NCBI GenBank assembly: GCA_028286905.1
Contig: JAQBQP010000002.1
Coordinates: 245,458 to 309,457 of the forward strand
Length of the DNA: 64,000 bases
DNA from: Candidatus Doudnabacteria bacterium
Lineage (GTDB): Bacteria; Patescibacteriota; Doudnabacteria; UBA920; VMFF01
Direction: 5' to 3'
The notes beneath the pieces are model-generated. The model made no database searches. It was not told where the DNA came from and saw nothing but the letters and a program-made list of their open reading frames with translations. Position numbers and translations under genes: made by a program. Each line of letters starts with the position of its first letter. Within the stretch, counting starts at the first letter, position 1. Shown here one piece after another: positions 1 through 64,000 of the stretch.

Positions 1-12
1 AGAGAAGTTGAA

Positions 13-693
13 ATGCTTAAATCTAAATTCGGATCTGAAGTAGGAGATGAGCGAAAATTGGGTTCAGTTTTTGAAGCTATCTTGCATGAACAAATTGAAC
101 TTAATGAGTGGTTAGGCGCAGGAGCCACTACCGTAAAGACCAGTGATTATGACGATTATGTAGGTGGTATGGACGATATTGTAGAATTTGAAAGAGACGA
201 GGCCTCTTTGTATATGGGCTTGGCAATTGACGCAACGACTAGTTCAGATACTGCAAAAAAACTTCAAAGGATAAAAAAAGAAATAGAGCAAGGGGTATTA
301 CCCGGCATAAAATATTACCGCTCTTCACGCACAAAAGAAGCTCGAGAATTGCCAAACGTTCCAGTTTTAATTATCGAAGCAAGACCAGAAACTGTGATGC
401 AGCTTGCCGAGCTGTGGGTGGGTAGAAAAAATGCTACGTTGGGCAGGCATAGAATTCGAGTTCAAATTATTAAGGAAATGCTTATGCAGGCAAATTATTT
501 TAAAAAGTTTGCCATCCAGTGTAATAAATCAGGAGTGGCCCGGGTTTATGATTCTTTAATAGATCGCTTAGAAGGAATATTAGCTACAGTTGATAAAAAA
601 GAAGTCAAAGATGACGGTTCAATTTTCAACCTCGAGCAAGATATCCAAAGAGTTTTTGGTAAAATGGAAGCTTCAAAAACAAAAGCAGCTTAA
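13..693 (+). CDS. hypothetical protein
   Basis: 226-aa ORF with native low-GC codon usage. No recognisable motif. May begin upstream of the window. Confidence 0.5.
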   Translation: MLKSKFGSEVGDERKLGSVFEAILHEQIELNEWLGAGATTVKTSDYDDYVGGMDDIVEFERDEASLYMGLAIDATTSSDTAKKLQRIKKEIEQGVLPGIKYYRSSRTKEARELPNVPVLIIEARPETVMQLAELWVGRKNATLGRHRIRVQIIKEMLMQANYFKKFAIQCNKSGVARVYDSLIDRLEGILATVDKKEVKDDGSIFNLEQDIQRVFGKMEASKTKAA

Positions 694-713
694 CAGTGTG
701 ATATAATTTTAGT

Positions 714-1295
714 ATGTCTCTCAAAAAAATAGTTCTCGATTTAGAAACACAATATTTATTTAGTGAAGTAGGTGGCCGGGGCAAAAACCATTTGCTTAAA
801 GTATCTACCTGCGGTATTTACGAATATGAAAACGACAAGTTCTCAACCTATGCAGAAAATGAAATGCATAAACTTGGTGAACTTTTGCAAAATGCTGATC
901 AAATCATCGGGTTTAATATCAAAGATTTTGATTTTGAAGTTTTACAGCCATATCTGAATTTTAATATTCACGACCTGCCCTTTTTAGATATTATTCAGGA
1001 TGTACATAAACATTTGGGTAGGCGAGTCAGTTTAGATTCGATCGCACAAGCAACATTGGGTGCAGGCAAATCGGGCAGTGGCAAAGAAGCGATCCTGTAC
1101 TGGCGCAATGGCAGACATGATCTTTTGAAAAAGTATTGCTTGGACGATGTTCGGATCACAAGGGATGTTTATCAATATGGCATGTATAATCAAAAGATTT
1201 TATACAAAGATTTTTTTGAAATTAAAGAAATTCCTGTTATATGGCAAGAACCTCAGCCAAAAGTAGCAGTGCAAAAACAAGTGGCGCTATTTTAA
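714..1295 (+). CDS. RNase H-like 3'-5' exonuclease (PolB-exonuclease-like domain protein)
   Basis: N-terminal DLET acidic motif, central acidic residues, C-terminal YxxxD-like motif (YCLDDVRITRDVY). This matches the three Exo motifs of DnaQ-like exonucleases. Confidence 0.5.
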   Translation: MSLKKIVLDLETQYLFSEVGGRGKNHLLKVSTCGIYEYENDKFSTYAENEMHKLGELLQNADQIIGFNIKDFDFEVLQPYLNFNIHDLPFLDIIQDVHKHLGRRVSLDSIAQATLGAGKSGSGKEAILYWRNGRHDLLKKYCLDDVRITRDVYQYGMYNQKILYKDFFEIKEIPVIWQEPQPKVAVQKQVALF

Positions 1296-2083
1296 ATTTT
1301 AGCCTTAGCCAGCCCTTCGGACAAACGTTTAAGATTGGCTTTTTAAATATTCGCTATTATAGTTTAACTTTTGTCGGAGCAATAATTGCGGCTTACCTAG
1401 TTGCTCGGAATAGAGTTTTAAAAGCAGGGATTGCAGAAAAAACTTTTGAAGATATTGTTTTTTGGACAATCTTAATCGGTTTTCTAAGCGCACGAATTTA
1501 TTATGTTTTATTTTATTTTGATCAATATCGAAATAATTTAAGCGAAATTTATAAAATTTGGCATGGAGGTTTGGCAATTTATGGCGGGTTGATTGGCGGA
1601 GCGCTTACTTTGTATATGATGTGCCGCAAATATAAATTAGACTTCTTTAAGCTTTCCGATTTAGTAATGCTAGGTATTCCTATCGCACAGGCAATTGGCC
1701 GGTTAGGTAATTATTTTAACAATGAAGCTTTTGGTAAGCCCACAAACCTACCATGGAAAATCTTTATTCCTTTAAACCAGCGCCCGATCGGATACGAAAA
1801 CTACGCTTATTACCAGCCAACATTCTTGTACGAAATTATCGCGAATTTAATTATCTTTGTCTTACTATTTTTTATAGAGCGAAAAAATAAGCTGGTTCCA
1901 GGGGTGTTGACCGCGCTATATATAATTTTTTATAGCATCGCTCGTTTTGCAATTGAAGGCATTCGCCTGGACAGTGCTTATTTTGGACCGTTTAAAGGCG
2001 ATCAAGTGACCGCGGTATTGTTAATTTTACTTTCGCTCGGTCTTATGGTCTATTTAAAGCGTTTTAGGTATAATAGAGTCTGA
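1241..2083 (+). CDS. lgt: prolipoprotein diacylglyceryl transferase
   Basis: Lgt signature GRLGNYFNNEAFGKP and multiple TM helices. The only canonical in-frame start is the ATG at 1241, which overlaps the upstream gene by 55 nt. Confidence 0.8.
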   Translation: MARTSAKSSSAKTSGAILNFSLSQPFGQTFKIGFLNIRYYSLTFVGAIIAAYLVARNRVLKAGIAEKTFEDIVFWTILIGFLSARIYYVLFYFDQYRNNLSEIYKIWHGGLAIYGGLIGGALTLYMMCRKYKLDFFKLSDLVMLGIPIAQAIGRLGNYFNNEAFGKPTNLPWKIFIPLNQRPIGYENYAYYQPTFLYEIIANLIIFVLLFFIERKNKLVPGVLTALYIIFYSIARFAIEGIRLDSAYFGPFKGDQVTAVLLILLSLGLMVYLKRFRYNRV

Positions 2084-2084
2084 T

Positions 2085-2807
2085 ATGCCCCATAAAGTTA
2101 TTAGCAGTATTATCGCATTAGTTTTCTTGGTTTTAATACAGACCACCAGCAAAGTTTTTCGTTTTTTGTTGCCGGTTATGCTGCTGTATTTTATTGTGGT
2201 AATGGCTTATAACTATTGGTATTTAAAGAAACATAATTTTTATGTTTTCTGGTCCTGGCTTAGAATGCTGTTCTTTTTGGCTTCAATCGTCTCGATTTAT
2301 TTTGTGATTCCCAGCGGGTTCATCAAAGGCATCTTTTTGATTTTTGCCTCAGCCTTCGTTTATTTCCTAGAGCTGCGTTTATTGATTGCCTCGGAACAAG
2401 TCTTGTTTTTTGAAACGCTATTGTCGTATTTTGGCTTGGCCTTGGGTATTTTTGGAAATAATTACTATCTTTTGCCGAAGAATTTTATAACTTTAATTTT
2501 GTTAGGCCTAGCGACTTATTTAATTGCCCGAGCATCATTTGATTATGCACCTCAATCCCGCCAACAAAAAAACTTTTTTGCTTGGTTTATTGCCTTCTGT
2601 GTTTTAGAAGTTAGCTGGGCGCTCATATTTTTGCCCTTTCACTTTACAGTCCTAGCCGTAATTCTTTTTAATATCTTCTATGTTTTATGGATAATAACCT
2701 ATTATCATTTATTTCATAATCTTAGTATGAAAAAAGTTTCTTTTCACATGATTTTTTCTACAATTTTAATTTTATTAACTCTTTTATCGACGCCTTGGAA
2801 AATATAA
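2085..2807 (+). CDS. polytopic membrane protein, hypothetical
   Basis: 240 aa, highly hydrophobic with about 7 predicted TM segments. Tightly packed after lgt. Confidence 0.5.
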   Translation: MPHKVISSIIALVFLVLIQTTSKVFRFLLPVMLLYFIVVMAYNYWYLKKHNFYVFWSWLRMLFFLASIVSIYFVIPSGFIKGIFLIFASAFVYFLELRLLIASEQVLFFETLLSYFGLALGIFGNNYYLLPKNFITLILLGLATYLIARASFDYAPQSRQQKNFFAWFIAFCVLEVSWALIFLPFHFTVLAVILFNIFYVLWIITYYHLFHNLSMKKVSFHMIFSTILILLTLLSTPWKI

Positions 2808-2817
2808 TTCAATCTTT

Positions 2818-3861
2818 ATGTCAAAAAAAGCAATTACATTTGTTATCCTTAGTTCGTTAGTGATCGGCGGTATCGGCGGCTGGCTCTTTAACCGGTATCT
2901 AATTCCAAAAATTAACACTATTTCTTTTTTAGTTAAATACAACTTAGCACCACAAACCGCTCCTTTGATTATAAATCGCCGAGAAGAAATCCGAGTAAAC
3001 GAAGGTTCGGATAGTATTGCTGCGATCCAAAAAGTAAAACCTTGGGTAGTTGGAATTGTTAGCGGGGCAGACTTAGGTCATGCTCAAGTTGCTTCTGCCG
3101 GAGTGGTTTTAACGTCAGACGGATTAATTGCGGCTAGCAAGAACTCCTTATTAGCAACTGTGAAGACCGTGAATGTTTCTTTTTCAGACGGAACCTTTGC
3201 GCCAGCGACAGAAGTAGCAAGCGATCCAGCAAGCGATTTGGTTTTCTTAAAAGTAGATAAAACTAATTTGGCTACCGCTTCTTTGGGTTATTCAAAAGAT
3301 ATGCAGCTTGGGCAAAGAATTATTGTTTTGTCACCAACTTTAAATGAATTTCAACCAGTCGATCAAGTTGCTTATTTGGCAGCGGAAGTAAAAAATATTG
3401 CAAATAAAACTTATTCAACAGATTTGATTAATCAAACTTTTAAAGTTGATGACCTAGTAAATGTTCCCGATGGCTCAATGGTGCTGTCCTTAGATGCAAA
3501 TGTGCAAGGAATTTACTCCGGCTCTACAGTTATTACTGCGGACACAATTCGAAGCGCTTTAAATAGCTATTTTTCCACTGGAAAGATTGTTAGAAATCAT
3601 TTAGGTTTTTCTTACGCTCCGGTATCAAAAATTATGGCAAACGCTTTTGGTGCAACGTCCGGAGTGCTTGTCAAAAAGCCAGATTCTAAATCTAATTTAC
3701 TAGACGGAGATTTAATAACAGCCGTGAATGGTACGGCTATTAATATTGATAATTCCTTTGAAGATCAAATTCAAAAAGCCAAAGTAGGCGATGTGCTTGA
3801 CCTGCAAGTTATTAGAAATAAACTGTCGCAAAGTATTAAGATTACAGTTGGCGCAGAATAA
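2818..3861 (+). CDS. HtrA/DegP-like trypsin-fold protein with C-terminal PDZ domain, possibly catalytically degenerate
   Basis: N-terminal TM anchor. Trypsin-like core retains the Asp region (DPASDLVFLKV) but lacks a clear TNNH-type histidine and GNSGG serine motif. C-terminal PDZ-like segment (LDGDLITAVNGTAI ... VGDVLDLQVIR). Confidence 0.5.
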   Translation: MSKKAITFVILSSLVIGGIGGWLFNRYLIPKINTISFLVKYNLAPQTAPLIINRREEIRVNEGSDSIAAIQKVKPWVVGIVSGADLGHAQVASAGVVLTSDGLIAASKNSLLATVKTVNVSFSDGTFAPATEVASDPASDLVFLKVDKTNLATASLGYSKDMQLGQRIIVLSPTLNEFQPVDQVAYLAAEVKNIANKTYSTDLINQTFKVDDLVNVPDGSMVLSLDANVQGIYSGSTVITADTIRSALNSYFSTGKIVRNHLGFSYAPVSKIMANAFGATSGVLVKKPDSKSNLLDGDLITAVNGTAINIDNSFEDQIQKAKVGDVLDLQVIRNKLSQSIKITVGAE

Positions 3862-3862
3862 A

Positions 3863-4711
3863 ATGAAAATTATAATTTTCGGAGCCAAGGGAATGCTCGG
3901 CTCGGAACTGGTTCGCCAGTTATCAAAGCATCAGCTTTTGGCACTAGATAGCACAGACCTGGATGTTACTGATAAACAAGCTGTACAGAAAAAAATTGAG
4001 CAGTTTGAACCGGAAGTAGTATTCAACTGTGTCGCATACAATGCTGTTGATAAGGCGGAGCAAGATCCAGAAAAAGAACGAGCCTTTTTGCTAAATGCCG
4101 AAGCGGTTGGCTATATTGCTGAAGCAGCTCAGAAGCTAAACGCAATCTTGGTGCACTATAGTACTGGTTTCGTTTTTGATGGACTAAGCCAAGAAGGGTA
4201 TAATGAACAGGCTATCGCAAAACCGATCAGTGTTTACGGCAAAAGTAAGCTTGTTGGGGAAACCGAAGCTGCTAAATGCTATAAACATTACATAATTCGG
4301 CTAAACCTATTATTTGGCGAACCTGGTTCTGCTGCTAACGCAAAGCGCAGCTTTCCGGATTTAATCTTGGAATTGTCAAAAGCACAGAAGGAGTTTAATT
4401 TTGTTACCGATGAAATTAGCACACCTACTTATAGCGCAGATCTAGCAAAAGCTAGTATTGAGTTAGTAGATAAAAAATATCCTTATGGTATTTACCACTT
4501 GCCGAACGACGGGCAAGCGTCGTGGTATGATTTTGCAGCAGAAGTTTTTAGGATAAAAAATATTGACGTGCAATTAACTAGAATAACTGCCGATAAATTT
4601 GTAAGAGCAGCACGTAGACCCAAGAATTCTGTGCTGTTAAATACAAAATATCCTAAGCAGCGTGCTTGGCAAGAAGCACTTTCTGAATATTTAAATAAAG
4701 AATCTTTATGA
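3863..4711 (+). CDS. rmlD: dTDP-4-dehydrorhamnose reductase
   Basis: MKIIIFGAKGMLGSEL Rossmann N-terminus. RmlD-like core (VVFNCVAYNAVDKAE, YSTGFVFDG). The ORF-track start at 3791 overlaps the upstream gene, so the start was moved to the ATG at 3863. Confidence 0.85.
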   Translation: MKIIIFGAKGMLGSELVRQLSKHQLLALDSTDLDVTDKQAVQKKIEQFEPEVVFNCVAYNAVDKAEQDPEKERAFLLNAEAVGYIAEAAQKLNAILVHYSTGFVFDGLSQEGYNEQAIAKPISVYGKSKLVGETEAAKCYKHYIIRLNLLFGEPGSAANAKRSFPDLILELSKAQKEFNFVTDEISTPTYSADLAKASIELVDKKYPYGIYHLPNDGQASWYDFAAEVFRIKNIDVQLTRITADKFVRAARRPKNSVLLNTKYPKQRAWQEALSEYLNKESL

Positions 4712-5421
4712 AAGGTATCATTTTATCTGGCGGTAAAGGCACTCGTTTACACCCGTTGACCAAAATTACTTCAAAACAATTGTTGCCGGTTTATGATAAG
4801 CCAATGATTTTTTATCCATTGGAAACATTGTTAGCAGGTGGTATCAAAGAAATTTTAATAATTGTCGCTCCAGATCGAGCCGGCGATTATTTAAACTTGC
4901 TTGGCTCCGGAAAAGATTTTGGCGCTAGGTTTACTTACGAAGTTCAAGATAAGCCAGAAGGCTTGGCCCAGGCTTTTCACATTGGTGAAGGTTTCGTGGG
5001 CAATGACTCCGTGGCAATGATTCTCGGAGACAATATTTTTGAAGATGACTTCGGTGATGTAATTAGAAATTTTAAAAGCGGCGGACATGTTTTTGCTAAG
5101 AAAGTTGCTGATCCTGAACGTTTCGGAGTAGTGAAATTTAATGATCAAATGCAAGCAGAAAAAATCGTGGAAAAGCCGACAGAGTACCTTTCTGATTATG
5201 CGATCACAGGCTTATATATTTACGATAACAAAGTTTTGCAAGCGGCCAAAGAATTAAAACCCTCGGCTAGAGGGGAGTTAGAAATTGTGGATCTGCACAA
5301 CTGGTATTTGGACAGGAATGAACTAAAAGTAAGTATCGTTAATGGGGCATGGTTTGATGCTGGAACGCCGGACTCTTTATTTAAAGCAAATCAGTTCGTT
5401 TATAACAAGAAGACTCTTTAA
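4708..5421 (+). CDS. rmlA: glucose-1-phosphate thymidylyltransferase (short form)
   Basis: GIILSGGKGTRLHPLT nucleotidyltransferase motif. RmlA-like body. 4-nt ATGA overlap with rmlD. Confidence 0.85.
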   Translation: MKGIILSGGKGTRLHPLTKITSKQLLPVYDKPMIFYPLETLLAGGIKEILIIVAPDRAGDYLNLLGSGKDFGARFTYEVQDKPEGLAQAFHIGEGFVGNDSVAMILGDNIFEDDFGDVIRNFKSGGHVFAKKVADPERFGVVKFNDQMQAEKIVEKPTEYLSDYAITGLYIYDNKVLQAAKELKPSARGELEIVDLHNWYLDRNELKVSIVNGAWFDAGTPDSLFKANQFVYNKKTL

Positions 5422-5424
5422 TTT

Positions 5425-6327
5425 ATGCACGTTCAATCCAAAACCCATCGAGCAATTTCAGTAATAGCAATTTCGCTGATCTCTTTTGTCGGCTTGGAGC
5501 TTTTGGTCTATATAAATAATCTTTACCTGACCCAAACTTACATTATGGTCAGCTTTTATATTTACTTCTTCATGCTTCTTTGGCTTTACTTTATTTTTGA
5601 TCTTCATTTTAAAGACCGCGATTATTTAGATGCAAAAACCATTACTCGAACGATCGGCCGCAGATTTAAGCATTTTGCAGTTTGGGAAAATTTTCGATAT
5701 TTCCAAAATTTTCTAATCCTGCCAGGGTTATTATATTGGGGTTCGATTGTTTTGATCGGAATAAATTTTGGCCATCTAAAGTTACAGCACTTTATCGCAG
5801 TGACTACTTCCTTGGCATTGGTTGTGGCGTATTCTTTATTTAAAGAAGTATTCCATCAAAAACAGGCCCCTATTACAAATAGCCATTTCGTAATGTTAAC
5901 TTATATCAAAGTTTATGCTTCCTGGCTGGTTTATGCTGGATCTTTAGGGATAGTTTGGTATTATTGCTTTAAGCCAATAGTTTTTTACGTAGTGGTTTTT
6001 TTGGTAACTTTAATGCTGTTATATCAAGCGCTATTCCAGTTTTGCAAAATCACTTTGCAAAATCTTGGCTTGGCAGTGCTAGTTTCCTTGGTAATGGCTT
6101 TAACTTCCTTTTTTGTTTACCAATTTTGGAATGTTAATTACTTTTCCGCCGGTTTATTTTTAATGGCCTTTTATAATTTTCTTTGGAATATTCTTTATCA
6201 TCTAATAAAAAAAACCTTGAACGGACAGGTTTTTTTAGAACAGTTAACGATCTTTATTTTAATCGTTGTGATGGTTTTTGGAGTGACAAATTTCAAAGCA
6301 AAAATTGAACGATGTGTCTTTTACTAG
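5425..6327 (+). CDS. polytopic membrane protein, hypothetical
   Basis: 300 aa with about 9 TM helices. Follows rmlA, so possibly glycan-related. No motif recognised. Confidence 0.45.
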   Translation: MHVQSKTHRAISVIAISLISFVGLELLVYINNLYLTQTYIMVSFYIYFFMLLWLYFIFDLHFKDRDYLDAKTITRTIGRRFKHFAVWENFRYFQNFLILPGLLYWGSIVLIGINFGHLKLQHFIAVTTSLALVVAYSLFKEVFHQKQAPITNSHFVMLTYIKVYASWLVYAGSLGIVWYYCFKPIVFYVVVFLVTLMLLYQALFQFCKITLQNLGLAVLVSLVMALTSFFVYQFWNVNYFSAGLFLMAFYNFLWNILYHLIKKTLNGQVFLEQLTIFILIVVMVFGVTNFKAKIERCVFY

Positions 6328-6335
6328 TTGTTATT

Positions 6336-7787
6336 TTAATGCCACCAAGTTACCAGCAATAAAGTAGATAGAACTAACATTAATACTATTATATTTGAAC
6401 CGCGAGTTAAGTCTTCGCGGTACTTTTTTTTGCTAAGATGTAAAGTGTCCCCAAGTAAGAAGAGCAAGAACATTGCTCCGGCAACAAGCACGATGTATTT
6501 AAAAGTATTGTAAAGATCAGGGGATTGAGCCTTTGCTACAATATGTCCCAAAGTTTTGGGATCTTCAGCGGTAGATAATGGATAGTCTTTCAGCGCGATA
6601 CTTAAATTTGATTTATTGCCGTATTGATCTTCAGCGGTAATTAAAACAGTGCTATTCTGGTAGTTCGTGTATTCCCCTAGAATTAAACCGCCAACATATT
6701 TATTATTATTTGAAACTAAGTTTATATTTTGACCCAACAAAGAAGCGCTAACTGTCTGAGGTGCTCCCGTAACAGCTACGCTAAATTGGATGTTTAGCTG
6801 GTTGTTTTGAACCTGTGGGGTTACTTGAATGGACTGCTCCGCAATTTGTGGAGGGTTGTAAGCGATATCGACTTTATAAGCATTGCTTTTAGCAGTATTA
6901 ATAGTAGCAACAAAGGTGTGCGTACCATTATTTAGGGCTCTAAAAGTATAAATAAAATTACCGTTCGTATCGGATTGAGCAGTTACTGGCGTTGCACTGG
7001 AAGCGGAGTCTGTAATTTTGATAGTAGAATTAGGTGTCGTACTGCCCGTAAGCGTAATAGAGTTTTTATGCACAGTATTATCAGTATTGTTGATGACAAT
7101 ATTAACGCTTGGTGCAGTGTTTGTTTTTGCAGGAACGTTCGACGGGGTAGTAGGGATAGGAGACGGGGTTGGATTTTTAATAACCGGTTTATTTGTAACA
7201 GTTGAAGGTTTTGTTGGAGGAGGTGTAGCTGTTGTTTGGGTTGGGGCTTTTGGAGTGGATTTTTTTGGTTGAGTGCCAAAAGTATTCGCAACTGCAACGC
7301 TATATTCGCCGTTGTTAGTGTCCCCCATTGCCACGCCCATCCCTTCATCTTCAAAAGATGTGTTTAAAAGGTTAGCACGGTGAGTTGGGCTATCAATCCA
7401 AGCGGCAACTAGGCCTGCGGTATCAGAAAAATCGATCGCTAAATTTTCTCCCAAAACGGTGTAAGGGGTATATCCTTCAGCGACGATTTTATCCCAAATA
7501 TAATGACCTTCGGGGTCGGTATGTGAGAAGTACTTTCGGGCAATCATATCCTTAGCCTTATAATCGGCGGCGGCGGCGAGTTTAGCGTTGTAATTTAATG
7601 GAATTAGGTTTCGTTGGGTTCTTTCATTATTTACAGCGTTAGTAACATTGGCTACAGTGATATCTGAAGCCCCTGCAATTATGGTTAAATCGCCAGTGTA
7701 TAGGGTATTTAGCCCAATTCTTGTAGTCAAAAGAACCAATGCAATTGCTAGGATTACTTTGTATTGTTTGAAAGTTCGCTTAGGCAT
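6336..7787 (-). CDS. secreted/surface CAP (SCP/PR-1-like) domain protein with Pro/Thr-rich linker and Ig-like repeats
   Basis: N-terminal signal anchor. CAP-domain motifs (HTDPEG, GENLA, HRANLL). Long PT-rich linker. C-terminal TM segments. Confidence 0.7.
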   Translation of the reverse strand: MPKRTFKQYKVILAIALVLLTTRIGLNTLYTGDLTIIAGASDITVANVTNAVNNERTQRNLIPLNYNAKLAAAADYKAKDMIARKYFSHTDPEGHYIWDKIVAEGYTPYTVLGENLAIDFSDTAGLVAAWIDSPTHRANLLNTSFEDEGMGVAMGDTNNGEYSVAVANTFGTQPKKSTPKAPTQTTATPPPTKPSTVTNKPVIKNPTPSPIPTTPSNVPAKTNTAPSVNIVINNTDNTVHKNSITLTGSTTPNSTIKITDSASSATPVTAQSDTNGNFIYTFRALNNGTHTFVATINTAKSNAYKVDIAYNPPQIAEQSIQVTPQVQNNQLNIQFSVAVTGAPQTVSASLLGQNINLVSNNNKYVGGLILGEYTNYQNSTVLITAEDQYGNKSNLSIALKDYPLSTAEDPKTLGHIVAKAQSPDLYNTFKYIVLVAGAMFLLFLLGDTLHLSKKKYREDLTRGSNIIVLMLVLSTLLLVTWWH

Positions 7788-7862
7788 AACTTGAGCTAAT
7801 CGTATTTTAATCAGTTCCTTAATTATATCTAAAATATTGATTTACCGCGAGAAATGTGGTCC

Positions 7863-7891
7863 TTGACAAAAGGACAGTTTTGGGGTATGAT
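7863..7891 (+). promoter_or_regulatory. sigma70-type promoter for the sortase gene (TTGACA, 17 nt spacer, TATGAT)
   Basis: Exact TTGACA at 7863-7868 and TATGAT at 7886-7891 with a 17-nt spacer, about 35 nt upstream of the sortase ATG. Confidence 0.55.
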
Positions 7892-7924
7892 GTTGAATCA
7901 ACCTATTAAAAAGGCATCTAACCT

Positions 7925-9124
7925 ATGGAATATCCACAAGGCACAAATGATCTATACGAGCTTTTAGGAGCTGACAAACATGGACATGAAGACGCTGTTA
8001 ACAGCGGTCATGAACACGTTTTAGACATGCCTGTGGAGACCCATGGCGATTCAAGAGCAACTCAAAGCATTGATAATATGGATCCGGTAATTAGCAAAGA
8101 TCCAAAAACAAATGCAGTGGTAATCAAACTTTCGAAGTTAAATCCATTTCAGCTTATCAAGTCCGGGTGGCCTTATCTAATAATCTTCTTTGTAGCTTTA
8201 TTCTTTTACTTAATCCTTTTTACAAATTTTTCAGTGCTTTCTTATATAAAGAGTGTGCCATCTCAAGTTCAAACTAATGTTGCTCAAGCCGATAAACCAC
8301 AATACGCGAACATAGATGCTTACAATGCTTGGATCCGCTCTTACTTTTACGAAGTTAATGATCCAGCAGTGTTAGATCCAGCGACTGATCTTTCTGGAAA
8401 TGGCTTATCTAACTATCAAAAATTTGTGCTTGGTTTAAACCCAAAGAAGAAAGATACGATGGGATTAGGAATGACTGATACTCAAGCGTTGCTTTCTGGA
8501 ATTAACCCTTTGACTGGCAGCCCCTTAAACGATAATCAAAAGAAGTTAATTGCTGATTACATCGATTTGGAATCTGTTGCAAATAAGTTGGCATTGCAAA
8601 CTGCGGATAATACTCCGAAAGTAGCCGGCGCAACTACAGCAAGTAACGACCTAACCAGAGATGGAATTGAGATCAATACAAATATTCCGGCGCAGATAGA
8701 TATTCCAAAGTTAAAAATTTCAGTGCCACTGATTTGGACGAAAGACACCAAGAATTTTGATACCGATTTAGCGCAGGGTGTGGTGCATTATCCAGGTACA
8801 GCTTTACCTGGGGATATTGGAACCGCTTATATCTCTGGTCACTCCTCTAACTATTCTTGGGCAAAAGGCTCTTACAATAAAGTATTCGAAACTTTAGACG
8901 GTTTGAAACAATACGATTCATTTTCGATAACCGCAACCGACGTTAATGGCAAGAAAGTCACTTTCCATTATGTCGTTACTAAAAAACAAGTTTATGCAGC
9001 TGACGATCAAGCACAATTTATCAGCCAAGATAAATCAATCGTTGCATTATCAACCTGCTGGCCAATTGGTACCTCTGCAAAACGTTTAGTTGTTTTTGGA
9101 GAGTTAAGCCAAACAGACAAGTAA
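7925..9124 (+). CDS. sortase family transpeptidase (membrane anchored)
   Basis: N-terminal TM anchor. Catalytic His (YISGHSS), TLXTC motif (ALSTCWP) and conserved Arg (KRLVVFGE). Confidence 0.8.
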   Translation: MEYPQGTNDLYELLGADKHGHEDAVNSGHEHVLDMPVETHGDSRATQSIDNMDPVISKDPKTNAVVIKLSKLNPFQLIKSGWPYLIIFFVALFFYLILFTNFSVLSYIKSVPSQVQTNVAQADKPQYANIDAYNAWIRSYFYEVNDPAVLDPATDLSGNGLSNYQKFVLGLNPKKKDTMGLGMTDTQALLSGINPLTGSPLNDNQKKLIADYIDLESVANKLALQTADNTPKVAGATTASNDLTRDGIEINTNIPAQIDIPKLKISVPLIWTKDTKNFDTDLAQGVVHYPGTALPGDIGTAYISGHSSNYSWAKGSYNKVFETLDGLKQYDSFSITATDVNGKKVTFHYVVTKKQVYAADDQAQFISQDKSIVALSTCWPIGTSAKRLVVFGELSQTDK

Positions 9125-9268
9125 ATCTTGTCTGCAGGCGTCGACCCTTTATCAAAGATAGAGGCGCGGCGCTTGCTCAGAGAGAGCACATGCTTATCTA
9201 AGCATGGTCTGCACCATCACATCGGATGGCTGCGACAGAATTCACAAGAGAATATATGAGGTTGGCAC

Positions 9269-10894
9269 ATGCAGAACCGCATCGCTCGCATCGTTTTCGC
9301 GATCGTGTGCTCTCTCGCCTTTGTCGCTCAAAACGCTGTGGCCCAAGCAAAGGTTGCAGGCGTTGAGGTGACGAAGCAGGGAGTCACGGTTCGTTCCTGG
9401 CGCTTCCTCGATCCCGAGGAGCTGTTCAAGGATTACCACAACGCGCCGCAGGCACAGATCGTCAATCTGACTTGTGCCGACACGGCGCAGGCGGGAGCGA
9501 TCATTAACGCCGAGCCGCATACCTTCGGTGGGATGCTGCAGCGGCTGAATGCGTTGCGGGCAGGGTGCAAGAACACCATGCAGGGCAGCTTCACCCGCAA
9601 CGTCCGCTTGGTCACCGCCAGCGAGATGTCGGCGGCAGAACTGCTCGGCTACAATCGCGTCGATGCCAAGACCTACACCACGAACCGGAGCCCCTGGAAG
9701 CAGAAAGGCTTCAAGACGGTGAAGGAACTGTGCCTGTACGCCAAGAGTGACAAGGCGTATCAGAATCTCTTGGTGTCGAAGGACAAGGAAGAGGGTGCAG
9801 AAGTTCTGCGCTACCTTTCGAATTCCTGCGAGACGCTCGATCCGCATGTCTCGGAGATCGAAGCCCCAATCGGGGCGTTGGTCGCTGAAGATCTCGGACT
9901 GAGCGGCGCGGCGCACAATGTCTGGCTGACCGAGCCGGTGAAGCTGGTTCAGGTCGAGACCGAAGACGGCGCCGTCCGGTGGTTCAAGTACAGCTGTGCG
10001 AACGAGGATTTCCCCGTGCTGCGCGTCGAGTACACGATCTCGTACGAGGTACCCGCGCCGAAGTTCGCGCGGTTGGCGATCAGCAAGCAGGTTCGCCTCT
10101 GGGATCACGCCGCAACCAAGCGTTATTCCGACGAAACGTGGGCGAAGTCGGTTACGGTCGATTCGACGCAGGCGTCGCAGTTGATGCCGGTGCAGTATCT
10201 GGTGGTCGTGAAGAGCGTTGGTGACGCAACGGCAACCAACGTACAGGTTCGCGACGAGCCCTCGGTTCGCGACGGACGCTGGTTGATCCTCATTGACCCT
10301 AACTCGCCGTTGGCGAATCCGGTCAATGCAGGCAGCCTGCAGCCGGGCGACTCGCTGGTCTATTTGGTTCATGCTACGGCGCGATCCGGGTGGGTTGGCA
10401 CGGAAACGAATCATGCATTCGCAAAGGCAGACAATGCCTCTGAGGTGCAAGATGTCGCTCAGGTGATTCGGCAGAAAGCGCCCGCGCCTGTCGCGGTTGC
10501 AGAAGCCGGGTTCTACTGCGGGCGGGGTTTCAAGGAAGCCGCTGTTTGTGTCTTGGCTACCTGCGCTACCGTTACGGTGGTCGGGGACGCCGCTGGCTAC
10601 AAGAACATCTGCGGCTTTCCACTCGGCGGCACGGAAGAGAAGACCGGCAACAAGCCGGTCGGTCAGCCGATCACGCAGCTCGATGTCATCTCCTTGCGGA
10701 GTGGCGCGAGCTTAAGCGTCGGCATCAGCCCGTCGCCAGTTGCATCCTCTCAGATGCAGCTGCGTAACTCCAACCTCATCCCGATACTTCCCAGTGTTGG
10801 ATCGCGTCTGAGCATTCGCTCATACCAGTTCAACGCCGGCGTGTCGGTAGGTTTCAACAAGATTCAGTCAGTACTCGGCAAGTTCGCGAAGTAG
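9269..10894 (+). CDS. secreted Cys-rich protein with DUF11-like repeat, encoded in a GC-rich foreign-looking island
   Basis: Signal peptide (MQNRIARIVFAIVCSLAFVAQNAVAQA). DUF11-like segment (YLVVVKSVGDATATNVQVRDEP). About 60% GC against about 38% in the flanks. GAGGT RBS 8 nt upstream of the ATG. Confidence 0.6.
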   Translation: MQNRIARIVFAIVCSLAFVAQNAVAQAKVAGVEVTKQGVTVRSWRFLDPEELFKDYHNAPQAQIVNLTCADTAQAGAIINAEPHTFGGMLQRLNALRAGCKNTMQGSFTRNVRLVTASEMSAAELLGYNRVDAKTYTTNRSPWKQKGFKTVKELCLYAKSDKAYQNLLVSKDKEEGAEVLRYLSNSCETLDPHVSEIEAPIGALVAEDLGLSGAAHNVWLTEPVKLVQVETEDGAVRWFKYSCANEDFPVLRVEYTISYEVPAPKFARLAISKQVRLWDHAATKRYSDETWAKSVTVDSTQASQLMPVQYLVVVKSVGDATATNVQVRDEPSVRDGRWLILIDPNSPLANPVNAGSLQPGDSLVYLVHATARSGWVGTETNHAFAKADNASEVQDVAQVIRQKAPAPVAVAEAGFYCGRGFKEAAVCVLATCATVTVVGDAAGYKNICGFPLGGTEEKTGNKPVGQPITQLDVISLRSGASLSVGISPSPVASSQMQLRNSNLIPILPSVGSRLSIRSYQFNAGVSVGFNKIQSVLGKFAK

Positions 10895-10926
10895 TTCGCG
10901 GCAAACCGGTTCTGTTGAATCGCAGT

Positions 10927-10960
10927 AACGGCAAGGTGAGCTATTCCCATAGCTCACCTT
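10927..10960. repeat. perfect 15-bp inverted repeat (GGCAAGGTGAGCTAT-tccc-ATAGCTCACCTTGCC) at the right edge of the GC-rich island
   Basis: Seen directly in the sequence. No downstream T-run, so not a classic intrinsic terminator. Confidence 0.7.
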
Positions 10961-11070
10961 GCCACACTTCACTTTTGACTCGTAAGAGTAGTTTGTAAGA
11001 ATTGCAAATTTCTCTTACTAGTTAAGCCAATAATTAGTAAGTAATTAACCGCATAATTTAAGGAAAAAAC

Positions 11071-14000
11071 ATGATAAGAAAATTTTTGGAAAGGATCAGA
11101 TTCAAATATCTTGCGCTTGCAATAGTTTTTATTGCAATTGCAGCTTTTGGATTTAATCACTTGCGCAATAGCGCGAACGCTGATAGCTGTGGTAATGCTC
11201 CGCTTACTCCGGCTTTCAACATCTGGCCCTTAGCTTGGACCAGCAGCAACTGTCAGGACTTACCATTAATCGAAACTAAGAACTTGAATGGTACTGGCAG
11301 AGATGCCCGTTACTCTTTGAGTCAGTCAGAACATGACGCCGGTATTAACGTAAATCCTGGTGATTCAGTCCGTGTCGCAGTTTACTTCCATAATGGTGCA
11401 AGTCCCGACGATCAAGAAGCAGCAACAGCGCACAACGTTCTTGTTGCAACTCAAATCGATAGCTTATCAGGAACTTCTCATAATGTTTCTGGAGCAATAA
11501 CTGGAACCGGCACCCCGGCTTATAGCTATTACTCTGAAACCGGCGGCGATACTAAAATTAACTCTTCGGTTCCAACAACATTGACATACGTATCTGGCTC
11601 AACCCAGATGTGTATTAGAGATGCAGCTGCTCAAGAATATGGCCTTACTAGTGCCGGTTCTTGTGGAAGCGGTCAAACCTTAGTTGCCGAACCGGATGGC
11701 ATTTTTAACGGCGCAATTAATATTGGTGACGTTAAAGCTTGTTTCCCATACTCGGGTTTAATTATTTTCACTTTGAAAGCTAATGGTCAAACCCCTCCAG
11801 CAAATACAAGCACGACCCTACAAGTTACAAAAACTGTTAGAAATGTAGCGCGAGGCGGAACTGCTTATGGCAAAACTGCATCAGCTGCAAACGGTGAGCC
11901 AGTTGATTTTGAAATTACTGTGAAAAATACTGGCAGTGTAACAGCTACAAATGTTTTCTTAAATGACAATGCGGTTTCTGGCTTAACCTTCTCAAGCGGT
12001 ACAAATGCTACAGGCAGTTTACCGTTAGGGGATTTACAACCTGGGCAAACTTCTGCTCCAGTTAATTTCACTGCAACTTTCAATTCTTCTTCTGCTGTAA
12101 CAAACGTTGCAATTGCAAGAGCATCTAATGCTCCTGACGCTCAAGATTCAGCAACTGTAACTCCAGTCACTGTTGTAGTACCTTCTAACCCTGCTTTATC
12201 TCTTGTTAAAACAGTTAGAAATCTTACAACTTCTGGGACTTTTGCAAAAACTGCAAATGCTACTCAAAGTGACATGGTTGAATACAAAGTAGTTATAACA
12301 AACACAGGCAATGCTACAGTGAACAATTTAGCGTTGAAAGATCAATTACCAAATGGAATTATTTTGAATAGCCCTCAGAGCGGCTCTGTCTTTAGCGATA
12401 TGCTAGGCAGCTTGGCTTCAACCATGACATGGACTATTACTTACCAGGCTACTGTTAGTGCAAATTCAGGCTCATTAATTAATACTGCTACCGTTACCTC
12501 AAGCAATACTAGCCCTGCAACCGACTCTGCAACAGTAAATGTAACTCCTGTTGTTAACACTACTCGTTCACTAACTATCACTAAACAAGTTCGCGATAAC
12601 ACTCAAGGTAACACCGGATATGCTTCTAGCTTAAATGCATTTAATGGTGATACTCTGCAATACCAAATTATTGTTAAGAATACTGGCAATGCTACATTAA
12701 ATAATGTTGTAGTAAACGATCCAATTCCTGGTGGTTTAAATATCGTGGCAAATAGCTTCGGTACTAACCCAGCAACTAATTCTACAATAAACAATATTAC
12801 AATTGGTTCACTAGCAGTAGGGCAGCAATTTGTTATAAACTTTAACACTACAGTTAATCTTTCAAGCCCAGCTTGTGGCACTATTAATAACACTGCTACA
12901 GCTTCTGCTGACCAAACCTCTTCACAATCTGCAAGTGCAGTCGTAAATGTAGTTTGTAATCCTCAGCCAGGTACGCTTTCTATTGTAAAATTAGTAAAAA
13001 ATATTACTCAAAATACTAATTACTCAAAGAGCGTAAGCGCTAATCAAGGTGATCGTATTGGATACCAAATTCAAATTACATCTACTAATGGTGCTGCTTC
13101 AAACGTAACAATGCTTGATTCATTGCCAAACTACCTTGTATATGCTACAGGCAGTGGTAAATTGAACGGCAACGCTTTCGCGGATGGATTTATTTCAAAC
13201 TCTCAAAATATCGGCAGCTTAAGCGCTGGCCAAACATCGACTTTTACTTTTGAAACAAATGTTGCAAACAACTTGCCAACATGTCAGCAAACCACAATTA
13301 CTAATACTGCTAGCACATCTGCTGATCGTATGGGTACTATTTCTGACAGCGCAACAGTTTTTGTAACTAATAATAATGGTTGTGGCGGTGGTGGCAGCAC
13401 TTACGCTCAAATGACTATTAACAAATTAGTTAAAAACAGCAATCAAAATAATTCTTTCCAAAAGAGCGTTTCTGCTAACCAAAACGATCGCGTAACTTTC
13501 CAAGTTACCGTTACAAATACTGGTACTGCAACTTTAAGCAACGCTTATGCTACAGATTTGTTACCAAACGGCTTATCTCTAGTATTTGGTACAGTTCGTT
13601 TAGATAACAATACAGCTTCTGACCAATTTATAAACAACCGTTTGTACCTTGGTAGCATGGCTCCTGGCCAGCAACATACAATCACATTTGATGCGACTGT
13701 TAATAACAACGGTACATCAACTATGACTAACGTTGCGCAGGCAGCGGCTGATAACTTCAGCATGATCCAAGACACTGCAAGCGTATTTGTAAGCCAAGTT
13801 CAAGGTTCTAACGTAGTGTTGTCTTACGCAAAGCGTGCGTTTAACGATACAAAAAATATCGATGCAACATCAGCACCTGCTAACAAAGAAGATTACATTA
13901 CTTACACTTTGACAGTTTCGAACACAGGCAACGCTCCAGCAACTAACTTTGTAGTTTCTGATGACTTGTCCAATGTTTTGAACTACGCAACAGTTACAGA

Positions 14001-14313
14001 TATGAACGGCGCAACTATGAACGGCAACGTTATTAGCTGGCCTTCAGAAACAGTTCAAGCAAACAGCTCAATTAGCCATACTTTCAGAGTAAGAGTTAAG
14101 TTTACTCTTCCTGCTGGCTCATTGCAGATGGTAAACACTTATGGTAACACTGTTACTGTAAGAATTACTCAGCCAGTTGTTTTAGGTGCAATCTTTGTTG
14201 CTCCAAAAACTGGTGCGAGCGCAACTGTCGCTTTGGTCTTTGCTGGATTAGTAACTGCATTCTTTGCAGTAGCTAAGTATAAAGGTCTTTTCCCAAAAAT
14301 TCGTTTTGAATAA
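11071..14313 (+). CDS. large surface protein with multiple DUF11 (conserved repeat) domains and C-terminal APKTG sorting-signal-like tail
   Basis: Signal peptide. At least 6 DUF11-type repeats (for example VTKTVRNVARGG...FEITVKNTGSVTATNVFLNDN). C-terminus APKTG, then a 20-aa hydrophobic stretch, then KYKGLFPKIRFE. AAGGA RBS. Confidence 0.75.
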   Translation: MIRKFLERIRFKYLALAIVFIAIAAFGFNHLRNSANADSCGNAPLTPAFNIWPLAWTSSNCQDLPLIETKNLNGTGRDARYSLSQSEHDAGINVNPGDSVRVAVYFHNGASPDDQEAATAHNVLVATQIDSLSGTSHNVSGAITGTGTPAYSYYSETGGDTKINSSVPTTLTYVSGSTQMCIRDAAAQEYGLTSAGSCGSGQTLVAEPDGIFNGAINIGDVKACFPYSGLIIFTLKANGQTPPANTSTTLQVTKTVRNVARGGTAYGKTASAANGEPVDFEITVKNTGSVTATNVFLNDNAVSGLTFSSGTNATGSLPLGDLQPGQTSAPVNFTATFNSSSAVTNVAIARASNAPDAQDSATVTPVTVVVPSNPALSLVKTVRNLTTSGTFAKTANATQSDMVEYKVVITNTGNATVNNLALKDQLPNGIILNSPQSGSVFSDMLGSLASTMTWTITYQATVSANSGSLINTATVTSSNTSPATDSATVNVTPVVNTTRSLTITKQVRDNTQGNTGYASSLNAFNGDTLQYQIIVKNTGNATLNNVVVNDPIPGGLNIVANSFGTNPATNSTINNITIGSLAVGQQFVINFNTTVNLSSPACGTINNTATASADQTSSQSASAVVNVVCNPQPGTLSIVKLVKNITQNTNYSKSVSANQGDRIGYQIQITSTNGAASNVTMLDSLPNYLVYATGSGKLNGNAFADGFISNSQNIGSLSAGQTSTFTFETNVANNLPTCQQTTITNTASTSADRMGTISDSATVFVTNNNGCGGGGSTYAQMTINKLVKNSNQNNSFQKSVSANQNDRVTFQVTVTNTGTATLSNAYATDLLPNGLSLVFGTVRLDNNTASDQFINNRLYLGSMAPGQQHTITFDATVNNNGTSTMTNVAQAAADNFSMIQDTASVFVSQVQGSNVVLSYAKRAFNDTKNIDATSAPANKEDYITYTLTVSNTGNAPATNFVVSDDLSNVLNYATVTDMNGATMNGNVISWPSETVQANSSISHTFRVRVKFTLPAGSLQMVNTYGNTVTVRITQPVVLGAIFVAPKTGASATVALVFAGLVTAFFAVAKYKGLFPKIRFE

Positions 14314-14336
14314 AGACTAGTTTAACAGCAATTAAT

Positions 14337-14366
14337 AAAACCCCTCCCTAAGCAGGAGGGGTTTTA
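14337..14366 (+). terminator. rho-independent terminator (CCCCTCC-ctaagca-GGAGGGG then TTTTAT)
   Basis: GC-rich hairpin plus T-run immediately after the DUF11 protein stop. Confidence 0.7.
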
Positions 14367-14479
14367 TGTTATAATTGAAACATTCTTCATAGATCGAACG
14401 TATAAGATAGTAGGGCGATGTTGCCTAATTGACTTGTTTGATACCAAATGAAAGAATATGAAGACAAATAAAGGATCTA

Positions 14480-16372
14480 ATGAATTTTAAACAAAAAATA
14501 TCTCTAATTGTTGTAGTAATTGCCCTGGCAGTAATGCCAGAATTTTCTGTTTTATCTGCATTTGCTCAAGCACAACCAACGAACGTCGGTGATGCTTTGC
14601 CGGCTGCCGTTAACTCTTTCGTCTTACAGTTAAAAGATGGGAACGATCAAATTTTTTCCAATGACTTAAACGTAAAAAATGTAGAACATGTGTTTTTGAA
14701 CACAGTGGCGCCTCAATTTAAAAATACGGTTCGATTGAATACTACTTATTCACAAAGCGCCTTTCAAAGTAAATACGGTTATGACTTGGTTTATTTAGAT
14801 GTCGAGCATCTGGTAAGTATTGGGGCAATTCAAATTAGCGCCGGACCTTCGGTAAATGATCCGGGTTTTAGTTCGGACCCGAATGATGTGGATCGGCAGT
14901 GGGGTCTTTATAAAGCACATTTTGTGGATGCTTGGAGCCAGGTGCCTTCAGGAAATAATGTCGTCGTTGCGGAAATAGATACCGGTGTTGATGCTACTCA
15001 TGAAGATTTATCTTCTGGCCAAGTGTTGCGAGGCTATAATTTTATTACTAAATCACTGATTGATCCGGCGCAAAATTCTGATGATAATGGACATGGAACG
15101 CTAATTGCTGGAGTTATTGCAGCTACTCAAAATAACTTTCGCGGTATTGCAGGCGCAAGCTGGAACAGTTCAATTATGCCGTTAAAAGCTTTGGACGATA
15201 AAGGCTCTGGGAACTCTGCGGATGTTGCTTCTGCAATTGTTTATGCTGCAGATCATGGCGCCGGGGTTATTAATATGAGTTTAGGCGGATTAGGTTTTTC
15301 TAATGACACTACGCTTTCAAATGCGATCCGCTATGCTTATAACAAAGGAGTAGTAATAGTTTCGGCGGCAGGAAATGATGTCGCAACGACCGGTGGAAAT
15401 TTGGATACCAGCCCCGTTTTTCCGGTTTGTAATGACAACGGGGAAAACATGGTTATTGGCGTAGCTGCTAGTGATGTTAACGATCAAAAAGCCAGTTTTT
15501 CGAACTATGGAAAAGCTTGCGTTGATGTTTCCGCCCCAGGCAAAAGAATTCTTTCTACTATAAATCACGATCCTGTTACGCACTTACCAACAGTTAATGG
15601 TTATGCTTATGCTTCTGGTACTTCATTGGCAACACCTTTTGTTGCTGCAGAAGCAGCAATGATAAAAGCCACTTATCCTTCTTTAAATAATGGTCAAATA
15701 CGAAATAGAATACTAAAGAGTGCTGATTCAATTGATCAATTGAATACTAACGGATGTAATAATCAGTCATGCGCCGGCTTAATTGGCTCGGGCAGAATAA
15801 ATGCGTTAAAAGCGTTAGACCCAGCATTGATTTTTGATACTATTATAAATGAAGGAGATTTGGTTCGGGATACATCAACAAATTTTGTTTATTATATTTC
15901 TGGCGGCAAAAGACAATTGGTTTCGCCGTTTGTTTTAAGCCAAAGGTTTTCTTCAACTTCAATTAAAGATGTTGACCCGAGTGCGTTTAGCAATTTCCCA
16001 TTAGGTTCTTACGCCTTGCCGAATCAAAATACAGTTGTTAAGTCCCAAAGCAGTCCGACCGTCTATATGATTGTGGATGGAATTAAACGCCCTCTAACGT
16101 ATCAAGTTTTTGTTCAAAGAAATATTACAGTAGTAAATACTCTTTTCGATACAGAATTGGCTTCATGGATCACCGGGCAGTTTTTACCTCCGGTTGAAGG
16201 AACAATTGTTCGAGCCCATTCTGGAAAAACTTTGTATTGGGTGATCGATGGTTTATTGCATCCAATCAATTATGCTTTCTGGGTTGATCGCGGCCTGGTC
16301 GGTAGGCAGATATTAGTCATTCCCGATTTAGATTTACAAAGCTATCCAAGCGGTACCGCGTTCATAAAATAA
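14480..16372 (+). CDS. subtilisin-like serine peptidase (S8) with C-terminal repeat modules
   Basis: Signal peptide. Asp (VAEIDTGVD), His (NGHGTLIAG) and Ser (GTSLATPF) triad motifs. About 180-aa C-terminal extension built from 60-aa modules. Confidence 0.85.
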   Translation: MNFKQKISLIVVVIALAVMPEFSVLSAFAQAQPTNVGDALPAAVNSFVLQLKDGNDQIFSNDLNVKNVEHVFLNTVAPQFKNTVRLNTTYSQSAFQSKYGYDLVYLDVEHLVSIGAIQISAGPSVNDPGFSSDPNDVDRQWGLYKAHFVDAWSQVPSGNNVVVAEIDTGVDATHEDLSSGQVLRGYNFITKSLIDPAQNSDDNGHGTLIAGVIAATQNNFRGIAGASWNSSIMPLKALDDKGSGNSADVASAIVYAADHGAGVINMSLGGLGFSNDTTLSNAIRYAYNKGVVIVSAAGNDVATTGGNLDTSPVFPVCNDNGENMVIGVAASDVNDQKASFSNYGKACVDVSAPGKRILSTINHDPVTHLPTVNGYAYASGTSLATPFVAAEAAMIKATYPSLNNGQIRNRILKSADSIDQLNTNGCNNQSCAGLIGSGRINALKALDPALIFDTIINEGDLVRDTSTNFVYYISGGKRQLVSPFVLSQRFSSTSIKDVDPSAFSNFPLGSYALPNQNTVVKSQSSPTVYMIVDGIKRPLTYQVFVQRNITVVNTLFDTELASWITGQFLPPVEGTIVRAHSGKTLYWVIDGLLHPINYAFWVDRGLVGRQILVIPDLDLQSYPSGTAFIK

Positions 16373-16390
16373 AATTAATTGAGGAGTGTT

Positions 16391-18253
16391 ATGTTAAATA
16401 AAAAAAATGCTGTAAGCCTGTTGCTAATCACTGCGGTTATATTTACACCGCTCGCTCAAGCCTTCGCCGATTTTAATCCGAGCAAATTAATTGATGATAA
16501 AACTTTTTCAGATACTCAAACTTTTGGATCTGCTGCAGGAATTCAGCAATTCTTAACAAGCAAAAATAGCCCGCTTGCGGATACTAGCGCAGATTTTTTA
16601 CAGAAATTAAAAGAACCGACGGATTCAATAATTAAAACCGGGTTGGGCGACCCAGAGCCGAATTTAGGCAGGTTGCGCACAGCGGCAGAACTGATTTGGG
16701 ACGCTTCTGTCCAAACTGGCATTAATCCTCAAGTAATTTTAGTAACTCTTCAAAAAGAACAAACTTTAATTACGGGCAGCTTCAGCGCGAGCCGTTTACA
16801 AAGTGCACTTGATCATGCTTTGGGATTTGGTTGCCCTAGCACTGGCTGTGACCAAAACCTTGTGGGTTTTTACCACCAGTTATTTGGCGGTTTTGACGCT
16901 CAAGGAAATAAATATGTTGGCTCTCCTGGTTCGCTGATGCGCAGCTTTAATACCTCCGGCGGACGCGGGCCTTACGTCGATGCTCAAGGCCAAGTTTTTG
17001 GCCCAGGACCCCTTATTCGAATTTCGCATGTTAATGACGTAATCGTATTAGATAATACCTTAGGTGGCCCGCAAAATCCGCAGCCGACTCAAGCTGTCAC
17101 TTTATCAAACAACGCTACTGCCGCATTGTATCGATATACTCCGCATGTTTATAATGGTAATTATAATTTTTGGAAATTTTTTGACCAATGGTTCCGTTAT
17201 CCAAATGGGACATTGTTGAAGCTTGCTTCGGATAACGTTACTTACATTGTGAATAATGGATTAAAATCGGTAATTCCAAACTTTGTTATCCAATCAAGAG
17301 CTTTGAATGTAGCTAGTATTATTACTGTTTCACCGACAGAACTTTCTTCGATAGACCCAGGTCCAATCGTTGGTCCTGCTGATAATGTTATTGTGAAGGT
17401 AGACACTGACCCTACAAAACTTTTTGTTTTTGAAAATAACTTGAAGCATCCTGTTTCATCTTTTGTGCTTAGCCAAAGAGGTTTGAATTCTAAGAGTGCG
17501 CTAACCATTAGCCAATCCGAAGCTGATATGTTTAGCACCTCTTCGTTGTTAACTCCAAAGGAAGGCACTTTAATCAAAGCAACCGGGTCAGGGGCGGTGT
17601 ACGTAATTGCGAATCAAAAGAAGATGGCTTTGAGCGCGTTTACTTTTAAACAGAATAATTACGCAATTAAAAATATTGTAACTTTGCCTGCTGATGAATT
17701 GGCGCAATACGCTGACGGCGGATTCTTATTGCCAAAAAATGGTACTTTAGTTAAGACTGCCGCAAGTCCGGCCGTTTACCAAATTGATAATAGCTTGCTG
17801 CATCCGATATCCAGCGTGGTCTTTAAGCTTCATAACTTCAATTTGAAGAGCGTTGTCACATTAAGCGATGGAGAATTAGCAAATGCATCGATGAGTGTTT
17901 ATGTAACACCTCCAGAAAAAACATTCTTTAAAACTCCAGATGGTTTAGTATACTACTTCGTTGGCGGAACAAAACACACTGTATCAGCATTTGTATTAAA
18001 GCAGCGCAAAGTTTCTCCGATTAACTTAACTGCAGATGAAGCCTTTGTAATTAATGACGGTGCGCCTTTAACTCCAAAAGACGGCACATTAATTAAGGGT
18101 GACAATTCTGGAACAATCTATGTAATTAAGAGTGGCTTAAAAGTTGCTCTAGATTTTAACACCTGGTCTAAGACCTATAAGAAAGCCAAGCCTACCGTGC
18201 TGCCTCAAGCGGAAGTGGATTCCTATCTTGCGCCAGGGGACATAGAGCAGTAA
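16391..18253 (+). CDS. secreted protein with N-terminal unknown domain and about 5 C-terminal 60-aa repeat modules shared with the adjacent S8 peptidase
   Basis: Signal peptide (LLLITAVIFTPLAQAFA). The ORF-track start at 16379 is a TTG inside the RBS (GAGGAG), so the start was moved to the ATG at 16391. Repeats share the motif pattern GTLIKxxxSxxVYVI...K...L...F. Confidence 0.65.
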   Translation: MLNKKNAVSLLLITAVIFTPLAQAFADFNPSKLIDDKTFSDTQTFGSAAGIQQFLTSKNSPLADTSADFLQKLKEPTDSIIKTGLGDPEPNLGRLRTAAELIWDASVQTGINPQVILVTLQKEQTLITGSFSASRLQSALDHALGFGCPSTGCDQNLVGFYHQLFGGFDAQGNKYVGSPGSLMRSFNTSGGRGPYVDAQGQVFGPGPLIRISHVNDVIVLDNTLGGPQNPQPTQAVTLSNNATAALYRYTPHVYNGNYNFWKFFDQWFRYPNGTLLKLASDNVTYIVNNGLKSVIPNFVIQSRALNVASIITVSPTELSSIDPGPIVGPADNVIVKVDTDPTKLFVFENNLKHPVSSFVLSQRGLNSKSALTISQSEADMFSTSSLLTPKEGTLIKATGSGAVYVIANQKKMALSAFTFKQNNYAIKNIVTLPADELAQYADGGFLLPKNGTLVKTAASPAVYQIDNSLLHPISSVVFKLHNFNLKSVVTLSDGELANASMSVYVTPPEKTFFKTPDGLVYYFVGGTKHTVSAFVLKQRKVSPINLTADEAFVINDGAPLTPKDGTLIKGDNSGTIYVIKSGLKVALDFNTWSKTYKKAKPTVLPQAEVDSYLAPGDIEQ

Positions 18254-18262
18254 ACTCTAGAT

Positions 18263-19699
18263 ATGTCTAAAGTTTCTAGAAATATATTCACATTGATCGG
18301 CTCCAGAGTATTAGCCGCAATCCTTGTTTTCATTGGTTATGCCAGCCTGTTCCGTTATTTGGGAACATACATCTCTGGGCAGCATCAATTTGTCTTATCT
18401 TTCGTAATGCTCTTTAGTGTTGTAGTTGATTTTGGTATTCAACAGCTAGTTATAAAAAAGGTGAGCGAAGATAATTCCTTAGCTAAAAAATATCTAGGGA
18501 ATTTCTTCGCAGTTGAGTTTGTGCTAGCTTTGATGCTTTGGGCGATTATGATCGCAATTGCTTTTAGCGTTGGTTACGAGCCGGGTGTGCGCAATGCCAT
18601 AATTTTGGCTGGCTTTGGAATGTTCTTGAATGCGATTACGATTCCGCATACCTCGATTTTATCCGCACATCAAGATATGGAAGTTATTGCCGGAGTTAAT
18701 TTTTTGGACTCGGCAGTAAATGTTGGGGTAATGTTTGCAGCAATTTTAACACATCATTACGTGGTTTTTTTGGTATTGGTCCAAGTGTTTAATGGCTTGA
18801 TTCATATCCTAATTTATAACCGCTTAATTAAAAAATACGTTCCAAAACCGGAACTGCTTAGTCACTTAAGAAATCTCGATCTTGATTTGGTAAAAAAGAT
18901 GTTTGTTGCAGCTTTGCCCTTCGGAGCATTGGTTGGTTTTAGTATCATTTATAACAAAATCGACATAATCATAATTCGTGAAATGCGCGGTTATGCCGAA
19001 ACCGGTTTATATGCCGCAGCATATAAGTTTGTAGATTTTTTGGCTTTCCTGCCAGCGGTGGTTTCTTCGGCGCTGTATCCCTATTACTCTTCGGAAATAA
19101 AAGCCGGGAATCTTGAAGCGGTAAAAAACTCTTTGCAAAACTATACCCGGCTAATGCTTGCAGTTGCCGTGCCGATTTCAGTTGGGGGTTTTATTTTGGC
19201 GAAAAAATTAATCGTGGTGGTGGGCGGAGTCCAATTTGTAAACGGTTACGTTGCTTTGCAAATTTTGGTCTTTGCTTCTGGAATCTTATTTACTTATGCG
19301 GCAGTAAATAGTTTGATGGTTAACCAGCTAACCAGATTGGCGGTAAAAATAACATTTGTAAATATTTTTATTAATATTATCGGCAATCTTATATTCGTGC
19401 CTATTTTTGGCTTTAAAGCTGCTGCGGCAATGACTGTCGTTTCAGAATTGACCCAAGCAAGCTTTTATTTTTATTTTGTCCAAACTAGAATTACAAAGTT
19501 TAATATATTTAGATATATGCTCCAGCCTTTAGTTGCTGCTGCGATTATGTCCGCAGTGTTGTGGCCTCTAAAAGAAAGAAACTTATTTATGACCTTACCA
19601 TTGGGAATTATAACTTACGCCGTTGCTATACTAGCGGTGGGCTTTTTTAAGAAAAGTGATTTGTTGGCAATCAAAAGATTAGCAAGAAGGACTGTTTAA
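18263..19699 (+). CDS. polysaccharide biosynthesis flippase (MOP/Wzx family)
   Basis: 478 aa with about 12-14 TM helices. Wzx-like organisation. Heads a glycosyltransferase operon. Confidence 0.7.
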   Translation: MSKVSRNIFTLIGSRVLAAILVFIGYASLFRYLGTYISGQHQFVLSFVMLFSVVVDFGIQQLVIKKVSEDNSLAKKYLGNFFAVEFVLALMLWAIMIAIAFSVGYEPGVRNAIILAGFGMFLNAITIPHTSILSAHQDMEVIAGVNFLDSAVNVGVMFAAILTHHYVVFLVLVQVFNGLIHILIYNRLIKKYVPKPELLSHLRNLDLDLVKKMFVAALPFGALVGFSIIYNKIDIIIIREMRGYAETGLYAAAYKFVDFLAFLPAVVSSALYPYYSSEIKAGNLEAVKNSLQNYTRLMLAVAVPISVGGFILAKKLIVVVGGVQFVNGYVALQILVFASGILFTYAAVNSLMVNQLTRLAVKITFVNIFINIIGNLIFVPIFGFKAAAAMTVVSELTQASFYFYFVQTRITKFNIFRYMLQPLVAAAIMSAVLWPLKERNLFMTLPLGIITYAVAILAVGFFKKSDLLAIKRLARRTV

Positions 19700-19700
19700 T

Positions 19701-20780
19701 ATGAAAATTGGCATTGAAGCAGAGCGCGCGAATTCAGATTATCCTACTGGCGTTGAACATTACGCTCAACAATTAATTTTAAATTTGGCAAAGATCGACG
19801 CGCAGAACGATTACGTTCTTTATTTACGAACTCAGCCGGCCAAATGGTTTGCTGGCTTGCCGAGCAATTTCAAAATAAAAATTTTACCCTTTCCGATATT
19901 TTGGACCCAACTGCGGCTCTCTTGGGAGGTTTTGCTGCATCCGGTTGACTCCTTGTTTATAATGGCGTCGGCATTGCCTATAATTCATCCAAAGAATTCT
20001 ATCGTTACGATTCATGATATTGCTTGGGATTTTTACCCAGAAACCTTTGGTAAATTTACATTAAACTATTTAAGGTTTTCGACTTGGTATGCTTGCAGGT
20101 TCGCGAATAAAATTATTGCGGTTTCTGAGCAAACCAAAAAAGATTTAATTAAAAAATATAACCTTGATCCCGCTAAAATAGCGGTAGTTTATCATGGTTT
20201 TGATCGAAATACCGAAATGGAAAAAGGTTCCTCTGAAGAGCAACGTCTTGCTGGAAGTTTGCCTAAAAAATTCGTCTTATTTTTAAGCACCTTACAGCCT
20301 AGAAAAAACGTTATTGGCTTAATAGATGCATTTATTGAATTAAAAAAAGAAAAACAAATTGAGCACAGCTTAGTCTTAGCCGGGGGGAAAGGCTGGTTAT
20401 ATAATAAAATTATTCGAAAAATTTCAGAACACCCAGAAGTTCTATATATAGGTTACGTTCAAAACCGTTTTGAGTTTTTGAAAAATGCTGATCTTTTAGT
20501 GCAGCCCTCTTTTTACGAAGGATTTGGCATGAGTATTTTAGATGCTTTTGCAGCAGGTGTGCCTGTTGCTTGCTCAAACGTTTCTTCTTTGCCAGAAGTA
20601 GCGGGGGAGGCGGCAATTTATTTTAACCCAAACAGCAAGCAAGAAATTAAACAAGCAATTTACAATGTATTGGCAGATCGGTCTTTGCACGATCGTTTGG
20701 CTGAAAAAGGCAGCGAAAGATTAAAGCTGTTCTCTTGGCAAAAATGCGCTGAGCAAACATTGCAAGTTTTAACAAAATAA
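19701..20780 (+). CDS. glycosyltransferase family 4
   Basis: GT4 C-terminal motif EGFGMSILDAFAAGVPV. Confidence 0.8.
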   Translation: MKIGIEAERANSDYPTGVEHYAQQLILNLAKIDAQNDYVLYLRTQPAKWFAGLPSNFKIKILPFPIFWTQLRLSWEVLLHPVDSLFIMASALPIIHPKNSIVTIHDIAWDFYPETFGKFTLNYLRFSTWYACRFANKIIAVSEQTKKDLIKKYNLDPAKIAVVYHGFDRNTEMEKGSSEEQRLAGSLPKKFVLFLSTLQPRKNVIGLIDAFIELKKEKQIEHSLVLAGGKGWLYNKIIRKISEHPEVLYIGYVQNRFEFLKNADLLVQPSFYEGFGMSILDAFAAGVPVACSNVSSLPEVAGEAAIYFNPNSKQEIKQAIYNVLADRSLHDRLAEKGSERLKLFSWQKCAEQTLQVLTK

Positions 20781-20796
20781 CCAATAATAAGAGCAT

Positions 20797-22317
20797 ATGT
20801 TTAAGTCCAAATTCTGGTTAACGGTCTTTTTTGTTTATCAAGCCTTCTCTACCGCGCTGATCGCTATCGGCGTTTGGCCTAAAGAAATTATCTATTTAAA
20901 TTTAGGCTTGCAGCTGGCCGCAGTTTGTTTTTTTAATTTAGAAAACGCTATTTACAGCGTCGTTTTATCGACACCTTTTTATTTAGTAATTCCCAATTCT
21001 AAATTTGACTCATTTTCTGCTTGGCGAATTGTTTTTCCGGTTTTATTTTTAGTTTTCTTATTTAAGGATAAAAACTATTTTCAAAATGGTCTTCAGAAAA
21101 AGATTGAATTTTTTAAATGGGACAAATATTTAAAATACTTATTTTATATATTATTATTATCGATTGCTCTGGCGGACAATAAAATTCCAGGTTTAAAAAA
21201 AATCGCCTTTGGGGCGAACATCTATTTGCTTTACGTTGTAATATTTAATGTAGTTAAAACCAAAGAACAAATTTTAAGCTTAATCAAAACTAGCTTTGTT
21301 GCTACTGGTGCAATTGTTTTGTTTGGTTTTGCTCAGCTTTTTAGCTCAGCGTTTGGAAACATTTATTATTTTTGGCAATACTGGGCAACTTTTCCAGCTA
21401 GATTTTACTATGGTACAACTTTTGCAGATACCGCCCTCTATTCTAACTCTTGGTTCACCGCCACGAAAGGAGCCTGGAGTTTAAGAATGTTCTCAATATT
21501 GCCCGATTCACATGCTTTTGCGGTGATTGCAATGTTTTCAATTCCGTTTGCTAGCATGCTATTATTTTTTGCAAAATCAAATTGGCAAAAAGCTTTGTAT
21601 TGGATTTATATTGCATTGGCAATGCTGGCAATTTCTTTTTCAGGAACGCGTGGCGTTTGGGTGGGAATTTTGGCCCCCGTTTTTATACTTGGCTACTTGT
21701 ACGCAAAACATTTTGGCAGAGAAATAATTAAACCGATAGCGAAGCCATTCTTGATATTTTTTATTGTTTTAGCGCTCTCACCCTTTATCCAAAATGCAAT
21801 TAATCATTTAGGCAAAGGAAATGCGGATTTTTTACAAAGAGCGGAAACAATTTATGATTTAAATGAATCTTCAAATGCTGGCAGGATAAAAATTTGGAAG
21901 GATACTTTAAAGCTTTCGTTAGCGCATCCTTTATTGGGAGTTGGTTATGGCAATTTTCAATTATCAGTTTCCGATCAGCAATCAAAGGCTTTAAATTTAC
22001 CAAAGCAATACATCACTGCGCATAGCCAATATTTTGATATTCTTGCAGAAGCTGGCTTAGTCGGATTAATATTCTTCTTATTATATCTAGAGAATATTGG
22101 AAAAATATTCTGGCAATTTTTTAAAAGCCATTATTTGTTCTTTGAGGATGGATTTGTATTTTTTGTAATTTGCTTTGCCGCCTATTTTATATGGCTATTT
22201 GCCTACTCTTTGTTTGACGGTACAATTATGAATGACCGGGTGTTAATGTTCTTTTTTATAGATCTTGCAATTGCTGGGAATATTATTAAAATCTATTCTC
22301 GTGAAAATATCAATTAA
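20797..22317 (+). CDS. O-antigen ligase/polymerase-like membrane protein (Wzy_C family)
   Basis: Polytopic membrane protein. The periplasmic loop FSGTRGVWVG is typical of O-antigen ligase family proteins. Confidence 0.65.
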   Translation: MFKSKFWLTVFFVYQAFSTALIAIGVWPKEIIYLNLGLQLAAVCFFNLENAIYSVVLSTPFYLVIPNSKFDSFSAWRIVFPVLFLVFLFKDKNYFQNGLQKKIEFFKWDKYLKYLFYILLLSIALADNKIPGLKKIAFGANIYLLYVVIFNVVKTKEQILSLIKTSFVATGAIVLFGFAQLFSSAFGNIYYFWQYWATFPARFYYGTTFADTALYSNSWFTATKGAWSLRMFSILPDSHAFAVIAMFSIPFASMLLFFAKSNWQKALYWIYIALAMLAISFSGTRGVWVGILAPVFILGYLYAKHFGREIIKPIAKPFLIFFIVLALSPFIQNAINHLGKGNADFLQRAETIYDLNESSNAGRIKIWKDTLKLSLAHPLLGVGYGNFQLSVSDQQSKALNLPKQYITAHSQYFDILAEAGLVGLIFFLLYLENIGKIFWQFFKSHYLFFEDGFVFFVICFAAYFIWLFAYSLFDGTIMNDRVLMFFFIDLAIAGNIIKIYSRENIN

Positions 22318-23314
22318 TTTACTGCGCTGGAATACTGGTTGGGACGACATCAAAAAAGTTATTGATGCGGTTTTGGCTCAGGATTTTAAAGACTACGAAT
22401 TAGTTTATTCTGAGAACGCTGATGTTGATAAACCAAAGTTGATTGAGCAGATTAAAGAAAATTATCCGCAAAATCCTAAAATTAGGATTGTAGATAATGC
22501 CGGCAACTTGGGGTTTGCCGGGGGCCAAAATAAATTTTTTCAAACAACAGATACAGAATTACTAATGCTGATCAACCCAGATGCATACCTGGCTTCAAAT
22601 TTTTTAACAGAAATTGTCAAAGCCTTTGAAGATCCTAAAGTAGGTTTTGCTACTGGTAAAATGCTTAAGCCCGAGCTAAATGAAAAAGGTCAGCGAATAA
22701 TTGATGGAACCGGGATTATTATTTATAAGTCACGACGAGCGCGCGAACGGGGGCAGTTGGAAGTTGATTATGGACAGTACGATAATCAGAAAGATGTTTT
22801 TGGAGTTTCCGGCAGTGCGGTGGTTTATAGAAAAAGTGCTTTAGAAGCTGTGAAAATTTTAAAAAATGAATATTTTGATCCAGACTTTTTTGCCTATTGG
22901 GAAGACTTAGATTTGTCCTGGCGGCTGCGCCTGCAAGGGTATCAAGCAAAGTACGTTCCAAGTGCTGTCGTATACCACACTCGCGCGGTAGGAGTTAGCG
23001 CAGGTGGCTATAAAAAGGTCCGTGCATTCGTTAAGCACCACGCAAAGTTTTCTCTAAACGTTCGCCGTTGGAATTGGCGGAACCATTTATTTACAATTAT
23101 TAAAAATGATTTTGGTTGGAATTTTTGGAAAAGTTCGCCGCGAATTTTATTTCGAGAATTAGCAATGTTCGGTTACATTCTGGTTTTTGAGCCGAGAACT
23201 TTAAGCGCTGTCCCTGATTTTGTAAGGCTATTGCCAAAAATGTTGCAGAAAAGAAAAATTATTCAAAGCCAAAGGACCGTTACCTCTAAACAAATGGAAG
23301 GTTGGTTTATTTAA
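22301..23314 (+). CDS. glycosyltransferase family 2 (rhamnosyltransferase-like)
   Basis: GT2 fold features (DxD region, YWEDLDLSWRLRLQGY). The ORF-track ATG at 22265 lies inside the upstream gene, so a GTG at 22301 is proposed. Start uncertain. Confidence 0.7.
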   Translation: MKISINLLRWNTGWDDIKKVIDAVLAQDFKDYELVYSENADVDKPKLIEQIKENYPQNPKIRIVDNAGNLGFAGGQNKFFQTTDTELLMLINPDAYLASNFLTEIVKAFEDPKVGFATGKMLKPELNEKGQRIIDGTGIIIYKSRRARERGQLEVDYGQYDNQKDVFGVSGSAVVYRKSALEAVKILKNEYFDPDFFAYWEDLDLSWRLRLQGYQAKYVPSAVVYHTRAVGVSAGGYKKVRAFVKHHAKFSLNVRRWNWRNHLFTIIKNDFGWNFWKSSPRILFRELAMFGYILVFEPRTLSAVPDFVRLLPKMLQKRKIIQSQRTVTSKQMEGWFI

Positions 23315-23315
23315 T

Positions 23316-24185
23316 ATGGATTTATCAATAATTATTTTAGCATTTCGAAATAAAGAAAAATTACATACTACATTGGAAGCGGTTTTTAAATCGGAAACGC
23401 ATTATTCCTATGAAGTGATCGTGGTGGATAATGATTCCAAAGACGGTACCGCAGAAATGGTTGAACAGCAATTTCCACATGCTCAGCTAATACGAAATCC
23501 GAATAATGGCTTTGCCAAAGGCAACAATAGAGGTTTGAAAGAAACCAAAGGGGATGTAGTATTATTTTTGAATGCAGATACTGCAGTGCAGCCAAACGTC
23601 ATCGAACAAACTTTAACAAAAATTAAATCAGATCGAAAAATTGGCTTTCTTGGTTGCAGACTTATTAAAGCAGACGGTAGTTTGGATTTAGCAGCTCGCC
23701 GAAGTTTCCCAAATCCAGTAAATGCCTTATATCGTTTTACGCATTTGGACAAAATTTTTCCAAAAATGTTCGGATCTTATAATTTGTTGAATGTAACAGA
23801 AGACCAAGAGCAAGAAGTAGATTCTTTAGTAGGAGCTTTTATGATGATTCGGCGGGAAGTGTTAAATGAGATTGGCCCATGGGATGAAGATTTCTTTATG
23901 TATGGTGAGGATATTGAATATTGTTATCGCGCCAAGCAGGCCGGTTATAAAAACATTTATTACCCCGCAGTAACTACTATTCATTACAAAGGACAATCTT
24001 CAAAGAAAACTCCTTTTATTTCTTTATACCATTTTCATAATTCAATGTGGCTTTTTTACAAAAAGCATTATGTTAAAAAATATCCGTTTTTTTTGAACTG
24101 GCTGGTCTATATTGGAATATGGTCAAGGTTCTATCTATTATTAATAATTAATAAGCTTCGAAAAAACCCTTACGTTAGTAAATAG
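23316..24185 (+). CDS. glycosyltransferase family 2
   Basis: SIIILAFRN, VIVVDNDSKDGT and FAKGNNRGL motifs. DxD at LNADT. Confidence 0.8.
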   Translation: MDLSIIILAFRNKEKLHTTLEAVFKSETHYSYEVIVVDNDSKDGTAEMVEQQFPHAQLIRNPNNGFAKGNNRGLKETKGDVVLFLNADTAVQPNVIEQTLTKIKSDRKIGFLGCRLIKADGSLDLAARRSFPNPVNALYRFTHLDKIFPKMFGSYNLLNVTEDQEQEVDSLVGAFMMIRREVLNEIGPWDEDFFMYGEDIEYCYRAKQAGYKNIYYPAVTTIHYKGQSSKKTPFISLYHFHNSMWLFYKKHYVKKYPFFLNWLVYIGIWSRFYLLLIINKLRKNPYVSK

Positions 24186-24201
24186 TGTATAATAAAATCA
24201 T

Positions 24202-25413
24202 ATGATTTCAACAAAAAGATATATCACAACAATAGTTTTATTACTTGTTCTTTCCGCAGGAACCTTTTTTGGGGGACTTAAGATCGGTGGTAAGGGTTAT
24301 GTTTATTCTGGTAGCAGTTATCAGATAATTAACCAAAACGATGCTCCAAAAAATGTAAATTATAGCTTGCTTTGGCAGGCTTTGGATGTAATTAACACAA
24401 AATATATAGATAAGCCTGTGGATCAACAAAAGATTTTGTATGGTGCAATTGCCGGTGCGGTAGCAGCGGTTGGCGACCCATACACCGCTTTTTTTGATCC
24501 AAAACAGTACTCCGACTTTAAAACAGAGCTTGGCGGATCCTTTGAAGGAATTGGAGCTGAAGTTGGCATGAAAGATGGTTCGATTGTAATAGTCGCGCCT
24601 TTGGACGGCAGCCCGGCCAAGAAAGCTGGCTTGCTTGCAGGAGATATTCTTTTAAAGATTAATAGTGACGATGCCACGGCTCTTACTTTAGAGCAAGCTG
24701 TTAATAAAATTCGTGGACCAAAAGGTACTGTGGTGGACTTAACTATTTACAGACCATCCGATAAAAGTCAGAAAGATTTTAAAATCACCAGAGAAACCAT
24801 TGCGGTCAATAGCGTTAAATACAAAGTACAGACTGTGAATGGTAAAAAAATTGAGATTATAAATGTGGACCGTTTTGGCGATGACACTACTACTTTGTTT
24901 GCACAAGCTGTGGCAGACGTTCAAAAAAACAAAGTCGATGGCATTGTCGTTGATTTGCGCGATGATCCGGGCGGTTATTTAGATGCCGCAGTTCAATTAG
25001 CCTCCTATTGGGTAAATCCTGGAGATGTGGTTGTTACAGAAAAACATTCTGACGGAACCCAAAATGATTACAAAGGTTTGGGCAGCAACAGTTTAGGAAA
25101 AATTCCAACCGTAGTTTTGATCAATGGCGGCTCTGCTTCCGCCGCAGAAATTTTGACCGGCGCGTTACATGACCACAACCTTGCTAAAACAGTTGGTTTA
25201 AAATCATTTGGTAAAGGCTCAGTGCAGGAACTAGTAAACTTACCAGAAAATACCGCCGTAAAAGTAACTGTAGCAAAATGGTTCACGCCAAATGGAATAA
25301 ATATTACAAAAAATGGCTTGGAACCAGATACTAAAGTAGATCTCACTGCCGCAGACCTTGCTGCAAATAAGGATCCTCAATTAGACAAAGCATTAGAGTT
25401 AATTAGCAAGTAA
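24202..25413 (+). CDS. ctpA: C-terminal processing peptidase S41 with PDZ domain
   Basis: PDZ segment (GSPAKKAGLLAGDILLKIN). S41 catalytic region (VLINGGSASAAEIL, FGKGSVQ). Confidence 0.85.
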   Translation: MISTKRYITTIVLLLVLSAGTFFGGLKIGGKGYVYSGSSYQIINQNDAPKNVNYSLLWQALDVINTKYIDKPVDQQKILYGAIAGAVAAVGDPYTAFFDPKQYSDFKTELGGSFEGIGAEVGMKDGSIVIVAPLDGSPAKKAGLLAGDILLKINSDDATALTLEQAVNKIRGPKGTVVDLTIYRPSDKSQKDFKITRETIAVNSVKYKVQTVNGKKIEIINVDRFGDDTTTLFAQAVADVQKNKVDGIVVDLRDDPGGYLDAAVQLASYWVNPGDVVVTEKHSDGTQNDYKGLGSNSLGKIPTVVLINGGSASAAEILTGALHDHNLAKTVGLKSFGKGSVQELVNLPENTAVKVTVAKWFTPNGINITKNGLEPDTKVDLTAADLAANKDPQLDKALELISK

Positions 25414-25423
25414 TAAATGGTTT

Positions 25424-27319
25424 ATGGTAAATTTTACCGCTCAACAATTGCGTCAGAAATTTTTGGATTTCTTTGCTTCAAAAGGGCATACAATTATTCC
25501 TTCTGCTCCGGTTGTGCCTCAGAATGATCCAACTGTCTTGTTCACAACTGCCGGAATGCACCCGTTGGTGCCATATTTGCTTGGAGAAAATCATCCTGGC
25601 GGAAAACGTGTTGCCGATGTCCAGAAGTGTATCCGTACTACGGATATTGATGAAGTCGGAGATAACCGGCATTTAACTTTTTTTGAGATGTTGGGTAATT
25701 GGAGTTTTGGTGATTACTTTAAAGATGAAGCAATCGACTGGTCTTTTGAATTTCTAACCTCTGAAGCAGGGGTAAATTTAGATCCTTCAAATATTTACGT
25801 CACAGTTTTTGAAGGCGACAAGGATGTTCCTGTTGACCATCAAGCGATCGGCGCTTGGAAAAGAGCTTTTCGAAGCCACCAGGCTCATCCGATTGAAGCA
25901 GAACTTTCTGAAGATATTTACAATTTCGGCGGGGCTTTAAAAATCTTTGCGTATCCGCGCTCAAAAAACTGGTGGCAAGCGGGGGACAAAGGTCCAGCTG
26001 GTCCAGATACTGAGATCTTTGTCGATACAGAAGGTTCTTTGCCGGAAGAGATGCGCGTAAAACACAATCGCTGGTCAACAGAAAGCAACTCCAAAGAAAA
26101 ATGTCATGTAAATTGTGACTGCGGCAGATTTATTGAAATCTGGAATAACGTTTTCATGCAGTACAATGGTTTGGGTGATGGCAAATATGAACCACTTGAT
26201 CAACAAAACGTTGATACCGGAATGGGTTTTGAACGCTTGCTTACTTATTTGCATGGTCAAAATACTGTTTATGATACAGAACTGTTTAAAGCTGCTTTTG
26301 ATGTCTTGCTTGAACAAATAGGCACTGTCACTAACGACCAAGAAGTTAAATCCAGAATTATCGTTGATCACTTAAGAGCAGCGGTCTTTATGGTGGCTGA
26401 CGGCGTTATCCCTTCAAACAAAGAGCGCGGATACGTTTTACGACGCTTGTTGCGCCGGGCGATGGTTCACGGGCGTTTGTTAGGGATGCGTGGAGATTGG
26501 GTTAGAAACATTTTAGAAGTTTATATTGAACAGTATAAAACCCAATACCCAGAAGTAGGCCATGGACGTGAAAATATTTTAAAAGTTATTTTGGAAGAAC
26601 AAACGAAGTTTGGCAAAACTCTTGAACAGGGAATTAAAGTAGCAACAAAATTCAAAGAACAACATCTTGGAGACGATTTAAGCCACAATGCAATTACCGG
26701 AGAAGTCGCTTTTGATCTATACCAGACCCACGGTTTCCCCAAAGAGGTCACCCAGGAACTATTTGGAATTAGAAACCCTGAAGCTTTCGATGAACAGTTT
26801 CAAAAACATCAGCAAACTTCTCGCACTGCTTCTGCCGGAACTTTCAAAGGTGGTTTAGCAGATCATTCTGAGCAAGTGGTTAAGATGCACACCGCCACCC
26901 ATTTATTACAAGCGGCATTGCGAAAAGTTTTGGGTGAACATGTTCAGCAAAAAGGCAGCAACATTACTCCTGAAAGACTTCGCTTTGATTTTACCAACTC
27001 CGAAAAAATGTCTGTTGAGCAAATTGCTGAAACACAAAAATTGGTAAACGAATATATTCAAAAGGATTTGAGAGTTTCAAAAGACTTGATGACTCCGGAT
27101 CAAGCCCGTGAACTTGGTGCAATTGGTTTGTTCGGCGAGAAGTATGGCGATACCGTTTCGATTTACACTATCTCAGATAAAACCGACGGCACCGTTTATT
27201 CCCGTGAATTTTGTGGCGGACCACATGTAGAGCATACCAATGAAATTGGCAAATTTACTATTCAAAAAGAAGAAGCGGTTAGCGCAGGAATTAGAAGAAT
27301 AAAAGCAACTATCGAATAA
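25424..27319 (+). CDS. alaS: alanine--tRNA ligase, short form lacking the C-terminal C-Ala domain
   Basis: Class II AlaRS catalytic core (FTTAGMHP, FFEMLGNWSFGDYF, IEIWNNVFMQY). Editing-domain HxxxH and CGGPH motifs. Only 631 aa. Confidence 0.85.
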   Translation: MVNFTAQQLRQKFLDFFASKGHTIIPSAPVVPQNDPTVLFTTAGMHPLVPYLLGENHPGGKRVADVQKCIRTTDIDEVGDNRHLTFFEMLGNWSFGDYFKDEAIDWSFEFLTSEAGVNLDPSNIYVTVFEGDKDVPVDHQAIGAWKRAFRSHQAHPIEAELSEDIYNFGGALKIFAYPRSKNWWQAGDKGPAGPDTEIFVDTEGSLPEEMRVKHNRWSTESNSKEKCHVNCDCGRFIEIWNNVFMQYNGLGDGKYEPLDQQNVDTGMGFERLLTYLHGQNTVYDTELFKAAFDVLLEQIGTVTNDQEVKSRIIVDHLRAAVFMVADGVIPSNKERGYVLRRLLRRAMVHGRLLGMRGDWVRNILEVYIEQYKTQYPEVGHGRENILKVILEEQTKFGKTLEQGIKVATKFKEQHLGDDLSHNAITGEVAFDLYQTHGFPKEVTQELFGIRNPEAFDEQFQKHQQTSRTASAGTFKGGLADHSEQVVKMHTATHLLQAALRKVLGEHVQQKGSNITPERLRFDFTNSEKMSVEQIAETQKLVNEYIQKDLRVSKDLMTPDQARELGAIGLFGEKYGDTVSIYTISDKTDGTVYSREFCGGPHVEHTNEIGKFTIQKEEAVSAGIRRIKATIE

Positions 27320-27324
27320 CATAA

Positions 27325-28494
27325 ATGCATTTAGAGTTTTCAAATATTCCATTTTTTGAGCCATCGAATCTTTTTGAACCGGAATTAGCCATAACGGCTG
27401 AACCGGAATTTTTGAAATACAAGCCAAAGCTTGTTCAGCTTAAAGATTTATGGAAAGAGTACAATCATTTCAAAAATATTTTATTAATCGGACATGGTGG
27501 CAGCGTCACTAGCTTTATTGGAATTTATCAAACGTTGCCCACTGATAAAAACATTCAAATTCTTTCCACTGTTGATCCGGATTTTATTCAAAAAATAAAA
27601 TTGCAGTTTAAACCTGCAGAAACTTTGGTAATTGCCATATCTAAATCTGGCGAAACAATCACCCAGATAGAAATTGTTTTGCAGTTTTTAAACTACCCGC
27701 TGCTTTTTATTACCCAAAAGGGAACGGTCTTAGAACAAATTGGTCAAAAAGCAAAAGCAAGAATTATCAGCCACCCATCAATCGGCGGTAGGTATACTGC
27801 GTTTACAGAAGTTGCTTTAGTTCCCGCTGCAATCGCCGGTCTAAATGCTGAGAAAATTTTTGAAGGCGGCCAGGAAATGTTTACAAAGTTTTATCAAAGA
27901 AACATTGCTTTAGAACTTGCGGAAATAATGTTTGCGCTTGAGAACAAAGGTTTCGTCGATGTATTTATGCCATTTTATTCGCACGAGCTTTTTTCTTTTC
28001 AAAGTTTAATTGTTCAGCTATGCCATGAAAGTTTTGGTAAAGAGGGTAAAGGCCAAACTTATTTTGCACATGAAGCTCCGGAAAGTCAGCATCATACCAA
28101 TCAAAGGTTTTTTGGTGGACGAAAAAACATTGCAGGGTTGTTTATAAAATTGGAAAATTTTAAAAACGATCTATTTACAAACGTACCAACTTCAATGCAT
28201 AGCATTGCTATCAAAGACGGTTCATTGTTTGAATTGAATAAAATACCGTTATCTTTTGCGATGCATTCTGAATTTAAAGGCACCTGGGAAGATGCCAAGA
28301 TTCATGGTATACCTATTGTATCCCTGTCACTGAGCAGCTTGAGTCCTAAGGAGATCGGCTCCTTTATTGCTTTTTGGCAGATGTTTGCGGTCTACTCAGC
28401 TTTGCTGCGAAATGTAGATCCTTTTGACCAGCCGCAAGTTGAAAGCTCAAAATCCATTTCTTGGAACAAGCGCAAAGATTTTAAACGCGAATAG
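27325..28494 (+). CDS. pgi: glucose-6-phosphate isomerase (short SIS-type)
   Basis: PGI motifs ISKSGETITQ (SKSGxTxET-like) and GGRYTAFTEVAL (GGRYS-like). Confidence 0.7.
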   Translation: MHLEFSNIPFFEPSNLFEPELAITAEPEFLKYKPKLVQLKDLWKEYNHFKNILLIGHGGSVTSFIGIYQTLPTDKNIQILSTVDPDFIQKIKLQFKPAETLVIAISKSGETITQIEIVLQFLNYPLLFITQKGTVLEQIGQKAKARIISHPSIGGRYTAFTEVALVPAAIAGLNAEKIFEGGQEMFTKFYQRNIALELAEIMFALENKGFVDVFMPFYSHELFSFQSLIVQLCHESFGKEGKGQTYFAHEAPESQHHTNQRFFGGRKNIAGLFIKLENFKNDLFTNVPTSMHSIAIKDGSLFELNKIPLSFAMHSEFKGTWEDAKIHGIPIVSLSLSSLSPKEIGSFIAFWQMFAVYSALLRNVDPFDQPQVESSKSISWNKRKDFKRE

Positions 28495-28508
28495 AACCTA
28501 TTTCCAAC

Positions 28509-30143
28509 ATGTCCAAAGAGCTTTATTTAAAAATAGATGATGATGTAGCTAGAACTGTCGCCAAAGTTAAGAGGGTGGCTAGTTCTGATTTAACATTGGT
28601 CTTTCCGAAGGGAGCAATGGTTCTTTCTAATGTCGCCAACTTAAAAATGTTGAAAATGCAGATCGACCTGCTTGGCAAAACCGTTTCGATTTTAACCAAC
28701 GATCAAAGTGGACAAAATCGCGCGGTTGAAGCAGGCTTTCCTTTGCTAACTTTTGAAATGATGCGCCAGGGAATTAAAAGCGTTCCTGTTGCAAAACCAG
28801 CTCCAACGTATGAACCCGTTATTCAAGCGCCGCCCATTTTTAAGCCAAAAGCACAGCAATCGCCTGAACAAACTTATGTTGCGCCAGTAATAGCAGCTTC
28901 AGCGGTTACAGTAGCTCAGCCTGTCGCTAGACCGCTGGCACCGCAACAATTCCCAGCGAAGTCTCTAGCTAAAAAAGAAGTTAGTAATGCAAAAATTTGG
29001 TTTGCGGTATGTTTGTTATTCGCGGTGTTGGTGGTGATGTCAGCATATTTAATATTGCCGCACGCGAATATCACAGTTTATGCGCACACTCAGCCAATCG
29101 GCCGGACTTTGCAAATTTCTATCGACAAAAACGTTCAAAATGCTGACTCTAAAAATTTGGTTTTTCCGGGACAGATTCTAGATAAAGATCAGATTGTAAA
29201 TAAAACGTATTTAGCAACCGGGAAATTAAATGTTGGTACAAAAGCCCAAGGCGCCGTGCAATTTTACAATTATACCGGTAAAACTTTAAAATTTAATGCC
29301 GACACTACCACATTGAGCGTGGGCACAAACCTTTATCATTTGCAAAAGAATGTTAGTGGAGTTAAGCCGACTAAAAACATTTCGGGAACTAATAATCCGG
29401 ATCCTGCTTCGCTAACTCCAGAAATTGCGGTTGTCGCCGATCAAAATGGTGATAATTATAATTTGCCCGCAGGCACAAGGTTTGAAATTCATAATCAGGT
29501 TCTTGGGGATACTCCTCAAACTTTATATGCTTACAACTCAAAGCCGATCGATGGCGGAGTGTCTAAATTTACTAGCATTGTAACGCAGCAAGATTTAGAC
29601 AATGCTAAAAATGATTTAAAACAATCAATGCTTGAATCAGCGAAGAGCGATTTATTCACTAGGGTAGGCTTATCAATTATCGATTCAGGCGCTCAAGTTA
29701 CTACAGCTGATCCAATATTTGATAAAAAGGTTAATGATGCCGCGGTTAGTTTTAATACTCAAATGACCGGTCATGTGAAGGCTTTGGCTTTCGACCAAGA
29801 GGCGTTGCAACAGTTGGTAGTACAGCGTATAAACTTAACTTTAGATTCGAACAAAGTTTTGAATATGGATAAAGCGCATTGGACCAGTTCTTTCAAAACA
29901 GTTGATTTAGACAAAGGAACCGGTGTGTTGGATATAAAATACGATGGCTTTGTATCTTCAAAGATTGACCCTAAAGAAATCGAAGCTGAGGCCAGGGGTA
30001 AAACAGTGTCTGATCTTAAGGAAAACCTGCTTTCAGATCCGAATATCGACGGAGCTGATATTGTTTTAGCGCCTTCGTGGGCGAAAACCTTGCCAAACCT
30101 TAACGGTAGAATTAAGGCAATGGTAACGATTAAACAGCCGTAA
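28509..30143 (+). CDS. membrane-anchored hypothetical protein with large extracytoplasmic domain
   Basis: 544 aa. Single TM at about residues 165-185. No recognisable catalytic motif. Confidence 0.5.
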   Translation: MSKELYLKIDDDVARTVAKVKRVASSDLTLVFPKGAMVLSNVANLKMLKMQIDLLGKTVSILTNDQSGQNRAVEAGFPLLTFEMMRQGIKSVPVAKPAPTYEPVIQAPPIFKPKAQQSPEQTYVAPVIAASAVTVAQPVARPLAPQQFPAKSLAKKEVSNAKIWFAVCLLFAVLVVMSAYLILPHANITVYAHTQPIGRTLQISIDKNVQNADSKNLVFPGQILDKDQIVNKTYLATGKLNVGTKAQGAVQFYNYTGKTLKFNADTTTLSVGTNLYHLQKNVSGVKPTKNISGTNNPDPASLTPEIAVVADQNGDNYNLPAGTRFEIHNQVLGDTPQTLYAYNSKPIDGGVSKFTSIVTQQDLDNAKNDLKQSMLESAKSDLFTRVGLSIIDSGAQVTTADPIFDKKVNDAAVSFNTQMTGHVKALAFDQEALQQLVVQRINLTLDSNKVLNMDKAHWTSSFKTVDLDKGTGVLDIKYDGFVSSKIDPKEIEAEARGKTVSDLKENLLSDPNIDGADIVLAPSWAKTLPNLNGRIKAMVTIKQP

Positions 30144-30145
30144 AG

Positions 30146-30174
30146 TTGACATCCCAGCCGATCTTTGGTACAAT
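30146..30174 (+). promoter_or_regulatory. consensus sigma70 promoter (TTGACA, 17 nt spacer, TACAAT) driving the infA-rpmJ-rpsM-rpsK-rpsD-rpoA-rplQ operon
   Basis: Perfect -35 at 30146-30151 and near-perfect -10 at 30169-30174, separated by 17 nt. Confidence 0.65.
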
Positions 30175-30455
30175 TTCGACAACTAGAATTTAAGGTAAAA
30201 ACTATTTCTACGAGCACACACGACTTTGGAAAGTCCGACAAAAGTAAAGAAGTTATAGAGCTAGATGGGAAGGTATTAGAAAACCTGCCTAATGCTTTAT
30301 TTCGTATCCAAATTGATTCGGGACAAATAATTCTTGCACATATTGCAGGAAAGCTTCGGGTCAACAAAATTCGTGTTTTGCCTGGCGATAAGGTTATCGT
30401 CGAGGTGACGCCATACGATCTTACAAGAGGCCGTATTGTTCGCAGATTGAGATAG
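30165..30455 (+). CDS. infA: translation initiation factor IF-1
   Basis: C-terminal 70 aa align with IF-1 ([60 protein letters not shown]). The only canonical in-frame start (TTG at 30165) lies inside the -10 hexamer, so the true start is probably downstream and non-canonical. ATT at 30204 after AAGGT is a candidate. Confidence 0.75.
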
Positions 30456-30528
30456 TCGCACTTTAATTTCTCAACGCCGCTACAGTATCTAGTAGCATGT
30501 TAGATTAAGAACTAAGGACTAAGAAAAT

Positions 30529-30645
30529 ATGAAGGTAAGAGCAAGCGTTAAAAAGATGTGTAAAGATTGCAAAATCGTCCGCAGAAGCGGAGTGCTTTTT
30601 GTAATCTGTCCGAAAACTCCTAAACATAAGCAAAGACAAGGCTAA
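30529..30645 (+). CDS. rpmJ: 50S ribosomal protein L36
   Basis: 38-aa [41 protein letters not shown] preceded by an AAGGA RBS. Too short for the 60-aa ORF track. Confidence 0.9.
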
Positions 30646-30650
30646 TAACT

Positions 30651-31040
30651 ATGGCAAGAATAGCTGGAATCAATATTCCAAATGAAAAAAGAATAGAAGC
30701 GTCGCTACCATACATTTATGGTGTTGGTGCGCCTATGGCTAGAAAGATCTTAAAGGAAACAGGGGTTAGCCCAGATATCCGCACTAAAGATCTTACTGAA
30801 GAAGATTTAAACAAGCTTCGCGATTATATTGAGAAGAAGTTTAAAGTTGAAGGCCAATTACGTCAGCAAATCCTTTTGAATATCAAAAGATTAAAAGAAA
30901 TCGGATCATATCGTGGAACCCGCCATATTAAAGGCTTGCCGGTTCGCGGTCAGAGAACTAAGACCAACTCCAGAACACGCAGAGGCAACGTTAGAAGAAC
31001 TGCTGGATCAGGTAGAAAGAATGCTAACGAAAAGACCTAA
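30651..31040 (+). CDS. rpsM: 30S ribosomal protein S13
   Basis: [11 protein letters not shown]-terminus. Conserved S13 sequence. Confidence 0.95.
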
Positions 31041-31062
31041 GGTCTAGAAGTTAATAACAACT

Positions 31063-31506
31063 ATGGAAGATACAAAGACAACAACTGAAGAAACTGCTGC
31101 AGAAACCAAAGCCGCAGCACCTGCTACTACTGCAAAGAAGAAAAAAGGTGCCAAGGTTAAGGTTACTAAGGGTAAAGTTTACGTTCAGTCGACATACAAC
31201 AATACAATCGTCACTATTACAGACATTGCTGGAAACGTTATTTCTTGGGGCAGCGCTGGACTAGTAGGTTTCAAAGGTTCAAAGAAATCTACTCCTTACG
31301 CAGCTCAGAAGACCATGGAAGATACTATTCAAAGAGTTAAAGACCGTGGTTTGCAGGAAGTGGACGTACTAGTAAAAGGAATTGGTTCCGGAAGAGAATC
31401 AGCAGTTCGAGCCTTACAAAGCTCAGGTCTAATCGTTCTATCGATTAAAGATCAAACTCCGATTCCACACGGTGGTGTCAGACCAAAGAAAGTGAGAAGA
31501 GTTTAA
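31063..31506 (+). CDS. rpsK: 30S ribosomal protein S11
   Basis: S11 core (VQSTYNNTIVTITDIAGN, STPYAAQ) with a Lys/Ala-rich N-terminal extension. Confidence 0.95.
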   Translation: MEDTKTTTEETAAETKAAAPATTAKKKKGAKVKVTKGKVYVQSTYNNTIVTITDIAGNVISWGSAGLVGFKGSKKSTPYAAQKTMEDTIQRVKDRGLQEVDVLVKGIGSGRESAVRALQSSGLIVLSIKDQTPIPHGGVRPKKVRRV

Positions 31507-31507
31507 T

Positions 31508-32113
31508 ATGAGATATACAGGACCAAAAGTTAAAAAAGCTAGAAAGTTTGGCGAAGCAATCACAGCCAAGGATGTCAAAGCTTTGATGAAGCGTAACTAT
31601 CCTCCAGGCCAGCATGGCCAAGGAAAGGGACGTGTCTCAGAATACGGCACTCAGCTGAAGGAAAAGCAAAAAGCTAAATGGACTTACGGCGTTCTTGAAA
31701 AGCAATTCAGAAAATATTTTGAAGAAGCTAGCAAGAAAAAAGGAATTACCGGCGATGCTTTATTGCAAATCTTGGAATCCCGCCTAGACAACGTTGTCTA
31801 CCGTTTATCTCTTGCTGAAACTAGAGCGCAAGCTCGTCAGATCGTTTCTCACGGTTTCATTACTGTGAACGGCAAGAATGTAAACATTCCTTCCTACCTA
31901 ACTAAAGTCGGCGATTCTATTTCTATTAGAGAAGCAAAACGTAAATCAAAATACGTCGACATTCTTAAAGCGAAACTGAAAAACGTTAAGACTCAAGAAT
32001 GGGTTTCTCTAAATGAAGACCAGTTAACAGGAAAAGTATTGAGTTTGCCAACTGCTGAGCAGATGGAAAACAAGATCAACACTCAGTTAATTGTAGAATT
32101 GTACTCAAGATAA
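31508..32113 (+). CDS. rpsD: 30S ribosomal protein S4
   Basis: MRYTGPKVKKARKFG N-terminus. S4 domain. Confidence 0.95.
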   Translation: MRYTGPKVKKARKFGEAITAKDVKALMKRNYPPGQHGQGKGRVSEYGTQLKEKQKAKWTYGVLEKQFRKYFEEASKKKGITGDALLQILESRLDNVVYRLSLAETRAQARQIVSHGFITVNGKNVNIPSYLTKVGDSISIREAKRKSKYVDILKAKLKNVKTQEWVSLNEDQLTGKVLSLPTAEQMENKINTQLIVELYSR

Positions 32114-32220
32114 TCAATAAATTAATTAATAAGGTCGGAAGACCTAAGGAGATCTTGTTTATAAGGTCTAAGCGCTACACGAACTCGGGCTCGCTTATAT
32201 CGAAAGAACAAGAAAACTAA

Positions 32221-33186
32221 ATGGAAGCAGTTCCATTACCAAATCAAGTTAGTTTAGTCAGCCAAGAAGGCGACATGTACAACTTTGTCATGGAACCTTT
32301 GTACCCAGGTTATGGTGTTACTATCGGTAACACTTTGAGAAGAGTTTTACTTTCCTCAATGCCAGGAGCTGCAGTAGTTGCAGTTAAGATGAAATGGGTT
32401 GATCATGAATTTTCTACGATTCCAAATATCAAAGAAGATGTGATTGAAATCATTTTGAATTTGAAGAACTTACGTTTGAAAGTTCACACCGAAGAGCCAG
32501 TTAGACTTTCTTTAAAAGTTAAAGGCGAAAAGGTTGTTACATCTGCTGATATAAAAGAAACAGATTTGGTTGAGATCGTTAACAAAGATTTGCACATTGC
32601 AACTTTAGATAACAAGAACGCGGAATTGGACATGGAATTGATTGTCCAACAGGGTCGTGGCTATGTTCCAGTTGAACAGCGTGAAAACGAAAAACTGGAG
32701 ATTGGCATGATTGCTGTTGATGCAATTTACACCCCGATTAAAAACGTTAACTACGATGTAGAAAACGTTCGTGTCGGACAAATGACCAACTTTGATCGTT
32801 TGAAACTATCAATGGAAACAGACGGTACTATTACCGGACAAGAAGCTTTAAACATTGCTGCCCACATCTTAGTAGACCACTTCGGTATGTTTATCAACGA
32901 TGCCAGCATTGCCGCTAACGCTGTTAGCAGCCCTAAAGCTGAAATTAGCGCTCCAGAAGCGTTTGTTGCTGAACCAGAGGCTGAATCAACCGTTGCTTCA
33001 GTAGGAACGCCTGTGAAGAGCTTAAACCTTTCCGTTAGAGCGCAAAACGCTTTAGAAAAGAACGCTGTAAACTCCGTTGAAGAATTAGAAGCAATGTCCG
33101 CTGAAGACATCAAGAATCTTGATGGCTTAGGCGAAAAATCTGTAAACGAAATCTTAGAAGTATTGGGTAAGACCCCTCAAGAATAA
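32221..33186 (+). CDS. rpoA: DNA-directed RNA polymerase subunit alpha
   Basis: Alpha N-terminal domain motif GYGVTIGNTLRRVLLSSMPGAAV. C-terminal domain present. Confidence 0.95.
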   Translation: MEAVPLPNQVSLVSQEGDMYNFVMEPLYPGYGVTIGNTLRRVLLSSMPGAAVVAVKMKWVDHEFSTIPNIKEDVIEIILNLKNLRLKVHTEEPVRLSLKVKGEKVVTSADIKETDLVEIVNKDLHIATLDNKNAELDMELIVQQGRGYVPVEQRENEKLEIGMIAVDAIYTPIKNVNYDVENVRVGQMTNFDRLKLSMETDGTITGQEALNIAAHILVDHFGMFINDASIAANAVSSPKAEISAPEAFVAEPEAESTVASVGTPVKSLNLSVRAQNALEKNAVNSVEELEAMSAEDIKNLDGLGEKSVNEILEVLGKTPQE

Positions 33187-33190
33187 TTAT

Positions 33191-33538
33191 ATGCGTCATC
33201 GAATTAAGAAGACTAAAAAACTTGGCCGTGGAATGGATTCCCGCAGAAAACTGTTACGTACTTTGGCTTCCTCTGTAATTGTTTACGAGAAAATTGAAAC
33301 TAATCAGAGCAATGCTAAAGCGATCCGCAGCTATGTTGATAAAATGATTACCAAAGGCAAAATTCAGACATTGCATGCTAACCGTCAGTTAATGGCTGGT
33401 TTAACAACCAATGCTGCTAAGAAAGTTTATGAAGTATTAGCGCCGCGTTTTATGGAACGCAAGGGCGGATACACTAGAATATTAATTTCCGGAAAAAGCA
33501 AAGACGGAGCCAACAAGTATATTGTTGAACTAGTTTAA
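33191..33538 (+). CDS. rplQ: 50S ribosomal protein L17
   Basis: MRHRIKKTKKLGR N-terminus. L17 family. Confidence 0.9.
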   Translation: MRHRIKKTKKLGRGMDSRRKLLRTLASSVIVYEKIETNQSNAKAIRSYVDKMITKGKIQTLHANRQLMAGLTTNAAKKVYEVLAPRFMERKGGYTRILISGKSKDGANKYIVELV

Positions 33539-33542
33539 TTTT

Positions 33543-33962
33543 ATGAAAACACCGAAATCTCACATTCCAAAAAACGTTCAACGTATTTGGTGGGAAATAG
33601 ATGCTTCCTCAAATTCGATGGGAAGAGTCGCTACAGTTATTGCGAATAGACTTCGCGGCAAACTGAAGAGAGACTTCACTCCACACATCGACATGGGGGA
33701 CTTTGTTGTCGCTGTGAACGTTGATAAGATGAAGTTCACCGGAAGAAAAATCGAGCAGAAGCTTTATCACTCCCATACTGGTTTCCCGGGCGGAGTTAGA
33801 ACCAAACAGTTAAAGCACATGATCATTGATGACCCTGAAGATGTTTTAAGAAGAGCAGTTTTTAACATGATCGACGATATGAAACTTCGTAAGCCGATGA
33901 TGCGAAGACTGAAGTTTGTAAAAGGTACTACCCATGAGTACAAAATTGATAAGAAAGCTTAA
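33543..33962 (+). CDS. rplM: 50S ribosomal protein L13
   Basis: L13 core (WWEIDASSNSMGRVATVIANRLRGK). Confidence 0.9.
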   Translation: MKTPKSHIPKNVQRIWWEIDASSNSMGRVATVIANRLRGKLKRDFTPHIDMGDFVVAVNVDKMKFTGRKIEQKLYHSHTGFPGGVRTKQLKHMIIDDPEDVLRRAVFNMIDDMKLRKPMMRRLKFVKGTTHEYKIDKKA

Positions 33963-33967
33963 TTTCC

Positions 33968-34537
33968 ATGCCGACAACTACTAAAAAAACTCCAACAACT
34001 AAAAAGCCAGCTGCTCCAAAAAAGACTAAAGCTGCAGCAGCCGTTGTAGAAAAACAATCCGCTGTTGAAGCTGAAGCTTTTATTCCTGTTCCTGCACTAT
34101 CTGAGAAAACTGAAAAAGTTTTAGCAGTAGGCGAGCTTAAATTGGAAAACGGCAGATATGCTTATTCTGTAGGACGCAGAAAAACCTCTATTGCAAATGT
34201 TCGTTTGTTTGCAGGCAAAGGCAAGAGCATGGTTAACGATAAAGAAATTTTGGCGTACTTCGGAAACAAAGCTTTGGTTGAACGTGCTTACAAGCCGTTA
34301 GCCTTAACTGGTTTAGAAGGTCATGCTCACATCGTCGTTGTAATCAACGGGGGTGGTTTAAATTCTCAATCCGAAGCTATTTCTCACGGCATTGCTACAG
34401 CAATGGTAAAGAACAATGAAGAGTTTAGAAAAGTTCTTAAAAAGAACGGAACGCTAACTCGCGATAGCAGAATGAAAGAAAGAAAGAAACCAGGTTTGAA
34501 GGGTGCCCGTCGTGGTTCACAGTGGGCGAAACGCTAG
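33968..34537 (+). CDS. rpsI: 30S ribosomal protein S9 with N-terminal extension
   Basis: S9 core (GRRKTSIANVRL ... GGGLNSQSEAISHGIA) ending in ARRGSQWAKR. Confidence 0.9.
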   Translation: MPTTTKKTPTTKKPAAPKKTKAAAAVVEKQSAVEAEAFIPVPALSEKTEKVLAVGELKLENGRYAYSVGRRKTSIANVRLFAGKGKSMVNDKEILAYFGNKALVERAYKPLALTGLEGHAHIVVVINGGGLNSQSEAISHGIATAMVKNNEEFRKVLKKNGTLTRDSRMKERKKPGLKGARRGSQWAKR

Positions 34538-34575
34538 GTTAGCACGCTTTACAACACTACAAAATATTCAAAAAA

Positions 34576-34602
34576 ACCGTCTATTATCAGACGGTTTTTT
34601 TG
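34576..34602 (+). terminator. rho-independent terminator (ACCGTCT-attatc-AGACGGT then T7)
   Basis: Perfect 7-bp stem plus TTTTTTT directly after rpsI. Confidence 0.8.
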
Positions 34603-34621
34603 TATGCTAGTTTAAAACGTT

Positions 34622-35008
34622 TTATTTTAACTTTAAATTAACTACTTTTTCAACTAATTTATTTTGGAGATTATCCATTCTTTGCTTTGATCCTGCGCAG
34701 AATCCAGGCTGGTTAGTTTGCGGGTCTATTGTGGCGCATCCTTTTTTATCTTCCTCTTCCGCAGCGGAATATATATCTTTTTTTAATTGAATTATTTCTT
34801 CGTTCGTAATTAACGATGTGGGTATTGCAGCGTCTGCCTTTCTTTTTTCAGTCAATTCAGCGAAAAGCGATATCTTACTTTGTTTATAAATCTTAGTTAA
34901 AAAAATGCTAGCAAATATAAAAACCCCTAATAAGGCTACCCATGACAAACCTTTTGCGTATCTATTGCTCATATATTTTAAGATATCAACAACTTTGAAT
35001 ATAAGCAA
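34622..35008 (-). CDS. small membrane-anchored hypothetical protein
   Basis: 128 aa with one N-terminal TM helix and native codon usage. Convergent with the ribosomal operon. Confidence 0.45.
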   Translation of the reverse strand: MLIFKVVDILKYMSNRYAKGLSWVALLGVFIFASIFLTKIYKQSKISLFAELTEKRKADAAIPTSLITNEEIIQLKKDIYSAAEEEDKKGCATIDPQTNQPGFCAGSKQRMDNLQNKLVEKVVNLKLK

Positions 35009-35151
35009 ATGGCTGTAAAGTTGAGTGTGAAAAGTAACGGCTTTTCAAGGAGCGGCTCTTCAACTATAAATGGTATAATATATTTGTTACTTTTATCCGA
35101 AGCTATTCGTATATATAACATCAATCAGAAATAAATAAAATTAAGAAAAAT

Positions 35152-35889
35152 ATGGAAAAAATCCCAAATTGGTTAATGCAAGTTGTAGCAGGACTTTTAG
35201 CGGTTCTTTTAATCGTTTTAATAGTCAGCCAGGTTTATAATGTTCAAAGCAAAACTAAAGAAGTAAACGACAAACATATTATTACTATTTCAGCTGAAGG
35301 CAAAGTTATTGCTAAGCCGGATTTAGTTACAGTTAGCGCCGGAGTACAAACTAATGGCGATACTGCCGTAAATGCTCAAGCGGACAATACCAAGAAGATG
35401 AACGCAGTTATTTCTTATATTAAAAATAAAGTTGGTATCAAAGATGAAGATGTCAGTACCCAAAACTATTCAATTTATCAAAATTACCTTAATGGCAGTT
35501 CGACTCCAAGCGGTTACGTAGTAAATCAAACATTGGTTATTAAACTGCATGATTTAAATAAAGCTAGCGACCTGTTAGCAGGCTTAACTCAAAATGGTAT
35601 CAATCAAGTTCAAAGCGTTGATTACAGTATTAATGATCCAGATAACGTTAGAGAACAAGCAAGAGAGATGGCCTTATCAAATGCAAAAGACAAGGCAAGT
35701 AAACTTGCCAATGCGGCTGGCGTTAAATTAGGACAGTTGGTCTCCTTCTCAGAAAACACTAACCCTGGTGGCCCAATTATATATGATGCCAAAGCATCAG
35801 GCATGGGTGGTGGCGGAGCTAGTCCACAGTTGGAACCGGGAACCCAGGAAGTAACTGCTGATATTAGCGTTACATACGAAATTAAATAA
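35152..35889 (+). CDS. SIMPL/DUF541 (YggE/BP26-like) periplasmic protein
   Basis: N-terminal TM or signal, then DUF541-like pattern (ITISAEGKVIAKPD ... NYSIYQNY ... VNQTLVIKL ... DYSINDPD). Confidence 0.7.
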   Translation: MEKIPNWLMQVVAGLLAVLLIVLIVSQVYNVQSKTKEVNDKHIITISAEGKVIAKPDLVTVSAGVQTNGDTAVNAQADNTKKMNAVISYIKNKVGIKDEDVSTQNYSIYQNYLNGSSTPSGYVVNQTLVIKLHDLNKASDLLAGLTQNGINQVQSVDYSINDPDNVREQAREMALSNAKDKASKLANAAGVKLGQLVSFSENTNPGGPIIYDAKASGMGGGGASPQLEPGTQEVTADISVTYEIK

Positions 35890-35935
35890 AATCGTTTCTT
35901 ACAAAATAAATAAAGTTAAATAGTTTAATCAAAAA

Positions 35936-35968
35936 GGATCGTATGCAAAATGCCTACGACCCTTTTTT
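35936..35968. terminator. bidirectional intrinsic terminator-like hairpin (GGATCGTA-loop-TACGACCC) flanked by A-run and T-run
   Basis: 8-bp stem with one mismatch, 11-nt loop, T6 downstream and A5 upstream. The last codons of the minus-strand ORF 35954..36409 read through it. Confidence 0.5.
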
Positions 35969-36409
35969 GATAACACGCGGTGCGCTGTGCCCTGGCGTTC
36001 CGATTGGCCGTTGAGCTGTCGGATTAGAAAGGGTTACAACGATCGGAAGCTGCAGCAGCTCGACATGTGAGCCTCGTGGATCGCTAACCTTCCGAATCCT
36101 TATCGGATCTCCGTTCAGTTCTTCTCGCTGCCTGACGCAATCCTGGAGCCTAGTGGCGATCTGTTGCAACAGATCTGTTGCTTCTGGAAAATCTTCCCGT
36201 AAAGAAAGCATCGATCCGGGCAGCTTGGTGTGCACATAGCGATCCAGGACTGTTACCAGAAACGGATCGTGAACAAGGCACCACCGATTGCTGATTGACC
36301 AGACTTTGATCCAATAAAGCTTTTCGTACCGCTCCAGGTTCATTTCTGGGGGCCGGTCTTCCGAGGGAAGAATTTCGACCACCCGAATAACCTTGTGGTC
36401 CATTTTCAC
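35954..36409 (-). CDS. hypothetical protein encoded in a GC-rich islet
   Basis: 151-aa ORF at about 53% GC in a 38% GC background. GAGGTG just upstream of the ATG. No recognisable domain. C-terminal residues are encoded by the terminator T-run. Confidence 0.35.
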   Translation of the reverse strand: MKMDHKVIRVVEILPSEDRPPEMNLERYEKLYWIKVWSISNRWCLVHDPFLVTVLDRYVHTKLPGSMLSLREDFPEATDLLQQIATRLQDCVRQREELNGDPIRIRKVSDPRGSHVELLQLPIVVTLSNPTAQRPIGTPGHSAPRVIKKGS

Positions 36410-36493
36410 CTCGCGTGTGTTTTAGTAATCCTCCTGTCAATCTAAACCATTTGTTACGCCCCTATTGTAACACAAAAGCGAAAAAACAAATCC

Positions 36494-36521
36494 TTGCTTT
36501 ATATGGTCTATTATGTTATGA
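36494..36521 (+). promoter_or_regulatory. putative rnpB promoter (TTGCTT, 16 nt spacer, TATGAT)
   Basis: Hexamers placed so that the TSS coincides with the 5' strand of the P1 helix at about 36527. Confidence 0.4.
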
Positions 36522-36526
36522 TCATA

Positions 36527-36911
36527 CGGCCTCAAGTAATCTAGATAATCGCTGCTTGGTTTACCAAGTAGAGGAAAGTCCGAACACCCCTAGGTGCGAA
36601 CTTAGGAAGCAAGTTGCCAGGAAATCTGGCCGGGTATACCCAGGTTTGAATGGTTCACGTGACTGTTCAAGAATGGATTAAGCCCAGGGATAGTGCAACA
36701 GAAACATGTCGCCGATGGCCGGTCGTAAGATCGGATCAGGTAAGATTGAAATCGTGCGGTAAGAGCGCACGCGTATGTGCAGAGATGTACTGCGGTGAAA
36801 ACCCAACTTGGTGCAAGGCCAAATAGGCCTTGATCGTAAGATCAGGGCGGGTTGGCTGCTTAGACAGATGATTATCCTCGACAGAATTCGGCTTACCGGG
36901 TTGCTTGAGGC
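36527..36911 (+). ncRNA. rnpB: RNase P RNA (bacterial type A-like)
   Basis: Universal motifs GAGGAAAGTCCG, AGTGCAACAGAAACAT, GCGGTAAGAGCGCAC, CAAGGCCAAATAGG, ACAGAATTCGGCTTAC. P1 pairing between GCCTCAAG (5') and CTTGAGGC (3'). Confidence 0.85.
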
Positions 36912-36928
36912 AAACTAAAGTTTTCTTT

Positions 36929-38371
36929 ATGAAGCGTACCGAACTTTTTTTTAACATCGTTTCAATTCCTGTAGACATCATTAGCCTGATTTTAGCCGGC
37001 TTGGTGTCTTTTTATATTAGATTAAGGTTGGATCCATTGATTCCAATCTCTTTTAATTTAAATTTTCAAAATTATTTAATGATTTTATCAAAAGCGATTC
37101 CAGCGCTTTTGATAATTTTTGCTTTTGCGGGACTGTATAATTTAAAAGGAACGCGGCGATTTTCAACAGAATTTTATAAAGTGATCGTGGCAATCTCGAT
37201 GGCGTTATTGCTGATGGTTTTGATTTTCTTTTTTGATCAAACCGTTTTTCCATCGCGTTTAATTATGCTGGTGGCGTGGTTTGCTGGAATCATTTTCGTA
37301 CTGATCGGCAGATTTATTTTGAAAAAAATCCAAGTTGCTTATTTAAGTCGTGGCTACGGGCTTAGAAAGTTACTAGTAATCAGAGGGAACACCGGAGAAG
37401 ACGATACGGTTATAAATTATGTCCGAACCCATCGAGATTTAGGATATCAAGTTATTGCGGAATTTGAAGACAGTCCGGATCTAGTGGAAAAAATGAATGC
37501 GTTATTTTTTAAAACTAAGTACGAAGAAATTTTACAAGCAAATTTCCAACTTTCTCCGGAAACAAACGCCAAACTTGCGCAATTTGCACGTAATAAAGGC
37601 TTGGTTTATAACTTTGTGCCCAATATATTTGATGTTCAAAAAAAGAACGTCGAGTCTAGCGATATTGAGGGGATTCCAGTCATATCCCTAAAGAATACGC
37701 CGTTAGACGGTTGGGGCCAGGTTTACAAAAGAGCTTTTGATGTTATTGTTTCAGCAATTTGTTTGATAATTACTTCGCCTGTATTCTTAGTTTTGGCAAT
37801 TTCAGTAAAACTGGATTCGAAAGGGAAAGTTTTGTATGCTGCTCCACGTGCCGGACGGGATAAGGCGTTTCAATTTTATAAATTCCGCACGATGTTTAGT
37901 CATTTAAGCGTGGGTAAAGAATACGGCGGAGAAGAAGCCGAAAAGATTCGCCAAGAGCTTTGGAAGCAAAATGCTCGAGGCGGCCAAGAAGCGGCATTTT
38001 TGAAAATAAAAGAAGACCCGCGAGTTACAAAGATTGGAAAATTTTTACGTAAATCTAAATTGGATGAAGTCCCTCAATTTTGGAATGTTCTAAAAGGGGA
38101 CATGAGTATGGTCGGACCACGCGCGCATGTTTTGGATGAAGTTGATCGATATAAAGATCATTATCCAAGAATGTTCACAGTAAAACCGGGAATTTTTGGG
38201 TTATCTCAAATTGCCCAGCTATCTTGGCCAGATTTGCCTTTTGATGAAGAAATTCGTTTGAACACTTATTATATTGAAAACTGGTCGATTAAAATGGACC
38301 TAGTGGTTTTATTTAAGACTTTTTATTTTCTGTTTTTAAGCCCCAAAAAACAGCTAGAGAATAATTACTAA
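36929..38371 (+). CDS. undecaprenyl-phosphate sugar phosphotransferase (bacterial sugar transferase, WbaP/CpsE-like)
   Basis: N-terminal TM helices. C-terminal sugar-transferase domain (RAFDVIVSAICLIITSPVFLVLAI, KFRTMF, MSMVGPRA). Start moved to the ATG at 36929, downstream of rnpB. Confidence 0.8.
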   Translation: MKRTELFFNIVSIPVDIISLILAGLVSFYIRLRLDPLIPISFNLNFQNYLMILSKAIPALLIIFAFAGLYNLKGTRRFSTEFYKVIVAISMALLLMVLIFFFDQTVFPSRLIMLVAWFAGIIFVLIGRFILKKIQVAYLSRGYGLRKLLVIRGNTGEDDTVINYVRTHRDLGYQVIAEFEDSPDLVEKMNALFFKTKYEEILQANFQLSPETNAKLAQFARNKGLVYNFVPNIFDVQKKNVESSDIEGIPVISLKNTPLDGWGQVYKRAFDVIVSAICLIITSPVFLVLAISVKLDSKGKVLYAAPRAGRDKAFQFYKFRTMFSHLSVGKEYGGEEAEKIRQELWKQNARGGQEAAFLKIKEDPRVTKIGKFLRKSKLDEVPQFWNVLKGDMSMVGPRAHVLDEVDRYKDHYPRMFTVKPGIFGLSQIAQLSWPDLPFDEEIRLNTYYIENWSIKMDLVVLFKTFYFLFLSPKKQLENNY

Positions 38372-38373
38372 TT

Positions 38374-39453
38374 ATGAAAACTGCCTTAGTGCACGATTCA
38401 ATTACTCAACTAGGCGGCGCCGAAAGAGTTTTGGAAGCTTTGCACGAACTTTATCCAGAAGCGCCAATCTTCACCTTGGTTTATGATCAAAAGTTGAAAG
38501 AACATTTTGAAGGCTGGACAATTGTTTCTTCACCGTTACAGTACCTCTATAATATTATTCCGAGGTTTCAGTGGATGTTGCCTTTTATTCCGATTGCTTT
38601 GAAATTTTTTGATTTTTCAAAGTTTGATTTAGTAATTTCATCATCTTCAGTTTTTGCCAAAAATATCACTGTTCCAAAAGGAGTGATACACATTGATTAT
38701 TGTCATAGTCCGGCAAGATTTCTATGGTCTGAATCCGAAAGCTATGTTCATGATGAAGTGCCTTGGCTTTTGCGACCAATCGTTAAAGTTTTTTTGACTT
38801 GGATGCGCAAATGGGACTACCAGAAAGCTCAGCAAGTAGATTTTTTTATTGCCAATTCCGATAACATCCAAAAGAAAATCAAACTCTATTACAAAAGAGA
38901 GAGCTTGGTTATTCATCCATGCATTGATGCAGAAAAGTTTTACCCTTCAATGCCGAAAGAAGATTACTTTTTAATTGCGGCCCGGCTGCAAATCCATAAA
39001 CGCATTGATCTTGCAATTGAAGCTTTTAATCAGCTTGGAATTGCTTTGCATGTCGTAGGAACTGGTCGAGACGAGCAACGCTTAAAAAATATGGCCAATG
39101 AAAAAATTGTTTTTTTAGGTCGAGTTGAAGATCCGATTTTATGTAATGAGTATTCCGCAGCAAAAGGTTTTATTTTTCCACAAGATGAAGATTTTGGTTT
39201 AACGCCGCTGGAGGCGAATGCCGCTGGAACGGCAGTGATTGCTTATAAAAAGGGCGGCGCCTTAGAAACAGTAATTGAAAATAAAACTGGAATATTTTTT
39301 GACAAGCTCGAAGTGGAAAGTTTAAAAGACGCTGTTCGAAAGTTTAATACTATAAATTTTAACAGCGAAGATCTTTTTGAACAAGCGGACAAATTTAGCA
39401 AGGATAATTTTAAAGCTAAATTCGAATACTTTGTAAATGAAAAAATAAAATAA
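38374..39453 (+). CDS. glycosyltransferase family 4
   Basis: GT4 motif GLTPLEANAAGTAVIAY. Confidence 0.75.
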   Translation: MKTALVHDSITQLGGAERVLEALHELYPEAPIFTLVYDQKLKEHFEGWTIVSSPLQYLYNIIPRFQWMLPFIPIALKFFDFSKFDLVISSSSVFAKNITVPKGVIHIDYCHSPARFLWSESESYVHDEVPWLLRPIVKVFLTWMRKWDYQKAQQVDFFIANSDNIQKKIKLYYKRESLVIHPCIDAEKFYPSMPKEDYFLIAARLQIHKRIDLAIEAFNQLGIALHVVGTGRDEQRLKNMANEKIVFLGRVEDPILCNEYSAAKGFIFPQDEDFGLTPLEANAAGTAVIAYKKGGALETVIENKTGIFFDKLEVESLKDAVRKFNTINFNSEDLFEQADKFSKDNFKAKFEYFVNEKIK

Positions 39454-40589
39454 TGGCTATTGCTGTTGACTTAAGAAGCTTAATGGAAACAGGCGGAAAA
39501 ATTTCTGGAGTAGAAAATTATCTACTTAACGTTTTGGATCGTTTGCCTGTTGCTCAGAGCAATAAGCAAATTGAATATTTTGGCTTTTGCAACAGTTATC
39601 GCCCGGTAATGCTGCCTGAGATTAAACAAAGCCTAACAGTTAAAAAAACCAAGATTCCTAATAAAATCCTAAATGCCGGCTTAACTTTTTTTAATCAACC
39701 AAAGTTTGAAAACCTATACGGACAATTTGAAATTCTGTGGTTGCCGGATTTGCGCCCTTTTGCCATTAGCGATAAAACTAAGTTGGCAATTACAGTACAT
39801 GATTTATCACCTGTAATGCATCCGAAGCTCTACTCTCTAAAAAGAAGAATTTGGCATCATGTTGTGCGGTATCAAAAATCTTTTGATCGGGCGAATATAA
39901 TTTTTGCTGTTTCGGAGTATACCAAATATGATTTGATAAAAATATTCAAAATTAACCCGGATAAAATTAAAGTCATTTACTCCGGAATTGATCACCAGCG
40001 TTTTAATCAAAATTTGGATAATAAAATCAAAGAACAGCTACGACAAAAATACAATTTGCCAAAAAGATTCATACTTTCAATTAGTACAATCGAACCACGC
40101 AAAAATATTTCTACGCTTATTGCTGCTTTTGAAAGAATTAAGGATCAGGACGTCAATTTAGTAATTGCCGGAAGGCTCGGCTGGCTTTATAAGGATTTGT
40201 TGAAACAAATTGAAAAATCTCCGAAGCGCAATCAAATTCTATTGACCGGTTACATTAATGAAACAGATAAACCGTATTTAATTTCATTATCAGAGATTCT
40301 TTGTTATCCTTCCTATTATGAAGGGTTTGGTTTCGTTCCTTTGGAAGCAATGGCCTGCGGCGTGCCGGTAATTAGCTCAACCCGCACATCAATGCCGGAA
40401 ATTTGTGAAGATGCCGCGCTATTAGTAGAGCCATCTTCTTTAACGGATTTAACTACTGCTTTAAACGCTTTGTTAGAGAACCAAAGCTTGCGTGAAGATT
40501 TTATTGCCAAAGGGCTGGTTCAAGCTAAAAAGTTTAACTGGGATAAAACGGTTCAACAAATAAATAATTACTTAATGGAACTGGCATGA
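39453..40589 (+). CDS. glycosyltransferase family 4
   Basis: [20 protein letters not shown]. Confidence 0.8.
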
Positions 40590-41698
40590 GAATAGGTTTG
40601 GATTTAAGAATGGCAGGTAACGAGTACGGCATTGGCCGGTACTCTTTTGAGCTGGCCAAAAAAATCTTAGAACTGGACCGTAATAATGAGTACGTTTTAT
40701 TTGTATGCGATCCTTTAAAGTTTATAAAAGCGGGTTTAGATATGCATCAAAATGTTAAAATCATAGTTGCGGATTTTAAACATTATAGTTTTGAAGAACA
40801 GTTAAAATTTCCAAATTTAATTCGTTCCGAAAAAATCGATTTGATGCATTTCTTAAATTTCAACGTACCAATCTCTTATGACTTGCCATTCGTAGTGACA
40901 ATTCATGATATGATCCATCATCGCTTGCCAGGAAATAAAAAATCCAGATTTTTGCACCGCCTCGCTTACAAAGCGGTTATCCGGCATGCCGCATTGGCTT
41001 CTAAAAAAATAATTACTGTATCAAATTTTTCAAAAAAAGAAATATTGGAAATATTTAAAATCAACCCATCTAAAATAGAAGTTATTTACGAGGCGGCAAT
41101 TCCGGTGCCAGTTACTGATTCAGATGTTACTGAAGTGCGCCAGCGTTACGCAATTTCCAAACCATATATTATTTTTGTTGGAGTTATGGAAAGAAAGAAA
41201 AATATCCTTAACCTAACTAAAGCTTTGGATATTGTAAAAGATAAATATCAGTTAAATATTCAAATGGTATTAGCTGGTAAAGTTGACCCGCACTATCCGG
41301 AAATTTTAGAACAAGCCCAGCAAATTAAATATCGAAAAGATTTAATTGTTACTGGAATTATCACCGATAAAGAAAAATATTCATTGTTTAAGGGCGCGAA
41401 GGCATTTGTGTCAGCATCTTTGTTTGAAGGTTTTGGCTTGCCCGGAGTAGAGGCAATGAGCTTAGGCGTTCCTTTAATTGTTTCTAATACGGAAGTTTTT
41501 AATGAAGTTTATGATAATGCTGCAATTTATTTTGATGCCGAGGATCCGGAAGACATCGCTCAAAAAATAGTTTTGTTAATCAAAGATGATAAATATAGAG
41601 AGTTAATCGCGAATCAGGCGTATAGCCGTGCTCAATATTTCTCTTGGGATACTGCAGCAGAACAAACAATTGAAGCTTATAACAGCTTAAAAATATGA
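40586..41698 (+). CDS. glycosyltransferase family 4
   Basis: EGFGLPGVEAMSLGVPLIVSN. 4-nt overlaps with both neighbours. Confidence 0.8.
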   Translation: MRIGLDLRMAGNEYGIGRYSFELAKKILELDRNNEYVLFVCDPLKFIKAGLDMHQNVKIIVADFKHYSFEEQLKFPNLIRSEKIDLMHFLNFNVPISYDLPFVVTIHDMIHHRLPGNKKSRFLHRLAYKAVIRHAALASKKIITVSNFSKKEILEIFKINPSKIEVIYEAAIPVPVTDSDVTEVRQRYAISKPYIIFVGVMERKKNILNLTKALDIVKDKYQLNIQMVLAGKVDPHYPEILEQAQQIKYRKDLIVTGIITDKEKYSLFKGAKAFVSASLFEGFGLPGVEAMSLGVPLIVSNTEVFNEVYDNAAIYFDAEDPEDIAQKIVLLIKDDKYRELIANQAYSRAQYFSWDTAAEQTIEAYNSLKI

Positions 41699-42801
41699 AA
41701 ATTTTACTAACCGGCGGCGGCAGTGGCGGTCCGGTAATGCCTTTAATTGCAGTGCAACAAAAAATTAACTCAGAATTTCCTGAAACCGAATTTTTATTCA
41801 TTGGCACGAAAAACGGACCGGAAAGTGAAATGGTTGCAAAGTACCATCTGCCTTTTGTCGCGATTTCGGCTGGGAAATGGCGTCGTTATTTTACAATTAA
41901 AAATCTTTTGACTCCTTTCCAGGTTTTTAATGGATTCGTAAAAGCCACTTCAATTATAAAAACCTTTCAGCCGGATGTTATTTTTGCGGCAGGAGGATTC
42001 GTTTCTGTTCCAGTTATTTTGGCTGGATGGCTTCTGCGAAAAAAAATAGTAATTCACCAACAAGATGTTCAACCAAGTTTAACTAATCAGTTGGTGGCAC
42101 CCTTAGCAACTAAAATAACAGTTACTTTTGAAAGTTCTTTAAAAGACTTTAGAATTAGCAGCGGCTTCTTTTTGACTCCTGTAAATTCTAAGACTGGAAA
42201 TGAAAAAATTATTTGGACTGGTAATCCTGTTAGAGAAGAATTGCTCCATCCTAAAAAAGACTTAAAAGAAATGAAAAAAGATTTTAATATTGATGATAAC
42301 CAGTTAGTAATTTTATTCTTAGGGGGTGGTACCGGCGCTGCGGCGCTAAACCAAATACTTTTCGAAGCGTTGCCAGAACTGGTAAAATTTAGCCATATAA
42401 TTCATTCGACCGGTAAAGGTAAAGGAATAGATTTTAAAAATCCTGGATATCATCCTTACGAATTAATTTCGAACATGAATGAAGCTTATGCCGTTGCAGA
42501 TATTGTAATTTCACGAGCGGGCCTCTCAACTATTACCGAGCTTATTGCTTTGAAGAAAGTAAGTATTATTATCCCAATGCCAAATAGCCACCAAGAAAGC
42601 AATGCCACGATCTTAAATATAAACGACGCCGCAATTTGCTTTGATCAAGATAAATTAAATGCTGAAACTCTAATATCAATAATCAGAAAAATCATGTATG
42701 ATGCTCAATGGCAAAAGCAATTGAAAGATAACCTTCAGAAAATCATGCCAATTGATGCTACGGCGCGAATTTCAAAAATAATTTTATCCTTATGCCAATA
42801 A
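41695..42801 (+). CDS. murG: undecaprenyldiphospho-muramoylpentapeptide beta-N-acetylglucosaminyltransferase
   Basis: N-terminal GGGSGGPVMP G-loop. C-terminal ISRAGLSTITEL ... PMPNSHQESNA, matching the MurG donor-binding region. Confidence 0.75.
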   Translation: MKILLTGGGSGGPVMPLIAVQQKINSEFPETEFLFIGTKNGPESEMVAKYHLPFVAISAGKWRRYFTIKNLLTPFQVFNGFVKATSIIKTFQPDVIFAAGGFVSVPVILAGWLLRKKIVIHQQDVQPSLTNQLVAPLATKITVTFESSLKDFRISSGFFLTPVNSKTGNEKIIWTGNPVREELLHPKKDLKEMKKDFNIDDNQLVILFLGGGTGAAALNQILFEALPELVKFSHIIHSTGKGKGIDFKNPGYHPYELISNMNEAYAVADIVISRAGLSTITELIALKKVSIIIPMPNSHQESNATILNINDAAICFDQDKLNAETLISIIRKIMYDAQWQKQLKDNLQKIMPIDATARISKIILSLCQ

Positions 42802-43721
42802 ATCTAAAACCCAGACAAAAGAAAAAAATCGCATTAGCAATGGCTGGGGCAGGCGCCCGCGCGGTGATGTATTTTGGTATTTTAGATGTTTTCAAGGAGC
42901 ATGGTATTGAAATTGATATGATTTCTGCCTGCAGCAGCGCAACTTTTGTTGCTTGCAGTTATGCCTGTGGGACCTTAGACGCGCTTAAAAAACGCGCTTT
43001 TGAATTAGACCAAAAAGAGCTTTTTGACATGTTCGAGCCAAGTAAAAAAGGCGGAATTTTTTCTTTAGATAAAGTAGAACAAGAACTTAGCTCGCTGATT
43101 ACCGTTGATGACTTAGAACAGCTGCCAATTCCTGTTTCAATCGTTGCTTCGGACATCGTGCATGGCGAGGAAGTTGTTTTCACAATGGGGAATATTGCCC
43201 GTGCGATCAAAGCCTCTTGTTCAATGCCGGGTTTGTTTGAACCGGTGGTTTGGGGGAATAAAATTCTTTTAGACGGCGGTCTTTTTAGCATCATTCCAGT
43301 AGAAGCTGCCAAAGCATGGAAGCCGGATATAATTATTGGAATCGACTTAGCAACTAGCAGGAACCTTTTTGGCAGTAAGATTTTAAGTATGAAGCGAAAC
43401 TATAATAGATTGGCTAAACCAATTTACTTCGTTTACCGGACCGGCAAGCGCTTAACAAACTATCTATTTCCACGTGAAGACGATCCAATGACTATTGATA
43501 ACGTCAAAACCCCAAACGTTTTACAAATTTTAGACCGAGCCATGGACTACGCTTTAATTGAAAGAAAACGCGGCGAATATTTTAGCTGTGATGTTGTAAT
43601 CACTCCGGATGTTAAAGGCTATGGAGATATTGCATTGAAAAAAACTGAAGCAATGTACATGGAAGGGCGTCGAGCAGCAGAAATGGCGATTCCCGAAATT
43701 CAAGCTTTATTAAACTCATAA
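42792..43721 (+). CDS. patatin-like phospholipase
   Basis: Oxyanion-hole G-rich motif (AMAGAGARA). Nucleophile elbow (ACSSA). DGG motif (LDGGLFSIIPV). Confidence 0.65.
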   Translation: MPINLKPRQKKKIALAMAGAGARAVMYFGILDVFKEHGIEIDMISACSSATFVACSYACGTLDALKKRAFELDQKELFDMFEPSKKGGIFSLDKVEQELSSLITVDDLEQLPIPVSIVASDIVHGEEVVFTMGNIARAIKASCSMPGLFEPVVWGNKILLDGGLFSIIPVEAAKAWKPDIIIGIDLATSRNLFGSKILSMKRNYNRLAKPIYFVYRTGKRLTNYLFPREDDPMTIDNVKTPNVLQILDRAMDYALIERKRGEYFSCDVVITPDVKGYGDIALKKTEAMYMEGRRAAEMAIPEIQALLNS

Positions 43722-43722
43722 A

Positions 43723-45141
43723 ATGAATTTAGATAATATAAAAAAAATATATTTTATTGGGATCGGCGGAATTGGCATGTCTGCTGCTGCTGGTATTGCG
43801 CGAGCAAAGGGCTTCGAGGTTTCTGGTTCCGATGCCGCTGATATTTACCAGCCGTCTAAAGGAATTTTGGATCAGTTTAAAATTGATTATAAAATTGGCT
43901 ATAATGCCGATAATTTTCAAGGGGCTGATTTGGTAGTTGTAACAACGGCAGTAGATAATAAGAACCCAGAACTAGTTAAAGCCATAAACCTGACCGTTCC
44001 AATTATCGGCTTCGCGGAATTGTTGGGGACTTTAACAATCGATAAAAATCGAATCGTGGTAGTAGGTACGCATGGGAAAGGCACTACTTCCGGCTTAATT
44101 TCTTATGCTTTAAAGAATTTGAATGATTCAGGATTTTTTGTCGGCGGTGTTCTAAACAATTTTCAAACAAACTTCTATTTTGGCAAAGGAAAAGATTTTG
44201 TTTTGGAAGGGGACGAATATAAATCTACATACAACAACAGCAGCCCAAAATTTTCATATTATTTCCCAAACATTCTTTTAATAAATAATATTGAATTTGA
44301 TCACCCGGATCTTTATCCAACTTTAGAAGCATTCAAAGAGCCTTTTCACGCTCTGGCTGAGCAGATGCCAGAAACAAGCTTAATTGTTTATAATGCCGAC
44401 GATCAAAATGTTGTCGATGTAATTCGAAATACTAAAGCTAGAAAACTTGGTTTTGGATTTTCAGATTTTGCTGAAATCAAAGCACATAGAATCGAGCCAA
44501 GTAACGGAACTTTCAAAATCAAAATCACCTGGAATGAAGCTTTATTAAATCTTAAAGAAGATATTTTTAGCACCCAGCTGCCCGGGTTGCCGTATGCCTA
44601 TGATAACCTTGCAGCAATTGCGGTCTTAATTAGCATCGGCTTTTCAGCTGAGCAAATCAAAGGCTATACTGAAAGCTATACCGGCATAAAACGACGTTAC
44701 GAAATCATTGAAAATGATGAAATTGCAATAATAGATGATTACGCCCATCATCCCACCGCAGTGCGGCAGACTTTAGAAGCGACCCGCCAAAAATATCCGC
44801 AAAGACGCATTATTTGTTTCTTTGAACCGCATACTTACTCACGGACACGCGAAACCTTGGACCAGCTAGCAAAAGCTTTTAATAGCGCAGATTTGGTCTA
44901 TTTGGCTGAGGTCTATCCGGCTCGTGAACAAAAACTTCCTTCCAGTATTAGTTCTGCCGAGGTGGTTGAAAAGATTATAAAAAATCAACCAAACGTTATC
45001 TATGTAAAAGATAAAGTTGACGCTTTAGAAAAGTTTAAAAAAGTTGTTAAAAAAGATGATGTTATAGTAGTTATGGCAGTTGGTTCATTTAACACTTTGG
45101 TTTATGATTTAAAAGACGCTTATAAGAATCTTATAAAATAA
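43723..45141 (+). CDS. murC: UDP-N-acetylmuramate--L-alanine ligase
   Basis: IYFIGIGGIGMSAAA N-terminal Rossmann motif. VGTHGKGTTSG P-loop. YAHHPTA and PHTYSRT C-terminal motifs. Confidence 0.8.
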   Translation: MNLDNIKKIYFIGIGGIGMSAAAGIARAKGFEVSGSDAADIYQPSKGILDQFKIDYKIGYNADNFQGADLVVVTTAVDNKNPELVKAINLTVPIIGFAELLGTLTIDKNRIVVVGTHGKGTTSGLISYALKNLNDSGFFVGGVLNNFQTNFYFGKGKDFVLEGDEYKSTYNNSSPKFSYYFPNILLINNIEFDHPDLYPTLEAFKEPFHALAEQMPETSLIVYNADDQNVVDVIRNTKARKLGFGFSDFAEIKAHRIEPSNGTFKIKITWNEALLNLKEDIFSTQLPGLPYAYDNLAAIAVLISIGFSAEQIKGYTESYTGIKRRYEIIENDEIAIIDDYAHHPTAVRQTLEATRQKYPQRRIICFFEPHTYSRTRETLDQLAKAFNSADLVYLAEVYPAREQKLPSSISSAEVVEKIIKNQPNVIYVKDKVDALEKFKKVVKKDDVIVVMAVGSFNTLVYDLKDAYKNLIK

Positions 45142-45142
45142 T

Positions 45143-46021
45143 ATGCAAAACAATGTTCAGCTGGCAAAATTTACTTCTTTTAGAATCGGCGGACCGGCGA
45201 AGTATTTTGTTGAAGCAAAAACCGATAATGATATTGTTGAAGCTTTAAGCTTTGCGAATGAAAACAAATTGAAATTTTTTGTTCTTGGTTCCGGCACGAA
45301 TATTTTAGTTCAAGATCAAGGATTTGATGGCGTTGTTATTAGAAATCAGTTAAAAGATTTAAAGCTGGAAGACGGTTTAGTCGTTGCTGACAGCGGGTTG
45401 CTATTAGTTTTAATAAATCAATTTGCTAATAAAAATGGCAGAGTCGGTTTTGAAAAACTAAGCACGGTGCCCGGAACTTTAGGCGGCGCGCTATATAATA
45501 ATGCCCATTGGCAAGATGATTTGCTGTCTTATTATGTTCAATGGGTTGAAGTAATAGATCCTGCTGATCCCGGGTTAAAAATTCAACGACTAACCAAAGA
45601 ACAATTAGATTTCGGTTACGACAGCTCATTGATTAAAAAGAAAAATCTGGTAGCATTAAGAGCAGCGTTATTATTGCCAGAGGGGGATGTTGAACAATCT
45701 AGGAAAACGATGCTCTCTTACATGAAAAGTCGTTCCGACAGTCAGCCTTATGGCACTGCAAACAGCGGCTGCATGTTTCAAAACATTCCACAGACTCTTG
45801 GGCCTGGAAATCATGGAACCTCAGCGGGTTACTTGATTGATCAGGCGGGCTTAAATGGGATGCGAGTTGGCGATGCGGTAATATCAGAAAAGCATGGAAA
45901 CTTTTTTATAAACGAAGGACATGCTAAAAGCGGAGACATCTTGAAGCTTGCTGAAATTGCTCGAGAAAAAGTGAAAGCTAAGTTTGGTGTTAATTTAGAA
46001 TTTGAAGTAAAAGTAATTTAG
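45143..46021 (+). CDS. murB: UDP-N-acetylenolpyruvoylglucosamine reductase
   Basis: FAD-binding N-terminus (LAKFTSFRIGGPAKYF, VLGSGTNIL). MurB C-terminal domain. Confidence 0.8.
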   Translation: MQNNVQLAKFTSFRIGGPAKYFVEAKTDNDIVEALSFANENKLKFFVLGSGTNILVQDQGFDGVVIRNQLKDLKLEDGLVVADSGLLLVLINQFANKNGRVGFEKLSTVPGTLGGALYNNAHWQDDLLSYYVQWVEVIDPADPGLKIQRLTKEQLDFGYDSSLIKKKNLVALRAALLLPEGDVEQSRKTMLSYMKSRSDSQPYGTANSGCMFQNIPQTLGPGNHGTSAGYLIDQAGLNGMRVGDAVISEKHGNFFINEGHAKSGDILKLAEIAREKVKAKFGVNLEFEVKVI

Positions 46022-46036
46022 AAAGGTAAAAATAAA

Positions 46037-46375
46037 ATGGCAAATGTAAACCTAAAAGTAACGCATACGGTTTTAAGCGAATCAGTTCGAGAATATGCGC
46101 AAAAAAATATTGATAAGCTTCAAAAGTACTTGCGCCCAGAAAATAAAGTTCATTTGGAACTAGGAGCTGAGTCAAAAAATAGAGATGGTTTACGTTATCG
46201 AGCAGAAATTACAATTATGCCGAAGTCAGAAGTGTATGCTGATGCTTATGGTCATGATTTGTTTGAAGCGATTGACTTGCTAATGCCAAAAGTAAAAGAA
46301 CAGCTAATGAAAATGAAAGATAAGAGAGTTTCAGAAAGAAGAAGAGACGGCGCTAAGCGTACCGGAAAGATCTAA
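46037..46375 (+). CDS. hpf: ribosome hibernation promoting factor (S30EA/RaiA family)
   Basis: MANVNLKVTHTVLSESVREYAQKNIDKL and the conserved beta-alpha-beta-beta-beta-alpha pattern. Confidence 0.8.
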   Translation: MANVNLKVTHTVLSESVREYAQKNIDKLQKYLRPENKVHLELGAESKNRDGLRYRAEITIMPKSEVYADAYGHDLFEAIDLLMPKVKEQLMKMKDKRVSERRRDGAKRTGKI

Positions 46376-46397
46376 AATAGCTCGTATAAAAGACAGC

Positions 46398-46430
46398 GAC
46401 CGGCAAGAGAGAATTCTCTTGCCGGTCTTT
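46398..46430. terminator. perfect 14-bp palindrome (GACCGGCAAGAGAG-aattc-TCTCTTGCCGGTC) centred on an EcoRI site
   Basis: Seen directly. Followed by a weak T-run (TTTG). Lies at the boundary between hpf and the GC-rich islet. Confidence 0.55.
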
Positions 46431-46449
46431 GCGTAGTGTTCTGGATCGA

Positions 46450-46854
46450 TCAGGCGGTTTGCAACCGCAGATTGGGGTGTGCGCCATCCCGAGCGAGCTC
46501 GACATGCTTGATCAGCATCGCTATGTGCCCGAACGGTTTGGGCAGAACATGCTGGAAAAGCTTCAAGCTGAACGCCGCGACTTCGCCGCCGGTAACTCCG
46601 ATGGCATAGCCACGCCGGGTCGCCATCTTGTAGATGGTGGCAATTTCGTTGGCATTCATGTCGCCGAACGAGAAGTTGCTGACGATCAGGCAGTCGAACT
46701 CGTTGTGCTGGATTTGCTGCCTTGCCTCGGCGCCGTTCTGGACGATCGTGATGTTATCGCGCGGCAAACCCTCACCCCGCGCTAGGATTCGCGGATACAT
46801 GCTATTCATGCTTGGATCGCGCGAGATGATCAGGATGTTAATCGAATCAGACAC
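46450..46854 (-). CDS. receiver-fold (CheY-like) pseudo-receiver protein encoded in a GC-rich islet
   Basis: GTG start 9 nt after a perfect AGGAGG. Receiver-like layout (ILIISRD, then DCLIVSNFSFGDMNANEI, then AIGVTGG, then KPF). The phospho-acceptor position appears to be Asn. About 57% GC. Confidence 0.5.
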   Translation of the reverse strand: MSDSINILIISRDPSMNSMYPRILARGEGLPRDNITIVQNGAEARQQIQHNEFDCLIVSNFSFGDMNANEIATIYKMATRRGYAIGVTGGEVAAFSLKLFQHVLPKPFGHIAMLIKHVELARDGAHPNLRLQTA

Positions 46855-47059
46855 TTGTACAGCCTCCTTAAGGCGTTGTTGAAGCCAACGGATCGCTGGT
46901 GTTCAAGAAACAACATATTAACACAGTTTATAGCATAAGTCAATGCAAAAGCTCTAAAAATAAGGCGGTTTTAGAGCGGTTTTAAACCTTGTTTTAACCC
47001 TAAAAAATGCCTATAATAAACCCACGGCATTTAATAAAAAAAGGATATAAACGACACAA

Positions 47060-49735
47060 ATGGCATTTCTAGAAAAGATTTTTGGCGGCAACAAACAGGT
47101 TGTTTCGAAGTTACAGAAAGTTGTCGATCAGATTAATGATTTAAAACCTAAATACGAAGCTTTAAGCGAGGAACAAATTAAAGAACAAGTTCAAGCTTGG
47201 AAGACTCTGTTAAAAGATAAAGATTATGATCAGCAAAAAAAGACTTTGGACGAACTTCTTCCAGAGGTTTTTGCGATAACCAGAGAAGCGGCAAAGCGCA
47301 GCATTGGCCAAAGCCACTATGATGTTCAGCTGATTGGTGGAATAACCTTGCATCGTGGACAGATCGCAGAAATGCGTACTGGTGAAGGAAAAACTTTAAC
47401 TGCAACTTTGCCTTTGGTTTTGAACGCCCTAACTGGACGTGGTACGAACTTGGTAACCGTTAACGATTACTTGGCTCGATGGCATGCTTCTTTAATGGGG
47501 CCGATTTATCACGCCTTGGGTTTAAGCGTGGCCAGTATTCAACATGAAAAATCTTTTTTGTATGATCCGAATTATCAACCAGAACAAGAAGAGATTGATC
47601 GCTTAGAAGGCGAAGTTCAGGGTTTTGTTTTGGATGTAAAGCATATGCGTTCAGTTACCAGAAAAGAAGCCTACGCCGCGGACATTACTTATGGGACTAA
47701 CAACGAGTATGGTTTTGATTATTTGCGCGACAACATGGTTGGCAATGTTAATCAAATGGTGCAGCGCGAACAGCATTTTGCAATTGTCGATGAAGTCGAC
47801 AGTATTTTAATTGATGAAGCCAGAACGCCTTTAATTATTTCAGCGCCGGATGCGGACCCAACCGATAAATATTATCAGTTTGCAGAGCTTGTTAAAAAGT
47901 TAGATAACGGTGCTGATTTTGTTGTTGATGAAAAGAAAAAAGCAGTTTCGCTTACAGAAGAAGGAATTGCAAAATTAGAAAAACTTTTGGGTGTTGAAAA
48001 TATTTATGAACAAGAAGGACTGTCGACCGTGCACCATATCGAGCAGGCTTTGCGTGCTCGCACTGTCTTGTTTGAAAGAGATACGCAGTACGTTGTTCGC
48101 GACGGCGAAATTATTATTGTCGATGAATTTACTGGCCGCTTAATGTTTGGCCGCAGATATTCTGATGGATTGCACCAAGCGATTGAAGCTAAAGAAGGCG
48201 TAAAGATCCAACAAGAAAGCAAAACTTTAGCAACAATTACATTCCAAAATTATTTCAGAATGTTTAAAAAACTTGCAGGCATGACCGGTACCGCAAACAC
48301 TGAAGCTGAAGAATTTTACTCCATTTATAAATTAGATGTAGTAGAGATCCCAACCCATAAGCCCCTAGTGCGTATTGATAAACCGGATGCGGTTTATAAA
48401 AATGAGTCCGGAAAATTTGCTGCGATTACTCGCGAAGTTCAAACTCGCCACAAAAAAGGTCAGCCAATGCTGATTGGTACAGTTTCAATTCAAAAAAATG
48501 AACTGCTTGCTGAGCACTTGCGTAAAGCCGGTTTGCAGTTTGAATTGTTGAATGCCAAAAACCATGAACGCGAAGCACATATTATTTCTCAGGCCGGCCG
48601 TTTCGGAGCTATCACTGTGGCGACAAATATTGCTGGTCGCGGGGTCGATATTTTGTTAGGCGGTAACCCGATTGATCCCGAAGAAGCCAGACAAGTGCGC
48701 GAAGCCGGCGGTTTGGCAGTAATTGGTACCGAAAGACATGAATCTCGCCGTATCGACAATCAGTTAAGAGGACGTTCTGGACGTCAAGGCGATCCGGGCT
48801 CTTCACAATTCTTTGTTTCAGTAGAAGACGATTTAATGCGTTTATTTGGTGGCGATCGTTTGCACAGCATGATGGAACGTTTGGGAATCCCTGATGATCA
48901 GCCAATTGAAAACGGATTAGTTTCTAAATCTATCGAATCTGCACAGAAGAAAATTGAAGGCTTGAACTTTGATACTCGTAAACATGTTTTGGAATATGAC
49001 GATATTATGAACAAGCAGCGCGAAATTATCTATAAGAAGCGCCGCGAATGGTTAGCAGAAGATGCAAATTTAAAAGAACAAATATTGGAACTGATTGATG
49101 AAGAAATTCGTCAGATTATTAGCGCACATTTTCAAACTGAAAATGAATTACAAACGCTCTTTGATTCCTTAAATATGATTTTTCCAGTTGGCAATACTGA
49201 GGCCGCAAAGATGCAAGAGATAAGTAATCAAGCTGGTAACGCAGAATTTGCTTTGATTGATTTTGCGATTGATCTGGTGCATCAGCGTTATGAAGAAAAA
49301 GAAAAAGCCATGCCAGAAACGGGGGTAATGCGTCAGATTGAAAAGGCGACTGCGTTACAAAGTTTAGACACGCTTTGGATGGAACATTTGGATACGATGG
49401 AACATCTTCGTGAATCTGTTGGTTTGCGGGGCTATGGTCAGCGCGATCCATTGGTAGAATACAAACGCGAATCTTTTGATTTGTTTAAACGGCTGTTAAT
49501 TGCAATTGATAAAAATATCGTCAACACAATTTTTCATATTGGAATTGTGCCGCAGCAAGTGGCGCCGATTGATTTGGTGGTTAATTCTGCACCGATCGCT
49601 CAGGCTTTGAATGAAGACGGTGGCGAAGTCGGACGCAATGATAAATGCCCTTGCGGATCTGGACGAAAGTGGAAGAAATGTGGAATGATCAATTCTCCCG
49701 AACATCAACAATTTATGGAGAAGAAAAATGCATAA
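47060..49735 (+). CDS. secA: preprotein translocase ATPase SecA
   Basis: DEAD-like motor motifs (MRTGEGKT, VDEVDSIL). C-terminal zinc-binding CPCGSGRKWKKC. Confidence 0.95.
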   Translation: MAFLEKIFGGNKQVVSKLQKVVDQINDLKPKYEALSEEQIKEQVQAWKTLLKDKDYDQQKKTLDELLPEVFAITREAAKRSIGQSHYDVQLIGGITLHRGQIAEMRTGEGKTLTATLPLVLNALTGRGTNLVTVNDYLARWHASLMGPIYHALGLSVASIQHEKSFLYDPNYQPEQEEIDRLEGEVQGFVLDVKHMRSVTRKEAYAADITYGTNNEYGFDYLRDNMVGNVNQMVQREQHFAIVDEVDSILIDEARTPLIISAPDADPTDKYYQFAELVKKLDNGADFVVDEKKKAVSLTEEGIAKLEKLLGVENIYEQEGLSTVHHIEQALRARTVLFERDTQYVVRDGEIIIVDEFTGRLMFGRRYSDGLHQAIEAKEGVKIQQESKTLATITFQNYFRMFKKLAGMTGTANTEAEEFYSIYKLDVVEIPTHKPLVRIDKPDAVYKNESGKFAAITREVQTRHKKGQPMLIGTVSIQKNELLAEHLRKAGLQFELLNAKNHEREAHIISQAGRFGAITVATNIAGRGVDILLGGNPIDPEEARQVREAGGLAVIGTERHESRRIDNQLRGRSGRQGDPGSSQFFVSVEDDLMRLFGGDRLHSMMERLGIPDDQPIENGLVSKSIESAQKKIEGLNFDTRKHVLEYDDIMNKQREIIYKKRREWLAEDANLKEQILELIDEEIRQIISAHFQTENELQTLFDSLNMIFPVGNTEAAKMQEISNQAGNAEFALIDFAIDLVHQRYEEKEKAMPETGVMRQIEKATALQSLDTLWMEHLDTMEHLRESVGLRGYGQRDPLVEYKRESFDLFKRLLIAIDKNIVNTIFHIGIVPQQVAPIDLVVNSAPIAQALNEDGGEVGRNDKCPCGSGRKWKKCGMINSPEHQQFMEKKNA

Positions 49736-50201
49736 AGTATATTTTGCGGGAGCAATAACCGGAGATCGTTCGCGCGCCTCGATATTCAAAGATATTATTC
49801 AACATATTCAGAGTTTGGATAAAAAAGTACTCACCGAACATTTTCAACTTCAGAATCCGAATACTTTTTTGGCAGAATTTATTAATAAAAAATATGAAGA
49901 TCTTTTGCCAGAAGACATAGAAAAACAAGACACGGCTTGGATAAATGAAGCCACCCACTTGGTTGCGGAAGTTTCGACAGCTTCTACCGGAACTGGCAGA
50001 GAAATCGAGTATGCTCGTAGCAAACATCTTTACGGCCACCCGGAAGCAAAAATATTGTGTTTATACGAAGAGGGTTCTAGGGCTAGCGCAATGATTACGG
50101 GTATGACCCCAGAGCGATATCCGAGTGTAAGAGTAAGGGCATACAAAAATTTAGAACATTTGAAAGAAATTCTAAACGAATTTTTTAACCTGACGGTTTA
50201 G
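49728..50201 (+). CDS. 2'-deoxynucleoside 5'-phosphate N-hydrolase (DNPH1/Rcl-like, nucleoside 2-deoxyribosyltransferase superfamily)
   Basis: VYFAGAITGDR, VLTEHF, AEVSTASTGTGREIEYA and ILCLYEEGSRASAMITGM align with the conserved blocks of DNPH1. Confidence 0.65.
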   Translation: MHKVYFAGAITGDRSRASIFKDIIQHIQSLDKKVLTEHFQLQNPNTFLAEFINKKYEDLLPEDIEKQDTAWINEATHLVAEVSTASTGTGREIEYARSKHLYGHPEAKILCLYEEGSRASAMITGMTPERYPSVRVRAYKNLEHLKEILNEFFNLTV

Positions 50202-50215
50202 CAAATGCTGGAAGA

Positions 50216-50590
50216 TTGAATTTAAAAATGACTAATCATATTCTAAATTTTAGGGAAGTAGACAAGAAGACTTTCGAACTGATTCGGGATGGAGTTAAAA
50301 AGGTTGAAACTAGAGCTGGTTCAAAAGAGTATTTATTAATTCAAGCGGAAGACACTATAACATTTGTGTGCGGCAGTGAAAACGTAACGAAGAAAGTGAT
50401 TAAAGCTAATCGATTTAAAAGTTTTACGGAGCTATTTAATTGGTACAGACCCTGGGATATAAATCCTGACATCATGCGTGGTCCGACCAGTGAATCAGAA
50501 ATGATAGATGTTTATAGGTCATTTCCAGGGTATCCAGAAAGAATAATGGAATTTGGAATTCTAGCATTTAAATTAGAAAATATTAATTAG
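50216..50590 (+). CDS. ASCH domain (PUA-like) protein
   Basis: ASCH-like N-terminus (FELIRDGVKKVETRAGS). Small beta-barrel size. Real start may be the Met at 50228. Confidence 0.55.
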   Translation: MNLKMTNHILNFREVDKKTFELIRDGVKKVETRAGSKEYLLIQAEDTITFVCGSENVTKKVIKANRFKSFTELFNWYRPWDINPDIMRGPTSESEMIDVYRSFPGYPERIMEFGILAFKLENIN

Positions 50591-50601
50591 AAAGGAAAGA
50601 T

Positions 50602-50919
50602 ATGGCAAACGATTTTCAGAAAAAACAACCAACAAAAAACGAAAAAATGTTTTACGATATGGCAATGAGCTTGGAAATGATTGATCGCAGGCTTTGGACG
50701 ACGTCATCTTTTGTAAGCGCTTTAGCAATTCTTGCTAATGTCGAACCAGAAAAAGTTGCGCGCTTATTAACTACAGACATGAATAAGATCCAAGATTTTA
50801 GCAAAAAGATCAACGACGAAATCAATAAAATTGAAGCTGAAGAAAAAGAAAAGAACGGTTCAAGCGAACAAGTTCAAAGTTCTACTCAACCAGGACATGA
50901 AGGCCATAACCACGCCTAG
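50602..50919 (+). CDS. hypothetical small protein
   Basis: 105 aa with a His-rich C-terminus (HEGHNHA). Confidence 0.4.
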   Translation: MANDFQKKQPTKNEKMFYDMAMSLEMIDRRLWTTSSFVSALAILANVEPEKVARLLTTDMNKIQDFSKKINDEINKIEAEEKEKNGSSEQVQSSTQPGHEGHNHA

Positions 50920-50938
50920 ATAGTTAAATACAAACAAA

Positions 50939-51415
50939 TTGAAATATAAAAGTAAAAATTATTGGTTGTTAAAATCAGAAGCGGAAATGTATTCGATTGA
51001 TGATTTTAAAAAAGACCAAGATACTGTTTGGACTGAAGTCCGTAATTACCAGGCACGCAATTTTCTGCGGGACAGTATCAGCGTCGGTGATTATTTTTTC
51101 TTTTATCATTCTAGCTCAGAACCTTCTGGCATTGCCGGGGTCGGCAAAATATTGAGAACCAAAATTGGTGATCCAACAGCGCTTGATAAAAAAAGTGAAT
51201 ATTTTGACCCGAAGGCTACTAAAGAGCACAATCCTTGGTCTACTGTTGAAGTGCAATTTGTAGAAAAATTTCCTGCTGTGATTACGCTTGCTGAGGTTAA
51301 GCAAAATAAAAAACTTTCAAAAATGGTTGTCGCTCAAAAAGGCAGCCGTCTTTCTGTGCAGCCTGTTAAAGCCGACCAGTTTGAAGAAATTATGAATATG
51401 GCTTATGGACATTAA
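50939..51415 (+). CDS. EVE domain (PUA-like, DUF55) protein
   Basis: EVE pattern (NYWLLKSEAEMYSIDDF ... DYFFFYHSSSEPSGIAGVGKI ... FDPKATKEHNPW). Confidence 0.7.
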   Translation: MKYKSKNYWLLKSEAEMYSIDDFKKDQDTVWTEVRNYQARNFLRDSISVGDYFFFYHSSSEPSGIAGVGKILRTKIGDPTALDKKSEYFDPKATKEHNPWSTVEVQFVEKFPAVITLAEVKQNKKLSKMVVAQKGSRLSVQPVKADQFEEIMNMAYGH

Positions 51416-51989
51416 AAAAAAGCAAAAACTCTTAGAGGTTGTTGCTGAAGAAATAGAACAGTGTCCAATTTGTAAAAAGAACACAATTGGCAAAGCGGTG
51501 CCCGGAGAAGGGAATGCTGATGCCGATATTATGTTTATTGGCGAAGCTCCAGGTAAAAACGAAGCTGAAACCGGTCGGCCGTTCATTGGCCGAGCAGGCA
51601 AAATGCTTCGTGAAGGAATCGCTCAGATTGGATTGAGTGATCAAGATGTTTTTATCACTAGTCCAGTAAAAAGATTGCCGGTACATACCACTCCGACCCC
51701 AGAAGAAATTGCGCACGGCAAAACTCATTTAATTAAACAGTTTGATATTATCGATCCGAAAGTAATTGTTTTGCTGGGACGGGTTGCGGCTTTAGCGATG
51801 TTAGAGAAAAATATTTCGGTAATGAAAGAACATGGTAAATTCTTCCGTAAACCTGACGGCAGATTATACATGATTATGATGCATCCAGCGGCACCTTTAT
51901 ATTCTGGTAATTTGCGTGAAGTTTTTTTCAAAGATTTTAAAAAACTAAAAAAACTACTGGACTTAGATGCAAAAGCAATTAAGAAATAA
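51405..51989 (+). CDS. uracil-DNA glycosylase, family 4
   Basis: GEGNADADIMFIGEAPGKNEAETGRPFIGRAGKML is the canonical family-4 UDG motif. N-terminal CxxC. Confidence 0.85.
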   Translation: MDIKKKQKLLEVVAEEIEQCPICKKNTIGKAVPGEGNADADIMFIGEAPGKNEAETGRPFIGRAGKMLREGIAQIGLSDQDVFITSPVKRLPVHTTPTPEEIAHGKTHLIKQFDIIDPKVIVLLGRVAALAMLEKNISVMKEHGKFFRKPDGRLYMIMMHPAAPLYSGNLREVFFKDFKKLKKLLDLDAKAIKK

Positions 51990-52722
51990 GAAAATGATTT
52001 TCTGGTTAATAGTACTTTTAGTTTTAGGATACGCAACTTTTACATATTTACGTTTTGAATATATTTTAAAGCATGCCAATCTTGCAGATATTCAGCAAAA
52101 GGACCTGACATTCGGACAAGGGTCAGTGTTACGCTATATTGCTGCAGGCGATAGCACCGCGGTTGGCGAAGGTGCGAGTAAGGTAGAAAATAGCTATACT
52201 TACAAGCTCGCGCTTAACTTATCTGCTGAGCACACTGTTCAATACAAAAATATTGCCGTGATCGGTGCAAAGACCCAAGATGTTATTGATCATCAGCTTT
52301 CGGAAATTATTAAATATAACCCGGACGTTGTTACAGTTTCAATTAATGCTAATGACTTAACACATTTTGTAAGCGGTAACATTATTTTAAAAAATGATCA
52401 GCTTATTATTGATACAATCCTAAAAAATACCCATGCAAAAATTTATATAACTGACGTCCCAGGCCTACAAAATGCCAAGATCATACCATGGTGGTTTCGA
52501 CATTTGCTTGATTGGAAGGCGAACAGTTTAAATAAAAAAATTCTAACTTTTCAAGATAAATATGAAGGCAATAGGGTAAAAATAGTAGATATTCATAATT
52601 TTGGCTGGGATACTTACCATGATATTCAGAAGACTTTTGCTGCCGATCAATTTCACCCATCGGATTTGGGTTATCAAAACTGGACCAACGCTTTCCTTGA
52701 TAAAATGCTTAAAAAAGACTAA
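51967..52722 (+). CDS. SGNH/GDSL hydrolase family protein
   Basis: N-terminal TM. Block I GDSTAVGEG and block V DQFHPSDLGY. Confidence 0.7.
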   Translation: MQKQLRNKKMIFWLIVLLVLGYATFTYLRFEYILKHANLADIQQKDLTFGQGSVLRYIAAGDSTAVGEGASKVENSYTYKLALNLSAEHTVQYKNIAVIGAKTQDVIDHQLSEIIKYNPDVVTVSINANDLTHFVSGNIILKNDQLIIDTILKNTHAKIYITDVPGLQNAKIIPWWFRHLLDWKANSLNKKILTFQDKYEGNRVKIVDIHNFGWDTYHDIQKTFAADQFHPSDLGYQNWTNAFLDKMLKKD

Positions 52723-52752
52723 AATATATTAGACTAAAATTAAACCTATCCA

Positions 52753-54234
52753 ATGAGAAAAAACCTCAGATTATACCTAACGTTCATATTCATTTTGTTG
52801 ATAGCAGCATTCTCGATCTATATCGACTTGCCACAGGGTAGCAAAATCAGTTTGCCGAAAATAGGTATTGCAAAACGTGAATTTAAACCACATTTAGGAT
52901 TAGACCTTCAAGGTGGAACTCATTTAGAGTATCAGGGTAACTTACAAGATATTCCTGCAGACAAGAGAAAAGACGCAATGGAATCCGTTCGCTCCGCGAT
53001 TGAACGCAGAGTATTTTTCTTTGGCGTTCAAGAGCCTTTAGTAGAGACATCTGGTAGCGATCGAATTATTGTTGAGTTGCCTGGTATTACAGATATTAAT
53101 CAAGCGGTAAGCGTAATCGGCCAAACGCCATTCCTTGAATTTAAAGAGCAAAATCCAAGTCCAACCGGACAGGTTGTCGATGGAAAAGTAGTTATTGATC
53201 CGAACAGTCAGTGGAAATCTACTGGCTTAACCGGAAAAGATTTGTCCTCGGCAACGGTTGAATTTTCTCAACAGGATAATACGCCGCAAATTAGTTTGCA
53301 GTTTAATAGTGAAGGTACAAAACTTTTTGGCGAGATTACTTCTAGAAACTTAGGCAAGCCCGTAGCTATTTTCTTAGATGGAGCGCCGCTTTCAACTCCA
53401 ACTGTGCAAAGTGCAATCACCGATGGTAAAGCAATCATTACAGGACAGTTTACCGTAGATGATGCGAAGCAATTAGTCTCCAGACTTAACTCCGGAGCTT
53501 TGCCGGTACCAATTAAACTTATTTCCCAACAGAACGTTGGTGCAAGTTTAGGTAAAGATTCAATCCAAAAGAGCGCCGTAGCAGGTATTATTGGTCTATT
53601 GTTGATCGTAATATTTATGATTATTTACTACCGATTGCCGGGCGTACTAGCAGTGCTGGCTTTGGTAGTTTATGCATTATTATCCTTCGCAATTTATAAA
53701 ATTGGTATTTCTGTAACCGCAGTATTTCTGGTTGGACTGTTCTTTGTGCTGGCGCTAACCTCCAGTTGGTGGTTTGGAGTAATCGCAGTCTTGTCTTACT
53801 TAGGCCTGATGCTTGCGGGTGGTTTGCATCCAGTGACTTTAACTTTAGCTGGTATCGCTGGTTTTATTCTTTCTATTGGTATGGCTGTTGATGCAAATAT
53901 TTTGATTTTCGAAAGAACTAAGGAAGAGTTAAGATTAGGCAAAGACGTGCCCCAAGCTTTAGAAGATGGATTCAATCGAGCTTGGCTTTCAATTCGCGAC
54001 TCAAACGCGTCGAGCTTAATTACTACTGCAATTCTATATATGTTCGGCACTCCAGCAATTAAAAGCTTTGCTGAAACTTTGGCAATTGGTATTATTATTT
54101 CTTTGTTTACTGCAATTACTGTAACTAAAACTTTCTTGAGAATGTTTATCGGACATAATATTTTAGCGCACCCATGGCTGTTCGGAGCTTCCAGAGAAAA
54201 GAAAACAGAATTAACTACCACAGAGGAACTCTAA
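52753..54234 (+). CDS. secD: protein translocase subunit SecD
   Basis: LGLDLQGGTHLEY motif. Large periplasmic domain followed by 6 TM helices. Confidence 0.85.
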   Translation: MRKNLRLYLTFIFILLIAAFSIYIDLPQGSKISLPKIGIAKREFKPHLGLDLQGGTHLEYQGNLQDIPADKRKDAMESVRSAIERRVFFFGVQEPLVETSGSDRIIVELPGITDINQAVSVIGQTPFLEFKEQNPSPTGQVVDGKVVIDPNSQWKSTGLTGKDLSSATVEFSQQDNTPQISLQFNSEGTKLFGEITSRNLGKPVAIFLDGAPLSTPTVQSAITDGKAIITGQFTVDDAKQLVSRLNSGALPVPIKLISQQNVGASLGKDSIQKSAVAGIIGLLLIVIFMIIYYRLPGVLAVLALVVYALLSFAIYKIGISVTAVFLVGLFFVLALTSSWWFGVIAVLSYLGLMLAGGLHPVTLTLAGIAGFILSIGMAVDANILIFERTKEELRLGKDVPQALEDGFNRAWLSIRDSNASSLITTAILYMFGTPAIKSFAETLAIGIIISLFTAITVTKTFLRMFIGHNILAHPWLFGASREKKTELTTTEEL

Positions 54235-55124
54235 TGCTAAATATCATCAAACATTATAAATTTTGGTTCGGCGTTTCAACCGCATTGTTGATTGCAAGTA
54301 TTATTTCTTTAGCGATTTTCGGTTTAAGATTCGGTATTGATTTTAAAGGCGGCACTGTAACTCAGCTTTCATTTGCAAAAGCGCCAAATTTGGATCAGAT
54401 CAAAGCAGTTGTTGCCAAAGATACAGATGGCGCACAAATTCAGTCCGCTGGCACTAGCGATGTAATTATAAAAACTAAACCTTTAGAAAAACCTGAACAT
54501 GATAAGCTTGAAGCAGACATCAAAGCGCAAGTAGGGGATTTCACCGAGAAATCTTATACTTCGATTGGGCCGATCATCGGACAAGAACTTCGGTCTAAAG
54601 CAATTTATCAATTACTGCTTGTCGCTTTAGGTATTGTTTTATACATCGGCTATGCATTCCGTAAGGTGACTAAGCCTATTACCGCATGGAAATTTGGTTG
54701 GGCCGCAGTGATTGCGCTTGTTCATGATTTGTTCATAGTTGTTGGTTTGTTTTCGATCCTTGGACATTTCTTTAAAGTTGAAATTGATTCTTTGTTTGTA
54801 ACTGCTTTGCTGACAGTGTTAGGTTTCTCTGTTCACGATACGATCGTGGTATTCGACAGAATTAGAGAGAACTTACGTACCGAAGCCGGACAACCGATCG
54901 ATTACATTGTTAACCACAGTATCAACCAGACAATCGTTCGCTCATTAAACACTTCTTTAACAGTTTTGTTTGTCTTGCTTTCCTTGTTGTTGTTCGGCGG
55001 TGTAACAATTAGATATTTTGTATTAGCATTGTTCATTGGTATTATTGCCGGAACCTACTCATCTATTTTTATCGCTTCGCCAATCCTTGTGATTTGGGAA
55101 CGCTGGCAGTCTAAACGCGCATAA
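54234..55124 (+). CDS. secF: protein translocase subunit SecF
   Basis: GIDFKGGTVTQL motif and 6 TM helices. Start set to the ATG at 54234 (TAATG overlap with the secD stop), not the upstream in-frame ATG. Confidence 0.85.
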   Translation: MLNIIKHYKFWFGVSTALLIASIISLAIFGLRFGIDFKGGTVTQLSFAKAPNLDQIKAVVAKDTDGAQIQSAGTSDVIIKTKPLEKPEHDKLEADIKAQVGDFTEKSYTSIGPIIGQELRSKAIYQLLLVALGIVLYIGYAFRKVTKPITAWKFGWAAVIALVHDLFIVVGLFSILGHFFKVEIDSLFVTALLTVLGFSVHDTIVVFDRIRENLRTEAGQPIDYIVNHSINQTIVRSLNTSLTVLFVLLSLLLFGGVTIRYFVLALFIGIIAGTYSSIFIASPILVIWERWQSKRA

Positions 55125-55165
55125 ATAGCAGATCTTAAATGCATTGCTAAAAAATAATCGTTGAT

Positions 55166-55196
55166 AAAACCTTCATTAAAATCGAAGGTTTTTTCT
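55166..55196 (+). terminator. rho-independent terminator (AACCTTC-attaaaatc-GAAGGTT then T5)
   Basis: Hairpin plus T-run after secF. Confidence 0.75.
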
Positions 55197-55248
55197 TGCA
55201 GTATTGAGCAAACAAGATTACAATATAAACAAATATTAAATAAAACAT

Positions 55249-55794
55249 ATGTTCATTTGGCTAATAGTTATTGTTGTTGTAGTTTTGCTGGTAGTGGGCA
55301 TGTTTAACGGTTTGGTTCGCGCACGCAACCTTGTTAAAAACAGCTTTGCAGATATCGATGTTCAATTAAAGCGCAGATATGATCTTGTGCCAAACCTGGT
55401 TGAAACTGTTAAAGGCTATATGAAGCAGGAAAGTGGCGTGCTAGAAGCAGTTACTAATGCTCGCGCACAAGCGCAGTCTGCAGGCGGCAATCTTGCTAAC
55501 AGAGCAACAGCGGAGAACAACCTTGGTCATGCGATTACAGGAATTTTTGCAGTTGCTGAAAATTACCCGCAGTTACGCTCTTCTGAAAACTTTCAACAAT
55601 TACAGAGCCAGCTTTCAAGCTTAGAAAATGATATTCAAAGCGCTCGTCGTTATTACAATGCGGCGGTTCGTGAGTACAATAATAAAATTCAAGTTTTCCC
55701 AAATAATATATTTGCAGGAATGCTTGGCTTTGGCGCCGAGCAGCCATTTGGAGCAGATGAAACCGAACGCCAAAACGTTCAAGTAAAATTTTAA
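55249..55794 (+). CDS. lemA: LemA family protein
   Basis: N-terminal TM plus LemA core (LVRARNLVKNSFADIDVQLKRRYDLVPNLVETVKGY ... ENRISVARRYYN-like region). Confidence 0.85.
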   Translation: MFIWLIVIVVVVLLVVGMFNGLVRARNLVKNSFADIDVQLKRRYDLVPNLVETVKGYMKQESGVLEAVTNARAQAQSAGGNLANRATAENNLGHAITGIFAVAENYPQLRSSENFQQLQSQLSSLENDIQSARRYYNAAVREYNNKIQVFPNNIFAGMLGFGAEQPFGADETERQNVQVKF

Positions 55795-55799
55795 ATAAA

Positions 55800-57557
55800 A
55801 TGCAAATAATTTCTTTAAAACAGAAATTGCAAACCATAGGCTTTTTAATGCTTATGGTTTTTGCGTTTGTACCTGTTAAGACTGAAGCGGCATATTCAGA
55901 AGATATTAAAAGCTTTGCTAGTACACTAAAGATTAATAATGACGGAACAGTAAATGTCTTAGAAAAGATTGTTTATGAATTCGGGACTAATCAGCGCCAT
56001 GGAATATTTAGAGACATTACTTTATCATCCAAAGATGCGCCAACTATTAGCATCAGCAATGTTGCGGTGACAGACTCCAATGGGATGGCCTACCCTTTTA
56101 CGCAGAGTGAAGATTCTGCGCTTCACTTGAAAATAGGCGATCCAAATAACACAATCAGCGGAGAAAAAGAATATGACATTTCTTACACTGTTAGTAACGT
56201 AATTCGCGGCTTCTCCAATTATGATGAATTTTATTGGAATGCCACTGGCAATGCCTGGACTGTGCCTATTTCGTATTCCAGCGCGGAAGTGCAACTGCCA
56301 AGCAATTGGCTGCTGGATCCTGCTGTGCTTCCGAAGATTCAAAATTCTTGTTACCCTGGTACGTTAAACATGCAAAAAGCCGCTTGCACAATCACTTCGA
56401 GCGATGATGGCGGCACTTATGTGTTTTCTTCCGGGCCAACCGATCCGGGGCAAGGGCTAACTATAGATACCAGTTTTCCTAAAAGGCTTGTTACAAATTT
56501 GGCGACTGGTACACCTGTTGATCCAAGTAAAAAAACCACAACCCAAAAGATTTTAGGGATTCTGATCCCGATAGGAACTGGGCTTTTTGTAATTATTTTT
56601 GCGATCTTTTTTGTTTTGTCTAACCGTAAAGTAATAATTCCTAAAGAATTAAAAGGACAACCAATAGCTCCTTGGTATGATGCTCCGGAAGAAGTAAACG
56701 CTGCTGACATCGCGTATCTTTTGAACAGATCCTTCGATAAAAAAGAATTTGGTCTAATCTTTATTGATCTAGCTGTTAAAGGCTATCTAAAAATAAAATA
56801 TATTCCTAAACAAAGCGTCTTTAGTAGTGAAGATTATGCTTTTTTAAAGCTTAAAGAAGACGATGGTTTAGAGCCGGCCTATAAAAGACTGTTTGACTAT
56901 CTTTTTACAGGTGTAGATACAGTTTTATTATCCGATATTAAAAGTGATAACAGAGCCGTCGCTTCTGTTTATTCAAAGATTGGAGATGACCTTAGGTCTA
57001 AATTGATTAATAAAGACTATTTAAAGGCTAGCGCTCTGAATTTAAAGAATACTTCTAAATTTGGAGGCGGTGGAGTTCTCGTTTTTGCTTTGGCCTTCGC
57101 TTTTCGGCCACTTTTAATAATTTCCGTGCCACTTATTTGTTTAATTTTCATAATCGCTTACTATCGCAATTTAAACAATGTAACTCCTAGCGGTATTGAA
57201 TTGTTTAAAAAGATTTTAGGGTTCAAAGATTTCTTAACACTAACCGAATCAGATCGATTGCGGTTGTTAAATGCTCCGTCTCTTAAACCAGAGATGTTCG
57301 AAAAGTTTTTGCCTTACGCGATGGCTTTTGGCATTGAGAAGGAATGGGCGAAAAAATTCGAAAGCTTAGCAATCACTCCAAGTTGGTATGAAGATAGCCG
57401 TTATGGTTATGGCGCGCCAATTAATACTTTAATTTTGGCAAACTTTATTGGCAATCTAAATTCTGGAGTAGCTAGCGCCTCCACCTACAGTAGTGGTAGA
57501 AATGGTGCAGGGTATTCAGGAGGAGGTTCTGGCGGTGGAGGAGGCGGTTCTTGGTAA
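55800..57557 (+). CDS. DUF2207 domain membrane protein (conserved LemA partner) with Gly-rich C-terminus
   Basis: Signal peptide, extracytoplasmic domain, TM helices and terminal GGSGGGGGGSW. LemA-DUF2207 adjacency is the conserved arrangement. Confidence 0.7.
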   Translation: MQIISLKQKLQTIGFLMLMVFAFVPVKTEAAYSEDIKSFASTLKINNDGTVNVLEKIVYEFGTNQRHGIFRDITLSSKDAPTISISNVAVTDSNGMAYPFTQSEDSALHLKIGDPNNTISGEKEYDISYTVSNVIRGFSNYDEFYWNATGNAWTVPISYSSAEVQLPSNWLLDPAVLPKIQNSCYPGTLNMQKAACTITSSDDGGTYVFSSGPTDPGQGLTIDTSFPKRLVTNLATGTPVDPSKKTTTQKILGILIPIGTGLFVIIFAIFFVLSNRKVIIPKELKGQPIAPWYDAPEEVNAADIAYLLNRSFDKKEFGLIFIDLAVKGYLKIKYIPKQSVFSSEDYAFLKLKEDDGLEPAYKRLFDYLFTGVDTVLLSDIKSDNRAVASVYSKIGDDLRSKLINKDYLKASALNLKNTSKFGGGGVLVFALAFAFRPLLIISVPLICLIFIIAYYRNLNNVTPSGIELFKKILGFKDFLTLTESDRLRLLNAPSLKPEMFEKFLPYAMAFGIEKEWAKKFESLAITPSWYEDSRYGYGAPINTLILANFIGNLNSGVASASTYSSGRNGAGYSGGGSGGGGGGSW

Positions 57558-57645
57558 ATCCCTTAATCTTAGCCTTTTTCAATCATTTTTGGTCATTATG
57601 ACTCACGCTTGACGGTTTGTAAAGTTTATGATATAGTACGGGCAT

Positions 57646-58782
57646 ATGGAAAACTCGTCGGAAAACAGCGAAGAACAAAAAAAAGCCTTATCAGGTATTT
57701 TGGATAAGATTATCGATAGCAAACAGAGCGTTTCATTACAAAATTTTGAACCAGCTTTAGTAGCTAGTCGCATTTTAAACCTGTTAAAAGAACGTGATCG
57801 CCAAATTTTAGCGAAGCGTTTTGGGCTTCTTGCCTTTTCTCCACGAACTTTAGAAGCGATTGGCAAAGAACATAACCTTACTCGTGAGCGTGTTCGCCAG
57901 ATCGAAAAAGATTCGATCAAATTTTTACGTTCTAAGCTCGATGAACAACAGCTCTCCGAAGCTGTTAAGATGCTAGCGCATATCATCAGTGATTGCGGTA
58001 AAATAATCAAAGAAATTGAGCTTATCAAAATGCTTTCGATGGAAGCCACTGAAGAAGAGAAGCGCTCGATCCTTTTCTTGCTACATATTGCAGAAGAACT
58101 ATTGGAAGTGAAAGAAAGCGAAATGCTGCACAATGCTTGGGCGTCAGTTACTTATAACCATGAATTTTTCCTTAGTATCATTGATTCTGCAAAGGCAATA
58201 TTGAAGGCTGAAGGCAAGCCTTTGGACGAGCTTGAGCTTATTGATAAACTTCGCCAGACAGAAATTTACAAGAATAATCAATTAGAACTAAACGAAAAGG
58301 TTCTAAAAAATTATATTGAAATTAGTAAAGAAATTTCCAAAAATCCATTTGGCCAATATGGTTTAAATGAATGGAGAGAAATTAAACCTAAAGATGTCGG
58401 CGACAAGGCATATATTGTCTTAAAGCACGAAGGTAAGCCTGAACACTATTCCGCAATCACTGCTTTAATTAATAAGCATGGTTTTGATAAGAGAGTTGCA
58501 AACAAAGAAAGCGTGCATAACGAACTTATCAAAGACCCGCGCTTTGTTTTGGTTGGACGTGGAATTTATGCTTTAACCGAATGGGGTTTTGAAAAAGGTG
58601 TCGTTGCCGATGTTATTATTGAAATTCTTAGAAAAACAAACGGCCCAATGAGCAGAGAAGAAATTATCAATGAAGTTATGAAAAAGCGCATGGTTAAGAG
58701 AAACACAGTTTTGGTTGCGCTTTCAAACAAGCAGATTTTTGCCAAGATCCATAAAAATAAGTACGATCTGGTAATGAGATAG
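57646..58782 (+). CDS. DNA-binding protein with sigma-70 region 4-type HTH plus C-terminal uncharacterised domain
   Basis: ILAKRFGL ... TLEAIGKEHNLTRERVRQIEKDSIKFLR is a canonical sigma-70 region 4 HTH. No region 2 is recognisable. Confidence 0.55.
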   Translation: MENSSENSEEQKKALSGILDKIIDSKQSVSLQNFEPALVASRILNLLKERDRQILAKRFGLLAFSPRTLEAIGKEHNLTRERVRQIEKDSIKFLRSKLDEQQLSEAVKMLAHIISDCGKIIKEIELIKMLSMEATEEEKRSILFLLHIAEELLEVKESEMLHNAWASVTYNHEFFLSIIDSAKAILKAEGKPLDELELIDKLRQTEIYKNNQLELNEKVLKNYIEISKEISKNPFGQYGLNEWREIKPKDVGDKAYIVLKHEGKPEHYSAITALINKHGFDKRVANKESVHNELIKDPRFVLVGRGIYALTEWGFEKGVVADVIIEILRKTNGPMSREEIINEVMKKRMVKRNTVLVALSNKQIFAKIHKNKYDLVMR

Positions 58783-58818
58783 TTTGTTTTGGGTGGTATT
58801 TAAAATCTTGAAATAAAA

Positions 58819-60147
58819 ATGGAAATTTTTGCAACAATAGCTCAAGCACTGACAGAGATGACCTCGTCCGCCTGGTTCTTTTTTTCGCATGGCGCCTGGG
58901 TTATTTTTGCGATTTTAGTTTATGTAATGCTTCGAAAGCTTTACATGGACCGGATCAATGGCGCTTTTATCATGTCCAATACGCCAGTCTTTTTGCATAT
59001 CAAGATTGAAAAAGAAAACTTACAAAGCAACTTGGCAGTTGAACAAATTTTTGCCAACCTCCATGCGATGCACGGAAATTTTACCTGGGCAGAAATTCAT
59101 TTGGAAGGGAAAATTCAGCTTTGGATTTCTTTTGAGATTGTCAGTTTGGGTGGAAAAATTTCTTATATTGTACGAACTCCTGAAAAGCTGATCAATTTGG
59201 TTCAAAGCGTTTTTTACGCCCAATATCCAAATGCCGAAATCTCTCAAGTTGAGGATTATATGAAGAATTTGGAACATTGGGATCAGCATCATGCCACTTG
59301 GGATTTATGGGGCACTGAATTTAAAATGACCAGAGACTACGCCTATCCAATTAAAACTTGGAGGGAATTTGAACATCCTAGCGCCGAAGTGCCAATTTTG
59401 GACCCCTTAACCTCAATGTTGGAAGCGCTAAGCAGAGCAGAAGCACATGAACTTTTGGCAATGCAAATAATTATTCGCCCAGTTGCGGATAATGAATGGG
59501 TGCCACATGTTCAGGAAGTGGTGAAAAAATTAAAAGAAGAACCGGTGCCGCACAAAGCAACCTGGGTAGATCGGATCTTTCCTTTTGTAAACTGGGGTAG
59601 CGAAAAAACATTGTTTGAGGTAATTGCTGGAGGCGAGGGTGGACACGGCGGTCACGACGATAAAAAACCCGATCAGCCGAAAGTTTTGCGAATGTCTGAA
59701 GGTGAAAGAAATATTTTAAAGGCGATCGAAACAAAGATTACTAAGCCAGGTTATCAGGTTAAAATTAAGTATTTATATATTGCGCCAAAAGACAAATTTG
59801 ACGGCTCAAAGAAAAGTGCGATGATCGGCGCAATGCGCGGTTTCGGCGGAATTGTCACAAACAATTTGAAACCGGACGTTTCAGGAACTTGGACCAACTA
59901 TAACTATAAACTTTTTAAAGCTTTAGAAAAACCTTTTGTGGATTTTGTGAATGTTGAAAGAAAACATTTATTCCTAAAGGGTTACGTTCGCAGAAGCATG
60001 TGGATTGGGGCAAACCCGATGGTTATGAATACCGAAGAACTGGCAACGCTTTATCACTTTCCTTTGGCTACAATTGGCACTGCGCCAGTCGAGAGAATTG
60101 ATGTTAAAAAAGGTCAGCCGCCTGCAAACTTACCAATAATGAGTTAG
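58819..60147 (+). CDS. membrane-anchored hypothetical protein (partner of the downstream coupling-type ATPase)
   Basis: N-terminal TM (WFFFSHGAWVIFAILVYVML). Gly/His-rich low-complexity patch (GGEGGHGGHDDKKPD). Confidence 0.45.
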   Translation: MEIFATIAQALTEMTSSAWFFFSHGAWVIFAILVYVMLRKLYMDRINGAFIMSNTPVFLHIKIEKENLQSNLAVEQIFANLHAMHGNFTWAEIHLEGKIQLWISFEIVSLGGKISYIVRTPEKLINLVQSVFYAQYPNAEISQVEDYMKNLEHWDQHHATWDLWGTEFKMTRDYAYPIKTWREFEHPSAEVPILDPLTSMLEALSRAEAHELLAMQIIIRPVADNEWVPHVQEVVKKLKEEPVPHKATWVDRIFPFVNWGSEKTLFEVIAGGEGGHGGHDDKKPDQPKVLRMSEGERNILKAIETKITKPGYQVKIKYLYIAPKDKFDGSKKSAMIGAMRGFGGIVTNNLKPDVSGTWTNYNYKLFKALEKPFVDFVNVERKHLFLKGYVRRSMWIGANPMVMNTEELATLYHFPLATIGTAPVERIDVKKGQPPANLPIMS

Positions 60148-60156
60148 AATATAAAC

Positions 60157-62109
60157 ATGAGTGAAGCATCTGAAAATCAAGTAACTCTATTTGCTAGAAC
60201 AAACTTCCGTAATCGGCAGGTGCCTTTTGGTATAAAACGTGAAGATCGCCGCAAGCACATGTATATCGTTGGTAAAACTGGTATGGGCAAAACCAACATG
60301 ATCGAAAATATGATCATCCAAGATATTGTTAATGGCGAAGGCGTTTGCTTCGTAGATCCAAACGGAGATGCAATTGAAAAGATTTTAGATTATATTCCTG
60401 CAAAGCGTATTAATGATGTTGTTTATGTAAACCCTGCGGACATGGATTTTCCAATTGCTTTTAATATTTTGGAGTCGGTTGACCCAAAGTATAAGCATTT
60501 GGTCGCTTCAGGTTTAATGTCGGTGTTTACTAAAATTTGGGCAAACCTTTGGTCTGCCCGTATGGAATATATTTTAAACAATTCGATTTTAGCTTTGCTT
60601 GATTCGCCAGGGAACACTTTGTTAGGAATCTCAAGACTACTTGTTGATAAAAAATATCGCAAGAAGATTGTAGACAACATCAAAGATCCGATGGTTAAAT
60701 CCTTTTGGGTTGATGAATTTGCAAACTGGAATGAAAAATATCGAATGGAAGCAATTGCTCCGATCCAAAATAAAGTTGGACAATTTTTATCTTCCGGTAT
60801 TATTAGGAACATTGTTGGCCAACCAAAGAGCACTTTGGATTTGCGTGAATTGATGGATAATAAGAAAATTCTTTTAGTTAACCTTTCCAAAGGACGCGTT
60901 GGAGAAGATAATTCAGCGTTGCTTGGAGCGATGATTATTACTAAACTACAGCTCGCAGCTTTCTCTCGAGCGGACATTCCAGAAGATGATCGCGCGGATT
61001 TTTATTTATATGTCGACGAGTTTCAGAACTTTGCTACCGAGTCTTTTGCGACAATTCTATCTGAAGCGAGAAAATATCATTTAAATTTGATCATTGCCCA
61101 CCAGTATATTGGTCAATTGGTTCAAGAAAAAAATACTAAAGTTCGAGATGCAGTTTTTGGTAACGTCGGCACAATGATTACTTTTAGAATTGGCGCGGCT
61201 GACGCTGAGTTTTTAGAGAACGAATTCATGCCGCTGTTTACCGAAAACGATTTGGTAAATATTCCAAAATATACAATTTTATTGAAATTAATGATTAACG
61301 GCGTTGCTTCCGATCCTTTTACTGCAGAAACTTTGCCGCCAAGTACATACGTTCGAACTGACTCAACGGAAAAAGTTATTCGAGTTTCCAGAGAGCGCTA
61401 TGCAAATCCAGTTGCAGAAGTAGAGGAAAAAATTATGCGTTGGATGGGTCAAGATTATCATGAGCAGGCAGCAGTGATCGCAAGTCATGCGAACTTTGAA
61501 CATTCTAACGAAGAAGAGTTGGAGTTGCCGGAAGAAGCGCCTGCAGAAAACAAAGAGCAATCAGTAGTTCCTGCTTTTGTTGAAAATACTATAATCGAGA
61601 ATCCTGTAATAATAGAAGAATCGGTGCCCGCTAGATCAGTTCCGCAAGCTTTAGTGCAGCAGCCAGCGGTAAAGACCGAAACGATGCGAATGCAGGCAGA
61701 GGCGCCAATGCCAGAGCGCAGGCATGAGCAAAGAAGAAAAGACCGTCCATCCCAAGCCCCAAAGCCGCAGCAAAATAAACCGCAGAACAAGCCTCAAAAT
61801 TCCAAGAAGGAAAACCCAATTTGGAATCAAGTTGCAGATTTGCACCAGGGTTCAAAGAAAACCGAAGATCAATTTTTGAAATCTTTTGAAAGCTTAAAAT
61901 TTGATGAACCTATTTTAACAAAAGCTTCAGAGCCTGCCTCGGCTAAGCCAGAGCCTATTCAAACACCAATTGTTCAACCGCAGCAATTAGAATCCTTTGA
62001 TGAAATTCCTGATAATTTAGTTCCAATGCCGGTTCAGCAAAGTACGAATGATTCTAATCAACGTTCTGTTTTGCAGCCCGGACAATCAGTAAAAATAGAT
62101 GACAACTAA
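60157..62109 (+). CDS. VirD4/TraG-type coupling protein-like ATPase (soluble, no TM domain) with Pro/Gln-rich disordered C-terminus
   Basis: Walker A IVGKTGMGKT followed by FVDPNGD (the T4CP D-P-x-G-E/D motif). Walker B YLYVDEFQNF. IIAHQYIGQL. About 200 C-terminal low-complexity residues. Confidence 0.6.
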   Translation: MSEASENQVTLFARTNFRNRQVPFGIKREDRRKHMYIVGKTGMGKTNMIENMIIQDIVNGEGVCFVDPNGDAIEKILDYIPAKRINDVVYVNPADMDFPIAFNILESVDPKYKHLVASGLMSVFTKIWANLWSARMEYILNNSILALLDSPGNTLLGISRLLVDKKYRKKIVDNIKDPMVKSFWVDEFANWNEKYRMEAIAPIQNKVGQFLSSGIIRNIVGQPKSTLDLRELMDNKKILLVNLSKGRVGEDNSALLGAMIITKLQLAAFSRADIPEDDRADFYLYVDEFQNFATESFATILSEARKYHLNLIIAHQYIGQLVQEKNTKVRDAVFGNVGTMITFRIGAADAEFLENEFMPLFTENDLVNIPKYTILLKLMINGVASDPFTAETLPPSTYVRTDSTEKVIRVSRERYANPVAEVEEKIMRWMGQDYHEQAAVIASHANFEHSNEEELELPEEAPAENKEQSVVPAFVENTIIENPVIIEESVPARSVPQALVQQPAVKTETMRMQAEAPMPERRHEQRRKDRPSQAPKPQQNKPQNKPQNSKKENPIWNQVADLHQGSKKTEDQFLKSFESLKFDEPILTKASEPASAKPEPIQTPIVQPQQLESFDEIPDNLVPMPVQQSTNDSNQRSVLQPGQSVKIDDN

Positions 62110-63172
62110 GAAAAATTCTAAAACAAATAAAAAAGTAATGATAGCGCTTTCCGGCGGAATAGATTCCGCAGTAAGCGCTGTTTTACTAATGCAGCAAGGT
62201 TATCAGGTAGAAGCTGGTTTTATGAAGAACTGGAGTTCAACTACAGGGCTACTTCGAAATGAATGTCCTTGGATTGATGATCGCAGAGAAGCTTTAAGGG
62301 TTGCGGCGCACTTGGGCATTCCAATGCATACTTTTGATTTCGAAAAGCAATACGCTGACAAAGTGATGCAATATTTTTTTAAAGAATATTCCGAAGGGCG
62401 TACGCCGAACCCGGATGTGATGTGTAATAAAGAAATTAAATTTAAGTTGCTGTATGACAAAGCAATTAGCATGGGCTTTGATTATTTAGCCACTGGTCAT
62501 TATGCTCAAATTAAAAATGGTAAACTGATTCGTTCTAAGGATGAATTTAAAGACCAAACTTACTTTATTTATAATATAAAAACTGAGCAGCTCGAACATA
62601 TTTTGTTTCCAATTGGTGGCTACAAAAAATCTGAAATAAGAAAACTTGCTCAAAAACTTGCCCTTCCAAACTCAGACCGTAAAGAGAGTATGGGTTTGTG
62701 TTTCGTTGGCAAGATCCGCTTAGATAAGTTTTTGAATCAAAAGATCAAACCTAAAATTGGAAAGGTTTTGGATACTTCTGGTAAAGCTGTTGGTGAACAC
62801 AAGGGGATTGCGTTTTACACAGTTGGTCAGCGCCAGGGTTTGGGTATTGGTGGATCCGGACCTTATTACATTGTAAAAAAGGATTTGAAAACCAATACTT
62901 TGGTGGTCTCGCACGATCCTAATGATGTTCAACTACAGACCAAGCAACTGCAGATTAGCGGCGTAAATTGGATTAACAAGCCACAAAAATTTCCGTTTAA
63001 AGCTATCGCTCGTTTTAGGCATCAGCAAGATTTGCAGGATGTGCTGATCGAAATGAACGGCTCAGACCTCTACACTGTTAAGTTTTCCAAGACTCAAACC
63101 GCGGTGGCCTCTGGGCAAAGCCTGGTGATTTACTCTGGAAAAGAGTGTTTGGGCGGGGGAGTAATCGCTTAA
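62099..63172 (+). CDS. mnmA: tRNA-specific 2-thiouridylase
   Basis: PP-loop IALSGGIDSAV. MnmA core (GFMKNW, NPDVMCNKEIKF, CFVG). Confidence 0.9.
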   Translation: MTTKKNSKTNKKVMIALSGGIDSAVSAVLLMQQGYQVEAGFMKNWSSTTGLLRNECPWIDDRREALRVAAHLGIPMHTFDFEKQYADKVMQYFFKEYSEGRTPNPDVMCNKEIKFKLLYDKAISMGFDYLATGHYAQIKNGKLIRSKDEFKDQTYFIYNIKTEQLEHILFPIGGYKKSEIRKLAQKLALPNSDRKESMGLCFVGKIRLDKFLNQKIKPKIGKVLDTSGKAVGEHKGIAFYTVGQRQGLGIGGSGPYYIVKKDLKTNTLVVSHDPNDVQLQTKQLQISGVNWINKPQKFPFKAIARFRHQQDLQDVLIEMNGSDLYTVKFSKTQTAVASGQSLVIYSGKECLGGGVIA

Positions 63173-63211
63173 ATTCAGATATGGTATAATATAGATAATT
63201 AAAAAGAACTT

Positions 63212-63730
63212 ATGAATATCAAAGACTTGCCTTTTGGCGAAATGGAAGCTTTCAACGTTGTGGTAGAAATCCCTCAAGGAAGCCAGGATAAATATGAATA
63301 CGATGAGAAGCTTGATGTAATTAAACTAGACCGCGTTTTATACGGTTCTCAGCGCTTTCCAGCAAACTATGGCTTCATTCCAGAAACTCGCGCTTTAGAC
63401 GGTGATCACGCTGATGCGGTTTTGTTTTCAACCAATGCGATCATTCCAGGTGCAATTGTCACTGCAAGAGCGATTGGCTTTATGGACATGATTGATGGCG
63501 GCGATATTGATAACAAAATTCTTTGCGTGCCTACGGGCGATCCGCGCTTTAACGATGTTCAATCTATCGATGATTTGCCTCAGCATAAGCTTGCGGAAAT
63601 AAAGAATTTTTTTGAAACCTATAAAGCTTTACAGAAGAAAAATGTTGAAGTAAAAGGCTTTAGTGATAAAGCTCGTGCGCTTCAGGAATTAGAATCAACT
63701 AAAAAAGCATACGAAGCCGAACATGAATAA
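63212..63730 (+). CDS. ppa: inorganic pyrophosphatase (family I)
   Basis: EIPQGSQDKYEYD, DGDHADAV and DGGDIDNKIL signature regions. Confidence 0.9.
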   Translation: MNIKDLPFGEMEAFNVVVEIPQGSQDKYEYDEKLDVIKLDRVLYGSQRFPANYGFIPETRALDGDHADAVLFSTNAIIPGAIVTARAIGFMDMIDGGDIDNKILCVPTGDPRFNDVQSIDDLPQHKLAEIKNFFETYKALQKKNVEVKGFSDKARALQELESTKKAYEAEHE

Positions 63731-63899
63731 AAATATTCACGCCTACACAAGAGTTTCTGCTAGTATTTTACTGGCAGTCGGAATAGTTGGGTTCGCATTT
63801 AATGATCAGTTTGATATTCCGGTATATATTTTGCTGCTGAACCTGGCATTGGGAGTTTGGGGAATGTTTGCGATATTTAGCAAAGCGAATACCAAGTAA
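63723..63899 (+). CDS. small two-TM membrane protein (58 aa), hypothetical
   Basis: ATG overlapping the ppa stop (ATGAATAA). Two hydrophobic helices. Followed directly by a strong terminator. Below the ORF-track size cutoff. Confidence 0.35.
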   Translation: MNKNIHAYTRVSASILLAVGIVGFAFNDQFDIPVYILLLNLALGVWGMFAIFSKANTK

Positions 63900-63917
63900 A
63901 CAAGACATCAATAAAAA

Positions 63918-63953
63918 AACAGGCTGAGGGGCAGGACCCCGGCCTGTTTTTTA
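63918..63953 (+). terminator. rho-independent terminator (CAGGC ... GCCTG GC-rich hairpin then T6)
   Basis: Nested GC-rich hairpin ACAGGCTGAGGGGCAGGACCCCGGCCTGT followed by TTTTTTAT. Confidence 0.75.
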
Positions 63954-64000
63954 TTTATGAATCAAGTTATAAAATGATTCAATATTGCTGTCTGCCCCAC

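Follow-up and report, generated by a model that had tools for sequence, protein, structure and literature searches.

The window, by which we mean the whole 64,000-nt stretch of Doudnabacteria DNA that was analyzed, has a GC content of 39.3%, and the block at 35930-36440 (island 2) stands above this at 50.9%, rising to 52.5% in its core at 35970-36420. A sequence-only reading of this DNA had picked out the block as compositionally atypical, which these values bear out. Segments of 511 nt that are this GC-rich make up 3% of all such segments and are confined to islands 1, 2, and 3. The block lies in a slot enclosed by two conserved flanks (Table 1). The left flank is the SIMPL gene, the final gene of a plus-strand run of ribosomal-protein genes, rpoA, and SIMPL, and its synteny is kept in the relatives L003-L011, L090, and L091. 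The right flank is rnpB, which is also present in L003-L011 and L091. The putative rnpB promoter scores under the threshold of a simple promoter scanner; the motif CTTGAyTTT-17-TGnTAnnAT is kept ahead of rnpB whether the slot is occupied or empty.

The slot holds one minus-strand ORF, hereafter the orphan gene. Its longest version (35954..36409) encodes 151 aa, the length given by the sequence-only reading, from a GTG start at 36409. ATG 36403 appears the likelier start because a GAGG lies 5 nt upstream of it and the gene call in a second strain (L001) agrees. A second gene would not fit in the slot, and the orphan unit is a single gene with only a UTR and promoters upstream and only a terminator downstream.

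The expression signals of this unit are predicted from sequence. The call of the orphan-gene promoter rests on consensus and conservation: in the window, L004, L005, and L007, the element aligns as TGyTAsAAT with a G-rich discriminator behind it. From its putative position, the 5' UTR is predicted to be ~55 nt long. A purine-rich element within this UTR, AGGAGGATTA, is kept in the window, L004, and L005 and is missing from L007, while an SD-like GAGG/GGAGG/GGGGGAGAG precedes the ATG in L004, L005, and L007. At the other end of the gene, an intrinsic terminator hairpin is common to SIMPL on the plus strand and the orphan gene on the minus strand. Its two 17-nt arms (35931-35947 and 35951-35967) are 88% complementary, with MFEs of -16.8 (plus strand) and -20.4 kcal/mol (minus strand); mismatches in the stem kept a simple terminator scanner from flagging it. 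The stop codon of the orphan gene (35954-35956) and its last four codons fall within the hairpin, and the C terminus K-K-G-S-stop is encoded by the A-run and stem, in agreement with the earlier observation that the final codons run into the terminator.

Table 1. Features of the SIMPL-rnpB slot and the two other GC-rich islands of the window
Feature	Position	Strand	Details
Island 1	9269-10894	+	541-aa secreted protein, weak DUF11 similarity
SIMPL/DUF541 (YggE-like) gene	35152..35889	+	Pfam PF04402, E=2.1e-51
Bidirectional intrinsic terminator hairpin	35931..35967	both	A-run before, T-run after
Orphan protein-coding gene	35954..36403	-	ATG 36403, 149 aa; GC 52%, GC3 0.55
Shine-Dalgarno-like GAGGTG	36407..36412	-	GAGG core 5 nt ahead of ATG 36403
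Purine-rich 5'-UTR element	36430..36439	-	AGGAGGATTA, ~25 nt upstream of working SD
Putative extended -10 promoter of orphan gene	36464..36472	-	TGTTACAAT; directed away from rnpB
Putative rnpB promoter	36494..36522	+	-35 TTGCTT 36494-36499, 17-nt spacer, extended -10 TGTTATGAT 36514-36522
rnpB (bacterial RNase P RNA, class A)	36533..36911	+	Rfam RF00010, 168.6 bits, E=9e-54
Island 3	46450-46854	-	Faint, non-significant receiver-domain resemblance

The second strain carries a complete 149-aa homologue of the orphan protein with 96% amino acid identity and the same synteny. The DNA of the two strains is 98.5% identical, with zero indels in 1607 nt, and the ORF differs by 13 substitutions, seven of them synonymous and six non-synonymous. 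These values correspond to dN = 0.018, dS = 0.066, and omega = 0.27 (p=0.023 against neutrality). The dS of the orphan gene is near that of the flanking SIMPL gene (0.053), and the gene was therefore resident before the two strains split. A further pair, L005 and L089, shows only two differences over 1368 nt, both non-synonymous and both in the slot ORF; with two substitutions, L089 is too near to L005 to offer a second dN/dS estimate.

Coding signatures are also present within each sequence. Codon periodicity (chi-square of base versus codon position) is significant in the window (p=7e-4) and in the three other lineages with a slot ORF (p=4e-5, 6e-3, and 1e-2; pooled p=7e-12), and in all four, the three-base periodicity carries the native position-1 and position-2 signature. 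The length of the window ORF was equalled in any frame by 12 of 2000 dinucleotide shuffles of the slot, and those of the relatives by 19, 27, and 57 of 2000 (L004, L005, and L007, respectively). Conserved residues of the slot proteins are encoded by differing synonymous codons, and the ORF is uninterrupted in five sequences from four lineages. Judged by these signatures, the orphan ORF is a real, intact, protein-coding gene, and the intact frames, periodicity, and omega speak against the earlier suggestion of a decayed remnant. GATC occurs nine times in the window ORF against 1.7 expected; as a family feature, this enrichment was rejected, being absent from L005 and L007.

A check of orthologous loci, which the sequence-only reading had proposed, revealed that the SIMPL-rnpB junction is occupied, empty, or differently filled among relatives. 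L004, L005, and L007/L008 carry a minus-strand ORF of 123-137 aa and 51-53% GC in the same slot (129 aa in L004, 123 aa in L005, and 137 aa in L007, against 149 aa in the window). The slot is empty in L003, L009/L010, L011, and L091, where SIMPL and rnpB are 65-152 nt apart, and in L006 its occupant is Vut_1. L090 has a GC-rich lipoprotein gene after SIMPL on a contig that ends before rnpB, and contig P0010 has a 263-aa ORF after SIMPL, with rnpB not recovered. In a further contig (JGI 3300048101), the slot spans ~400 nt in which no gene is called. In the adjoining S9-SIMPL gap, unrelated GC-rich ORFs are found in L003, L004, L005, and L006. A metagenome scan yielded 80 SIMPL loci with SIMPL-rnpB synteny in L009-L011 only; a scan of genome contigs with SIMPL returned only a distant Desulfotruncus locus and was set aside as uninformative. 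The arrangement is not an assembly artefact, because it recurs in independent samples and assemblies. All known members of the orphan family occupy this one slot. In the species tree, the grouping (window,(L004,L005)) has 100% bootstrap support, and L006 is the sister of L007 (95.5%). The slot of L003 is empty despite its closeness to the ORF-bearing clade. On this comparative evidence, the SIMPL-rnpB junction is a variable slot and a gene-turnover hot spot between core genes, and its pattern of presence and absence is typical of an accessory gene in such a hot spot.

The window protein shows weak, collinear similarity to the slot proteins of the relatives (20-28% identity). BLASTP gave E=0.006 for L004, E=0.002 for L005, and E=0.039 for L007, all collinear, and the Smith-Waterman scores of the window protein against the three were equalled by 0, 13, and 14 of 500 shuffles. 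The Smith-Waterman comparisons of L004 with L005, L004 with L007, and L005 with L007 were each non-significant. Leave-one-out profiles regained L004 (0/2000 shuffles) and L005 (9/2000); L007 and the window protein failed this test. We take these similarities, although weak between lineages, to group the orphan genes of the window, L001, L004, and L005 into one family, of which L007 is probably a member. If L007 is homologous, several losses or replacements on the tree are required, because its sister L006 carries Vut_1 and the nearby L003 is empty. Flanking proteins are 49-85% identical in the same lineages in which the slot protein is 20-28% identical, and pN of the slot gene reaches ~0.5 between lineages, with flanking genes saturated at synonymous sites. 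By these measures, the orphan gene evolves several-fold faster than its neighbors. Its GC3 is 0.52-0.64 in all four lineages, against a genomic GC3 of 0.34.

Searches with the window protein and all family members returned no family in Pfam, NCBIfam, PHROGs, or PADLOC, which agrees with the earlier statement that the ORF has no recognisable domain; the lone exception was phrog_7737 (unknown function), matched at E=0.015 along a stretch of 17 residues. HMMER, run exhaustively on 1.84 billion representatives, returned the 96% identical strain homologue as its sole genuine match, and three further matches were rejected as long repeat proteins with scores summed over 4-7 stretches. When the four-lineage alignment was used as a profile against 5.8 billion clusters, the family gained no member; the 149-aa product itself matched no record in an exact look-up, and no homologue beyond these Doudnabacteria lineages was present among ~15 billion proteins. 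The best sequence-profile match in the PDB had E=0.19. The product is predicted to be soluble, and two AlphaFold models (pLDDT 55 and 65.5) gave a low-confidence alpha/beta protein. With both models, Foldseek produced no match at E<=1e-3 against PDB and BFVD. The orphan protein is similar in size to phage tail-terminator or tail-completion proteins, such as lambda gpU with its DUF3168-like alpha/beta fold, and the first model gave many weak Foldseek matches of this type (best E=3e-3, TM 0.3-0.4). We regard this likeness as noise, as the better model gave no such matches and no PHROG of that function was hit; phage genes are absent near the locus. A type II toxin-antitoxin or other two-gene conflict module was likewise rejected, since an adjacent partner gene is absent.

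Taken together, the comparisons show a protein-coding gene that is intact, conserved in position, fast-evolving, and without a known domain. We consider it probable that this is a lineage-restricted, fast-evolving accessory gene, forming an autonomous minus-strand unit in a variable inter-operon slot. In such a unit, the extended -10 promoter TGTTACAAT (36472-36464), back to back with the rnpB promoter, would drive a transcript with a ~55-nt 5' UTR, whose translation from ATG 36403 would yield a soluble alpha/beta protein of ~149 aa, and transcription would stop at the bidirectional hairpin shared with SIMPL. Both the promoter and the expression of the gene are inferred from sequence. The family would be confined to the SIMPL-rnpB junction of a Doudnabacteria subclade (the window, L001, L004, L005, and probably L007). 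The gene would be dispensable, with some relatives having lost it or never had it and others carrying a different slot gene; it may have been inherited from a common ancestor and then lost in places, and its original source may have been foreign and GC-richer. As a guess, drawn solely from the rapid evolution and the presence/absence pattern, its accessory role could be related to conflict or host interaction.

The orphan gene resembles the ORFan accessory genes of horizontal gene transfer and turnover hot spots. Similar to these, it is small, single, and restricted to a narrow clade; it has an atypical composition, evolves quickly, and is patchy among close relatives between SIMPL and rnpB, where other relatives carry different cargo. 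However, no donor lineage or mobility gene was found. Moreover, ORFans are classically AT-richer than their genome, whereas the orphan gene is GC-richer, and its high GC3 persists in lineages whose flanks are synonymously saturated.

The sequence-only reading had instead proposed a family of small hitchhiking cassettes, and we consider such an origin unlikely. Under this explanation, related GC-rich single-gene units would have landed at operon boundaries on repeated, independent occasions, drawn from a GC-rich pool outside the genome (a phage, a plasmid, a host, or other Doudnabacteria) and possibly entering via homologous recombination of the conserved flanks. The likeness among the three islands stands in part: islands 1, 2, and 3 are all GC-rich single genes at operon boundaries, and island 3 shares the architecture of island 2, being a minus-strand single-gene unit that ends at the hairpin of the upstream gene (46398-46427), with a promoter-like site on the minus strand at 46943-46915 that bears a TG extension. 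A relationship between them does not stand, as comparison of the three brought out no common DNA ends, no common repeats, and no protein similarity, and island 2 has a GC3 of 0.55 where islands 1 and 3 have 0.75. The slot protein of L004 matched island 3 over 45 aa (E=0.003), which we judged to be chance: the match came out of 21 comparisons, and no similarity links the window protein itself to island 3. Signs of mobility are also lacking: a search of the slot for terminal repeats, a target-site duplication, an attC-like site, and a recombinase or integrase gave none, and besides the terminator it has just one inverted repeat, a weak 70% pair in the promoter region. No second or ectopic copy was found in the window or in the relatives' loci examined, no donor or second copy turned up among ~15 billion proteins, and phage, plasmid, and viral collections gave neither a donor nor a relative.

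Repeated import would be consistent with the patchy slot content and its poor fit to the species tree, with the unrelated GC-rich ORFs in the same or adjoining slot (the L090 lipoprotein gene and the S9-SIMPL ORFs of L003-L006), and with slot proteins that are unrecognisably different between L004 and L005, which are very close in core proteins. If recent, it would also explain why GC3 is high in every lineage despite saturated flanks. Individually transferred genes and islands are reported to be frequent in Patescibacteria, single-gene transfers among them (PMC12455944). However, the equal dS of gene and flank between the two strains argues against a cassette, the promoter and UTR motifs and the collinear protein similarity point to a single origin, and an omega of ~0.3 with saturated dS suffices for 20-28% identity. 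A recent foreign insert, in particular, is at odds with relatives in which the flanking genes are saturated at synonymous sites and the gene nevertheless has the same slot, strand, and promoter motif.

It is very unlikely that the locus acts through a structured non-coding or dual-function RNA of ~0.5 kb made from the conserved promoter, with the ORF secondary or incidental and the GC-richness reflecting RNA structure as in the adjoining rnpB. Structured RNAs classically stand out as GC-rich islands in AT-rich genomes, which we counted in favor of this reading. Like rnpB and the large ncRNAs from GC-rich intergenic screens, the slot contains a discrete block, GC-rich and ~0.5 kb long, that has a putative promoter and terminator of its own, both conserved, and lies beside a true structured RNA; its synonymous sites stay GC-rich. 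On the mRNA-sense strand, folding z-scores reached -3.9 in L004 and -3.3 in L007, compared with -4.6 for rnpB and +0.4 for the SIMPL control; because these two sense strands fold better than shuffles, an RNA-level constraint on the slot transcript is possible. However, the window (-1.7) and L005 (-0.5) have weak z-scores, and the value of -2.3 for the whole orphan unit on both strands derives partly from the terminator. Unlike such RNA genes, the slot gave no match in an Rfam covariance search at E<=1 in the window, L004, L005, and L007 (the same runs recovered rnpB and sub-threshold matches outside the slot only), and hairpins and palindromes lie at non-homologous positions, with no helices conserved across lineages. 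Periodicity, an omega below 1, and same-strand open frames with an SD and ATG in four lineages further favor a protein. An unannotated structured RNA, which the sequence-only reading had named as the other possible source of the composition shift, finds no support in the Rfam and folding results.

Weakest of all is a spurious ORF or decayed remnant, a GC-rich spacer that merely lacks stop codons and encodes nothing functional: GC-rich DNA does yield long chance ORFs (a 96-aa frame overlaps the orphan gene at 36150-36440, and island 1 has many such frames), the single ORF-length tests each reach only p ~0.006-0.03, and no homologue exists beyond the clade, but the same-strand open frame with an SD and ATG in four diverged lineages, the pooled periodicity, the excess of synonymous changes, and the absence of indels between the strains make it highly improbable.

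For the accessory gene that we favor, its composition is the feature that fits least easily. An old transfer that was partly ameliorated does not comfortably explain the GC3 of the slot, because vertical descent through saturated synonymous divergence should bring GC3 to 0.34. Active maintenance of the GC-richness of the orphan gene, and maybe of other small inter-operon GC-rich ORFs of the clade, is conceivable because GC3 stays at 0.52-0.64 in four lineages despite saturated neighbors, although we hold it to be quite unlikely. If true, it would point to an RNA-level function, either as a dual-function mRNA or as a structured RNA divergent from rnpB; alternatively, to a localised hot spot of GC-biased recombination or gene conversion, or to a continual resupply from a GC-rich gene pool outside the present sampling, for instance that of the host or of a mobile element of these episymbionts.

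Our analysis adds one uncharacterised, clade-restricted small family to the "hypothetical" fraction of CPR/Patescibacteria and describes the SIMPL-rnpB junction as a slot of gene turnover. It also indicates that GC-rich islets of AT-rich genomes can be something other than a structured RNA or a recent foreign insert. If the GC-rich synonymous sites are selected or driven by recombination, the locus would offer a compact natural test case for composition in streamlined symbiont genomes and could show how orphan genes survive in them.

From its sequence, the GC-rich block between the SIMPL gene and rnpB is best read as a real, independently transcribed, fast-evolving orphan protein gene of a small Doudnabacteria subclade, placed in a variable SIMPL–rnpB slot. 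The block has 50.9% GC over 35930–36440 and 52.5% in its core (35970–36420), in a window of 39.3% GC that comes from a member of the CPR/Patescibacteria, its L13 and SecA proteins being exact matches to those of a Candidatus Doudnabacteria bacterium MAG. In 511-nt windows across the 64 kb, this level is attained in only three places, namely island 1 (~9.0–10.6 kb), the block itself, and island 3 (~46.3–46.5 kb), and these three GC-rich islands are the only compositional outliers in a gene set that lies nearly throughout on the plus strand and has GC3 values of 0.28–0.45. The last codons of the minus-strand ORF in the block, the slot ORF (K-K-G-S-stop), are encoded by the A-run and stem of the terminator hairpin, which a simple terminator scanner did not flag because of mismatches in the stem. 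As GC content, ORF, flanks, and hairpin were all measured as described, the sequence-only reading, a GC-rich islet with a 151-aa antisense ORF running into the SIMPL terminator ahead of rnpB, was accurate in its description.

Features of the block, of islands 1 and 3, and of related loci
Feature	Locus	Position	Strand	Details
Sortase gene	window	7925-9124		neighbor of island 1
Island 1 ORF	window	9269-10894	+	541 aa, 60% GC; signal-peptide-like N-terminus
Repeat surface protein gene	window	11071-14313		1080 aa; neighbor of island 1
S9-SIMPL slot ORF	window	34622-35008	-	128 aa, AT-rich; membrane-protein-like in appearance
SIMPL/DUF541 gene	window	35152-35889		left flank; Pfam E=2e-51
Terminator hairpin	window	35931-35967		A-run and T-run on its sides; -16.8 kcal/mol (plus strand), -20.4 kcal/mol (minus strand)
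Slot ORF (island 2)	window	35954-36409	-	single long ORF of the block; 151 aa from GTG
Palindrome in slot ORF	window	36158-36175		GATCTGTTGCAACAGATC; perfect, 18 bp; codons DLLQQI
rnpB	window	36533-36911		right flank; Rfam RF00010, 168.6 bits
Fluoride-riboswitch-like match	window	36965-37017	-	16.5 bits
Fluoride-riboswitch-like match	L007	5844-5896	-	21.4 bits
Island 3 bidirectional hairpin	window	46398-46427		shared
Island 3 ORF	window	46450-46854	-	134 aa, 57% GC; between hibernation-factor gene and secA
Island 3 promoter-like site	window	46943-46915	-	
Slot ORF	L004	5814-6203	-	129 aa
S9-SIMPL slot ORF	L003	2715-3005		
S9-SIMPL slot ORF	L005	3498-3785		
S9-SIMPL slot ORF	L004	4494-4829		
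S9-SIMPL slot ORF	L006	3543-3929		
Post-SIMPL ORF	L090	3995-4483	+	162 aa, 55-56% GC; lipoprotein-type signal (MNRIALLFVLVGCAGC)

The ATG at 36403 appears a likelier start for the slot ORF than the GTG at 36409, with GAGG 5 nt upstream and the gene of a second strain (L001) called from the same ATG. L001, a 1607-bp JGI contig, is 98.5% identical to the window, with no indels and identical synteny. The 24 differences include 13 in the 450-nt slot ORF and 8 in SIMPL; rnpB is unchanged. The slot ORF carries 7 synonymous and 6 nonsynonymous changes (dN 0.018, dS 0.066, omega 0.27; p = 0.023 versus neutral) and SIMPL 8 and 0 (dN 0, dS 0.053, omega 0), which shows that the slot ORF is under purifying selection, relaxed relative to SIMPL. 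Since the two dS values are alike, the slot ORF was resident before the window and L001 split. Three-base periodicity with the position-1/position-2 signature of native genes is present in all four slot ORFs, those of the window and the related loci L004, L005, and L007 (p from 7e-4 to 1e-2, pooled 7e-12); when each slot was shuffled 2000 times with dinucleotides preserved, ORFs as long arose in only 12, 19, 27, and 57 cases, respectively, and differing synonymous codons specify conserved residues across them. With this selection, periodicity, and ORF length, the suggestion of a decayed remnant does not hold. The palindrome inside the slot ORF, of which ~0.24 would be expected per 64 kb, is unchanged in L001 despite substitutions on either side and has no counterpart at the corresponding site of L004, L005, and L007.

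An unannotated structured RNA had been proposed as the alternative source of the composition shift. A purely noncoding RNA is unlikely, given that Rfam returned nothing within the slot at E ≤ 1 in four lineages and that the hairpins are not at homologous positions across lineages. Sense-strand folding z-scores were −1.7 (window), −3.9 (L004), −0.5 (L005), and −3.3 (L007), with rnpB (−4.6) and SIMPL (+0.4) as controls; the whole unit, terminator included, scored −2.3 on each strand. Given the L004 and L007 values, an extra RNA-level constraint may possibly act on top of coding. The block is neither a structured RNA nor a decayed remnant.

Downstream, the longest-ORF start of the Bac_transf sugar transferase (TTG 36905) overlaps the rnpB 3′ end (36911); its true start is probably ATG 36929 (MKRTELFF...), matching relatives. 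Inside the 5′ end of this gene, fluoride-riboswitch-like matches below the gathering score of 34 occupy the equivalent place in two lineages and are probably chance plus coding conservation.

Syntenic contigs were found through SIMPL homologues of 52–68% identity. A minus-strand GC-rich ORF occupies the slot in L004, L005 (= L089; 123 aa), and L007 (= L008; 137 aa), at 51–53% GC inside loci of 42–44% GC. The slot is empty in L003, L009/L010, L011, and L091 (65–152 nt, only terminator and rnpB promoter) and holds a plus-strand Vut_1 gene in L006. SIMPL is followed by a 263-aa minus-strand ORF on the P0010 contig and by a GC-rich lipoprotein gene, another GC-rich orphan, in L090, where rnpB was not found before the contig end. 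This comparison of orthologous loci, as the sequence-only reading had advised, reveals a similar ORF, no ORF, or another gene depending on the relative, which makes the region after SIMPL a slot of variable content. On JGI contig 3300048101, a close relative (P0007 context), SIMPL and the sugar-transferase gene lie ~780 nt apart, and no gene is called on the minus strand between them; allowing for rnpB leaves ~400 nt unexplained, perhaps a degenerate copy of the slot gene. The neighboring S9(rpsI)–SIMPL slot is likewise variable, its ORFs in L003, L004, L005, and L006 (51–60% GC, 95–128 aa) having no detectable similarity to one another.

BLASTP with the window protein gave collinear alignments to all three counterparts: L004 (E = 0.006, 31% over 90 aa), L005 (E = 0.002, 41% over 32 aa), and L007 (E = 0.039, 48% over 25 aa). 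The respective Smith–Waterman scores were attained by 0, 13, and 14 of 500 shuffles; pairs within L004, L005, and L007 were not significant. Leave-one-out profiles recovered L004 (0/2000 shuffles) and L005 (9/2000) and missed both the window protein and L007. Upstream of the ORF, all four lineages carry an extended −10 element (TGyTAsAAT) followed by a G-rich stretch, as well as an SD element before the ATG, and three of the four carry AGGAGGATTA. Position, strand, size, composition, and upstream motifs suggest that the window, L004, and L005 ORFs are likely homologous, and the L007 ORF is a probable further homologue on the same basis.

Between lineages, slot proteins share 20–28% identity, as against 49–85% for the flanking S9, SIMPL, and sugar-transferase proteins and 79–91% for rnpB. 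Slot pN is ~0.5 versus 0.04–0.32 for the neighbors, whose synonymous sites are saturated (pS 0.56–0.85). L005 and L089 differ at two sites over 1368 nt, both nonsynonymous and both in the slot ORF. An omega of ~0.3 with saturated dS suffices to account for this divergence without recourse to allelic replacement. Neighbor joining of concatenated RpoA, L17, and L13 (583 columns, 200 bootstraps) grouped (window,(L004,L005)) with 100% support and (L006,L007) with 95.5%, leaving L090 outside; by SIMPL comparison, the empty-slot L003 lies near the ORF-bearing clade. If the L007 ORF is indeed a homologue, the slot gene must have been lost or replaced several times.

GC3 of the slot ORF is 0.52–0.64 in every lineage, whereas vertical descent through saturated synonymous divergence should have relaxed it to the genomic value of ~0.34. 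Repeated import, RNA-level selection, and GC-biased recombination are each possible explanations. GATC is in excess in the slot ORFs of the window (35954–36403; 9 observed versus 1.7 expected) and L004 (7 versus 1.5), and also in island 1 (14 versus 5.9) and island 3 (5 versus 1.5), with no over-representation in the L005 (2) or L007 (0) slot ORFs; this excess may reflect the composition of GC-rich coding sequence or of its source rather than a trait of the family.

No slot protein matched a family in Pfam, NCBIfam, PHROG, or PADLOC, in agreement with the earlier statement that no domain is recognizable. Exhaustive HMMER searching of 1.84 billion representatives returned no true homologue beyond that of the second strain (three further matches were repeat proteins, judged spurious), and profile searching across 5.8 billion clusters yielded the four known lineages and nothing else. 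There was no PDB sequence match and no relative in phage, plasmid, and viral collections. Structure prediction, suggested earlier, did not assign a fold: AlphaFold2 with a shallow alignment gave pLDDT of 54.7 (window) and 65.5 (L004), both models having a beta-hairpin at the N-terminus, helices in the middle, and strands at the C-terminus, and Foldseek with these low-confidence models found no match at E ≤ 1e-3. Weak matches of the first model to a tail-terminator-like fold were not repeated with the better model. The proteins have pI of 5.0–8.8 and, on inspection, no signal peptide or transmembrane segment. From their fast evolution and dispensability, our guess is an accessory role, perhaps conflict-related.

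The sequence-only reading had grouped the block with islands 1 and 3 as a suggested family of hitchhiking cassettes or their decayed remnants. The likeness stands insofar as each is a GC-rich gene at an operon boundary and island 3 repeats the architecture of the block, with a promoter-like site on the minus strand and a bidirectional hairpin that is likewise shared. It fails at the sequence level, as the three share no protein similarity, DNA similarity, or common ends, and the codon-usage comparison, made through GC3, set the block (0.55) apart from islands 1 and 3 (both 0.75). Island 1 looks like an acquired cell-surface protein, with weak similarity to DUF11/DUF7507 (E about 0.01). Island 3 has no Pfam match and a faint, nonsignificant receiver-domain resemblance (PDB 3c97, E = 0.33; 3kht, E = 0.95). 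Neither mobility of the slot gene nor kinship with islands 1 and 3 was demonstrable. What the three have in common is to be GC-rich accessory genes placed at operon boundaries, rather than to form a family of cassettes. Individually transferred genes are reported to be frequent in Patescibacteria (PMC12455944), so a feature of this kind is to be expected.

Follow-up and report, generated by a model that had tools for sequence, protein, structure and literature searches.

CpdR, a ClpXP adaptor, is active when unphosphorylated. At the level of genome organization, marine and enteric pangenomics have described replacement-type flexible genomic islands, in which the same slot is occupied by highly divergent versions of an equivalent gene. 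Pseudo-receivers are defined as domains that possess the receiver fold and from which the acceptor Asp and/or other catalytic residues are absent (PMC12632262). They comprise about 6-13% of bacterial receiver domains, and aspartate-less receivers account for about 4% across all life; the role of receivers that are no longer phosphorylatable was called largely open in a 2025 review (PMC12632262). We analyzed a candidate gene of this class located between hpf and secA in a 64,000-nucleotide stretch of a Candidatus Doudnabacteria genome (hereafter, the window). The interpretation that we favor, to which we assign a probability of roughly 0.55, is that this is a real, unannotated pseudo-receiver gene in an ancestral hpf-secA slot, that the resident cassette was swapped for a distant homologue, and that the product would be a phosphorylation-independent binding partner.

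The GC-rich segment of about 500 bp that had been predicted between hpf and secA is borne out by the GC profile. In 200-bp windows, the GC content is 0.545-0.575 across 46400-46899, compared with 0.32-0.42 in the flanks and 0.393 for the window as a whole, and the composition profile places the islet at 46395..46895 (55-58% GC), with edges good to about +/-10 bp. The islet contains the putative terminator hairpin, a minus-strand ORF, a Shine-Dalgarno site and about 30 nt of 5' leader (Table 1); it is the third of the GC-rich islets that we consider in the window. Two Logan contigs (run SRR13312974) match the window letter for letter over their entire length and cover islets 1 and 3 together with their junctions; the islet sequence is therefore not an artefact of one assembler. 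The same locus was not found in another strain, and the clusters of the flanking proteins had no other members.

Table 1. Positions in the window of the genes and signals at the hpf-secA locus and of the two other GC-rich islets
Feature	Position	Strand	Remarks
Islet 1	~9130-10965, ORF 9269-10894	+	about 60% GC, GC3 0.75
Islet 2	35954-36409	-	151-aa orphan JWO40_525, no Pfam match; beside RNase P RNA (rnpB) 36533-36911
murC	43723-45141	+	
murB	45143-46021	+	
hpf (ribosome hibernation factor)	46037-46375	+	Ribosomal_S30AE E 4.7e-14; native left flank, convergent with receiver gene
Hairpin	46398..46427		perfect 13-bp arms 46398-46410 / 46415-46427, 4-nt loop
Putative pseudo-receiver gene	46450..46854	-	134 aa, stand-alone, GTG start, TGA stop
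Antisense 93-aa ORF	46504..46785	+	JWO40_535, MDB4940110.1; gene call of GenBank and Logan
Shine-Dalgarno AGGAGG	46863..46868	-	8 nt upstream of GTG
Predicted sigma-70-type promoter of receiver gene	46915..46943	-	TTGACT, 17 nt, TG-n-TAATAT; in native AT-rich DNA; consensus scan
secA	47060-49735	+	native right flank, divergent from receiver gene

The two strands of the islet compete for the role of the coding strand. The order GC3 > GC1 > GC2, which is the normal one for a GC-rich gene, is restricted to the minus frame (GC1/GC2/GC3 of 0.56/0.39/0.75); the plus frame, taken in its 118-aa form (46429-46785), gives the mirror pattern (0.76/0.39/0.58) and has no Pfam match. The ribosome-binding site and the terminator accompany the minus frame, and none were noted for the plus frame. 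Together with the receiver homology of the minus-strand product, the codon-position GC content and these signals indicate that the minus-strand gene is real and that the public annotation has picked the wrong strand, so that JWO40_535 is to be corrected to an antisense ORF, most likely a spurious one. Because GenBank annotates this antisense ORF, the receiver gene has no entry in public protein sets, and the 134-aa protein is not found in a collection of 15 billion proteins. It is highly improbable that the islet is instead a chimeric join with DNA of a GC-rich organism or that the plus-strand ORF is the true gene. Such an artefact would be in keeping with the source, a short-read soil-type MAG, with the choice of the plus strand by both sets of gene calls, and with the tendency of GC-rich DNA to yield long ORFs in several frames. 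A chimera is rejected in view of the identical junctions obtained with a second assembler and of the location of the gene, which coincides in position and orientation with a homologous receiver of a sister species (see below), as would not be the case for a chimeric join; the plus-strand ORF is rejected as a real gene on account of the lack of a family match and the mirror-image codon-position GC content.

The Pfam Response_reg profile (PF00072) matches only the N-terminal half of the protein (residues 7-58; E 0.13), with 12.9 bits against the gathering cut-off of 30.2. The best match among the NCBIfam profiles, CpdR (NF046022; residues 6-119), is weak as well (E 0.0034), and with 17.4 bits against a cut-off of 180, CpdR orthology is ruled out. 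An exhaustive phmmer search of 1.84 billion (1.84e9) representative proteins yielded five matches, the top two of which (P0001 and P0002) are false positives, namely, RTX and BACON repeat proteins whose scores are sums of weak matches. The other three (P0003, P0004 and P0005) are single receiver domains above the Pfam cut-off. The best of these, P0003 (E 3.6e-6), itself passes Response_reg with 36.1 bits against 30.2, and its pairwise BLASTP alignment with the window protein has an E value of 3e-16. As clues to the origin of the gene, P0004 and P0005 were discarded, being generic receivers in unrelated contexts. No closer relative or donor with identity above about 33% was detected in the phmmer search, and a word-index homologue search, a metagenome protein scan, a plasmid tblastn search and viral scans were all empty.

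The AF2 model, which was built from a 6-sequence alignment, has a pLDDT of 76 and a pTM of 0.75 and presents the order b1-a1-b2-a2-b3-a3-b4-coil-b5-a5. Helix 4 is modelled as coil, the pLDDT falls below 50 for residues 125-134, and the short connection between b4 and b5 is common to the window protein and its homologues. The Foldseek matches in the PDB that we read are receivers (e.g. PmrA, CheY and NtrC1) with TM scores of 0.6-0.76, the top ones being about 0.7, with the sole exception of a Rossmann-fold protein at ranks 14 and 32. The homology to P0003, the AF2 prediction and the receivers retrieved by Foldseek jointly support the CheY-like layout that had been proposed for the protein, despite the Pfam score below the cut-off, and the protein is accordingly predicted by the model to adopt the (beta-alpha)5 receiver fold.

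The active site is where the protein departs from canonical receivers. Asn60 (N60) stands opposite the acceptor Asp that ends beta3 (TD.. versus SN..), without gaps, in the alignments with P0003, P0004 and P0005, with the receivers of a more distant Patescibacteria contig (L085, see below), with CheY and with the PDB receivers, in agreement with the Asp-to-Asn replacement that was initially suspected. The acidic pair had been read as RD, but all alignments place S11 and R12 at the DD1 and DD2 positions, with D13 at DD+1; the register was off by one. With the register corrected, both acidic residues, which in receivers bind Mg2+ and lie where beta1 ends, are gone, which strengthens the pseudo-receiver call. 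Thus, three of the five catalytic residues (both DD acidic residues and the acceptor Asp) are lost, and the conserved Thr at the end of beta4 (T88) and the conserved Lys at the end of beta5 (K106, followed by P107) are kept. The D+4 position, usually Pro, is G64, and the D+8 position, usually Gly, is A68. Judging from the alignments and the structural model, the protein would be a stand-alone pseudo-receiver, or aspartate-less receiver, and hence a member of a known and common class.

Comparison with the described PsR/ALR domains (Maule et al. 2015, PMC4395418; Bourret et al. 2025, PMC12632262) brings out shared features, namely, the predicted (beta-alpha)5 fold, the absence of the acceptor Asp and the retained T and K. 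The non-acidic DD2, reported for about 80% of PsRs, and the loss of Pro at D+4 and Gly at D+8, a reported PsR trend, are common to the window protein and this class (PMC12632262). In contrast, the window protein lacks both DD residues, and DD1 is lost in only about 20% of PsRs (PMC12632262). It is further distinguished by being a stand-alone protein of 134 aa from a Patescibacteria member with an ultra-small genome, by its Pfam score, which does not reach the cut-off, and by the canonical receiver that occupies the corresponding locus of a sister species. Given the share of pseudo-receivers among bacterial receiver domains cited above (PMC12632262), the description of the pseudo-receiver and its setting as unusual was overstated, and the understanding of pseudo-receivers as a class is unchanged by this example. 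With CheY, Spo0F, DivK and CpdR, single-domain response regulators that work by binding other proteins, the window protein shares the architecture of a single receiver domain without an output domain; those proteins are phosphorylatable, whereas the window protein has no acceptor Asp.

The gene is accompanied by a set of predicted expression signals. The AGGAGG site and the GTG start codon were correctly recognized in the original prediction, but the spacer, as read from the sequence, is 8 nt rather than 9. An ACA(G/A)CCTCCTT motif at this ribosome-binding site is also found upstream of the sister gene. The promoter was predicted by a scan in which consensus matches were no more common than in shuffled sequences (2 found, 1.7 expected); its -35 box and the surroundings (AAGTCAATGC) are conserved in one of the sister loci (L161). 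Between the divergent promoters of the receiver gene and secA, there is a 9-bp inverted repeat at 46951-46977 (GCTCTAAAA, 9 nt, TTTTAGAGC) that is not conserved in the sister species.

At the other end of the gene, the hairpin starts 22 nt beyond the stop codon. Its folding energies are -26.7 and -27.7 kcal/mol (z -4.8 and -6.3), with none of the 200 shuffled sequences equally stable, and it is followed on the minus strand by the T-run GCUGUCUUUU; the tail on the plus (hpf) strand, CUUUG, is weaker. A GC-rich stem followed by a U-tract downstream of the stop codon identifies the hairpin as the putative intrinsic (Rho-independent) terminator of the receiver gene, and it probably terminates the convergent hpf as well, although the plus-strand tail is weak. 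This is the element that had been described as a 14-bp perfect palindrome centred on an EcoRI site and bounding the islet. The EcoRI site (GAATTC, 46411-46416) is indeed there, on the loop/stem edge of the hairpin, and is incidental to the stem-loop; only the inner 12 bp (AGAGAATTCTCT) are a true palindrome, and the element is really a hairpin. Rather than the boundary of an element, it appears to be an ordinary terminator, and a comparable hairpin, though with another sequence, lies between hpf and the receiver gene of the sister species.

The history of the slot became accessible through the sister gene. P0003 and its near-identical cluster mate P0006 (GAC1573351.1 and GAC1412471.1) come from two MAGs, 99.9% identical, of one sister Doudnabacteria species, which was reached via the P0003 protein match; scans with SecA gave distant relatives only, the identity reaching at most 61% among the collected genomes and 57% among the collected metagenomes. 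Both sister loci (L161 and L162) have the order murC-hpf-[receiver, opposite strand]-secA, that is, the receiver gene occupies the same slot in the same orientation as the gene in the window. SecA and Hpf of the two species are 86% and 88% identical, respectively, and the receivers are 31% identical; MurC is only 58% identical, so that SecA and Hpf overstate how far the receivers stand out in divergence. The DNA similarity to the sister loci ends at 46353, is patchy and weak again near 46905 and is solid from 46986, and the secA promoter region (46986-47059) is conserved between the two species. Apart from the flanks and the location on the opposite strand, the sister receivers resemble the window protein in their similar length, the shortened beta4-beta5 connection and the motifs IG(V/M)TG and KPF..I.ML. 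P0003 differs from it in keeping the full complement of catalytic residues (D-E, D, T and K), in having Pro at D+4 and Gly at D+8, and in lacking the 15-residue C-terminal tail that the window protein has.

A more distant Patescibacteria metagenome contig with 49% GC (L085) carries, at 1156-1981 on the minus strand, two tandem stand-alone receivers of native composition, located between murB and secA and divergent from secA, which suggests that receivers recur in the vicinity of secA in part of the phylum. In one of these receivers, EA replaces the DD pair. In the more distant relative L002, hpf directly abuts secA. The sister slot and the arrangement in L085 imply that the slot is ancestral to the clade and not a fresh insertion site; the -35 box of the receiver promoter is likewise ancestral. 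The proposal of a horizontally delivered foreign cassette is accordingly upheld in one part and abandoned in the other: the composition is foreign, but insertion into an empty gap between hpf and secA is contradicted by the canonical receiver in the slot of the sister species and by the conserved -35 box and secA promoter. The locus is occupied in both species, and the presence/absence pattern of an acquired islet is not seen. The event at the slot would then be replacement or extreme divergence of a resident gene, not a new insertion.

The coding cassette is clearly compositionally foreign. The GC content of the receiver gene is 0.565, compared with 0.37-0.41 in the neighbours, and GC3 is 0.75 compared with 0.28-0.35; Arg exceeds Lys in the product (R 6.7%, K 3.0%). 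The relative synonymous codon usage (RSCU) of the gene correlates negatively with that of host genes (r = -0.25) and positively with that of the 541-aa gene of islet 1 (0.76). The sister receiver gene is mildly GC-elevated, with a GC3 of 0.47. Between the window and the sister species, the identity at four-fold degenerate sites is 0.32 in secA and 0.27 in hpf, that is, these sites are saturated. With the synonymous sites saturated and GC3 still at 0.75, amelioration reasoning suggests that replacement by a distant homologue is likelier than old residence.

The contrary possibility is vertical orthology: the gene would have descended in place from the shared ancestral receiver, lost its kinase partner and diverged fast while the active site degenerated, the high GC content being either gene-specific or inherited from a GC-rich acquisition before the split, with unequal amelioration. 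The slot, the orientation, the -35 box and the context of the ribosome-binding site that the two genes have in common, as well as the rank of the sister gene as the best single-domain match among all the proteins searched, fit this scenario. So does the elevated GC3 of the sister copy, which may reflect a locus- or gene-specific cause of high GC; the positional pair at islet 2 is alike in this respect (0.55 versus 0.52). Nevertheless, we consider vertical descent unlikely. The two species have diverged to saturation at the four-fold sites of the genes that flank the receiver, and a rough two-state amelioration estimate indicates that, over such a divergence, the window lineage could not have kept a GC3 of 0.75 and the sister lineage one of 0.47; the same rough calculation disfavors the variant with one old acquisition and unequal amelioration. 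In addition, the amino acid composition is of the GC type, and the codon usage resembles that of GC-rich islet 1, which is unrelated and lies at a distance of 37 kb, a resemblance that points to a common origin outside the host.

Under the replacement scenario, which we prefer, the cassette consisting of the terminator, the ORF and the ribosome-binding site would have been exchanged after the split of the two species for a distantly homologous copy out of a GC-richer, unsampled gene pool; the promoter would be the native one, retained through the swap. Several considerations weigh against this scenario. A donor for a recent transfer was not found in any of the collections searched, and the swap of the homologue would have to be cassette-precise, without GC-rich traces in the flanking genes. 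As for mobility signatures that could account for such a swap, there is no tRNA in the window and no integrase, and only chance-level repeats flank the islet. A 12-nt imperfect direct repeat (46366-46377 / 46948-46959) was dismissed as one of these, with about 10 such pairs per 1.2 kb by a rough estimate. An origin from a defence system or a phage was likewise rejected, there being no meaningful PADLOC or PHROG match. Compared with replacement-type genomic islands, the locus is alike in the conserved flanks, the very divergent homologue in the slot and the atypical composition; the differences are that a single 0.5-kb gene, not a multi-gene cluster, is involved, that the variable segment is GC-enriched rather than GC-poor, and that the comparison is between two species.

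With regard to function, a protein without Asp phosphorylation would take no part in His-Asp phosphotransfer and could act constitutively through its folded surface, as an adaptor or a decoy, by analogy with single-domain receivers and characterized pseudo-receivers. A connection with the adjacent secA or hpf would be purely speculative. Limited tests (an H-box regular expression, Pfam profiles run against five G-box candidates and a phmmer search with a single kinase) detected no histidine kinase in the 64-kb window. This result, along with the loss of most of the catalytic residues, the orphan status of the protein and the poor prediction of roughly the last 10-15 residues, would also be expected of a functionless passenger, that is, an intact but idle receiver remnant that recently arrived or is decaying. 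We deem such a passenger rather improbable because the 134-codon frame is intact and is equipped with a strong ribosome-binding site, a predicted promoter and a terminator, the fold-determining residues are kept along with T88 and K106-P107, and the fold prediction is reasonably confident. Moreover, the loss of DD and D combined with the retention of T and K is typical of functional pseudo-receivers (PMC12632262). The matched pair of a canonical receiver and a pseudo-receiver at one locus, with flanking SecA and Hpf that are highly similar in the two species, should be handy for addressing the role of an unphosphorylatable receiver.

The two other GC-rich islets in the window also lie beside recognizable genes. 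The product of islet 1, annotated as hypothetical (JWO40_502), consists of 541 aa, has a signal-peptide-like N-terminus and weakly matches DUF11; a word-index search with it returned only the protein itself. Its neighbours are a sortase and a 1080-aa DUF11/CLIPPER repeat protein, and the islet ends in a perfect hairpin of its own with a 15-bp stem (10931-10964). The counterpart of islet 2 in the sister species (L162, 19573-19929), located by the RNase P RNA, is 29% identical and also GC-elevated, and islet 2 recurs in the same context in a second metagenome, on a contig of 1.6 kb with 98.5% identity (L169, JGI 3300064033). The three slots, namely, that of the receiver between hpf and secA, that of the 151-aa gene beside rnpB and that of the 541-aa secreted protein beside the sortase, may fit a common picture of swaps. 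In its general form, the proposition would be that small accessory genes in fixed slots are repeatedly and precisely exchanged for very distant homologues from an unsampled GC-richer pool, with the native promoters kept; we regard this generalization as doubtful. If the swap interpretation is true, the window would document gene-by-gene replacement in a mode not described before, together with a natural pair in which a receiver gave way to a pseudo-receiver. GC-rich islets at conserved slots, with sister counterparts that are about 30% identical, would in turn indicate that an ultra-small genome, presumably that of a symbiont, receives genes from an uncharacterized source.

Several additional differences between the window and related loci were observed outside the islets. 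Just past secA, the segment 49709-50581, with nucleoside 2-deoxyribosyltransferase-like and ASCH-like genes, has no DNA counterpart in L162, and the same applies to a stretch of about 2.4 kb (55100-57548) that includes most of a gene for a DUF2207 membrane protein (55761-57554). The murB gene, which in the window is located between murC and hpf, is missing from this position in L161, L162 and L001 and is present in the more distant L002.

Follow-up and report, generated by a model that had tools for sequence, protein, structure and literature searches.

Five adjacent genes in a contig of Candidatus Doudnabacteria (CPR), here called g1 to g5, raise the question of whether their products act together on modified nucleotides or merely lie side by side. 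A sequence-only reading of the window (the whole 64,000-nucleotide stretch of DNA analyzed) had described five consecutive co-directional genes with a coherent function. All five ORFs were confirmed at those positions. However, co-directionality is the background of the window, in which 56 of 60 genes lie on the plus strand and intergenic gaps have a median of 9 bp (≤30 bp in 43 of 59 gaps), and thus the arrangement alone is uninformative on an operon. We lean toward reading the region as a run of small housekeeping genes that act independently and whose synteny is lineage-specific, with no dedicated multi-gene system. The run fills the interval that separates secA from secDF in a compact, almost wholly co-directional genome.

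Table 1. Features of the SecA-to-SecF region, in window positions
Feature	Position	Strand	Description	Basis
SecA	47060..49735	+	Upstream frame gene	ORF; synteny
g1	49728..50201	+	Predicted DNPH1/Rcl-like 2'-deoxynucleoside 5'-monophosphate N-glycosidase	PDB phmmer and family profile
g2	50216..50590	+	Putative orphan ASCH-like protein, GKER octapeptide type	Weak Pfam and PDB matches
g3	50602..50919	+	Small conserved protein of three helices; C-terminal tail variable and His-rich (HxGHDH)	Homologues and AlphaFold2
g4	50939..51415	+	Predicted canonical standalone EVE (PUA-like) protein	Pfam EVE, PDB 2EVE
g5	51405..51989	+	Family-4 uracil-DNA glycosylase (UDG) without two of four [4Fe-4S] cysteines	TIGR00758, PDB 4ZBX
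SGNH/GDSL esterase	51967..52722	+	Esterase with N-terminal hydrophobic segment	Pfam Lipase_GDSL_2, E = 1.7e-16
SecD and SecF	52753..55124	+	Downstream frame genes	ORFs; Pfam domains at orthologous positions in relatives

The tight gene string extends upstream into SecA, whose stop overlaps the start of g1 by 8 bp, and downstream into the SGNH esterase, which overlaps g5 by 23 bp, and on into SecD and SecF. No terminator-like sites were found between the genes of this string, and the 33 promoter-like sites were not clearly above the shuffled expectation (mean of 24.7, SD of 5.0). The locus sits in a conserved MurB-HPF-SecA...SecDF core synteny; SecA is 80% identical to that of locus L001 (tblastn), and its Pfam domains are annotated at the orthologous position in L023, L026, and L029. 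The SGNH esterase is kept at the same position in L001, L023, L024, and L025 and is a block-conserved member of a functionally unrelated family.

g1 scored below the threshold of Pfam Nuc_deoxyrib_tr (22.1 bits; cut-off, 28.8), and a single-sequence phmmer search of the PDB returned significant matches to DNPH1/Rcl only (E about 1e-6 to 2e-6). With a profile of the g1 family, DNPH1 was the sole significant PDB family (E = 5e-15). Residues Y5, E37-H38, D68, S86, E92, and S120 are conserved or invariant across the family alignment and correspond to Y24, E55-H56, D80, S98, E104, and S128 of human DNPH1, the functional roles of which have been described (PMC10603095). Among them, His38 is invariant and matches H56, which contacts the pyrimidine O2. 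The Tyr/Asp/Glu catalytic triad of mammalian DNPH1/Rcl (PDB 2KHZ, 4FYH, 8OS9, and 9DA1), whose Glu/Asp positions had been singled out earlier as the point on which the assignment could fail, is found in g1 and does not vary across its family, and conservation extends to the two phosphate-binding serines and to the Glu-His element of the helix ("LTEH"). However, sequence identity to DNPH1 is low, g1 has a longer loop connecting the LTEH element to the Asp, and the equivalent of human R30 is a Thr in g1, although it is an Arg in most of the family. Unlike the mammalian enzymes, the g1 family is prokaryotic; most of its recovered members come from CPR bacteria and from DPANN archaea (Pacearchaeota), and distant relatives (~30% identity) occur in Ignavibacteria and Bacteroidetes MAGs. 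Judged by its sequence, g1 is a convincing candidate for a DNPH1/Rcl-like dNMP N-glycosidase. The conserved residues suggest that it would follow the DNPH1 mechanism, in which Glu92 would attack C1' and Asp68 would protonate the leaving base, with Glu37/His38 assisting, to release the free base and deoxyribose 5-phosphate.

The family assignments of the EVE protein and the glycosylase hold as that of g1 does. g5 matches TIGR00758 (UDG family 4) with 153 bits (cut-off, 125.3) and PDB 4ZBX with an E value of 1.6e-34, and it carries motif A (GEAPG) and motif B (HPAA), in common with the family-4 UDGs of Thermotoga (TM0511), S. tokodaii (4ZBX), and T. thermophilus (1UI0). Unlike these enzymes, g5 and its orthologues have replaced two of the four [4Fe-4S] cysteine ligands, namely, the Cys of "VKCRPP" and that of "ACxxYL", and the UDG relative in L063 has none of the four. 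g5 would excise uracil that has entered DNA and would do so with no Fe-S cluster. g4 matches Pfam EVE (170.7 bits) and PDB 2EVE (E = 2.4e-44) and has 5247 homologues at E ≤ 1e-10, those in Bdellovibrionota and Chlamydiae being 53-60% identical. Because the alignment of homologues begins near residue 3, the TTG start at 50939 is favored, not the annotated Met17. Like the standalone EVE proteins (PSPTO5229, PDB 2EVE; THYN1), g4 is a full-length single-domain EVE, and its matches place it in a highly conserved, predicted housekeeping standalone type nearest to 2EVE that may bind modified nucleic acid. Elsewhere, EVE genes have unrelated neighbors, such as Dus, a methyltransferase, and DapF. The contexts described in the EVE survey of Bell, Wolf and Koonin (2020) are ZapAB-ssrS-FAU1 or restriction systems, whereas g4 lies among SecA, UDG, and SecDF; an association with a glycosylase, UDG, or NUDIX is nowhere mentioned in that survey (PMC7641849).

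The ASCH assignment of g2 is weakly supported, and the gene appears to be an ASCH-like orphan of this genome only. Its match to Pfam ASCH is subthreshold (17.3 vs 21.2 bits, E = 0.0083), and it aligns over its full length with the Pyrococcus ASCH proteins PH0355/PF0455 (PDB 2Z0T and 1S04; E = 2.7e-4 and 2.6e-3), its G26-x-K28-x-x-E31-x-R33 motif falling on GKKKIEGR of PH0355. A word-indexed search of 5.8 billion proteins returned only the self-match. g2 has the lowest GC content of the block (33.3%), and AlphaFold2 with single-sequence input gave an unreliable model (pLDDT of 44). EVE and ASCH had both been read as readers of modified bases; for ASCH, that reading leaves out the published enzymatic role of the tested proteins, which are ac4C amidohydrolases (bioRxiv 10.64898/2026.02.27.708502). 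Those of the GKER octapeptide group (T. thermophilus TthASCH, Pyrococcus ASCH proteins, and EOLA1) deacetylate ac4C as the nucleoside or in tRNA (bioRxiv 10.64898/2026.02.27.708502; for YqfB, PMC6972931). g2 shares the GxKxxExR motif with this group, but it differs in its subthreshold Pfam score and lack of detectable close relatives, and it is a putative member. It may have been acquired recently and would most plausibly be an N4-acylcytidine-type amidohydrolase. The neighboring g3 belongs to no Pfam or NCBIfam family and has neither a PDB fold match nor a significant sequence match. It is a member of a genuine family of small helical proteins whose tail is rich in His, as seen in 31 representative homologues (20 at E ≤ 1e-10) and in an AlphaFold2 model with three helices (pLDDT of 84), and it may bind metal. 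g3 adjoins g1 in L001, L023, and L024, and in L025 it lies two genes upstream.

Conservation of the neighborhood was examined in a sample of about 60 loci; most of the metagenome loci among them have no taxonomy. The slot reads SecA-NUDIX-g1-g3-EVE-UDG-SGNH in L001, SecA-NUDIX-g1-g3-CTP_transf-EVE-UDG-SGNH-SecDF in L023 and L024, and g3-CTP_transf-g1-EVE-UDG-SGNH-SecDF in L025. It is SecA-g1-NUDIX-x-UDG-SecDF in L026, SecA-EVE-x-UDG-SecDF in L029, and SecA-EVE-x-SecDF in L074, and other CPR lineages (L013, L014, L052, and L061) have SecA-g1 or g1-SecD. The order g1...EVE-UDG therefore recurs in four related Doudnabacteria loci (L001, L023, L024, and L025; g1 identity of 67-83%), but ASCH is absent from every syntenic relative. 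Overall, the slot holds a varying subset of NUDIX (MTH1-like), g1, g3, a nucleotidyltransferase, EVE, UDG, and SGNH esterase, from which single genes go missing independently of one another; EVE is lost in L026, and g1 is absent from L029 and L074.

Outside Doudnabacteria, the neighbors of g1 within 700 bp in 37 nonredundant loci included NUDIX (6), SecA or SecD (6), and UDG (1), with neither EVE (0) nor ASCH (0) among them. NUDIX was also the top Pfam family among 103 ORFs neighboring g1 (10 members), which further contained two dCTP-deaminase-like proteins and two DUF84 NTPases. The NUDIX protein of L001 matches human MTH1 (E = 5e-44). The nucleotide-pool role of g1 gains support because NUDIX neighbors, including this MTH1-like one, are recurrent. 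A UDG-g1 pair that recurs in another setting (L062 and L063) lends weak support to a functional linkage of some kind between the two. As a recurrent partner across CPR and DPANN, MTH1-like in sister Doudnabacteria, a NUDIX dNTP pyrophosphatase could act with g1 in a two-step disposal or salvage route from a non-canonical dNTP to the dNMP and then to base and dR5P. The pairing of a dNTPase and a DNPH1-like enzyme has a precedent in DmtZ/DutZ of 2-aminoadenine (Z) phages, in which a DNPH1-like dNMP N-glycosidase adjoins or is fused to a dNTP pyrophosphatase for the two-step removal of a dNTP species (PMC12884076). The likeness lies in the gene pairing; g1 is cellular and its partner a NUDIX protein, whereas the phage enzyme is viral and its partner dUTPase-like. 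Unlike the phage pair, g1 has no NUDIX partner in this window, the NUDIX gene being absent from the slot in this genome.

Could the genes nevertheless stay together as members of one pathway, in which g1 destroys dUMP-/hmdUMP-type nucleotides, ASCH and EVE recognize or process modified pyrimidines, and UDG clears the DNA? The g1...EVE-UDG order retained in four Doudnabacteria loci and the independent UDG-g1 pair both speak for such an operon and against a run of independent genes. The NUDIX pool sanitizer that joins the block in relatives, the invariant His38, and the ac4C deacetylation by GKER-motif ASCH proteins also fit. However, ASCH is restricted to this genome, EVE lies beside g1 in none of the 37 loci outside Doudnabacteria and is lost in L026, EVE/UDG slots exist without g1 (L029 and L074), the EVE protein is of a housekeeping type that keeps other company elsewhere, and functionally unrelated SGNH and cytidylyltransferase-like genes are interleaved. 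We consider this explanation unlikely; a coherent function of all five genes lacks support, and the idea of pool sanitation survives for g1 with its recurrent NUDIX partner and weakly for UDG.

We still favor the run of independently acting genes over two further explanations. CPR and DPANN lineages scavenge nucleotides, and g1 might be mainly catabolic, breaking scavenged dNMPs down to deoxyribose 5-phosphate and bases to provide nucleotide-auxotrophic cells with carbon and bases, with no sanitizing role and a purely historical position in the block. The distribution of the g1 family and the recurrence of SecA-g1 or g1-SecD without a nearby nucleotide gene are in keeping with this, but the commonest g1 neighbors (NUDIX, dCTP-deaminase-like, and DUF84 NTPase) act on dNTP pools, and no DeoC-type aldolase occurs among the 25 most frequent neighbor families. 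One g1-family member also has an N-terminal extension labeled by JGI as a MazG-type NTP pyrophosphatase, a label that neither Pfam nor PDB confirmed. Salvage alone is quite improbable as the role of g1. The proposed defense against phages, in which an island would sense or destroy phage DNA that contains hmU or U or is hypermodified, or the precursors of that DNA, is very improbable. EVE and ASCH domains do occur in restriction and toxin-antitoxin contexts of other organisms (PMC7641849), and DNPH1-like enzymes serve phage nucleotide warfare (PMC12884076). However, none of six proteins matched PADLOC models, a nuclease, ATPase, or toxin effector is absent, IMG/VR yielded no relatives of g1, and the ORF and general scan outputs at 46-56 kb pointed to no hallmarks of an integrase or of repeats. 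The genes also lie inside the conserved core frame, and the EVE protein is nearest to 2EVE.

As a post hoc judgement, and as a point against the run of independently acting genes, the block (NUDIX, g1, ASCH, EVE, and UDG) is richer in nucleotide and nucleic acid enzymes than a naive random draw.

The window is part of a 540-kb contig from a Candidatus Doudnabacteria bacterium, a member of the Candidate Phyla Radiation (CPR), and ORF calling recovered five consecutive co-directional genes exactly where the sequence-only reading had placed them. In order, they encode a DNPH1/Rcl-like protein (g1), an ASCH-like protein (g2), a small helical protein (g3), an EVE protein (g4), and a family-4 uracil-DNA glycosylase (UDG; g5), with a spacing of -11 to +19 bp. 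The consecutive and co-directional order is uninformative here because the whole window is equally packed and the string continues on both sides. In the full 64 kb, the plus strand carries 56 of 60 genes, and the intergenic gaps have a median of 9 bp, with 43 of 59 no longer than 30 bp. The close packing extends past the block in both directions, as SecA overlaps the start of g1 by 8 bp and g5 overlaps an SGNH esterase gene by 23 bp, with SecD and SecF coming next. Moreover, a promoter and terminator scan of the SecA-SecF string found no terminator-like element from SecA on, and promoter-like matches occurred at or near the shuffled expectation with no clear excess. Viewed as a "system", the cluster of five genes is nothing out of the ordinary: synteny conserved in a compact genome.

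Coordinates of the five genes, of related genes in compared loci (L numbers), and of other features of the window
Feature	Source	Coordinates	Strand	Remark
g1, DNPH1/Rcl-like	window	49728-50201	+	157 aa
g2, ASCH-like	window	50216-50590	+	124 aa
g3, small helical protein	window	50602-50919	+	105 aa
g4, EVE	window	50939-51415	+	158 aa
g5, family-4 UDG	window	51405-51989	+	194 aa
Family-4 UDG	L001	4571-5167
Family-4 UDG	L023	7735-8337
Family-4 UDG	L025	2637-3212
Family-4 UDG	L026	4081-4674
Family-4 UDG	L029	6196-6804
Family-4 UDG	L063	5350-5910
MTH1-like NUDIX	L001	2799-3287		between secA and g1
MTH1-like NUDIX	L023	5194-5667		between secA and g1
SecD	L029	6905-8956		~680 aa
SecD	L074	5348-7396		~680 aa
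EVE and Dus genes	L076	4001-5472		4-bp overlap
GC-rich palindrome	window	46398-46427		13-bp stem
ORF beside palindrome	window	46450-46854	-	134 aa
RNase P RNA	window	36533-36911		class A, 168.6 bits
GC-rich region	window	8001-12000		GC up to 0.47-0.50
ORF in GC-rich region	window	9269-10894	+	541 aa

The product of g1 is 100% identical to NCBI locus JWO40_537. It matched the Pfam family Nuc_deoxyrib_tr below threshold, and DNPH1/Rcl proteins were its sole significant matches in the PDB (E = 2e-6). A profile of 31 family members gave a best E value of 5e-15, to DNPH1 only, and all 12 PDB sequences found at E < 0.01 with this profile were DNPH1/Rcl, with no NDT among them. By these comparisons, g1 is nearer in sequence to DNPH1 than to the nucleoside 2-deoxyribosyltransferases. 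The residue roles in human DNPH1, namely the catalytic triad, the serines that contact the 5'-phosphate, and a Glu-His element, have been described (PMC10603095), and in our alignment all functional residues of the human structures match conserved residues of g1. The triad of Y24, D80, and E104 corresponds to Y5, D68, and E92, with Y5 conserved in at least 90% of the 31 members. The catalytic Asp and Glu, whose loss was to count against the sequence-only reading, are thus present in g1, and both D68 and E92 are invariant in the family. Likewise, E55 and H56 of the helical element align with E37 and H38 within an "LTEH" motif that is invariant, L35 included, and the phosphate-binding S98 and S128' correspond to S86, which is invariant, and S120, which is conserved in at least 90% of members.

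Human DNPH1 prefers hmdUMP among dNMP substrates. From its conserved residues, g1 most likely splits dNMPs into base and deoxyribose 5-phosphate in a step that follows a dNTP pyrophosphatase, a two-step logic recently demonstrated in the phage DutZ/DmtZ pair (PMC12884076). Its main role may be either sanitising (8-oxo-dGMP, dUMP, and hmdUMP) or salvage. Most recovered members of the g1 family come from CPR bacteria and DPANN archaea; distant relatives, at ~30% identity, occur in MAGs of Ignavibacteria and Bacteroidetes. One family member from a JGI metagenome (P0080, 256 aa) carries a 110-aa N-terminal extension. JGI labels this extension as a MazG-superfamily NTP pyrophosphatase domain fused to g1, a label that neither Pfam (E <= 10) nor the PDB supported and that we take as a hint only.

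To sample gene neighborhoods, the g1 profile was run on genome contigs (22 loci) and metagenome contigs (41 loci), and g1 and EVE homologues were looked up exactly. Outside Doudnabacteria, clustering of g1 loci at 85% identity left 37 informative loci, in which neighbors within 700 bp of g1 were counted. NUDIX genes were found in six, SecA or SecD in six, and a UDG in one, and none of the 37 had EVE, ASCH, or g3 within this distance. The only independent UDG-g1 pair (L062, L063) adjoins an integrase and a Fic protein. Among 103 ORFs flanking g1 in 16 CPR and DPANN genomes, NUDIX was the top Pfam family (10 ORFs in six loci), followed by dCTP-deaminase-like proteins (two) and DUF84 NTPases (two). 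A strict NUDIX-box regular expression retrieved six NUDIX ORFs versus the 10 of Pfam and was set aside in favor of iterative HMM searches. The NUDIX proteins encoded between secA and g1 in two Doudnabacteria loci (L001 and L023) are MTH1/NUDT1-like, aligning end to end with human MTH1 (E = 5e-44) and sharing 56% identity with each other; the 64-kb window itself holds no counterpart. An uncharacterized prokaryotic family of DNPH1-like proteins associated with NUDIX is one of two modestly new findings of this analysis.

Within Doudnabacteria, relatives of g1 share 67-83% identity, and different subsets of small genes fill the secA-secDF interval. The order is SecA-NUDIX-g1-g3-EVE-UDG-SGNH in L001; SecA-NUDIX-g1-g3-cytidylyltransferase-like-EVE-UDG-SGNH-SecD-SecF in L023 and L024; g3-cytidylyltransferase-like-g1-EVE-UDG-SGNH-SecD-SecF in L025; and SecA-g1-NUDIX-x-UDG-SecD-SecF, without EVE and SGNH, in L026. 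The loci of two more distant EVE homologues read SecA-EVE-x-UDG-SecDF (L029) and SecA-EVE-x-SecDF (L074), and in other CPR lineages (L013, L014, L052, and L061) SecA and g1 or g1 and SecD are direct neighbors. These gene orders indicate that the Sec frame is constant and that the small genes come and go independently. They also suggest that SecA-g1-SecDF is an old gene order of CPR bacteria. In several non-Doudnabacteria CPR loci, g1 lies directly 3' of secA or 5' of secD in L013, L014, L042, L052, L054, L059, and L061. A 143-aa "hypothetical" protein between EVE and UDG in L029 is rich in Arg and Cys and probably represents a spurious ORF. The SecD proteins of L029 and L074 have inserted PPIase (Rotamase) domains.

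The glycosylase g5 scored 153 bits against TIGR00758 (cut-off 125.3) and matched 4ZBX with an E value of 1.6e-34. In the alignments, motif A (GEAPG) and motif B (HPAA) are both intact with respect to the family patterns GE(A/G)PG and HP(S/A). Of the four Cys ligands of the [4Fe-4S] cluster, only C20 and C23 of the N-terminal CxxC are left; where 4ZBX and TM0511 have their third and fourth Cys, g5 and five orthologues have other residues, and this loss is common to the Doudnabacteria orthologues. The N-terminal CxxC itself is reduced to one Cys in the UDG of L001 and to none in that of L063, which has a Cys elsewhere. From these alignments, the family-4 UDGs of CPR bacteria look to include a cluster-less lineage. 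An Fe-S-less family-4 UDG would be a minor but clean case of a repair enzyme that has lost its cofactor and is the second modestly new finding.

The EVE assignment of g4 is supported by a score of 170.7 bits against PF01878 over profile positions 1-145 of 145 and by an E value of 2.4e-44 to PDB 2EVE, and by sequence g4 is a textbook standalone EVE protein. Its family is very large and highly conserved, with 5247 matches, and g4 shares 53-60% identity with Bdellovibrionota and Chlamydiae proteins. Because alignments with homologues begin at about residue 3 of the 158-aa ORF, which begins with TTG at 50939, the GenBank start (142 aa) is probably too far downstream. Outside the Sec frame, EVE homologues have unrelated genes as neighbors, encoding CYTH and a methyltransferase, a glycosyltransferase, DapF and CstA, Dus, or a Y1 transposase and UbiA. 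A published census of EVE contexts mentions neither a glycosylase nor a NUDIX association (PMC7641849). In L076, an EVE gene with 61% identity to g4 runs 4 bp into the start of a tRNA-dihydrouridine synthase (Dus) gene, an RNA-modification context for a g4-type EVE.

For g2, the Pfam ASCH profile (PF04266) gave 17.3 bits, short of the cut-off of 21.2, and PH0355 was matched at E = 2.7e-4. The ASCH octapeptide GxKxx[E/T/S]xR (bioRxiv 10.64898/2026.02.27.708502) is present as G26-V-K28-K-V-E31-T-R33, aligned to GKKKIEGR of PH0355. The family assignment made in the sequence-only reading is thus retained for g2 as a weak one. Inferred from the motif, g2 is more likely an enzyme of the ac4C-amidohydrolase type (bioRxiv 10.64898/2026.02.27.708502; PMC6972931) than a DNA "reader". 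A single-sequence AlphaFold2 model, a test for a PUA-like beta-barrel made without a homologue alignment, had a mean pLDDT of 44 and was unusable. The homologue search detected no relatives beyond g2 itself, and none of the compared relatives' loci contains an ASCH gene: g1 and g3 abut in L001 and L023, leaving no space for one, and a NUDIX gene occupies its position in L026. In addition, the GC content of g2 (33.3%) is the lowest in the block, versus 39.3% across the window. Absence from relatives, orphan status, and lowest GC together point to a recent, genome-specific insertion. The GenBank ASCH product (120 aa) is shorter than the ORF starting at 50216.

The g3 family is real, small, and uncharacterized. 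The proteins combine three helices with a variable C-terminal tail rich in His and Asp (homologues P0217-P0245; model pLDDT 84), which reads HEGHNH in the window protein, HxGHDHxH in most homologues, and a long HDHNHDH repeat in one; the composition of the tail suggests metal binding. The g3 profile had no significant match in the PDB, and the model returned no Foldseek match there. Weak Pfam matches to Mlp and SOGA resemble low-complexity or coiled-coil noise.

The sequence-only reading had joined the five genes into one coherent pyrimidine-surveillance system with a possible role in defense against phages carrying hmU, U, or hypermodified DNA. Its family calls held, and a pool-sanitising g1 remains plausible. 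As for the coherent system, g1...EVE-UDG does recur within Doudnabacteria, but only there, and the five genes never occur as one unit across lineages; ASCH is a singleton, and the outside loci are nearly devoid of the proposed partners. Defense is likewise not borne out: six proteins searched against PADLOC-DB 2.0 (E <= 0.01) gave no match to defense-system components, there is no effector, the conserved frame consists of core genes, the EVE protein belongs to the housekeeping type, and no viral relatives of g1 turned up when IMG/VR was scanned. The best-supported reading is that the block consists of separate housekeeping genes that form a syntenic run, in which any functional link is plausibly limited to the loose theme of NUDIX, g1, and UDG.

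A further reading, which we consider possible but rather doubtful, is that CPR and DPANN carry an uncharacterized prokaryotic counterpart of the pool-sanitising pair of eukaryotes, MTH1 plus DNPH1, extended in Doudnabacteria to a "scavenged-nucleotide hygiene" island. A NUDIX (or MazG-type) dNTP pyrophosphatase and g1 as a dNMP N-glycosidase would jointly and irreversibly destroy non-canonical deoxynucleotides, and in Doudnabacteria this module would be extended by the cluster-less UDG and possibly EVE. Such an island would suit cells that must take up ready-made and often damaged nucleotides. Should the pairing of NUDIX with the DNPH1-like enzyme prove functional, it would give ultrasmall, nucleotide-auxotrophic bacteria and archaea a dedicated two-step disposal route for scavenged damaged or modified deoxynucleotides, and it would provide a prokaryotic model for DNPH1, an anticancer target.

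Several other features of the window were observed. The GC-rich palindrome lies 3' of the HPF gene. The window has just four minus-strand genes, and the ORF beside the palindrome, which has no Pfam match, is among them; in the equivalent place, L023 has a minus-strand gene of 126 aa, also without a Pfam match. ARAGORN detected no tRNA gene anywhere in the 64 kb, and the bacterial RNase P RNA was identified. The GC-rich region stands out against a GC content of ~0.39 elsewhere, and the plus-strand ORF within it overlaps an ORF of 402 aa on the minus strand.

Follow-up and report, generated by a model that had tools for sequence, protein, structure and literature searches.

A probable two-subunit coupling protein of the DUF8128 class in a core operon of Patescibacteria

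The canonical coupling proteins (T4CPs) of type IV secretion systems (T4SS), e.g., TrwB of R388, VirD4, TraD, DotL and Cagbeta, are mobile and fast-evolving. TrwB carries two N-terminal transmembrane (TM) helices on its own chain, and TraD as well as DotL possess long C-terminal tails with partner-binding motifs. In Actinomycetota, e.g., Embleya sp. NBC_00896 (plasmid protein WP_331738717), Nonomuraea rubra and Streptomyces yunnanensis, proteins annotated as 'type IV secretory system conjugative DNA transfer family protein' consist of a single N-terminal TM helix, a DUF8128 domain and a TrwB-type ATPase with TraG-D_C, in this order, and precomputed Pfam labels place PF26449 on these chains together with PF10412, PF01935 and PF12696. 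We found no experimental characterization of the actinobacterial DUF8128 proteins in the literature. They are fused and sometimes also split, as in a Streptomyces pair of 460 aa and 384 aa, and their genes reside on plasmids or islands, where they follow virB4 and are accompanied by T4SS_pilin, TrbL_3 (VirB6-like), PrgI (VirB3-like), Replic_Relax and an NlpC/P60 hydrolase. The fused form is also carried by jumbo and SPO1-like phages of Bacillus: gp156 of phage G, whose gene follows that for the VirB4-like ATPase gp155, and its homologues from further Bacillus phages, SPO1-like ones among them (phrog_5156), join a DUF8128-like N-terminal half and the ATPase in one chain that is devoid of an N-terminal TM helix.

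With regard to Patescibacteria, VirD4-type homologues have been reported for 2,918 out of 3,035 genomes, with only 148 near virB4, and VirB4 itself was found in fewer genomes, namely 2,417 (PMC12102498). The occurrence of such homologues away from virB4 is therefore already part of the literature, as is the affiliation of the patescibacterial T4SS, which is nested within the monoderm MPF-FATA class and features VirB2-like pilins (PMC12102498). For Candidatus Southlakia epibionticum ML1, SEML1_0294 (349 aa, Sigma70_r4 and HARE-HTH) is located directly 5' of SEML1_0293 (921 aa, TrwB_AAD_bind at 402-719), and both have been flagged as core, Patescibacteria-enriched families (Wang et al., 2023). 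By Tn-seq, SEML1_0294 and the T4SS genes of this organism were called essential, and SEML1_0293 non-essential in co-culture, with its normalized reads dropping from 5817 to 1372 within two passages (Wang et al., 2023).

Here, we studied three co-oriented genes, A, B and C, in the chromosome of a Candidatus Doudnabacteria bacterium, using a window (the whole stretch of DNA analyzed) of 64,000 nucleotides. ORF calling confirmed the positions of the genes and the length of 650 aa for C that had been proposed in an initial annotation of this DNA. The features are as follows.

57609..57637, + strand: promoter-like site TTGACG-17 nt-TATAGT, TG before the -10 hexamer (consensus scan, 10/12 matches)
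57646..58782, + strand: gene A, 378 aa, predicted soluble DNA-binding protein (Pfam domains)
57775..57930, + strand: Sigma70_r4 domain of A, residues 44-95, including helix TRERVRQIE (Pfam, E 2e-12)
58405..58584, + strand: HARE-HTH domain of A, residues 254-313 (Pfam, E 4e-13)
58819..60147, + strand: gene B, 442 aa, membrane-anchored subunit, PF26449 (DUF8128) (Pfam label of homologues)
58870..58938, + strand: single TM helix of B, residues ~18-40 (hydropathy scan and flanks)
60034..60144, + strand: C-terminal motifs of B, N-x-EE-LAT-LYHFP (404-415) and QPPxNLP (434-440) (invariant columns, alignment A1)
60157..62109, + strand: gene C, 650 aa, soluble VirD4/TrwB-type ATPase (Pfam, NCBIfam, PDB, hhalign, Foldseek)
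60220..61446, + strand: ATPase core of C, residues 22-430, nucleotide-binding domain (hhalign, Foldseek, AF2)
60271-60294, + strand: Walker A of C, G39-KTGMGK-T46 (read from sequence)
61015-61023, + strand: Walker B of C, D287-E-F289 (read from sequence)
61477..62106, + strand: disordered tail of C, residues 441-650, E/P/Q-rich (composition, alignment A2)

The promoter-like site, a pattern match only, lies within the 88-bp gap 5' of gene A. LemA, DUF2207, MnmA and inorganic pyrophosphatase are encoded in the flanks, which bears out the housekeeping surroundings (lemA, mnmA) described before; lemA and the DUF2207 gene sit between secF and A in this genome. Just as the initial annotation had it, neither VirB4 nor a relaxase nor a T4SS pilin is encoded by any of the ~35 larger ORFs scanned in the window, and HMM profiles retrieved no second copy of B or C from its six-frame translation.

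Judged by its sequence and its predicted fold, C is of the coupling-protein type and nearer to TrwB, DotL and Cagbeta than to HerA, VirB4 or FtsK. Reading of the sequence verified the proposed order of Walker A, D-P-x-G-D/E, DEF and Q motifs, the second of which (D67-P-N-G-D71) is identical to VDPNGD of TrwB in the alignment and the last of which reads H315-Q-Y-I-G-Q-L321. In Pfam, two of the profiles proposed earlier for a check, TraG-D_C and T4SS-DNA_transf, matched above their gathering thresholds together with DUF87 and TrwB_AAD_bind, the latter being the best match (47.6 bits, cutoff 20.5, E 1.5e-12); the top NCBIfam matches are conjugative TraD/VirD4-like models, and sequence matches in the PDB are confined to TrwB and DotL. 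Using hhalign, residues 28-323 of C aligned with 118-392 of TrwB from Walker A to Walker B (91% probability, 258 columns), whereas the P-loop alone aligned with VirB4/TrwK. HerA and VirB4 ranked behind TrwB, DotL and Cagbeta in Foldseek searches with the AF2 model, the mean pLDDT of which is mediocre (65.5). Its worst part is an all-helical insertion (residues ~104-221 according to AF2 secondary structure) predicted where T4CPs have their all-alpha domain. Canonical T4CPs are thus the best matches of C in sequence as well as in fold, sharing motif order, VDPNGD and helical insertion, and Pfam, PDB sequence matches, hhalign and Foldseek agree with the original grouping with VirD4/TrwB and not with FtsK/HerA. 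Unlike TrwB, C lacks TM segments of its own, again as first described: no 19-residue window exceeds a Kyte-Doolittle value of 1.5. As in TraD and DotL, the chain ends in an extended tail with motifs that presumably bind partners; two short ones, NPIWNQVA and the C-terminal VLQPGQSVKI, are conserved in alignment A2. NPIWNQVA is what remains, in degenerate form, of a treble-clef zinc finger (CxxC...P-x-YCxxC) that 30 of 72 orthologs of C possess and that matches Pfam PF23477.

The membrane partner B comprises one N-terminal TM helix, an alpha/beta domain of ~380 residues assigned to PF26449 via a label precomputed on homologues, and a conserved disordered C-terminal peptide. The helix is preceded by an acidic and followed by a basic stretch (RKLYMDR), and, by the positive-inside rule, the large domain is probably cytoplasmic. 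In Foldseek searches with the AF2 model of B (mean pLDDT 80.9), the top 13 PDB matches were all TrwK/VirB4 of R388 (E from 4e-5), the sole significant ones, without indication in the output of which part of VirB4 is matched; in BFVD, gp156 of phage G (E 2e-16) and VirB4-like gp155 (E 4e-6) were found. A VirB4-like fold is therefore predicted for the DUF8128 domain (TM ~0.35), although similarity to TrwK or actinobacterial VirB4 was not detected with sequence profiles. VirB4 and the fused relatives of B-C are alike in that such a domain is placed N-terminal to a P-loop ATPase; in contrast to VirB4/TrwK, B itself lacks a P-loop, and C aligns with TrwB but not with TrwK past the P-loop.

Several lines of evidence connect B and C. 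In the single chains from Actinomycetota and Bacillus phages, a homologue of B forms the N-terminal half and the same ATPase as in C the C-terminal half, and the break between B and C corresponds to the domain junction of these fused relatives. On phrog_5156, B occupies profile positions 29-285 and C 396-807; residues 73-424 of B align with 31-319 of phage G gp156, and C from residue 33 with gp156 from ~377. Probabilities with hhalign amounted to 96% for B versus gp156 and 85% for B versus the N-domains of actinobacterial T4CPs; the profile-profile comparison of alignments A1 and A3 (85%, E 6.6e-6) spans 334 columns including the junction motif ELAxLxHxP common to both. The motif stretch at the end of B (60034..60144) represents the ATPase junction of fused relatives and aligns with actinobacterial ELAALAHLP plus PPP and with the linker of gp156. 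The distance between B and C is short (median 10 nt, 79 loci). We thus agree with the initial proposal of B as a true partner of C, given the collinearity with the fusions from phage G and Actinomycetota, and the split into two subunits is likewise supported. Probably, B and C together form a two-subunit split T4CP of a distinct class, in which a TM helix plus the ~400-residue DUF8128 domain replaces the two-helix membrane stub. B is not a mere membrane anchor; its 400-residue domain, which has no counterpart in TrwB, defines a separate class of coupling proteins. The split, which also occurs in Actinomycetota, is a variant of this class and does not resemble the outcome of TM loss from a canonical T4CP. 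Identity of C is 31-32% to the actinobacterial ATPases, with DUF8128 similarity at profile level only, and 22-29% to the phage proteins. Judging from length and domain positions, SEML1_0293 of S. epibionticum is apparently a B-C-like fusion with a DUF8128 N-terminal half. Gene order and strand are those of A followed by the ATPase gene, but the latter is apparently fused, with the ATPase domain starting at residue ~400, and its neighbours are a CRISPR-Cas9 locus and topA instead of secDF and mnmA.

We propose that B inserts with its N-terminus out and tethers its cytoplasmic domain at the membrane, where its conserved C-terminal peptide and last strand would bind the beta-hairpin at the N-terminus of C. 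The latter may then assemble into a hexameric ring like TrwB and thread a polymer through a channel, driven by ATP. The substrate would most likely be nucleic acid, as suggested by the ancestry of the family and the treble-clef zinc finger in many ortholog tails. Most likely, the motor would pass it to, or take it from, the pilus-bearing monoderm-type T4SS for which most Patescibacteria have genes elsewhere on the chromosome, and the terminal motif L-x-P-G-[EQ]-x-[VI]-K-F of the C tail may serve as partner-docking peptide. As no T4SS gene lies near B-C, it is from ancestry only that we infer functional coupling to a T4SS.

Relatives of B are present in at least 569 species-level genomes of Patescibacteria. 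Clusters at 50% identity number 2,771, and the best 150 of these 2,771 are all standalone-sized. Hundreds of species from different classes share the gene order secD-secF-[A]-B-C(-mnmA). The median identity amounts to 65% for C (ATPase core), 52% for SecD and 47% for SecF; C surpasses SecD in 53 of 54 loci, and the identity of the module tracks that of SecD and SecF. B-C accordingly belongs to the core of Patescibacteria as a vertically inherited operon whose ATPase is under exceptionally strong constraint, and differs herein from the mobile and fast-evolving canonical T4CPs and, by its place in a conserved chromosomal core after secDF and A, from the actinobacterial clusters. It also differs from canonical T4CPs in that relaxase or mating-pair genes are not nearby; T4SS genes occur neither in the window nor within 6-10 kb of ~85 related loci, and the chromosomal T4SS is usually encoded elsewhere in patescibacterial genomes. 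The initial interpretation is therefore partly supported. The term 'orphan', if taken to mean a stray remnant, is at odds with the deep synteny and the near-ubiquity of VirD4-type homologues in Patescibacteria (PMC12102498), and repurposing of the split device is only possible.

An origin of the module from an integrated conjugative element or a prophage, as its remnant or cargo among housekeeping genes, might be suspected from relatives on plasmids and in Bacillus phages and from the lack of partner T4SS genes in the window. We regard this as very improbable: the synteny shared by hundreds of species and the parallel identity with SecD/SecF contradict it, the GC content of 0.38-0.40 equals that of the surroundings, and relatives of B were not found on IMG/VR viral contigs. 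The closest relatives have the same flanks over 10 kb on both sides, free of integrase, relaxase and phage genes; in the two closest syntenic ones, the 10 kb past mnmA are occupied by housekeeping genes, and a conjugative element, which would have spoken against the earlier proposal if adjacent, does not occur there. Similarly, a role of the module in anti-phage defence or another conflict, in which a HerA/FtsK-like ATPase would be paired with a sigma-like sensor as in MZA or MADS, is hardly probable. PADLOC yielded weak matches of A with MzaA (E 2e-11, sigma region 4 only) and of C with mad8 (E 1.5e-11) and HerA models, but these are limited to generic domains, i.e., sigma region 4 and the P-loop core. 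Neither a nuclease, SIR2, methylase or other effector gene next to the module nor co-localization with phage-defence genes was seen, and universal vertical inheritance with extreme conservation is the opposite of patchy defence islands.

More serious, albeit still rather unlikely, is the idea that B-C is a T4SS-independent housekeeping translocase, exapted as stand-alone membrane-tethered motor, that might act in DNA uptake via ComEC in place of ComFA, in membrane-associated handling of chromosome or plasmids, or in a process tied to SecDF. In the loci examined, B-C is always found by secDF and never by T4SS genes; this synteny may, however, reflect inherited gene order without functional link, and in the present genome the promoter-like site before A as well as lemA and DUF2207 separate the module from secF. 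T4CP homologues occur in more genomes than VirB4, a gap that may partly be due to incomplete MAGs or weaker detection of VirB4. Conservation of the ATPase, exceeding that of SecD, is far above expectation for a conjugation protein, and many orthologs of C carry the tail zinc finger. In S. epibionticum, the T4SS is essential and the T4CP-like gene is not, so that the motor is dispensable for the essential job of that T4SS, and exaptation has been allowed as a possibility before (PMC12102498). On the other hand, every non-patescibacterial relative with informative context is encoded directly 3' of virB4, and an alternative channel partner is without direct evidence. Coupling to a T4SS remains our preferred reading for B-C.

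Gene A, finally, would be co-transcribed 5' of B-C. The initial annotation correctly recognized its sigma-70 region 4 and missed the HARE-HTH domain, which is of the kind found in the delta subunit of RNA polymerase (RNAP); TIGR04567 (RNAP delta) scored 41.2 bits, below the cutoff of 42. Sigma regions 2 and 3 are absent from A, its PDB sequence matches cover only region 4 of RpoS, RpoD and SigA, and the helix TRERVRQIE resembles the one with which primary sigma factors recognize the -35 element (sigma-70 region 4.2). Both domains are of RNAP- and DNA-binding types, and the probable S. epibionticum ortholog is essential; rather than a dedicated regulator, A is therefore more likely a general factor for transcription or DNA binding, specific to the lineage, that also heads this operon. 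A is probably more than a local regulator, since its S. epibionticum match SEML1_0294 is essential while the adjoining ATPase gene is not. The architecture of A is unchanged in its Azambacteria ortholog, and A is located 5' of B in 60 of 80 related loci.

The window belongs to a chromosome of Candidatus Doudnabacteria (Patescibacteria/CPR). The interval outlined by the initial annotation (57646-62109) coincides exactly with three plus-strand open reading frames, here termed A, B and C, the products of which are identical to MDB4940122-124. They are listed together with the sole Rfam match found at gathering threshold in the window and the diagnostic motifs of protein C:

57646-58782, plus strand: open reading frame A, 378 aa, sigma-70 region 4/HARE-HTH protein
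58819-60147, plus strand: open reading frame B, 442 aa, membrane subunit with DUF8128
60157-62109, plus strand: open reading frame C, 650 aa, VirD4/TrwB-type ATPase
Residues of C: Walker A G39-T46; D67-P-N-G-D71; Walker B D287-E-F289; H315-Q...Q-L321
36533-36911: RNase P RNA, bacterial class A (Rfam, 168.6 bits)

A and B are separated by 36 nt and B and C by 9 nt, while the start of mnmA overlaps the stop of C by 11 nt. The 88-bp spacer 5' of A carries a good promoter-like site (TTGACG-17-TATAGT), no convincing terminator was found between the three genes, and the GC content of the module is that of its neighborhood. The remainder of the window harbors cell-envelope, Sec and translation genes. 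In agreement with the initial annotation, neither a VirB4 nor a relaxase nor a type IV secretion system (T4SS) pilin is encoded in the window, and the same holds true for paralogs of B or C. The secA, secD and secF genes are located at 47060-55124, at most 8 kb upstream of the module. Between secF and A, a lemA gene and a gene for a DUF2207 membrane protein (55249-57557) are present in this genome only. As secF directly adjoins A in the two closest relatives (loci L092 and L093), with neither lemA nor the DUF2207 gene in between, the pair appears to have been inserted recently into a conserved operon region.

The motifs on the basis of which C had been assigned to the type IV coupling proteins (T4CPs) are all present in its sequence. 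TrwB_AAD_bind is the best Pfam model (47.6 bits, cutoff 20.5, E 1.5e-12), and C also passes T4SS-DNA_transf (25.1, cutoff 20.1) and TraG-D_C (28.2, cutoff 22), two models that had been named beforehand as a check on this assignment. In NCBIfam, conjugative TraD/VirD4-like families scored best, and a comparison with all PDB sequences yielded TrwB and DotL only. In hhalign, a profile of C orthologs matches TrwB from Walker A through Walker B with 91% probability, whereas alignment with the VirB4 protein TrwK is confined to the P-loop (probability 1.5%). The assignment of C to the T4CPs is correct, and an identity as an FtsK- or HerA-type protein was rejected on the basis of these comparisons, in which the T4CP models and structures score better: FtsK_SpoIIIE stays below its cutoff (13.6 vs. 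24 bits), and DUF87 (HerA central) is passed (26.5 vs. 23.2) but scores weaker than the T4CP models. Likewise, HerA and VirB4 ranked behind TrwB, DotL and Cagbeta in Foldseek searches with the AF2 model of C (pLDDT 65.5), HerA coming 13th after 12 T4CP chains. Where T4CPs have their all-alpha domain, the model features six helices (residues ~104-221, lying C-terminal to the Walker A part and N-terminal to Walker B) at low confidence, with pLDDT mostly below 50, and the hhalign alignment to TrwB spans this stretch.

As proposed in the initial annotation, C is devoid of transmembrane segments of its own; no hydrophobic segment was found by a hydropathy scan that detects two in TrwB. While canonical T4CPs carry an N-terminal transmembrane domain of typically two helices on the same chain, the anchor of C would be supplied in trans by B, which has a single hydrophobic helix (residues ~18-40). 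This helix is flanked by acidic residues on its N-terminal side and followed by basic residues, such that the large domain of B is predicted by the positive-inside rule to be cytoplasmic. B and its homologs carry PF26449 (DUF8128) according to precomputed database labels, with a separate Pfam scan of B giving no match, and no mention of DUF8128 was found in the literature searched. The AF2 model of B is good (pLDDT 80.9). Its only significant Foldseek matches in the PDB are 13 TrwK/VirB4 chains from structures of the R388 T4SS (E 4e-5 to 3e-3), all following matches being unrelated and non-significant. Among viral models, it retrieved gp156 of phage G (E 2e-16) along with related proteins of Bacillus phages, and VirB4-like gp155 was matched as well (E 4e-6). 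At the sequence level, hhalign of the B profile with TrwK or an actinobacterial VirB4 did not reveal any link, and VirB4 profiles (CagE_TrbE_VirB, AAA_10, P-loop_TraG, TraC_F_IV) matched neither B nor C in a Pfam scan. As sequence profiles miss VirB4, the apparent likeness of B to this protein is one of predicted fold, for which the search does not specify the aligned portion of VirB4.

B and C together are collinear with single-chain proteins from phages and Actinobacteria, which documents the split architecture suggested in the initial annotation. On the profile of PHROG family 5156 (824 positions), B aligns at 29-285 and C at 396-807. In phage G gp156 (825 aa), residues 31-319 correspond to residues 73-424 of B (hhalign 96%) and the part from residue ~377 onward to C from residue 33, so that the C-terminal end of B and the beginning of C together match a single uninterrupted linker. 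Actinobacterial proteins annotated as type IV secretory system conjugative DNA transfer family contain PF26449 within their N-terminal 400 residues and PF10412, PF01935 and PF12696 on the same chains. A profile of this actinobacterial N-domain aligns with that of B over 334 columns (85%, E 6.6e-6), with the invariant EELATLYHFP of B matching actinobacterial PELAALAHLP; the alignment is convincing only with the N-domain profile, single-sequence hhalign of B with the Embleya T4CP being weak (9% probability). A single N-terminal transmembrane helix followed by basic residues is shared by B and the Embleya, Streptomyces and Frankia proteins. Actinobacterial DUF8128-type T4CPs have one transmembrane helix as opposed to two in TrwB, while the phage proteins lack the N-terminal helix found in B. 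An apparent B-C fusion in one related locus (L049) is an artifact caused by a masked stretch of N.

The VirD4/TrwB-type coupling proteins that bear DUF8128 form a class with its ancestral place in T4SS clusters of the pilus-bearing monoderm type, and B-C is a split member of it. The gene for the DUF8128-type T4CP directly follows that for a VirB4-type ATPase in Embleya, Nonomuraea and Streptomyces, where the clusters further comprise T4SS_pilin, TrbL_3 (VirB6-like), PrgI (VirB3-like), Replic_Relax and NlpC/P60 genes. In phage G, the fused gp156 gene comes after that for VirB4-like gp155. The occurrence of T4SS-type integrative and conjugative elements with VirB4 and VirD4 homologs in Actinobacteria was predicted long ago (PMC3218068). 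In Streptomyces yunnanensis, the DUF8128-type T4CP is split into genes for 460 and 384 aa, as in the window. In Nonomuraea rubra (L091:7149-9004), it is VirB4 that is split, into TraC_F_IV and P-loop_TraG genes; taken together, these two cases indicate that splitting at the junction of N-domain and P-loop domain recurs. Neither a search for relatives of B on IMG/VR viral contigs nor tblastn of B against GenBank phages returned any match.

The module had been described as an orphan, which is incorrect: it belongs to a conserved, vertically inherited secDF-[A]-B-C gene set that is found in many patescibacterial lineages. In a scan with one genome for each species, relatives of B were detected in at least 569 genomes, the best 80 of which are all patescibacterial as judged by title or gene content and include Doudna-, Magasanik-, Uhr-, Kerfeld-, Komeili-, Buchanan-, Portnoy- and Azambacteria as well as Minisyncoccales; a few taxon labels among the B-bearing genomes are generic or evidently wrong. 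The order secD-secF-[A]-B-C occurs nearly everywhere in these loci, often with mnmA 1-5 kb downstream. B and C are adjacent in 79 loci (median gap 10 nt), while A was found in 60 of the 80 and is absent mainly from Magasanik- and Uhrbacteria-like loci, in which secF is the immediate neighbor of B. An exhaustive profile search with B yielded 2,771 clusters at 50% identity, the best 150 of which are all stand-alone-sized. Median identity to the proteins of the window amounts to 65% for the C core, 52% for SecD, 47% for SecF, 46% for MnmA, 38% for A and 33% for B, and in 53 of 54 loci the identity of C is higher than that of SecD. The ATPase ranks with the most constrained proteins encoded in the region. 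In Patescibacteria, B-C is a vertically inherited and strongly constrained chromosomal pair located behind secDF and usually behind A.

Canonical T4CPs are linked to genes for relaxases and/or mating-pair formation. In contrast, neither such genes nor other T4SS genes were found in the window, nor did they occur in the flanking regions of some 85 related loci. In L092 and L093, which were used to assess the surroundings of the window, the gene order is the same as in the window from secA through secDF-A-B-C and mnmA to ppa, and the 10 kb beyond contain housekeeping genes only, with no conjugative element adjoining the module in these relatives. A pair of small genes with N-terminal prepilin methylation motifs (N_methyl) is located about 3 kb 3' of the module in L092 (14964-15983), in a region that the window does not reach; they are type IV pilin-like and do not encode T4SS pilins.

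Protein A combines sigma-70 region 4, as stated in the initial annotation, with a HARE-HTH domain, an architecture that is kept in distant lineages. The HARE-HTH part scores just under the threshold of the RNA polymerase delta-subunit model (41.2 vs. 42 bits). Of the sigma-70 regions, region 4 alone was matched in searches of Pfam, NCBIfam and PDB, full-length sigma models remaining far below their cutoffs. As these searches did not find sigma regions 2 and 3, A is not a sigma factor. Its recognition helix, TRERVRQIE, is very similar to the corresponding helix of primary sigma factors. In the saccharibacterium Candidatus Southlakia epibionticum ML1, SEML1_0294 (349 aa, Sigma70_r4 plus HARE-HTH) is located directly upstream of SEML1_0293 (921 aa, TrwB_AAD_bind at residues 402-719) on the same strand, and both were assigned to core families enriched in Patescibacteria (Wang et al., 2023, PMC10633639). 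We infer that the two genes represent the same module with B and C putatively fused. Tn-seq identified SEML1_0294 as essential at all time points and SEML1_0293 as non-essential, with normalized reads falling from 5817 via 2940 to 1372 while neighboring genes stayed flat (PMC10633639). Since SEML1_0294 is essential and belongs to a core family, and since the ATPase gene next to it can be lost, A may be a lineage-specific RNA polymerase-associated or global DNA-binding factor that merits separate study.

Homologs of VirD4 have been reported for 2,918 of 3,035 patescibacterial genomes (96%), VirB4 for 2,417 and relaxases for 103, with only 148 of 5,713 T4CP homologs residing near virB4 (Quiñonero-Coronel et al., 2025, PMC12102498). 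The patescibacterial T4SS was found to be monophyletic and nested in the monoderm MPF-FATA class with VirB2-like pilins; given that the T4CP homologs lack linkage to the T4SS and that relaxases are absent, no role was assigned to them, and the authors considered an exaptation of t4cp possible (PMC12102498). In S. epibionticum the T4SS is essential, and its cluster is devoid of a recognizable coupling protein (PMC10633639). The mechanism that we propose is that B would tether a hexamer of C to the membrane and that ATP hydrolysis would power the movement of a polymer, which is probably nucleic acid, to or from a channel; this channel would most likely be the chromosomal T4SS. DUF8128 ties the unit to the T4CP class of pilus-bearing monoderm T4SS clusters in Actinomycetota and to Bacillus phages. 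The main alternative, a role of B-C independent of any T4SS, is somewhat unlikely in our estimation, yet it is favored by the findings that T4CP homologs occur in more genomes than VirB4, that B-C is never linked to T4SS genes in the patescibacterial loci examined and that the T4CP-like gene is dispensable in a species with an essential T4SS. The module may have been repurposed, as the initial annotation suggested. Interpretations of B-C as the remnant of a mobile element, or of the module as a defense system, are both contradicted by the synteny and conservation data. PADLOC matches, which might have suggested the latter, concern generic domains only.

Patescibacteria, which represent a sizable part of the diversity of bacteria, live on other cells and lack the synthesis of nucleotides, lipids and most amino acids. 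The analysis bears on how they pass macromolecules across their envelope. A speculative extension, to which we assign a low probability, is that A-B-C encodes a long-sought nucleic-acid import motor. VirB4-like B would dock the TrwB-like hexamer of C, with its zinc-finger tail in many lineages, onto the pilus-bearing T4SS or another envelope channel, and the motor would pull in host RNA or DNA. If true, this would account for a "conjugation" ATPase being near-universal in the phylum, relaxase-free and more conserved than SecD, and it would supply host RNA or DNA to cells unable to make nucleotides. Uptake of host RNA by a patescibacterium has been described in a 2026 preprint that leaves the route open. 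While unlinked T4CP homologs in Patescibacteria are already published, the literature searched describes neither the partnership with DUF8128 and its tie to actinobacterial and phage proteins nor the conserved secDF-A-B-C operon and the degree of constraint on the ATPase. The widespread VirD4-type copy is here a two-gene unit with DUF8128, a partner previously without an assigned role. Genetically tractable Saccharibacteria would allow testing of the B-C complex, of a T4SS link or its absence and of a nucleic-acid substrate.

Two further regions deserve mention. Residues 441-650 of C (61477-62106) form a disordered tail rich in E, P and Q, in which two short motifs are conserved among orthologs, including those of loci L026-L083. 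Of 72 orthologs, 30 have the first motif as an intact treble-clef zinc finger (CxxC...P-x-YCxxC, Pfam PF23477); the C of the window has lost the cysteines, and its motif has decayed to NPIWNQVA. The terminal motif, L-x-P-G-[EQ]-x-[VI]-K-F, is kept in most lineages. Elsewhere in the window, positions 8000-12000 exhibit a GC content of 0.47-0.50 compared to ~0.38 in the remainder. This peak takes in an ORF of 541 aa (9269-10894), for which a Pfam scan gave no match, and a long antisense ORF (9242-10450), reaches the start of a gene for a 1080-aa surface protein with DUF11 repeats (11071-14313) and is adjoined by sortase and subtilase genes.
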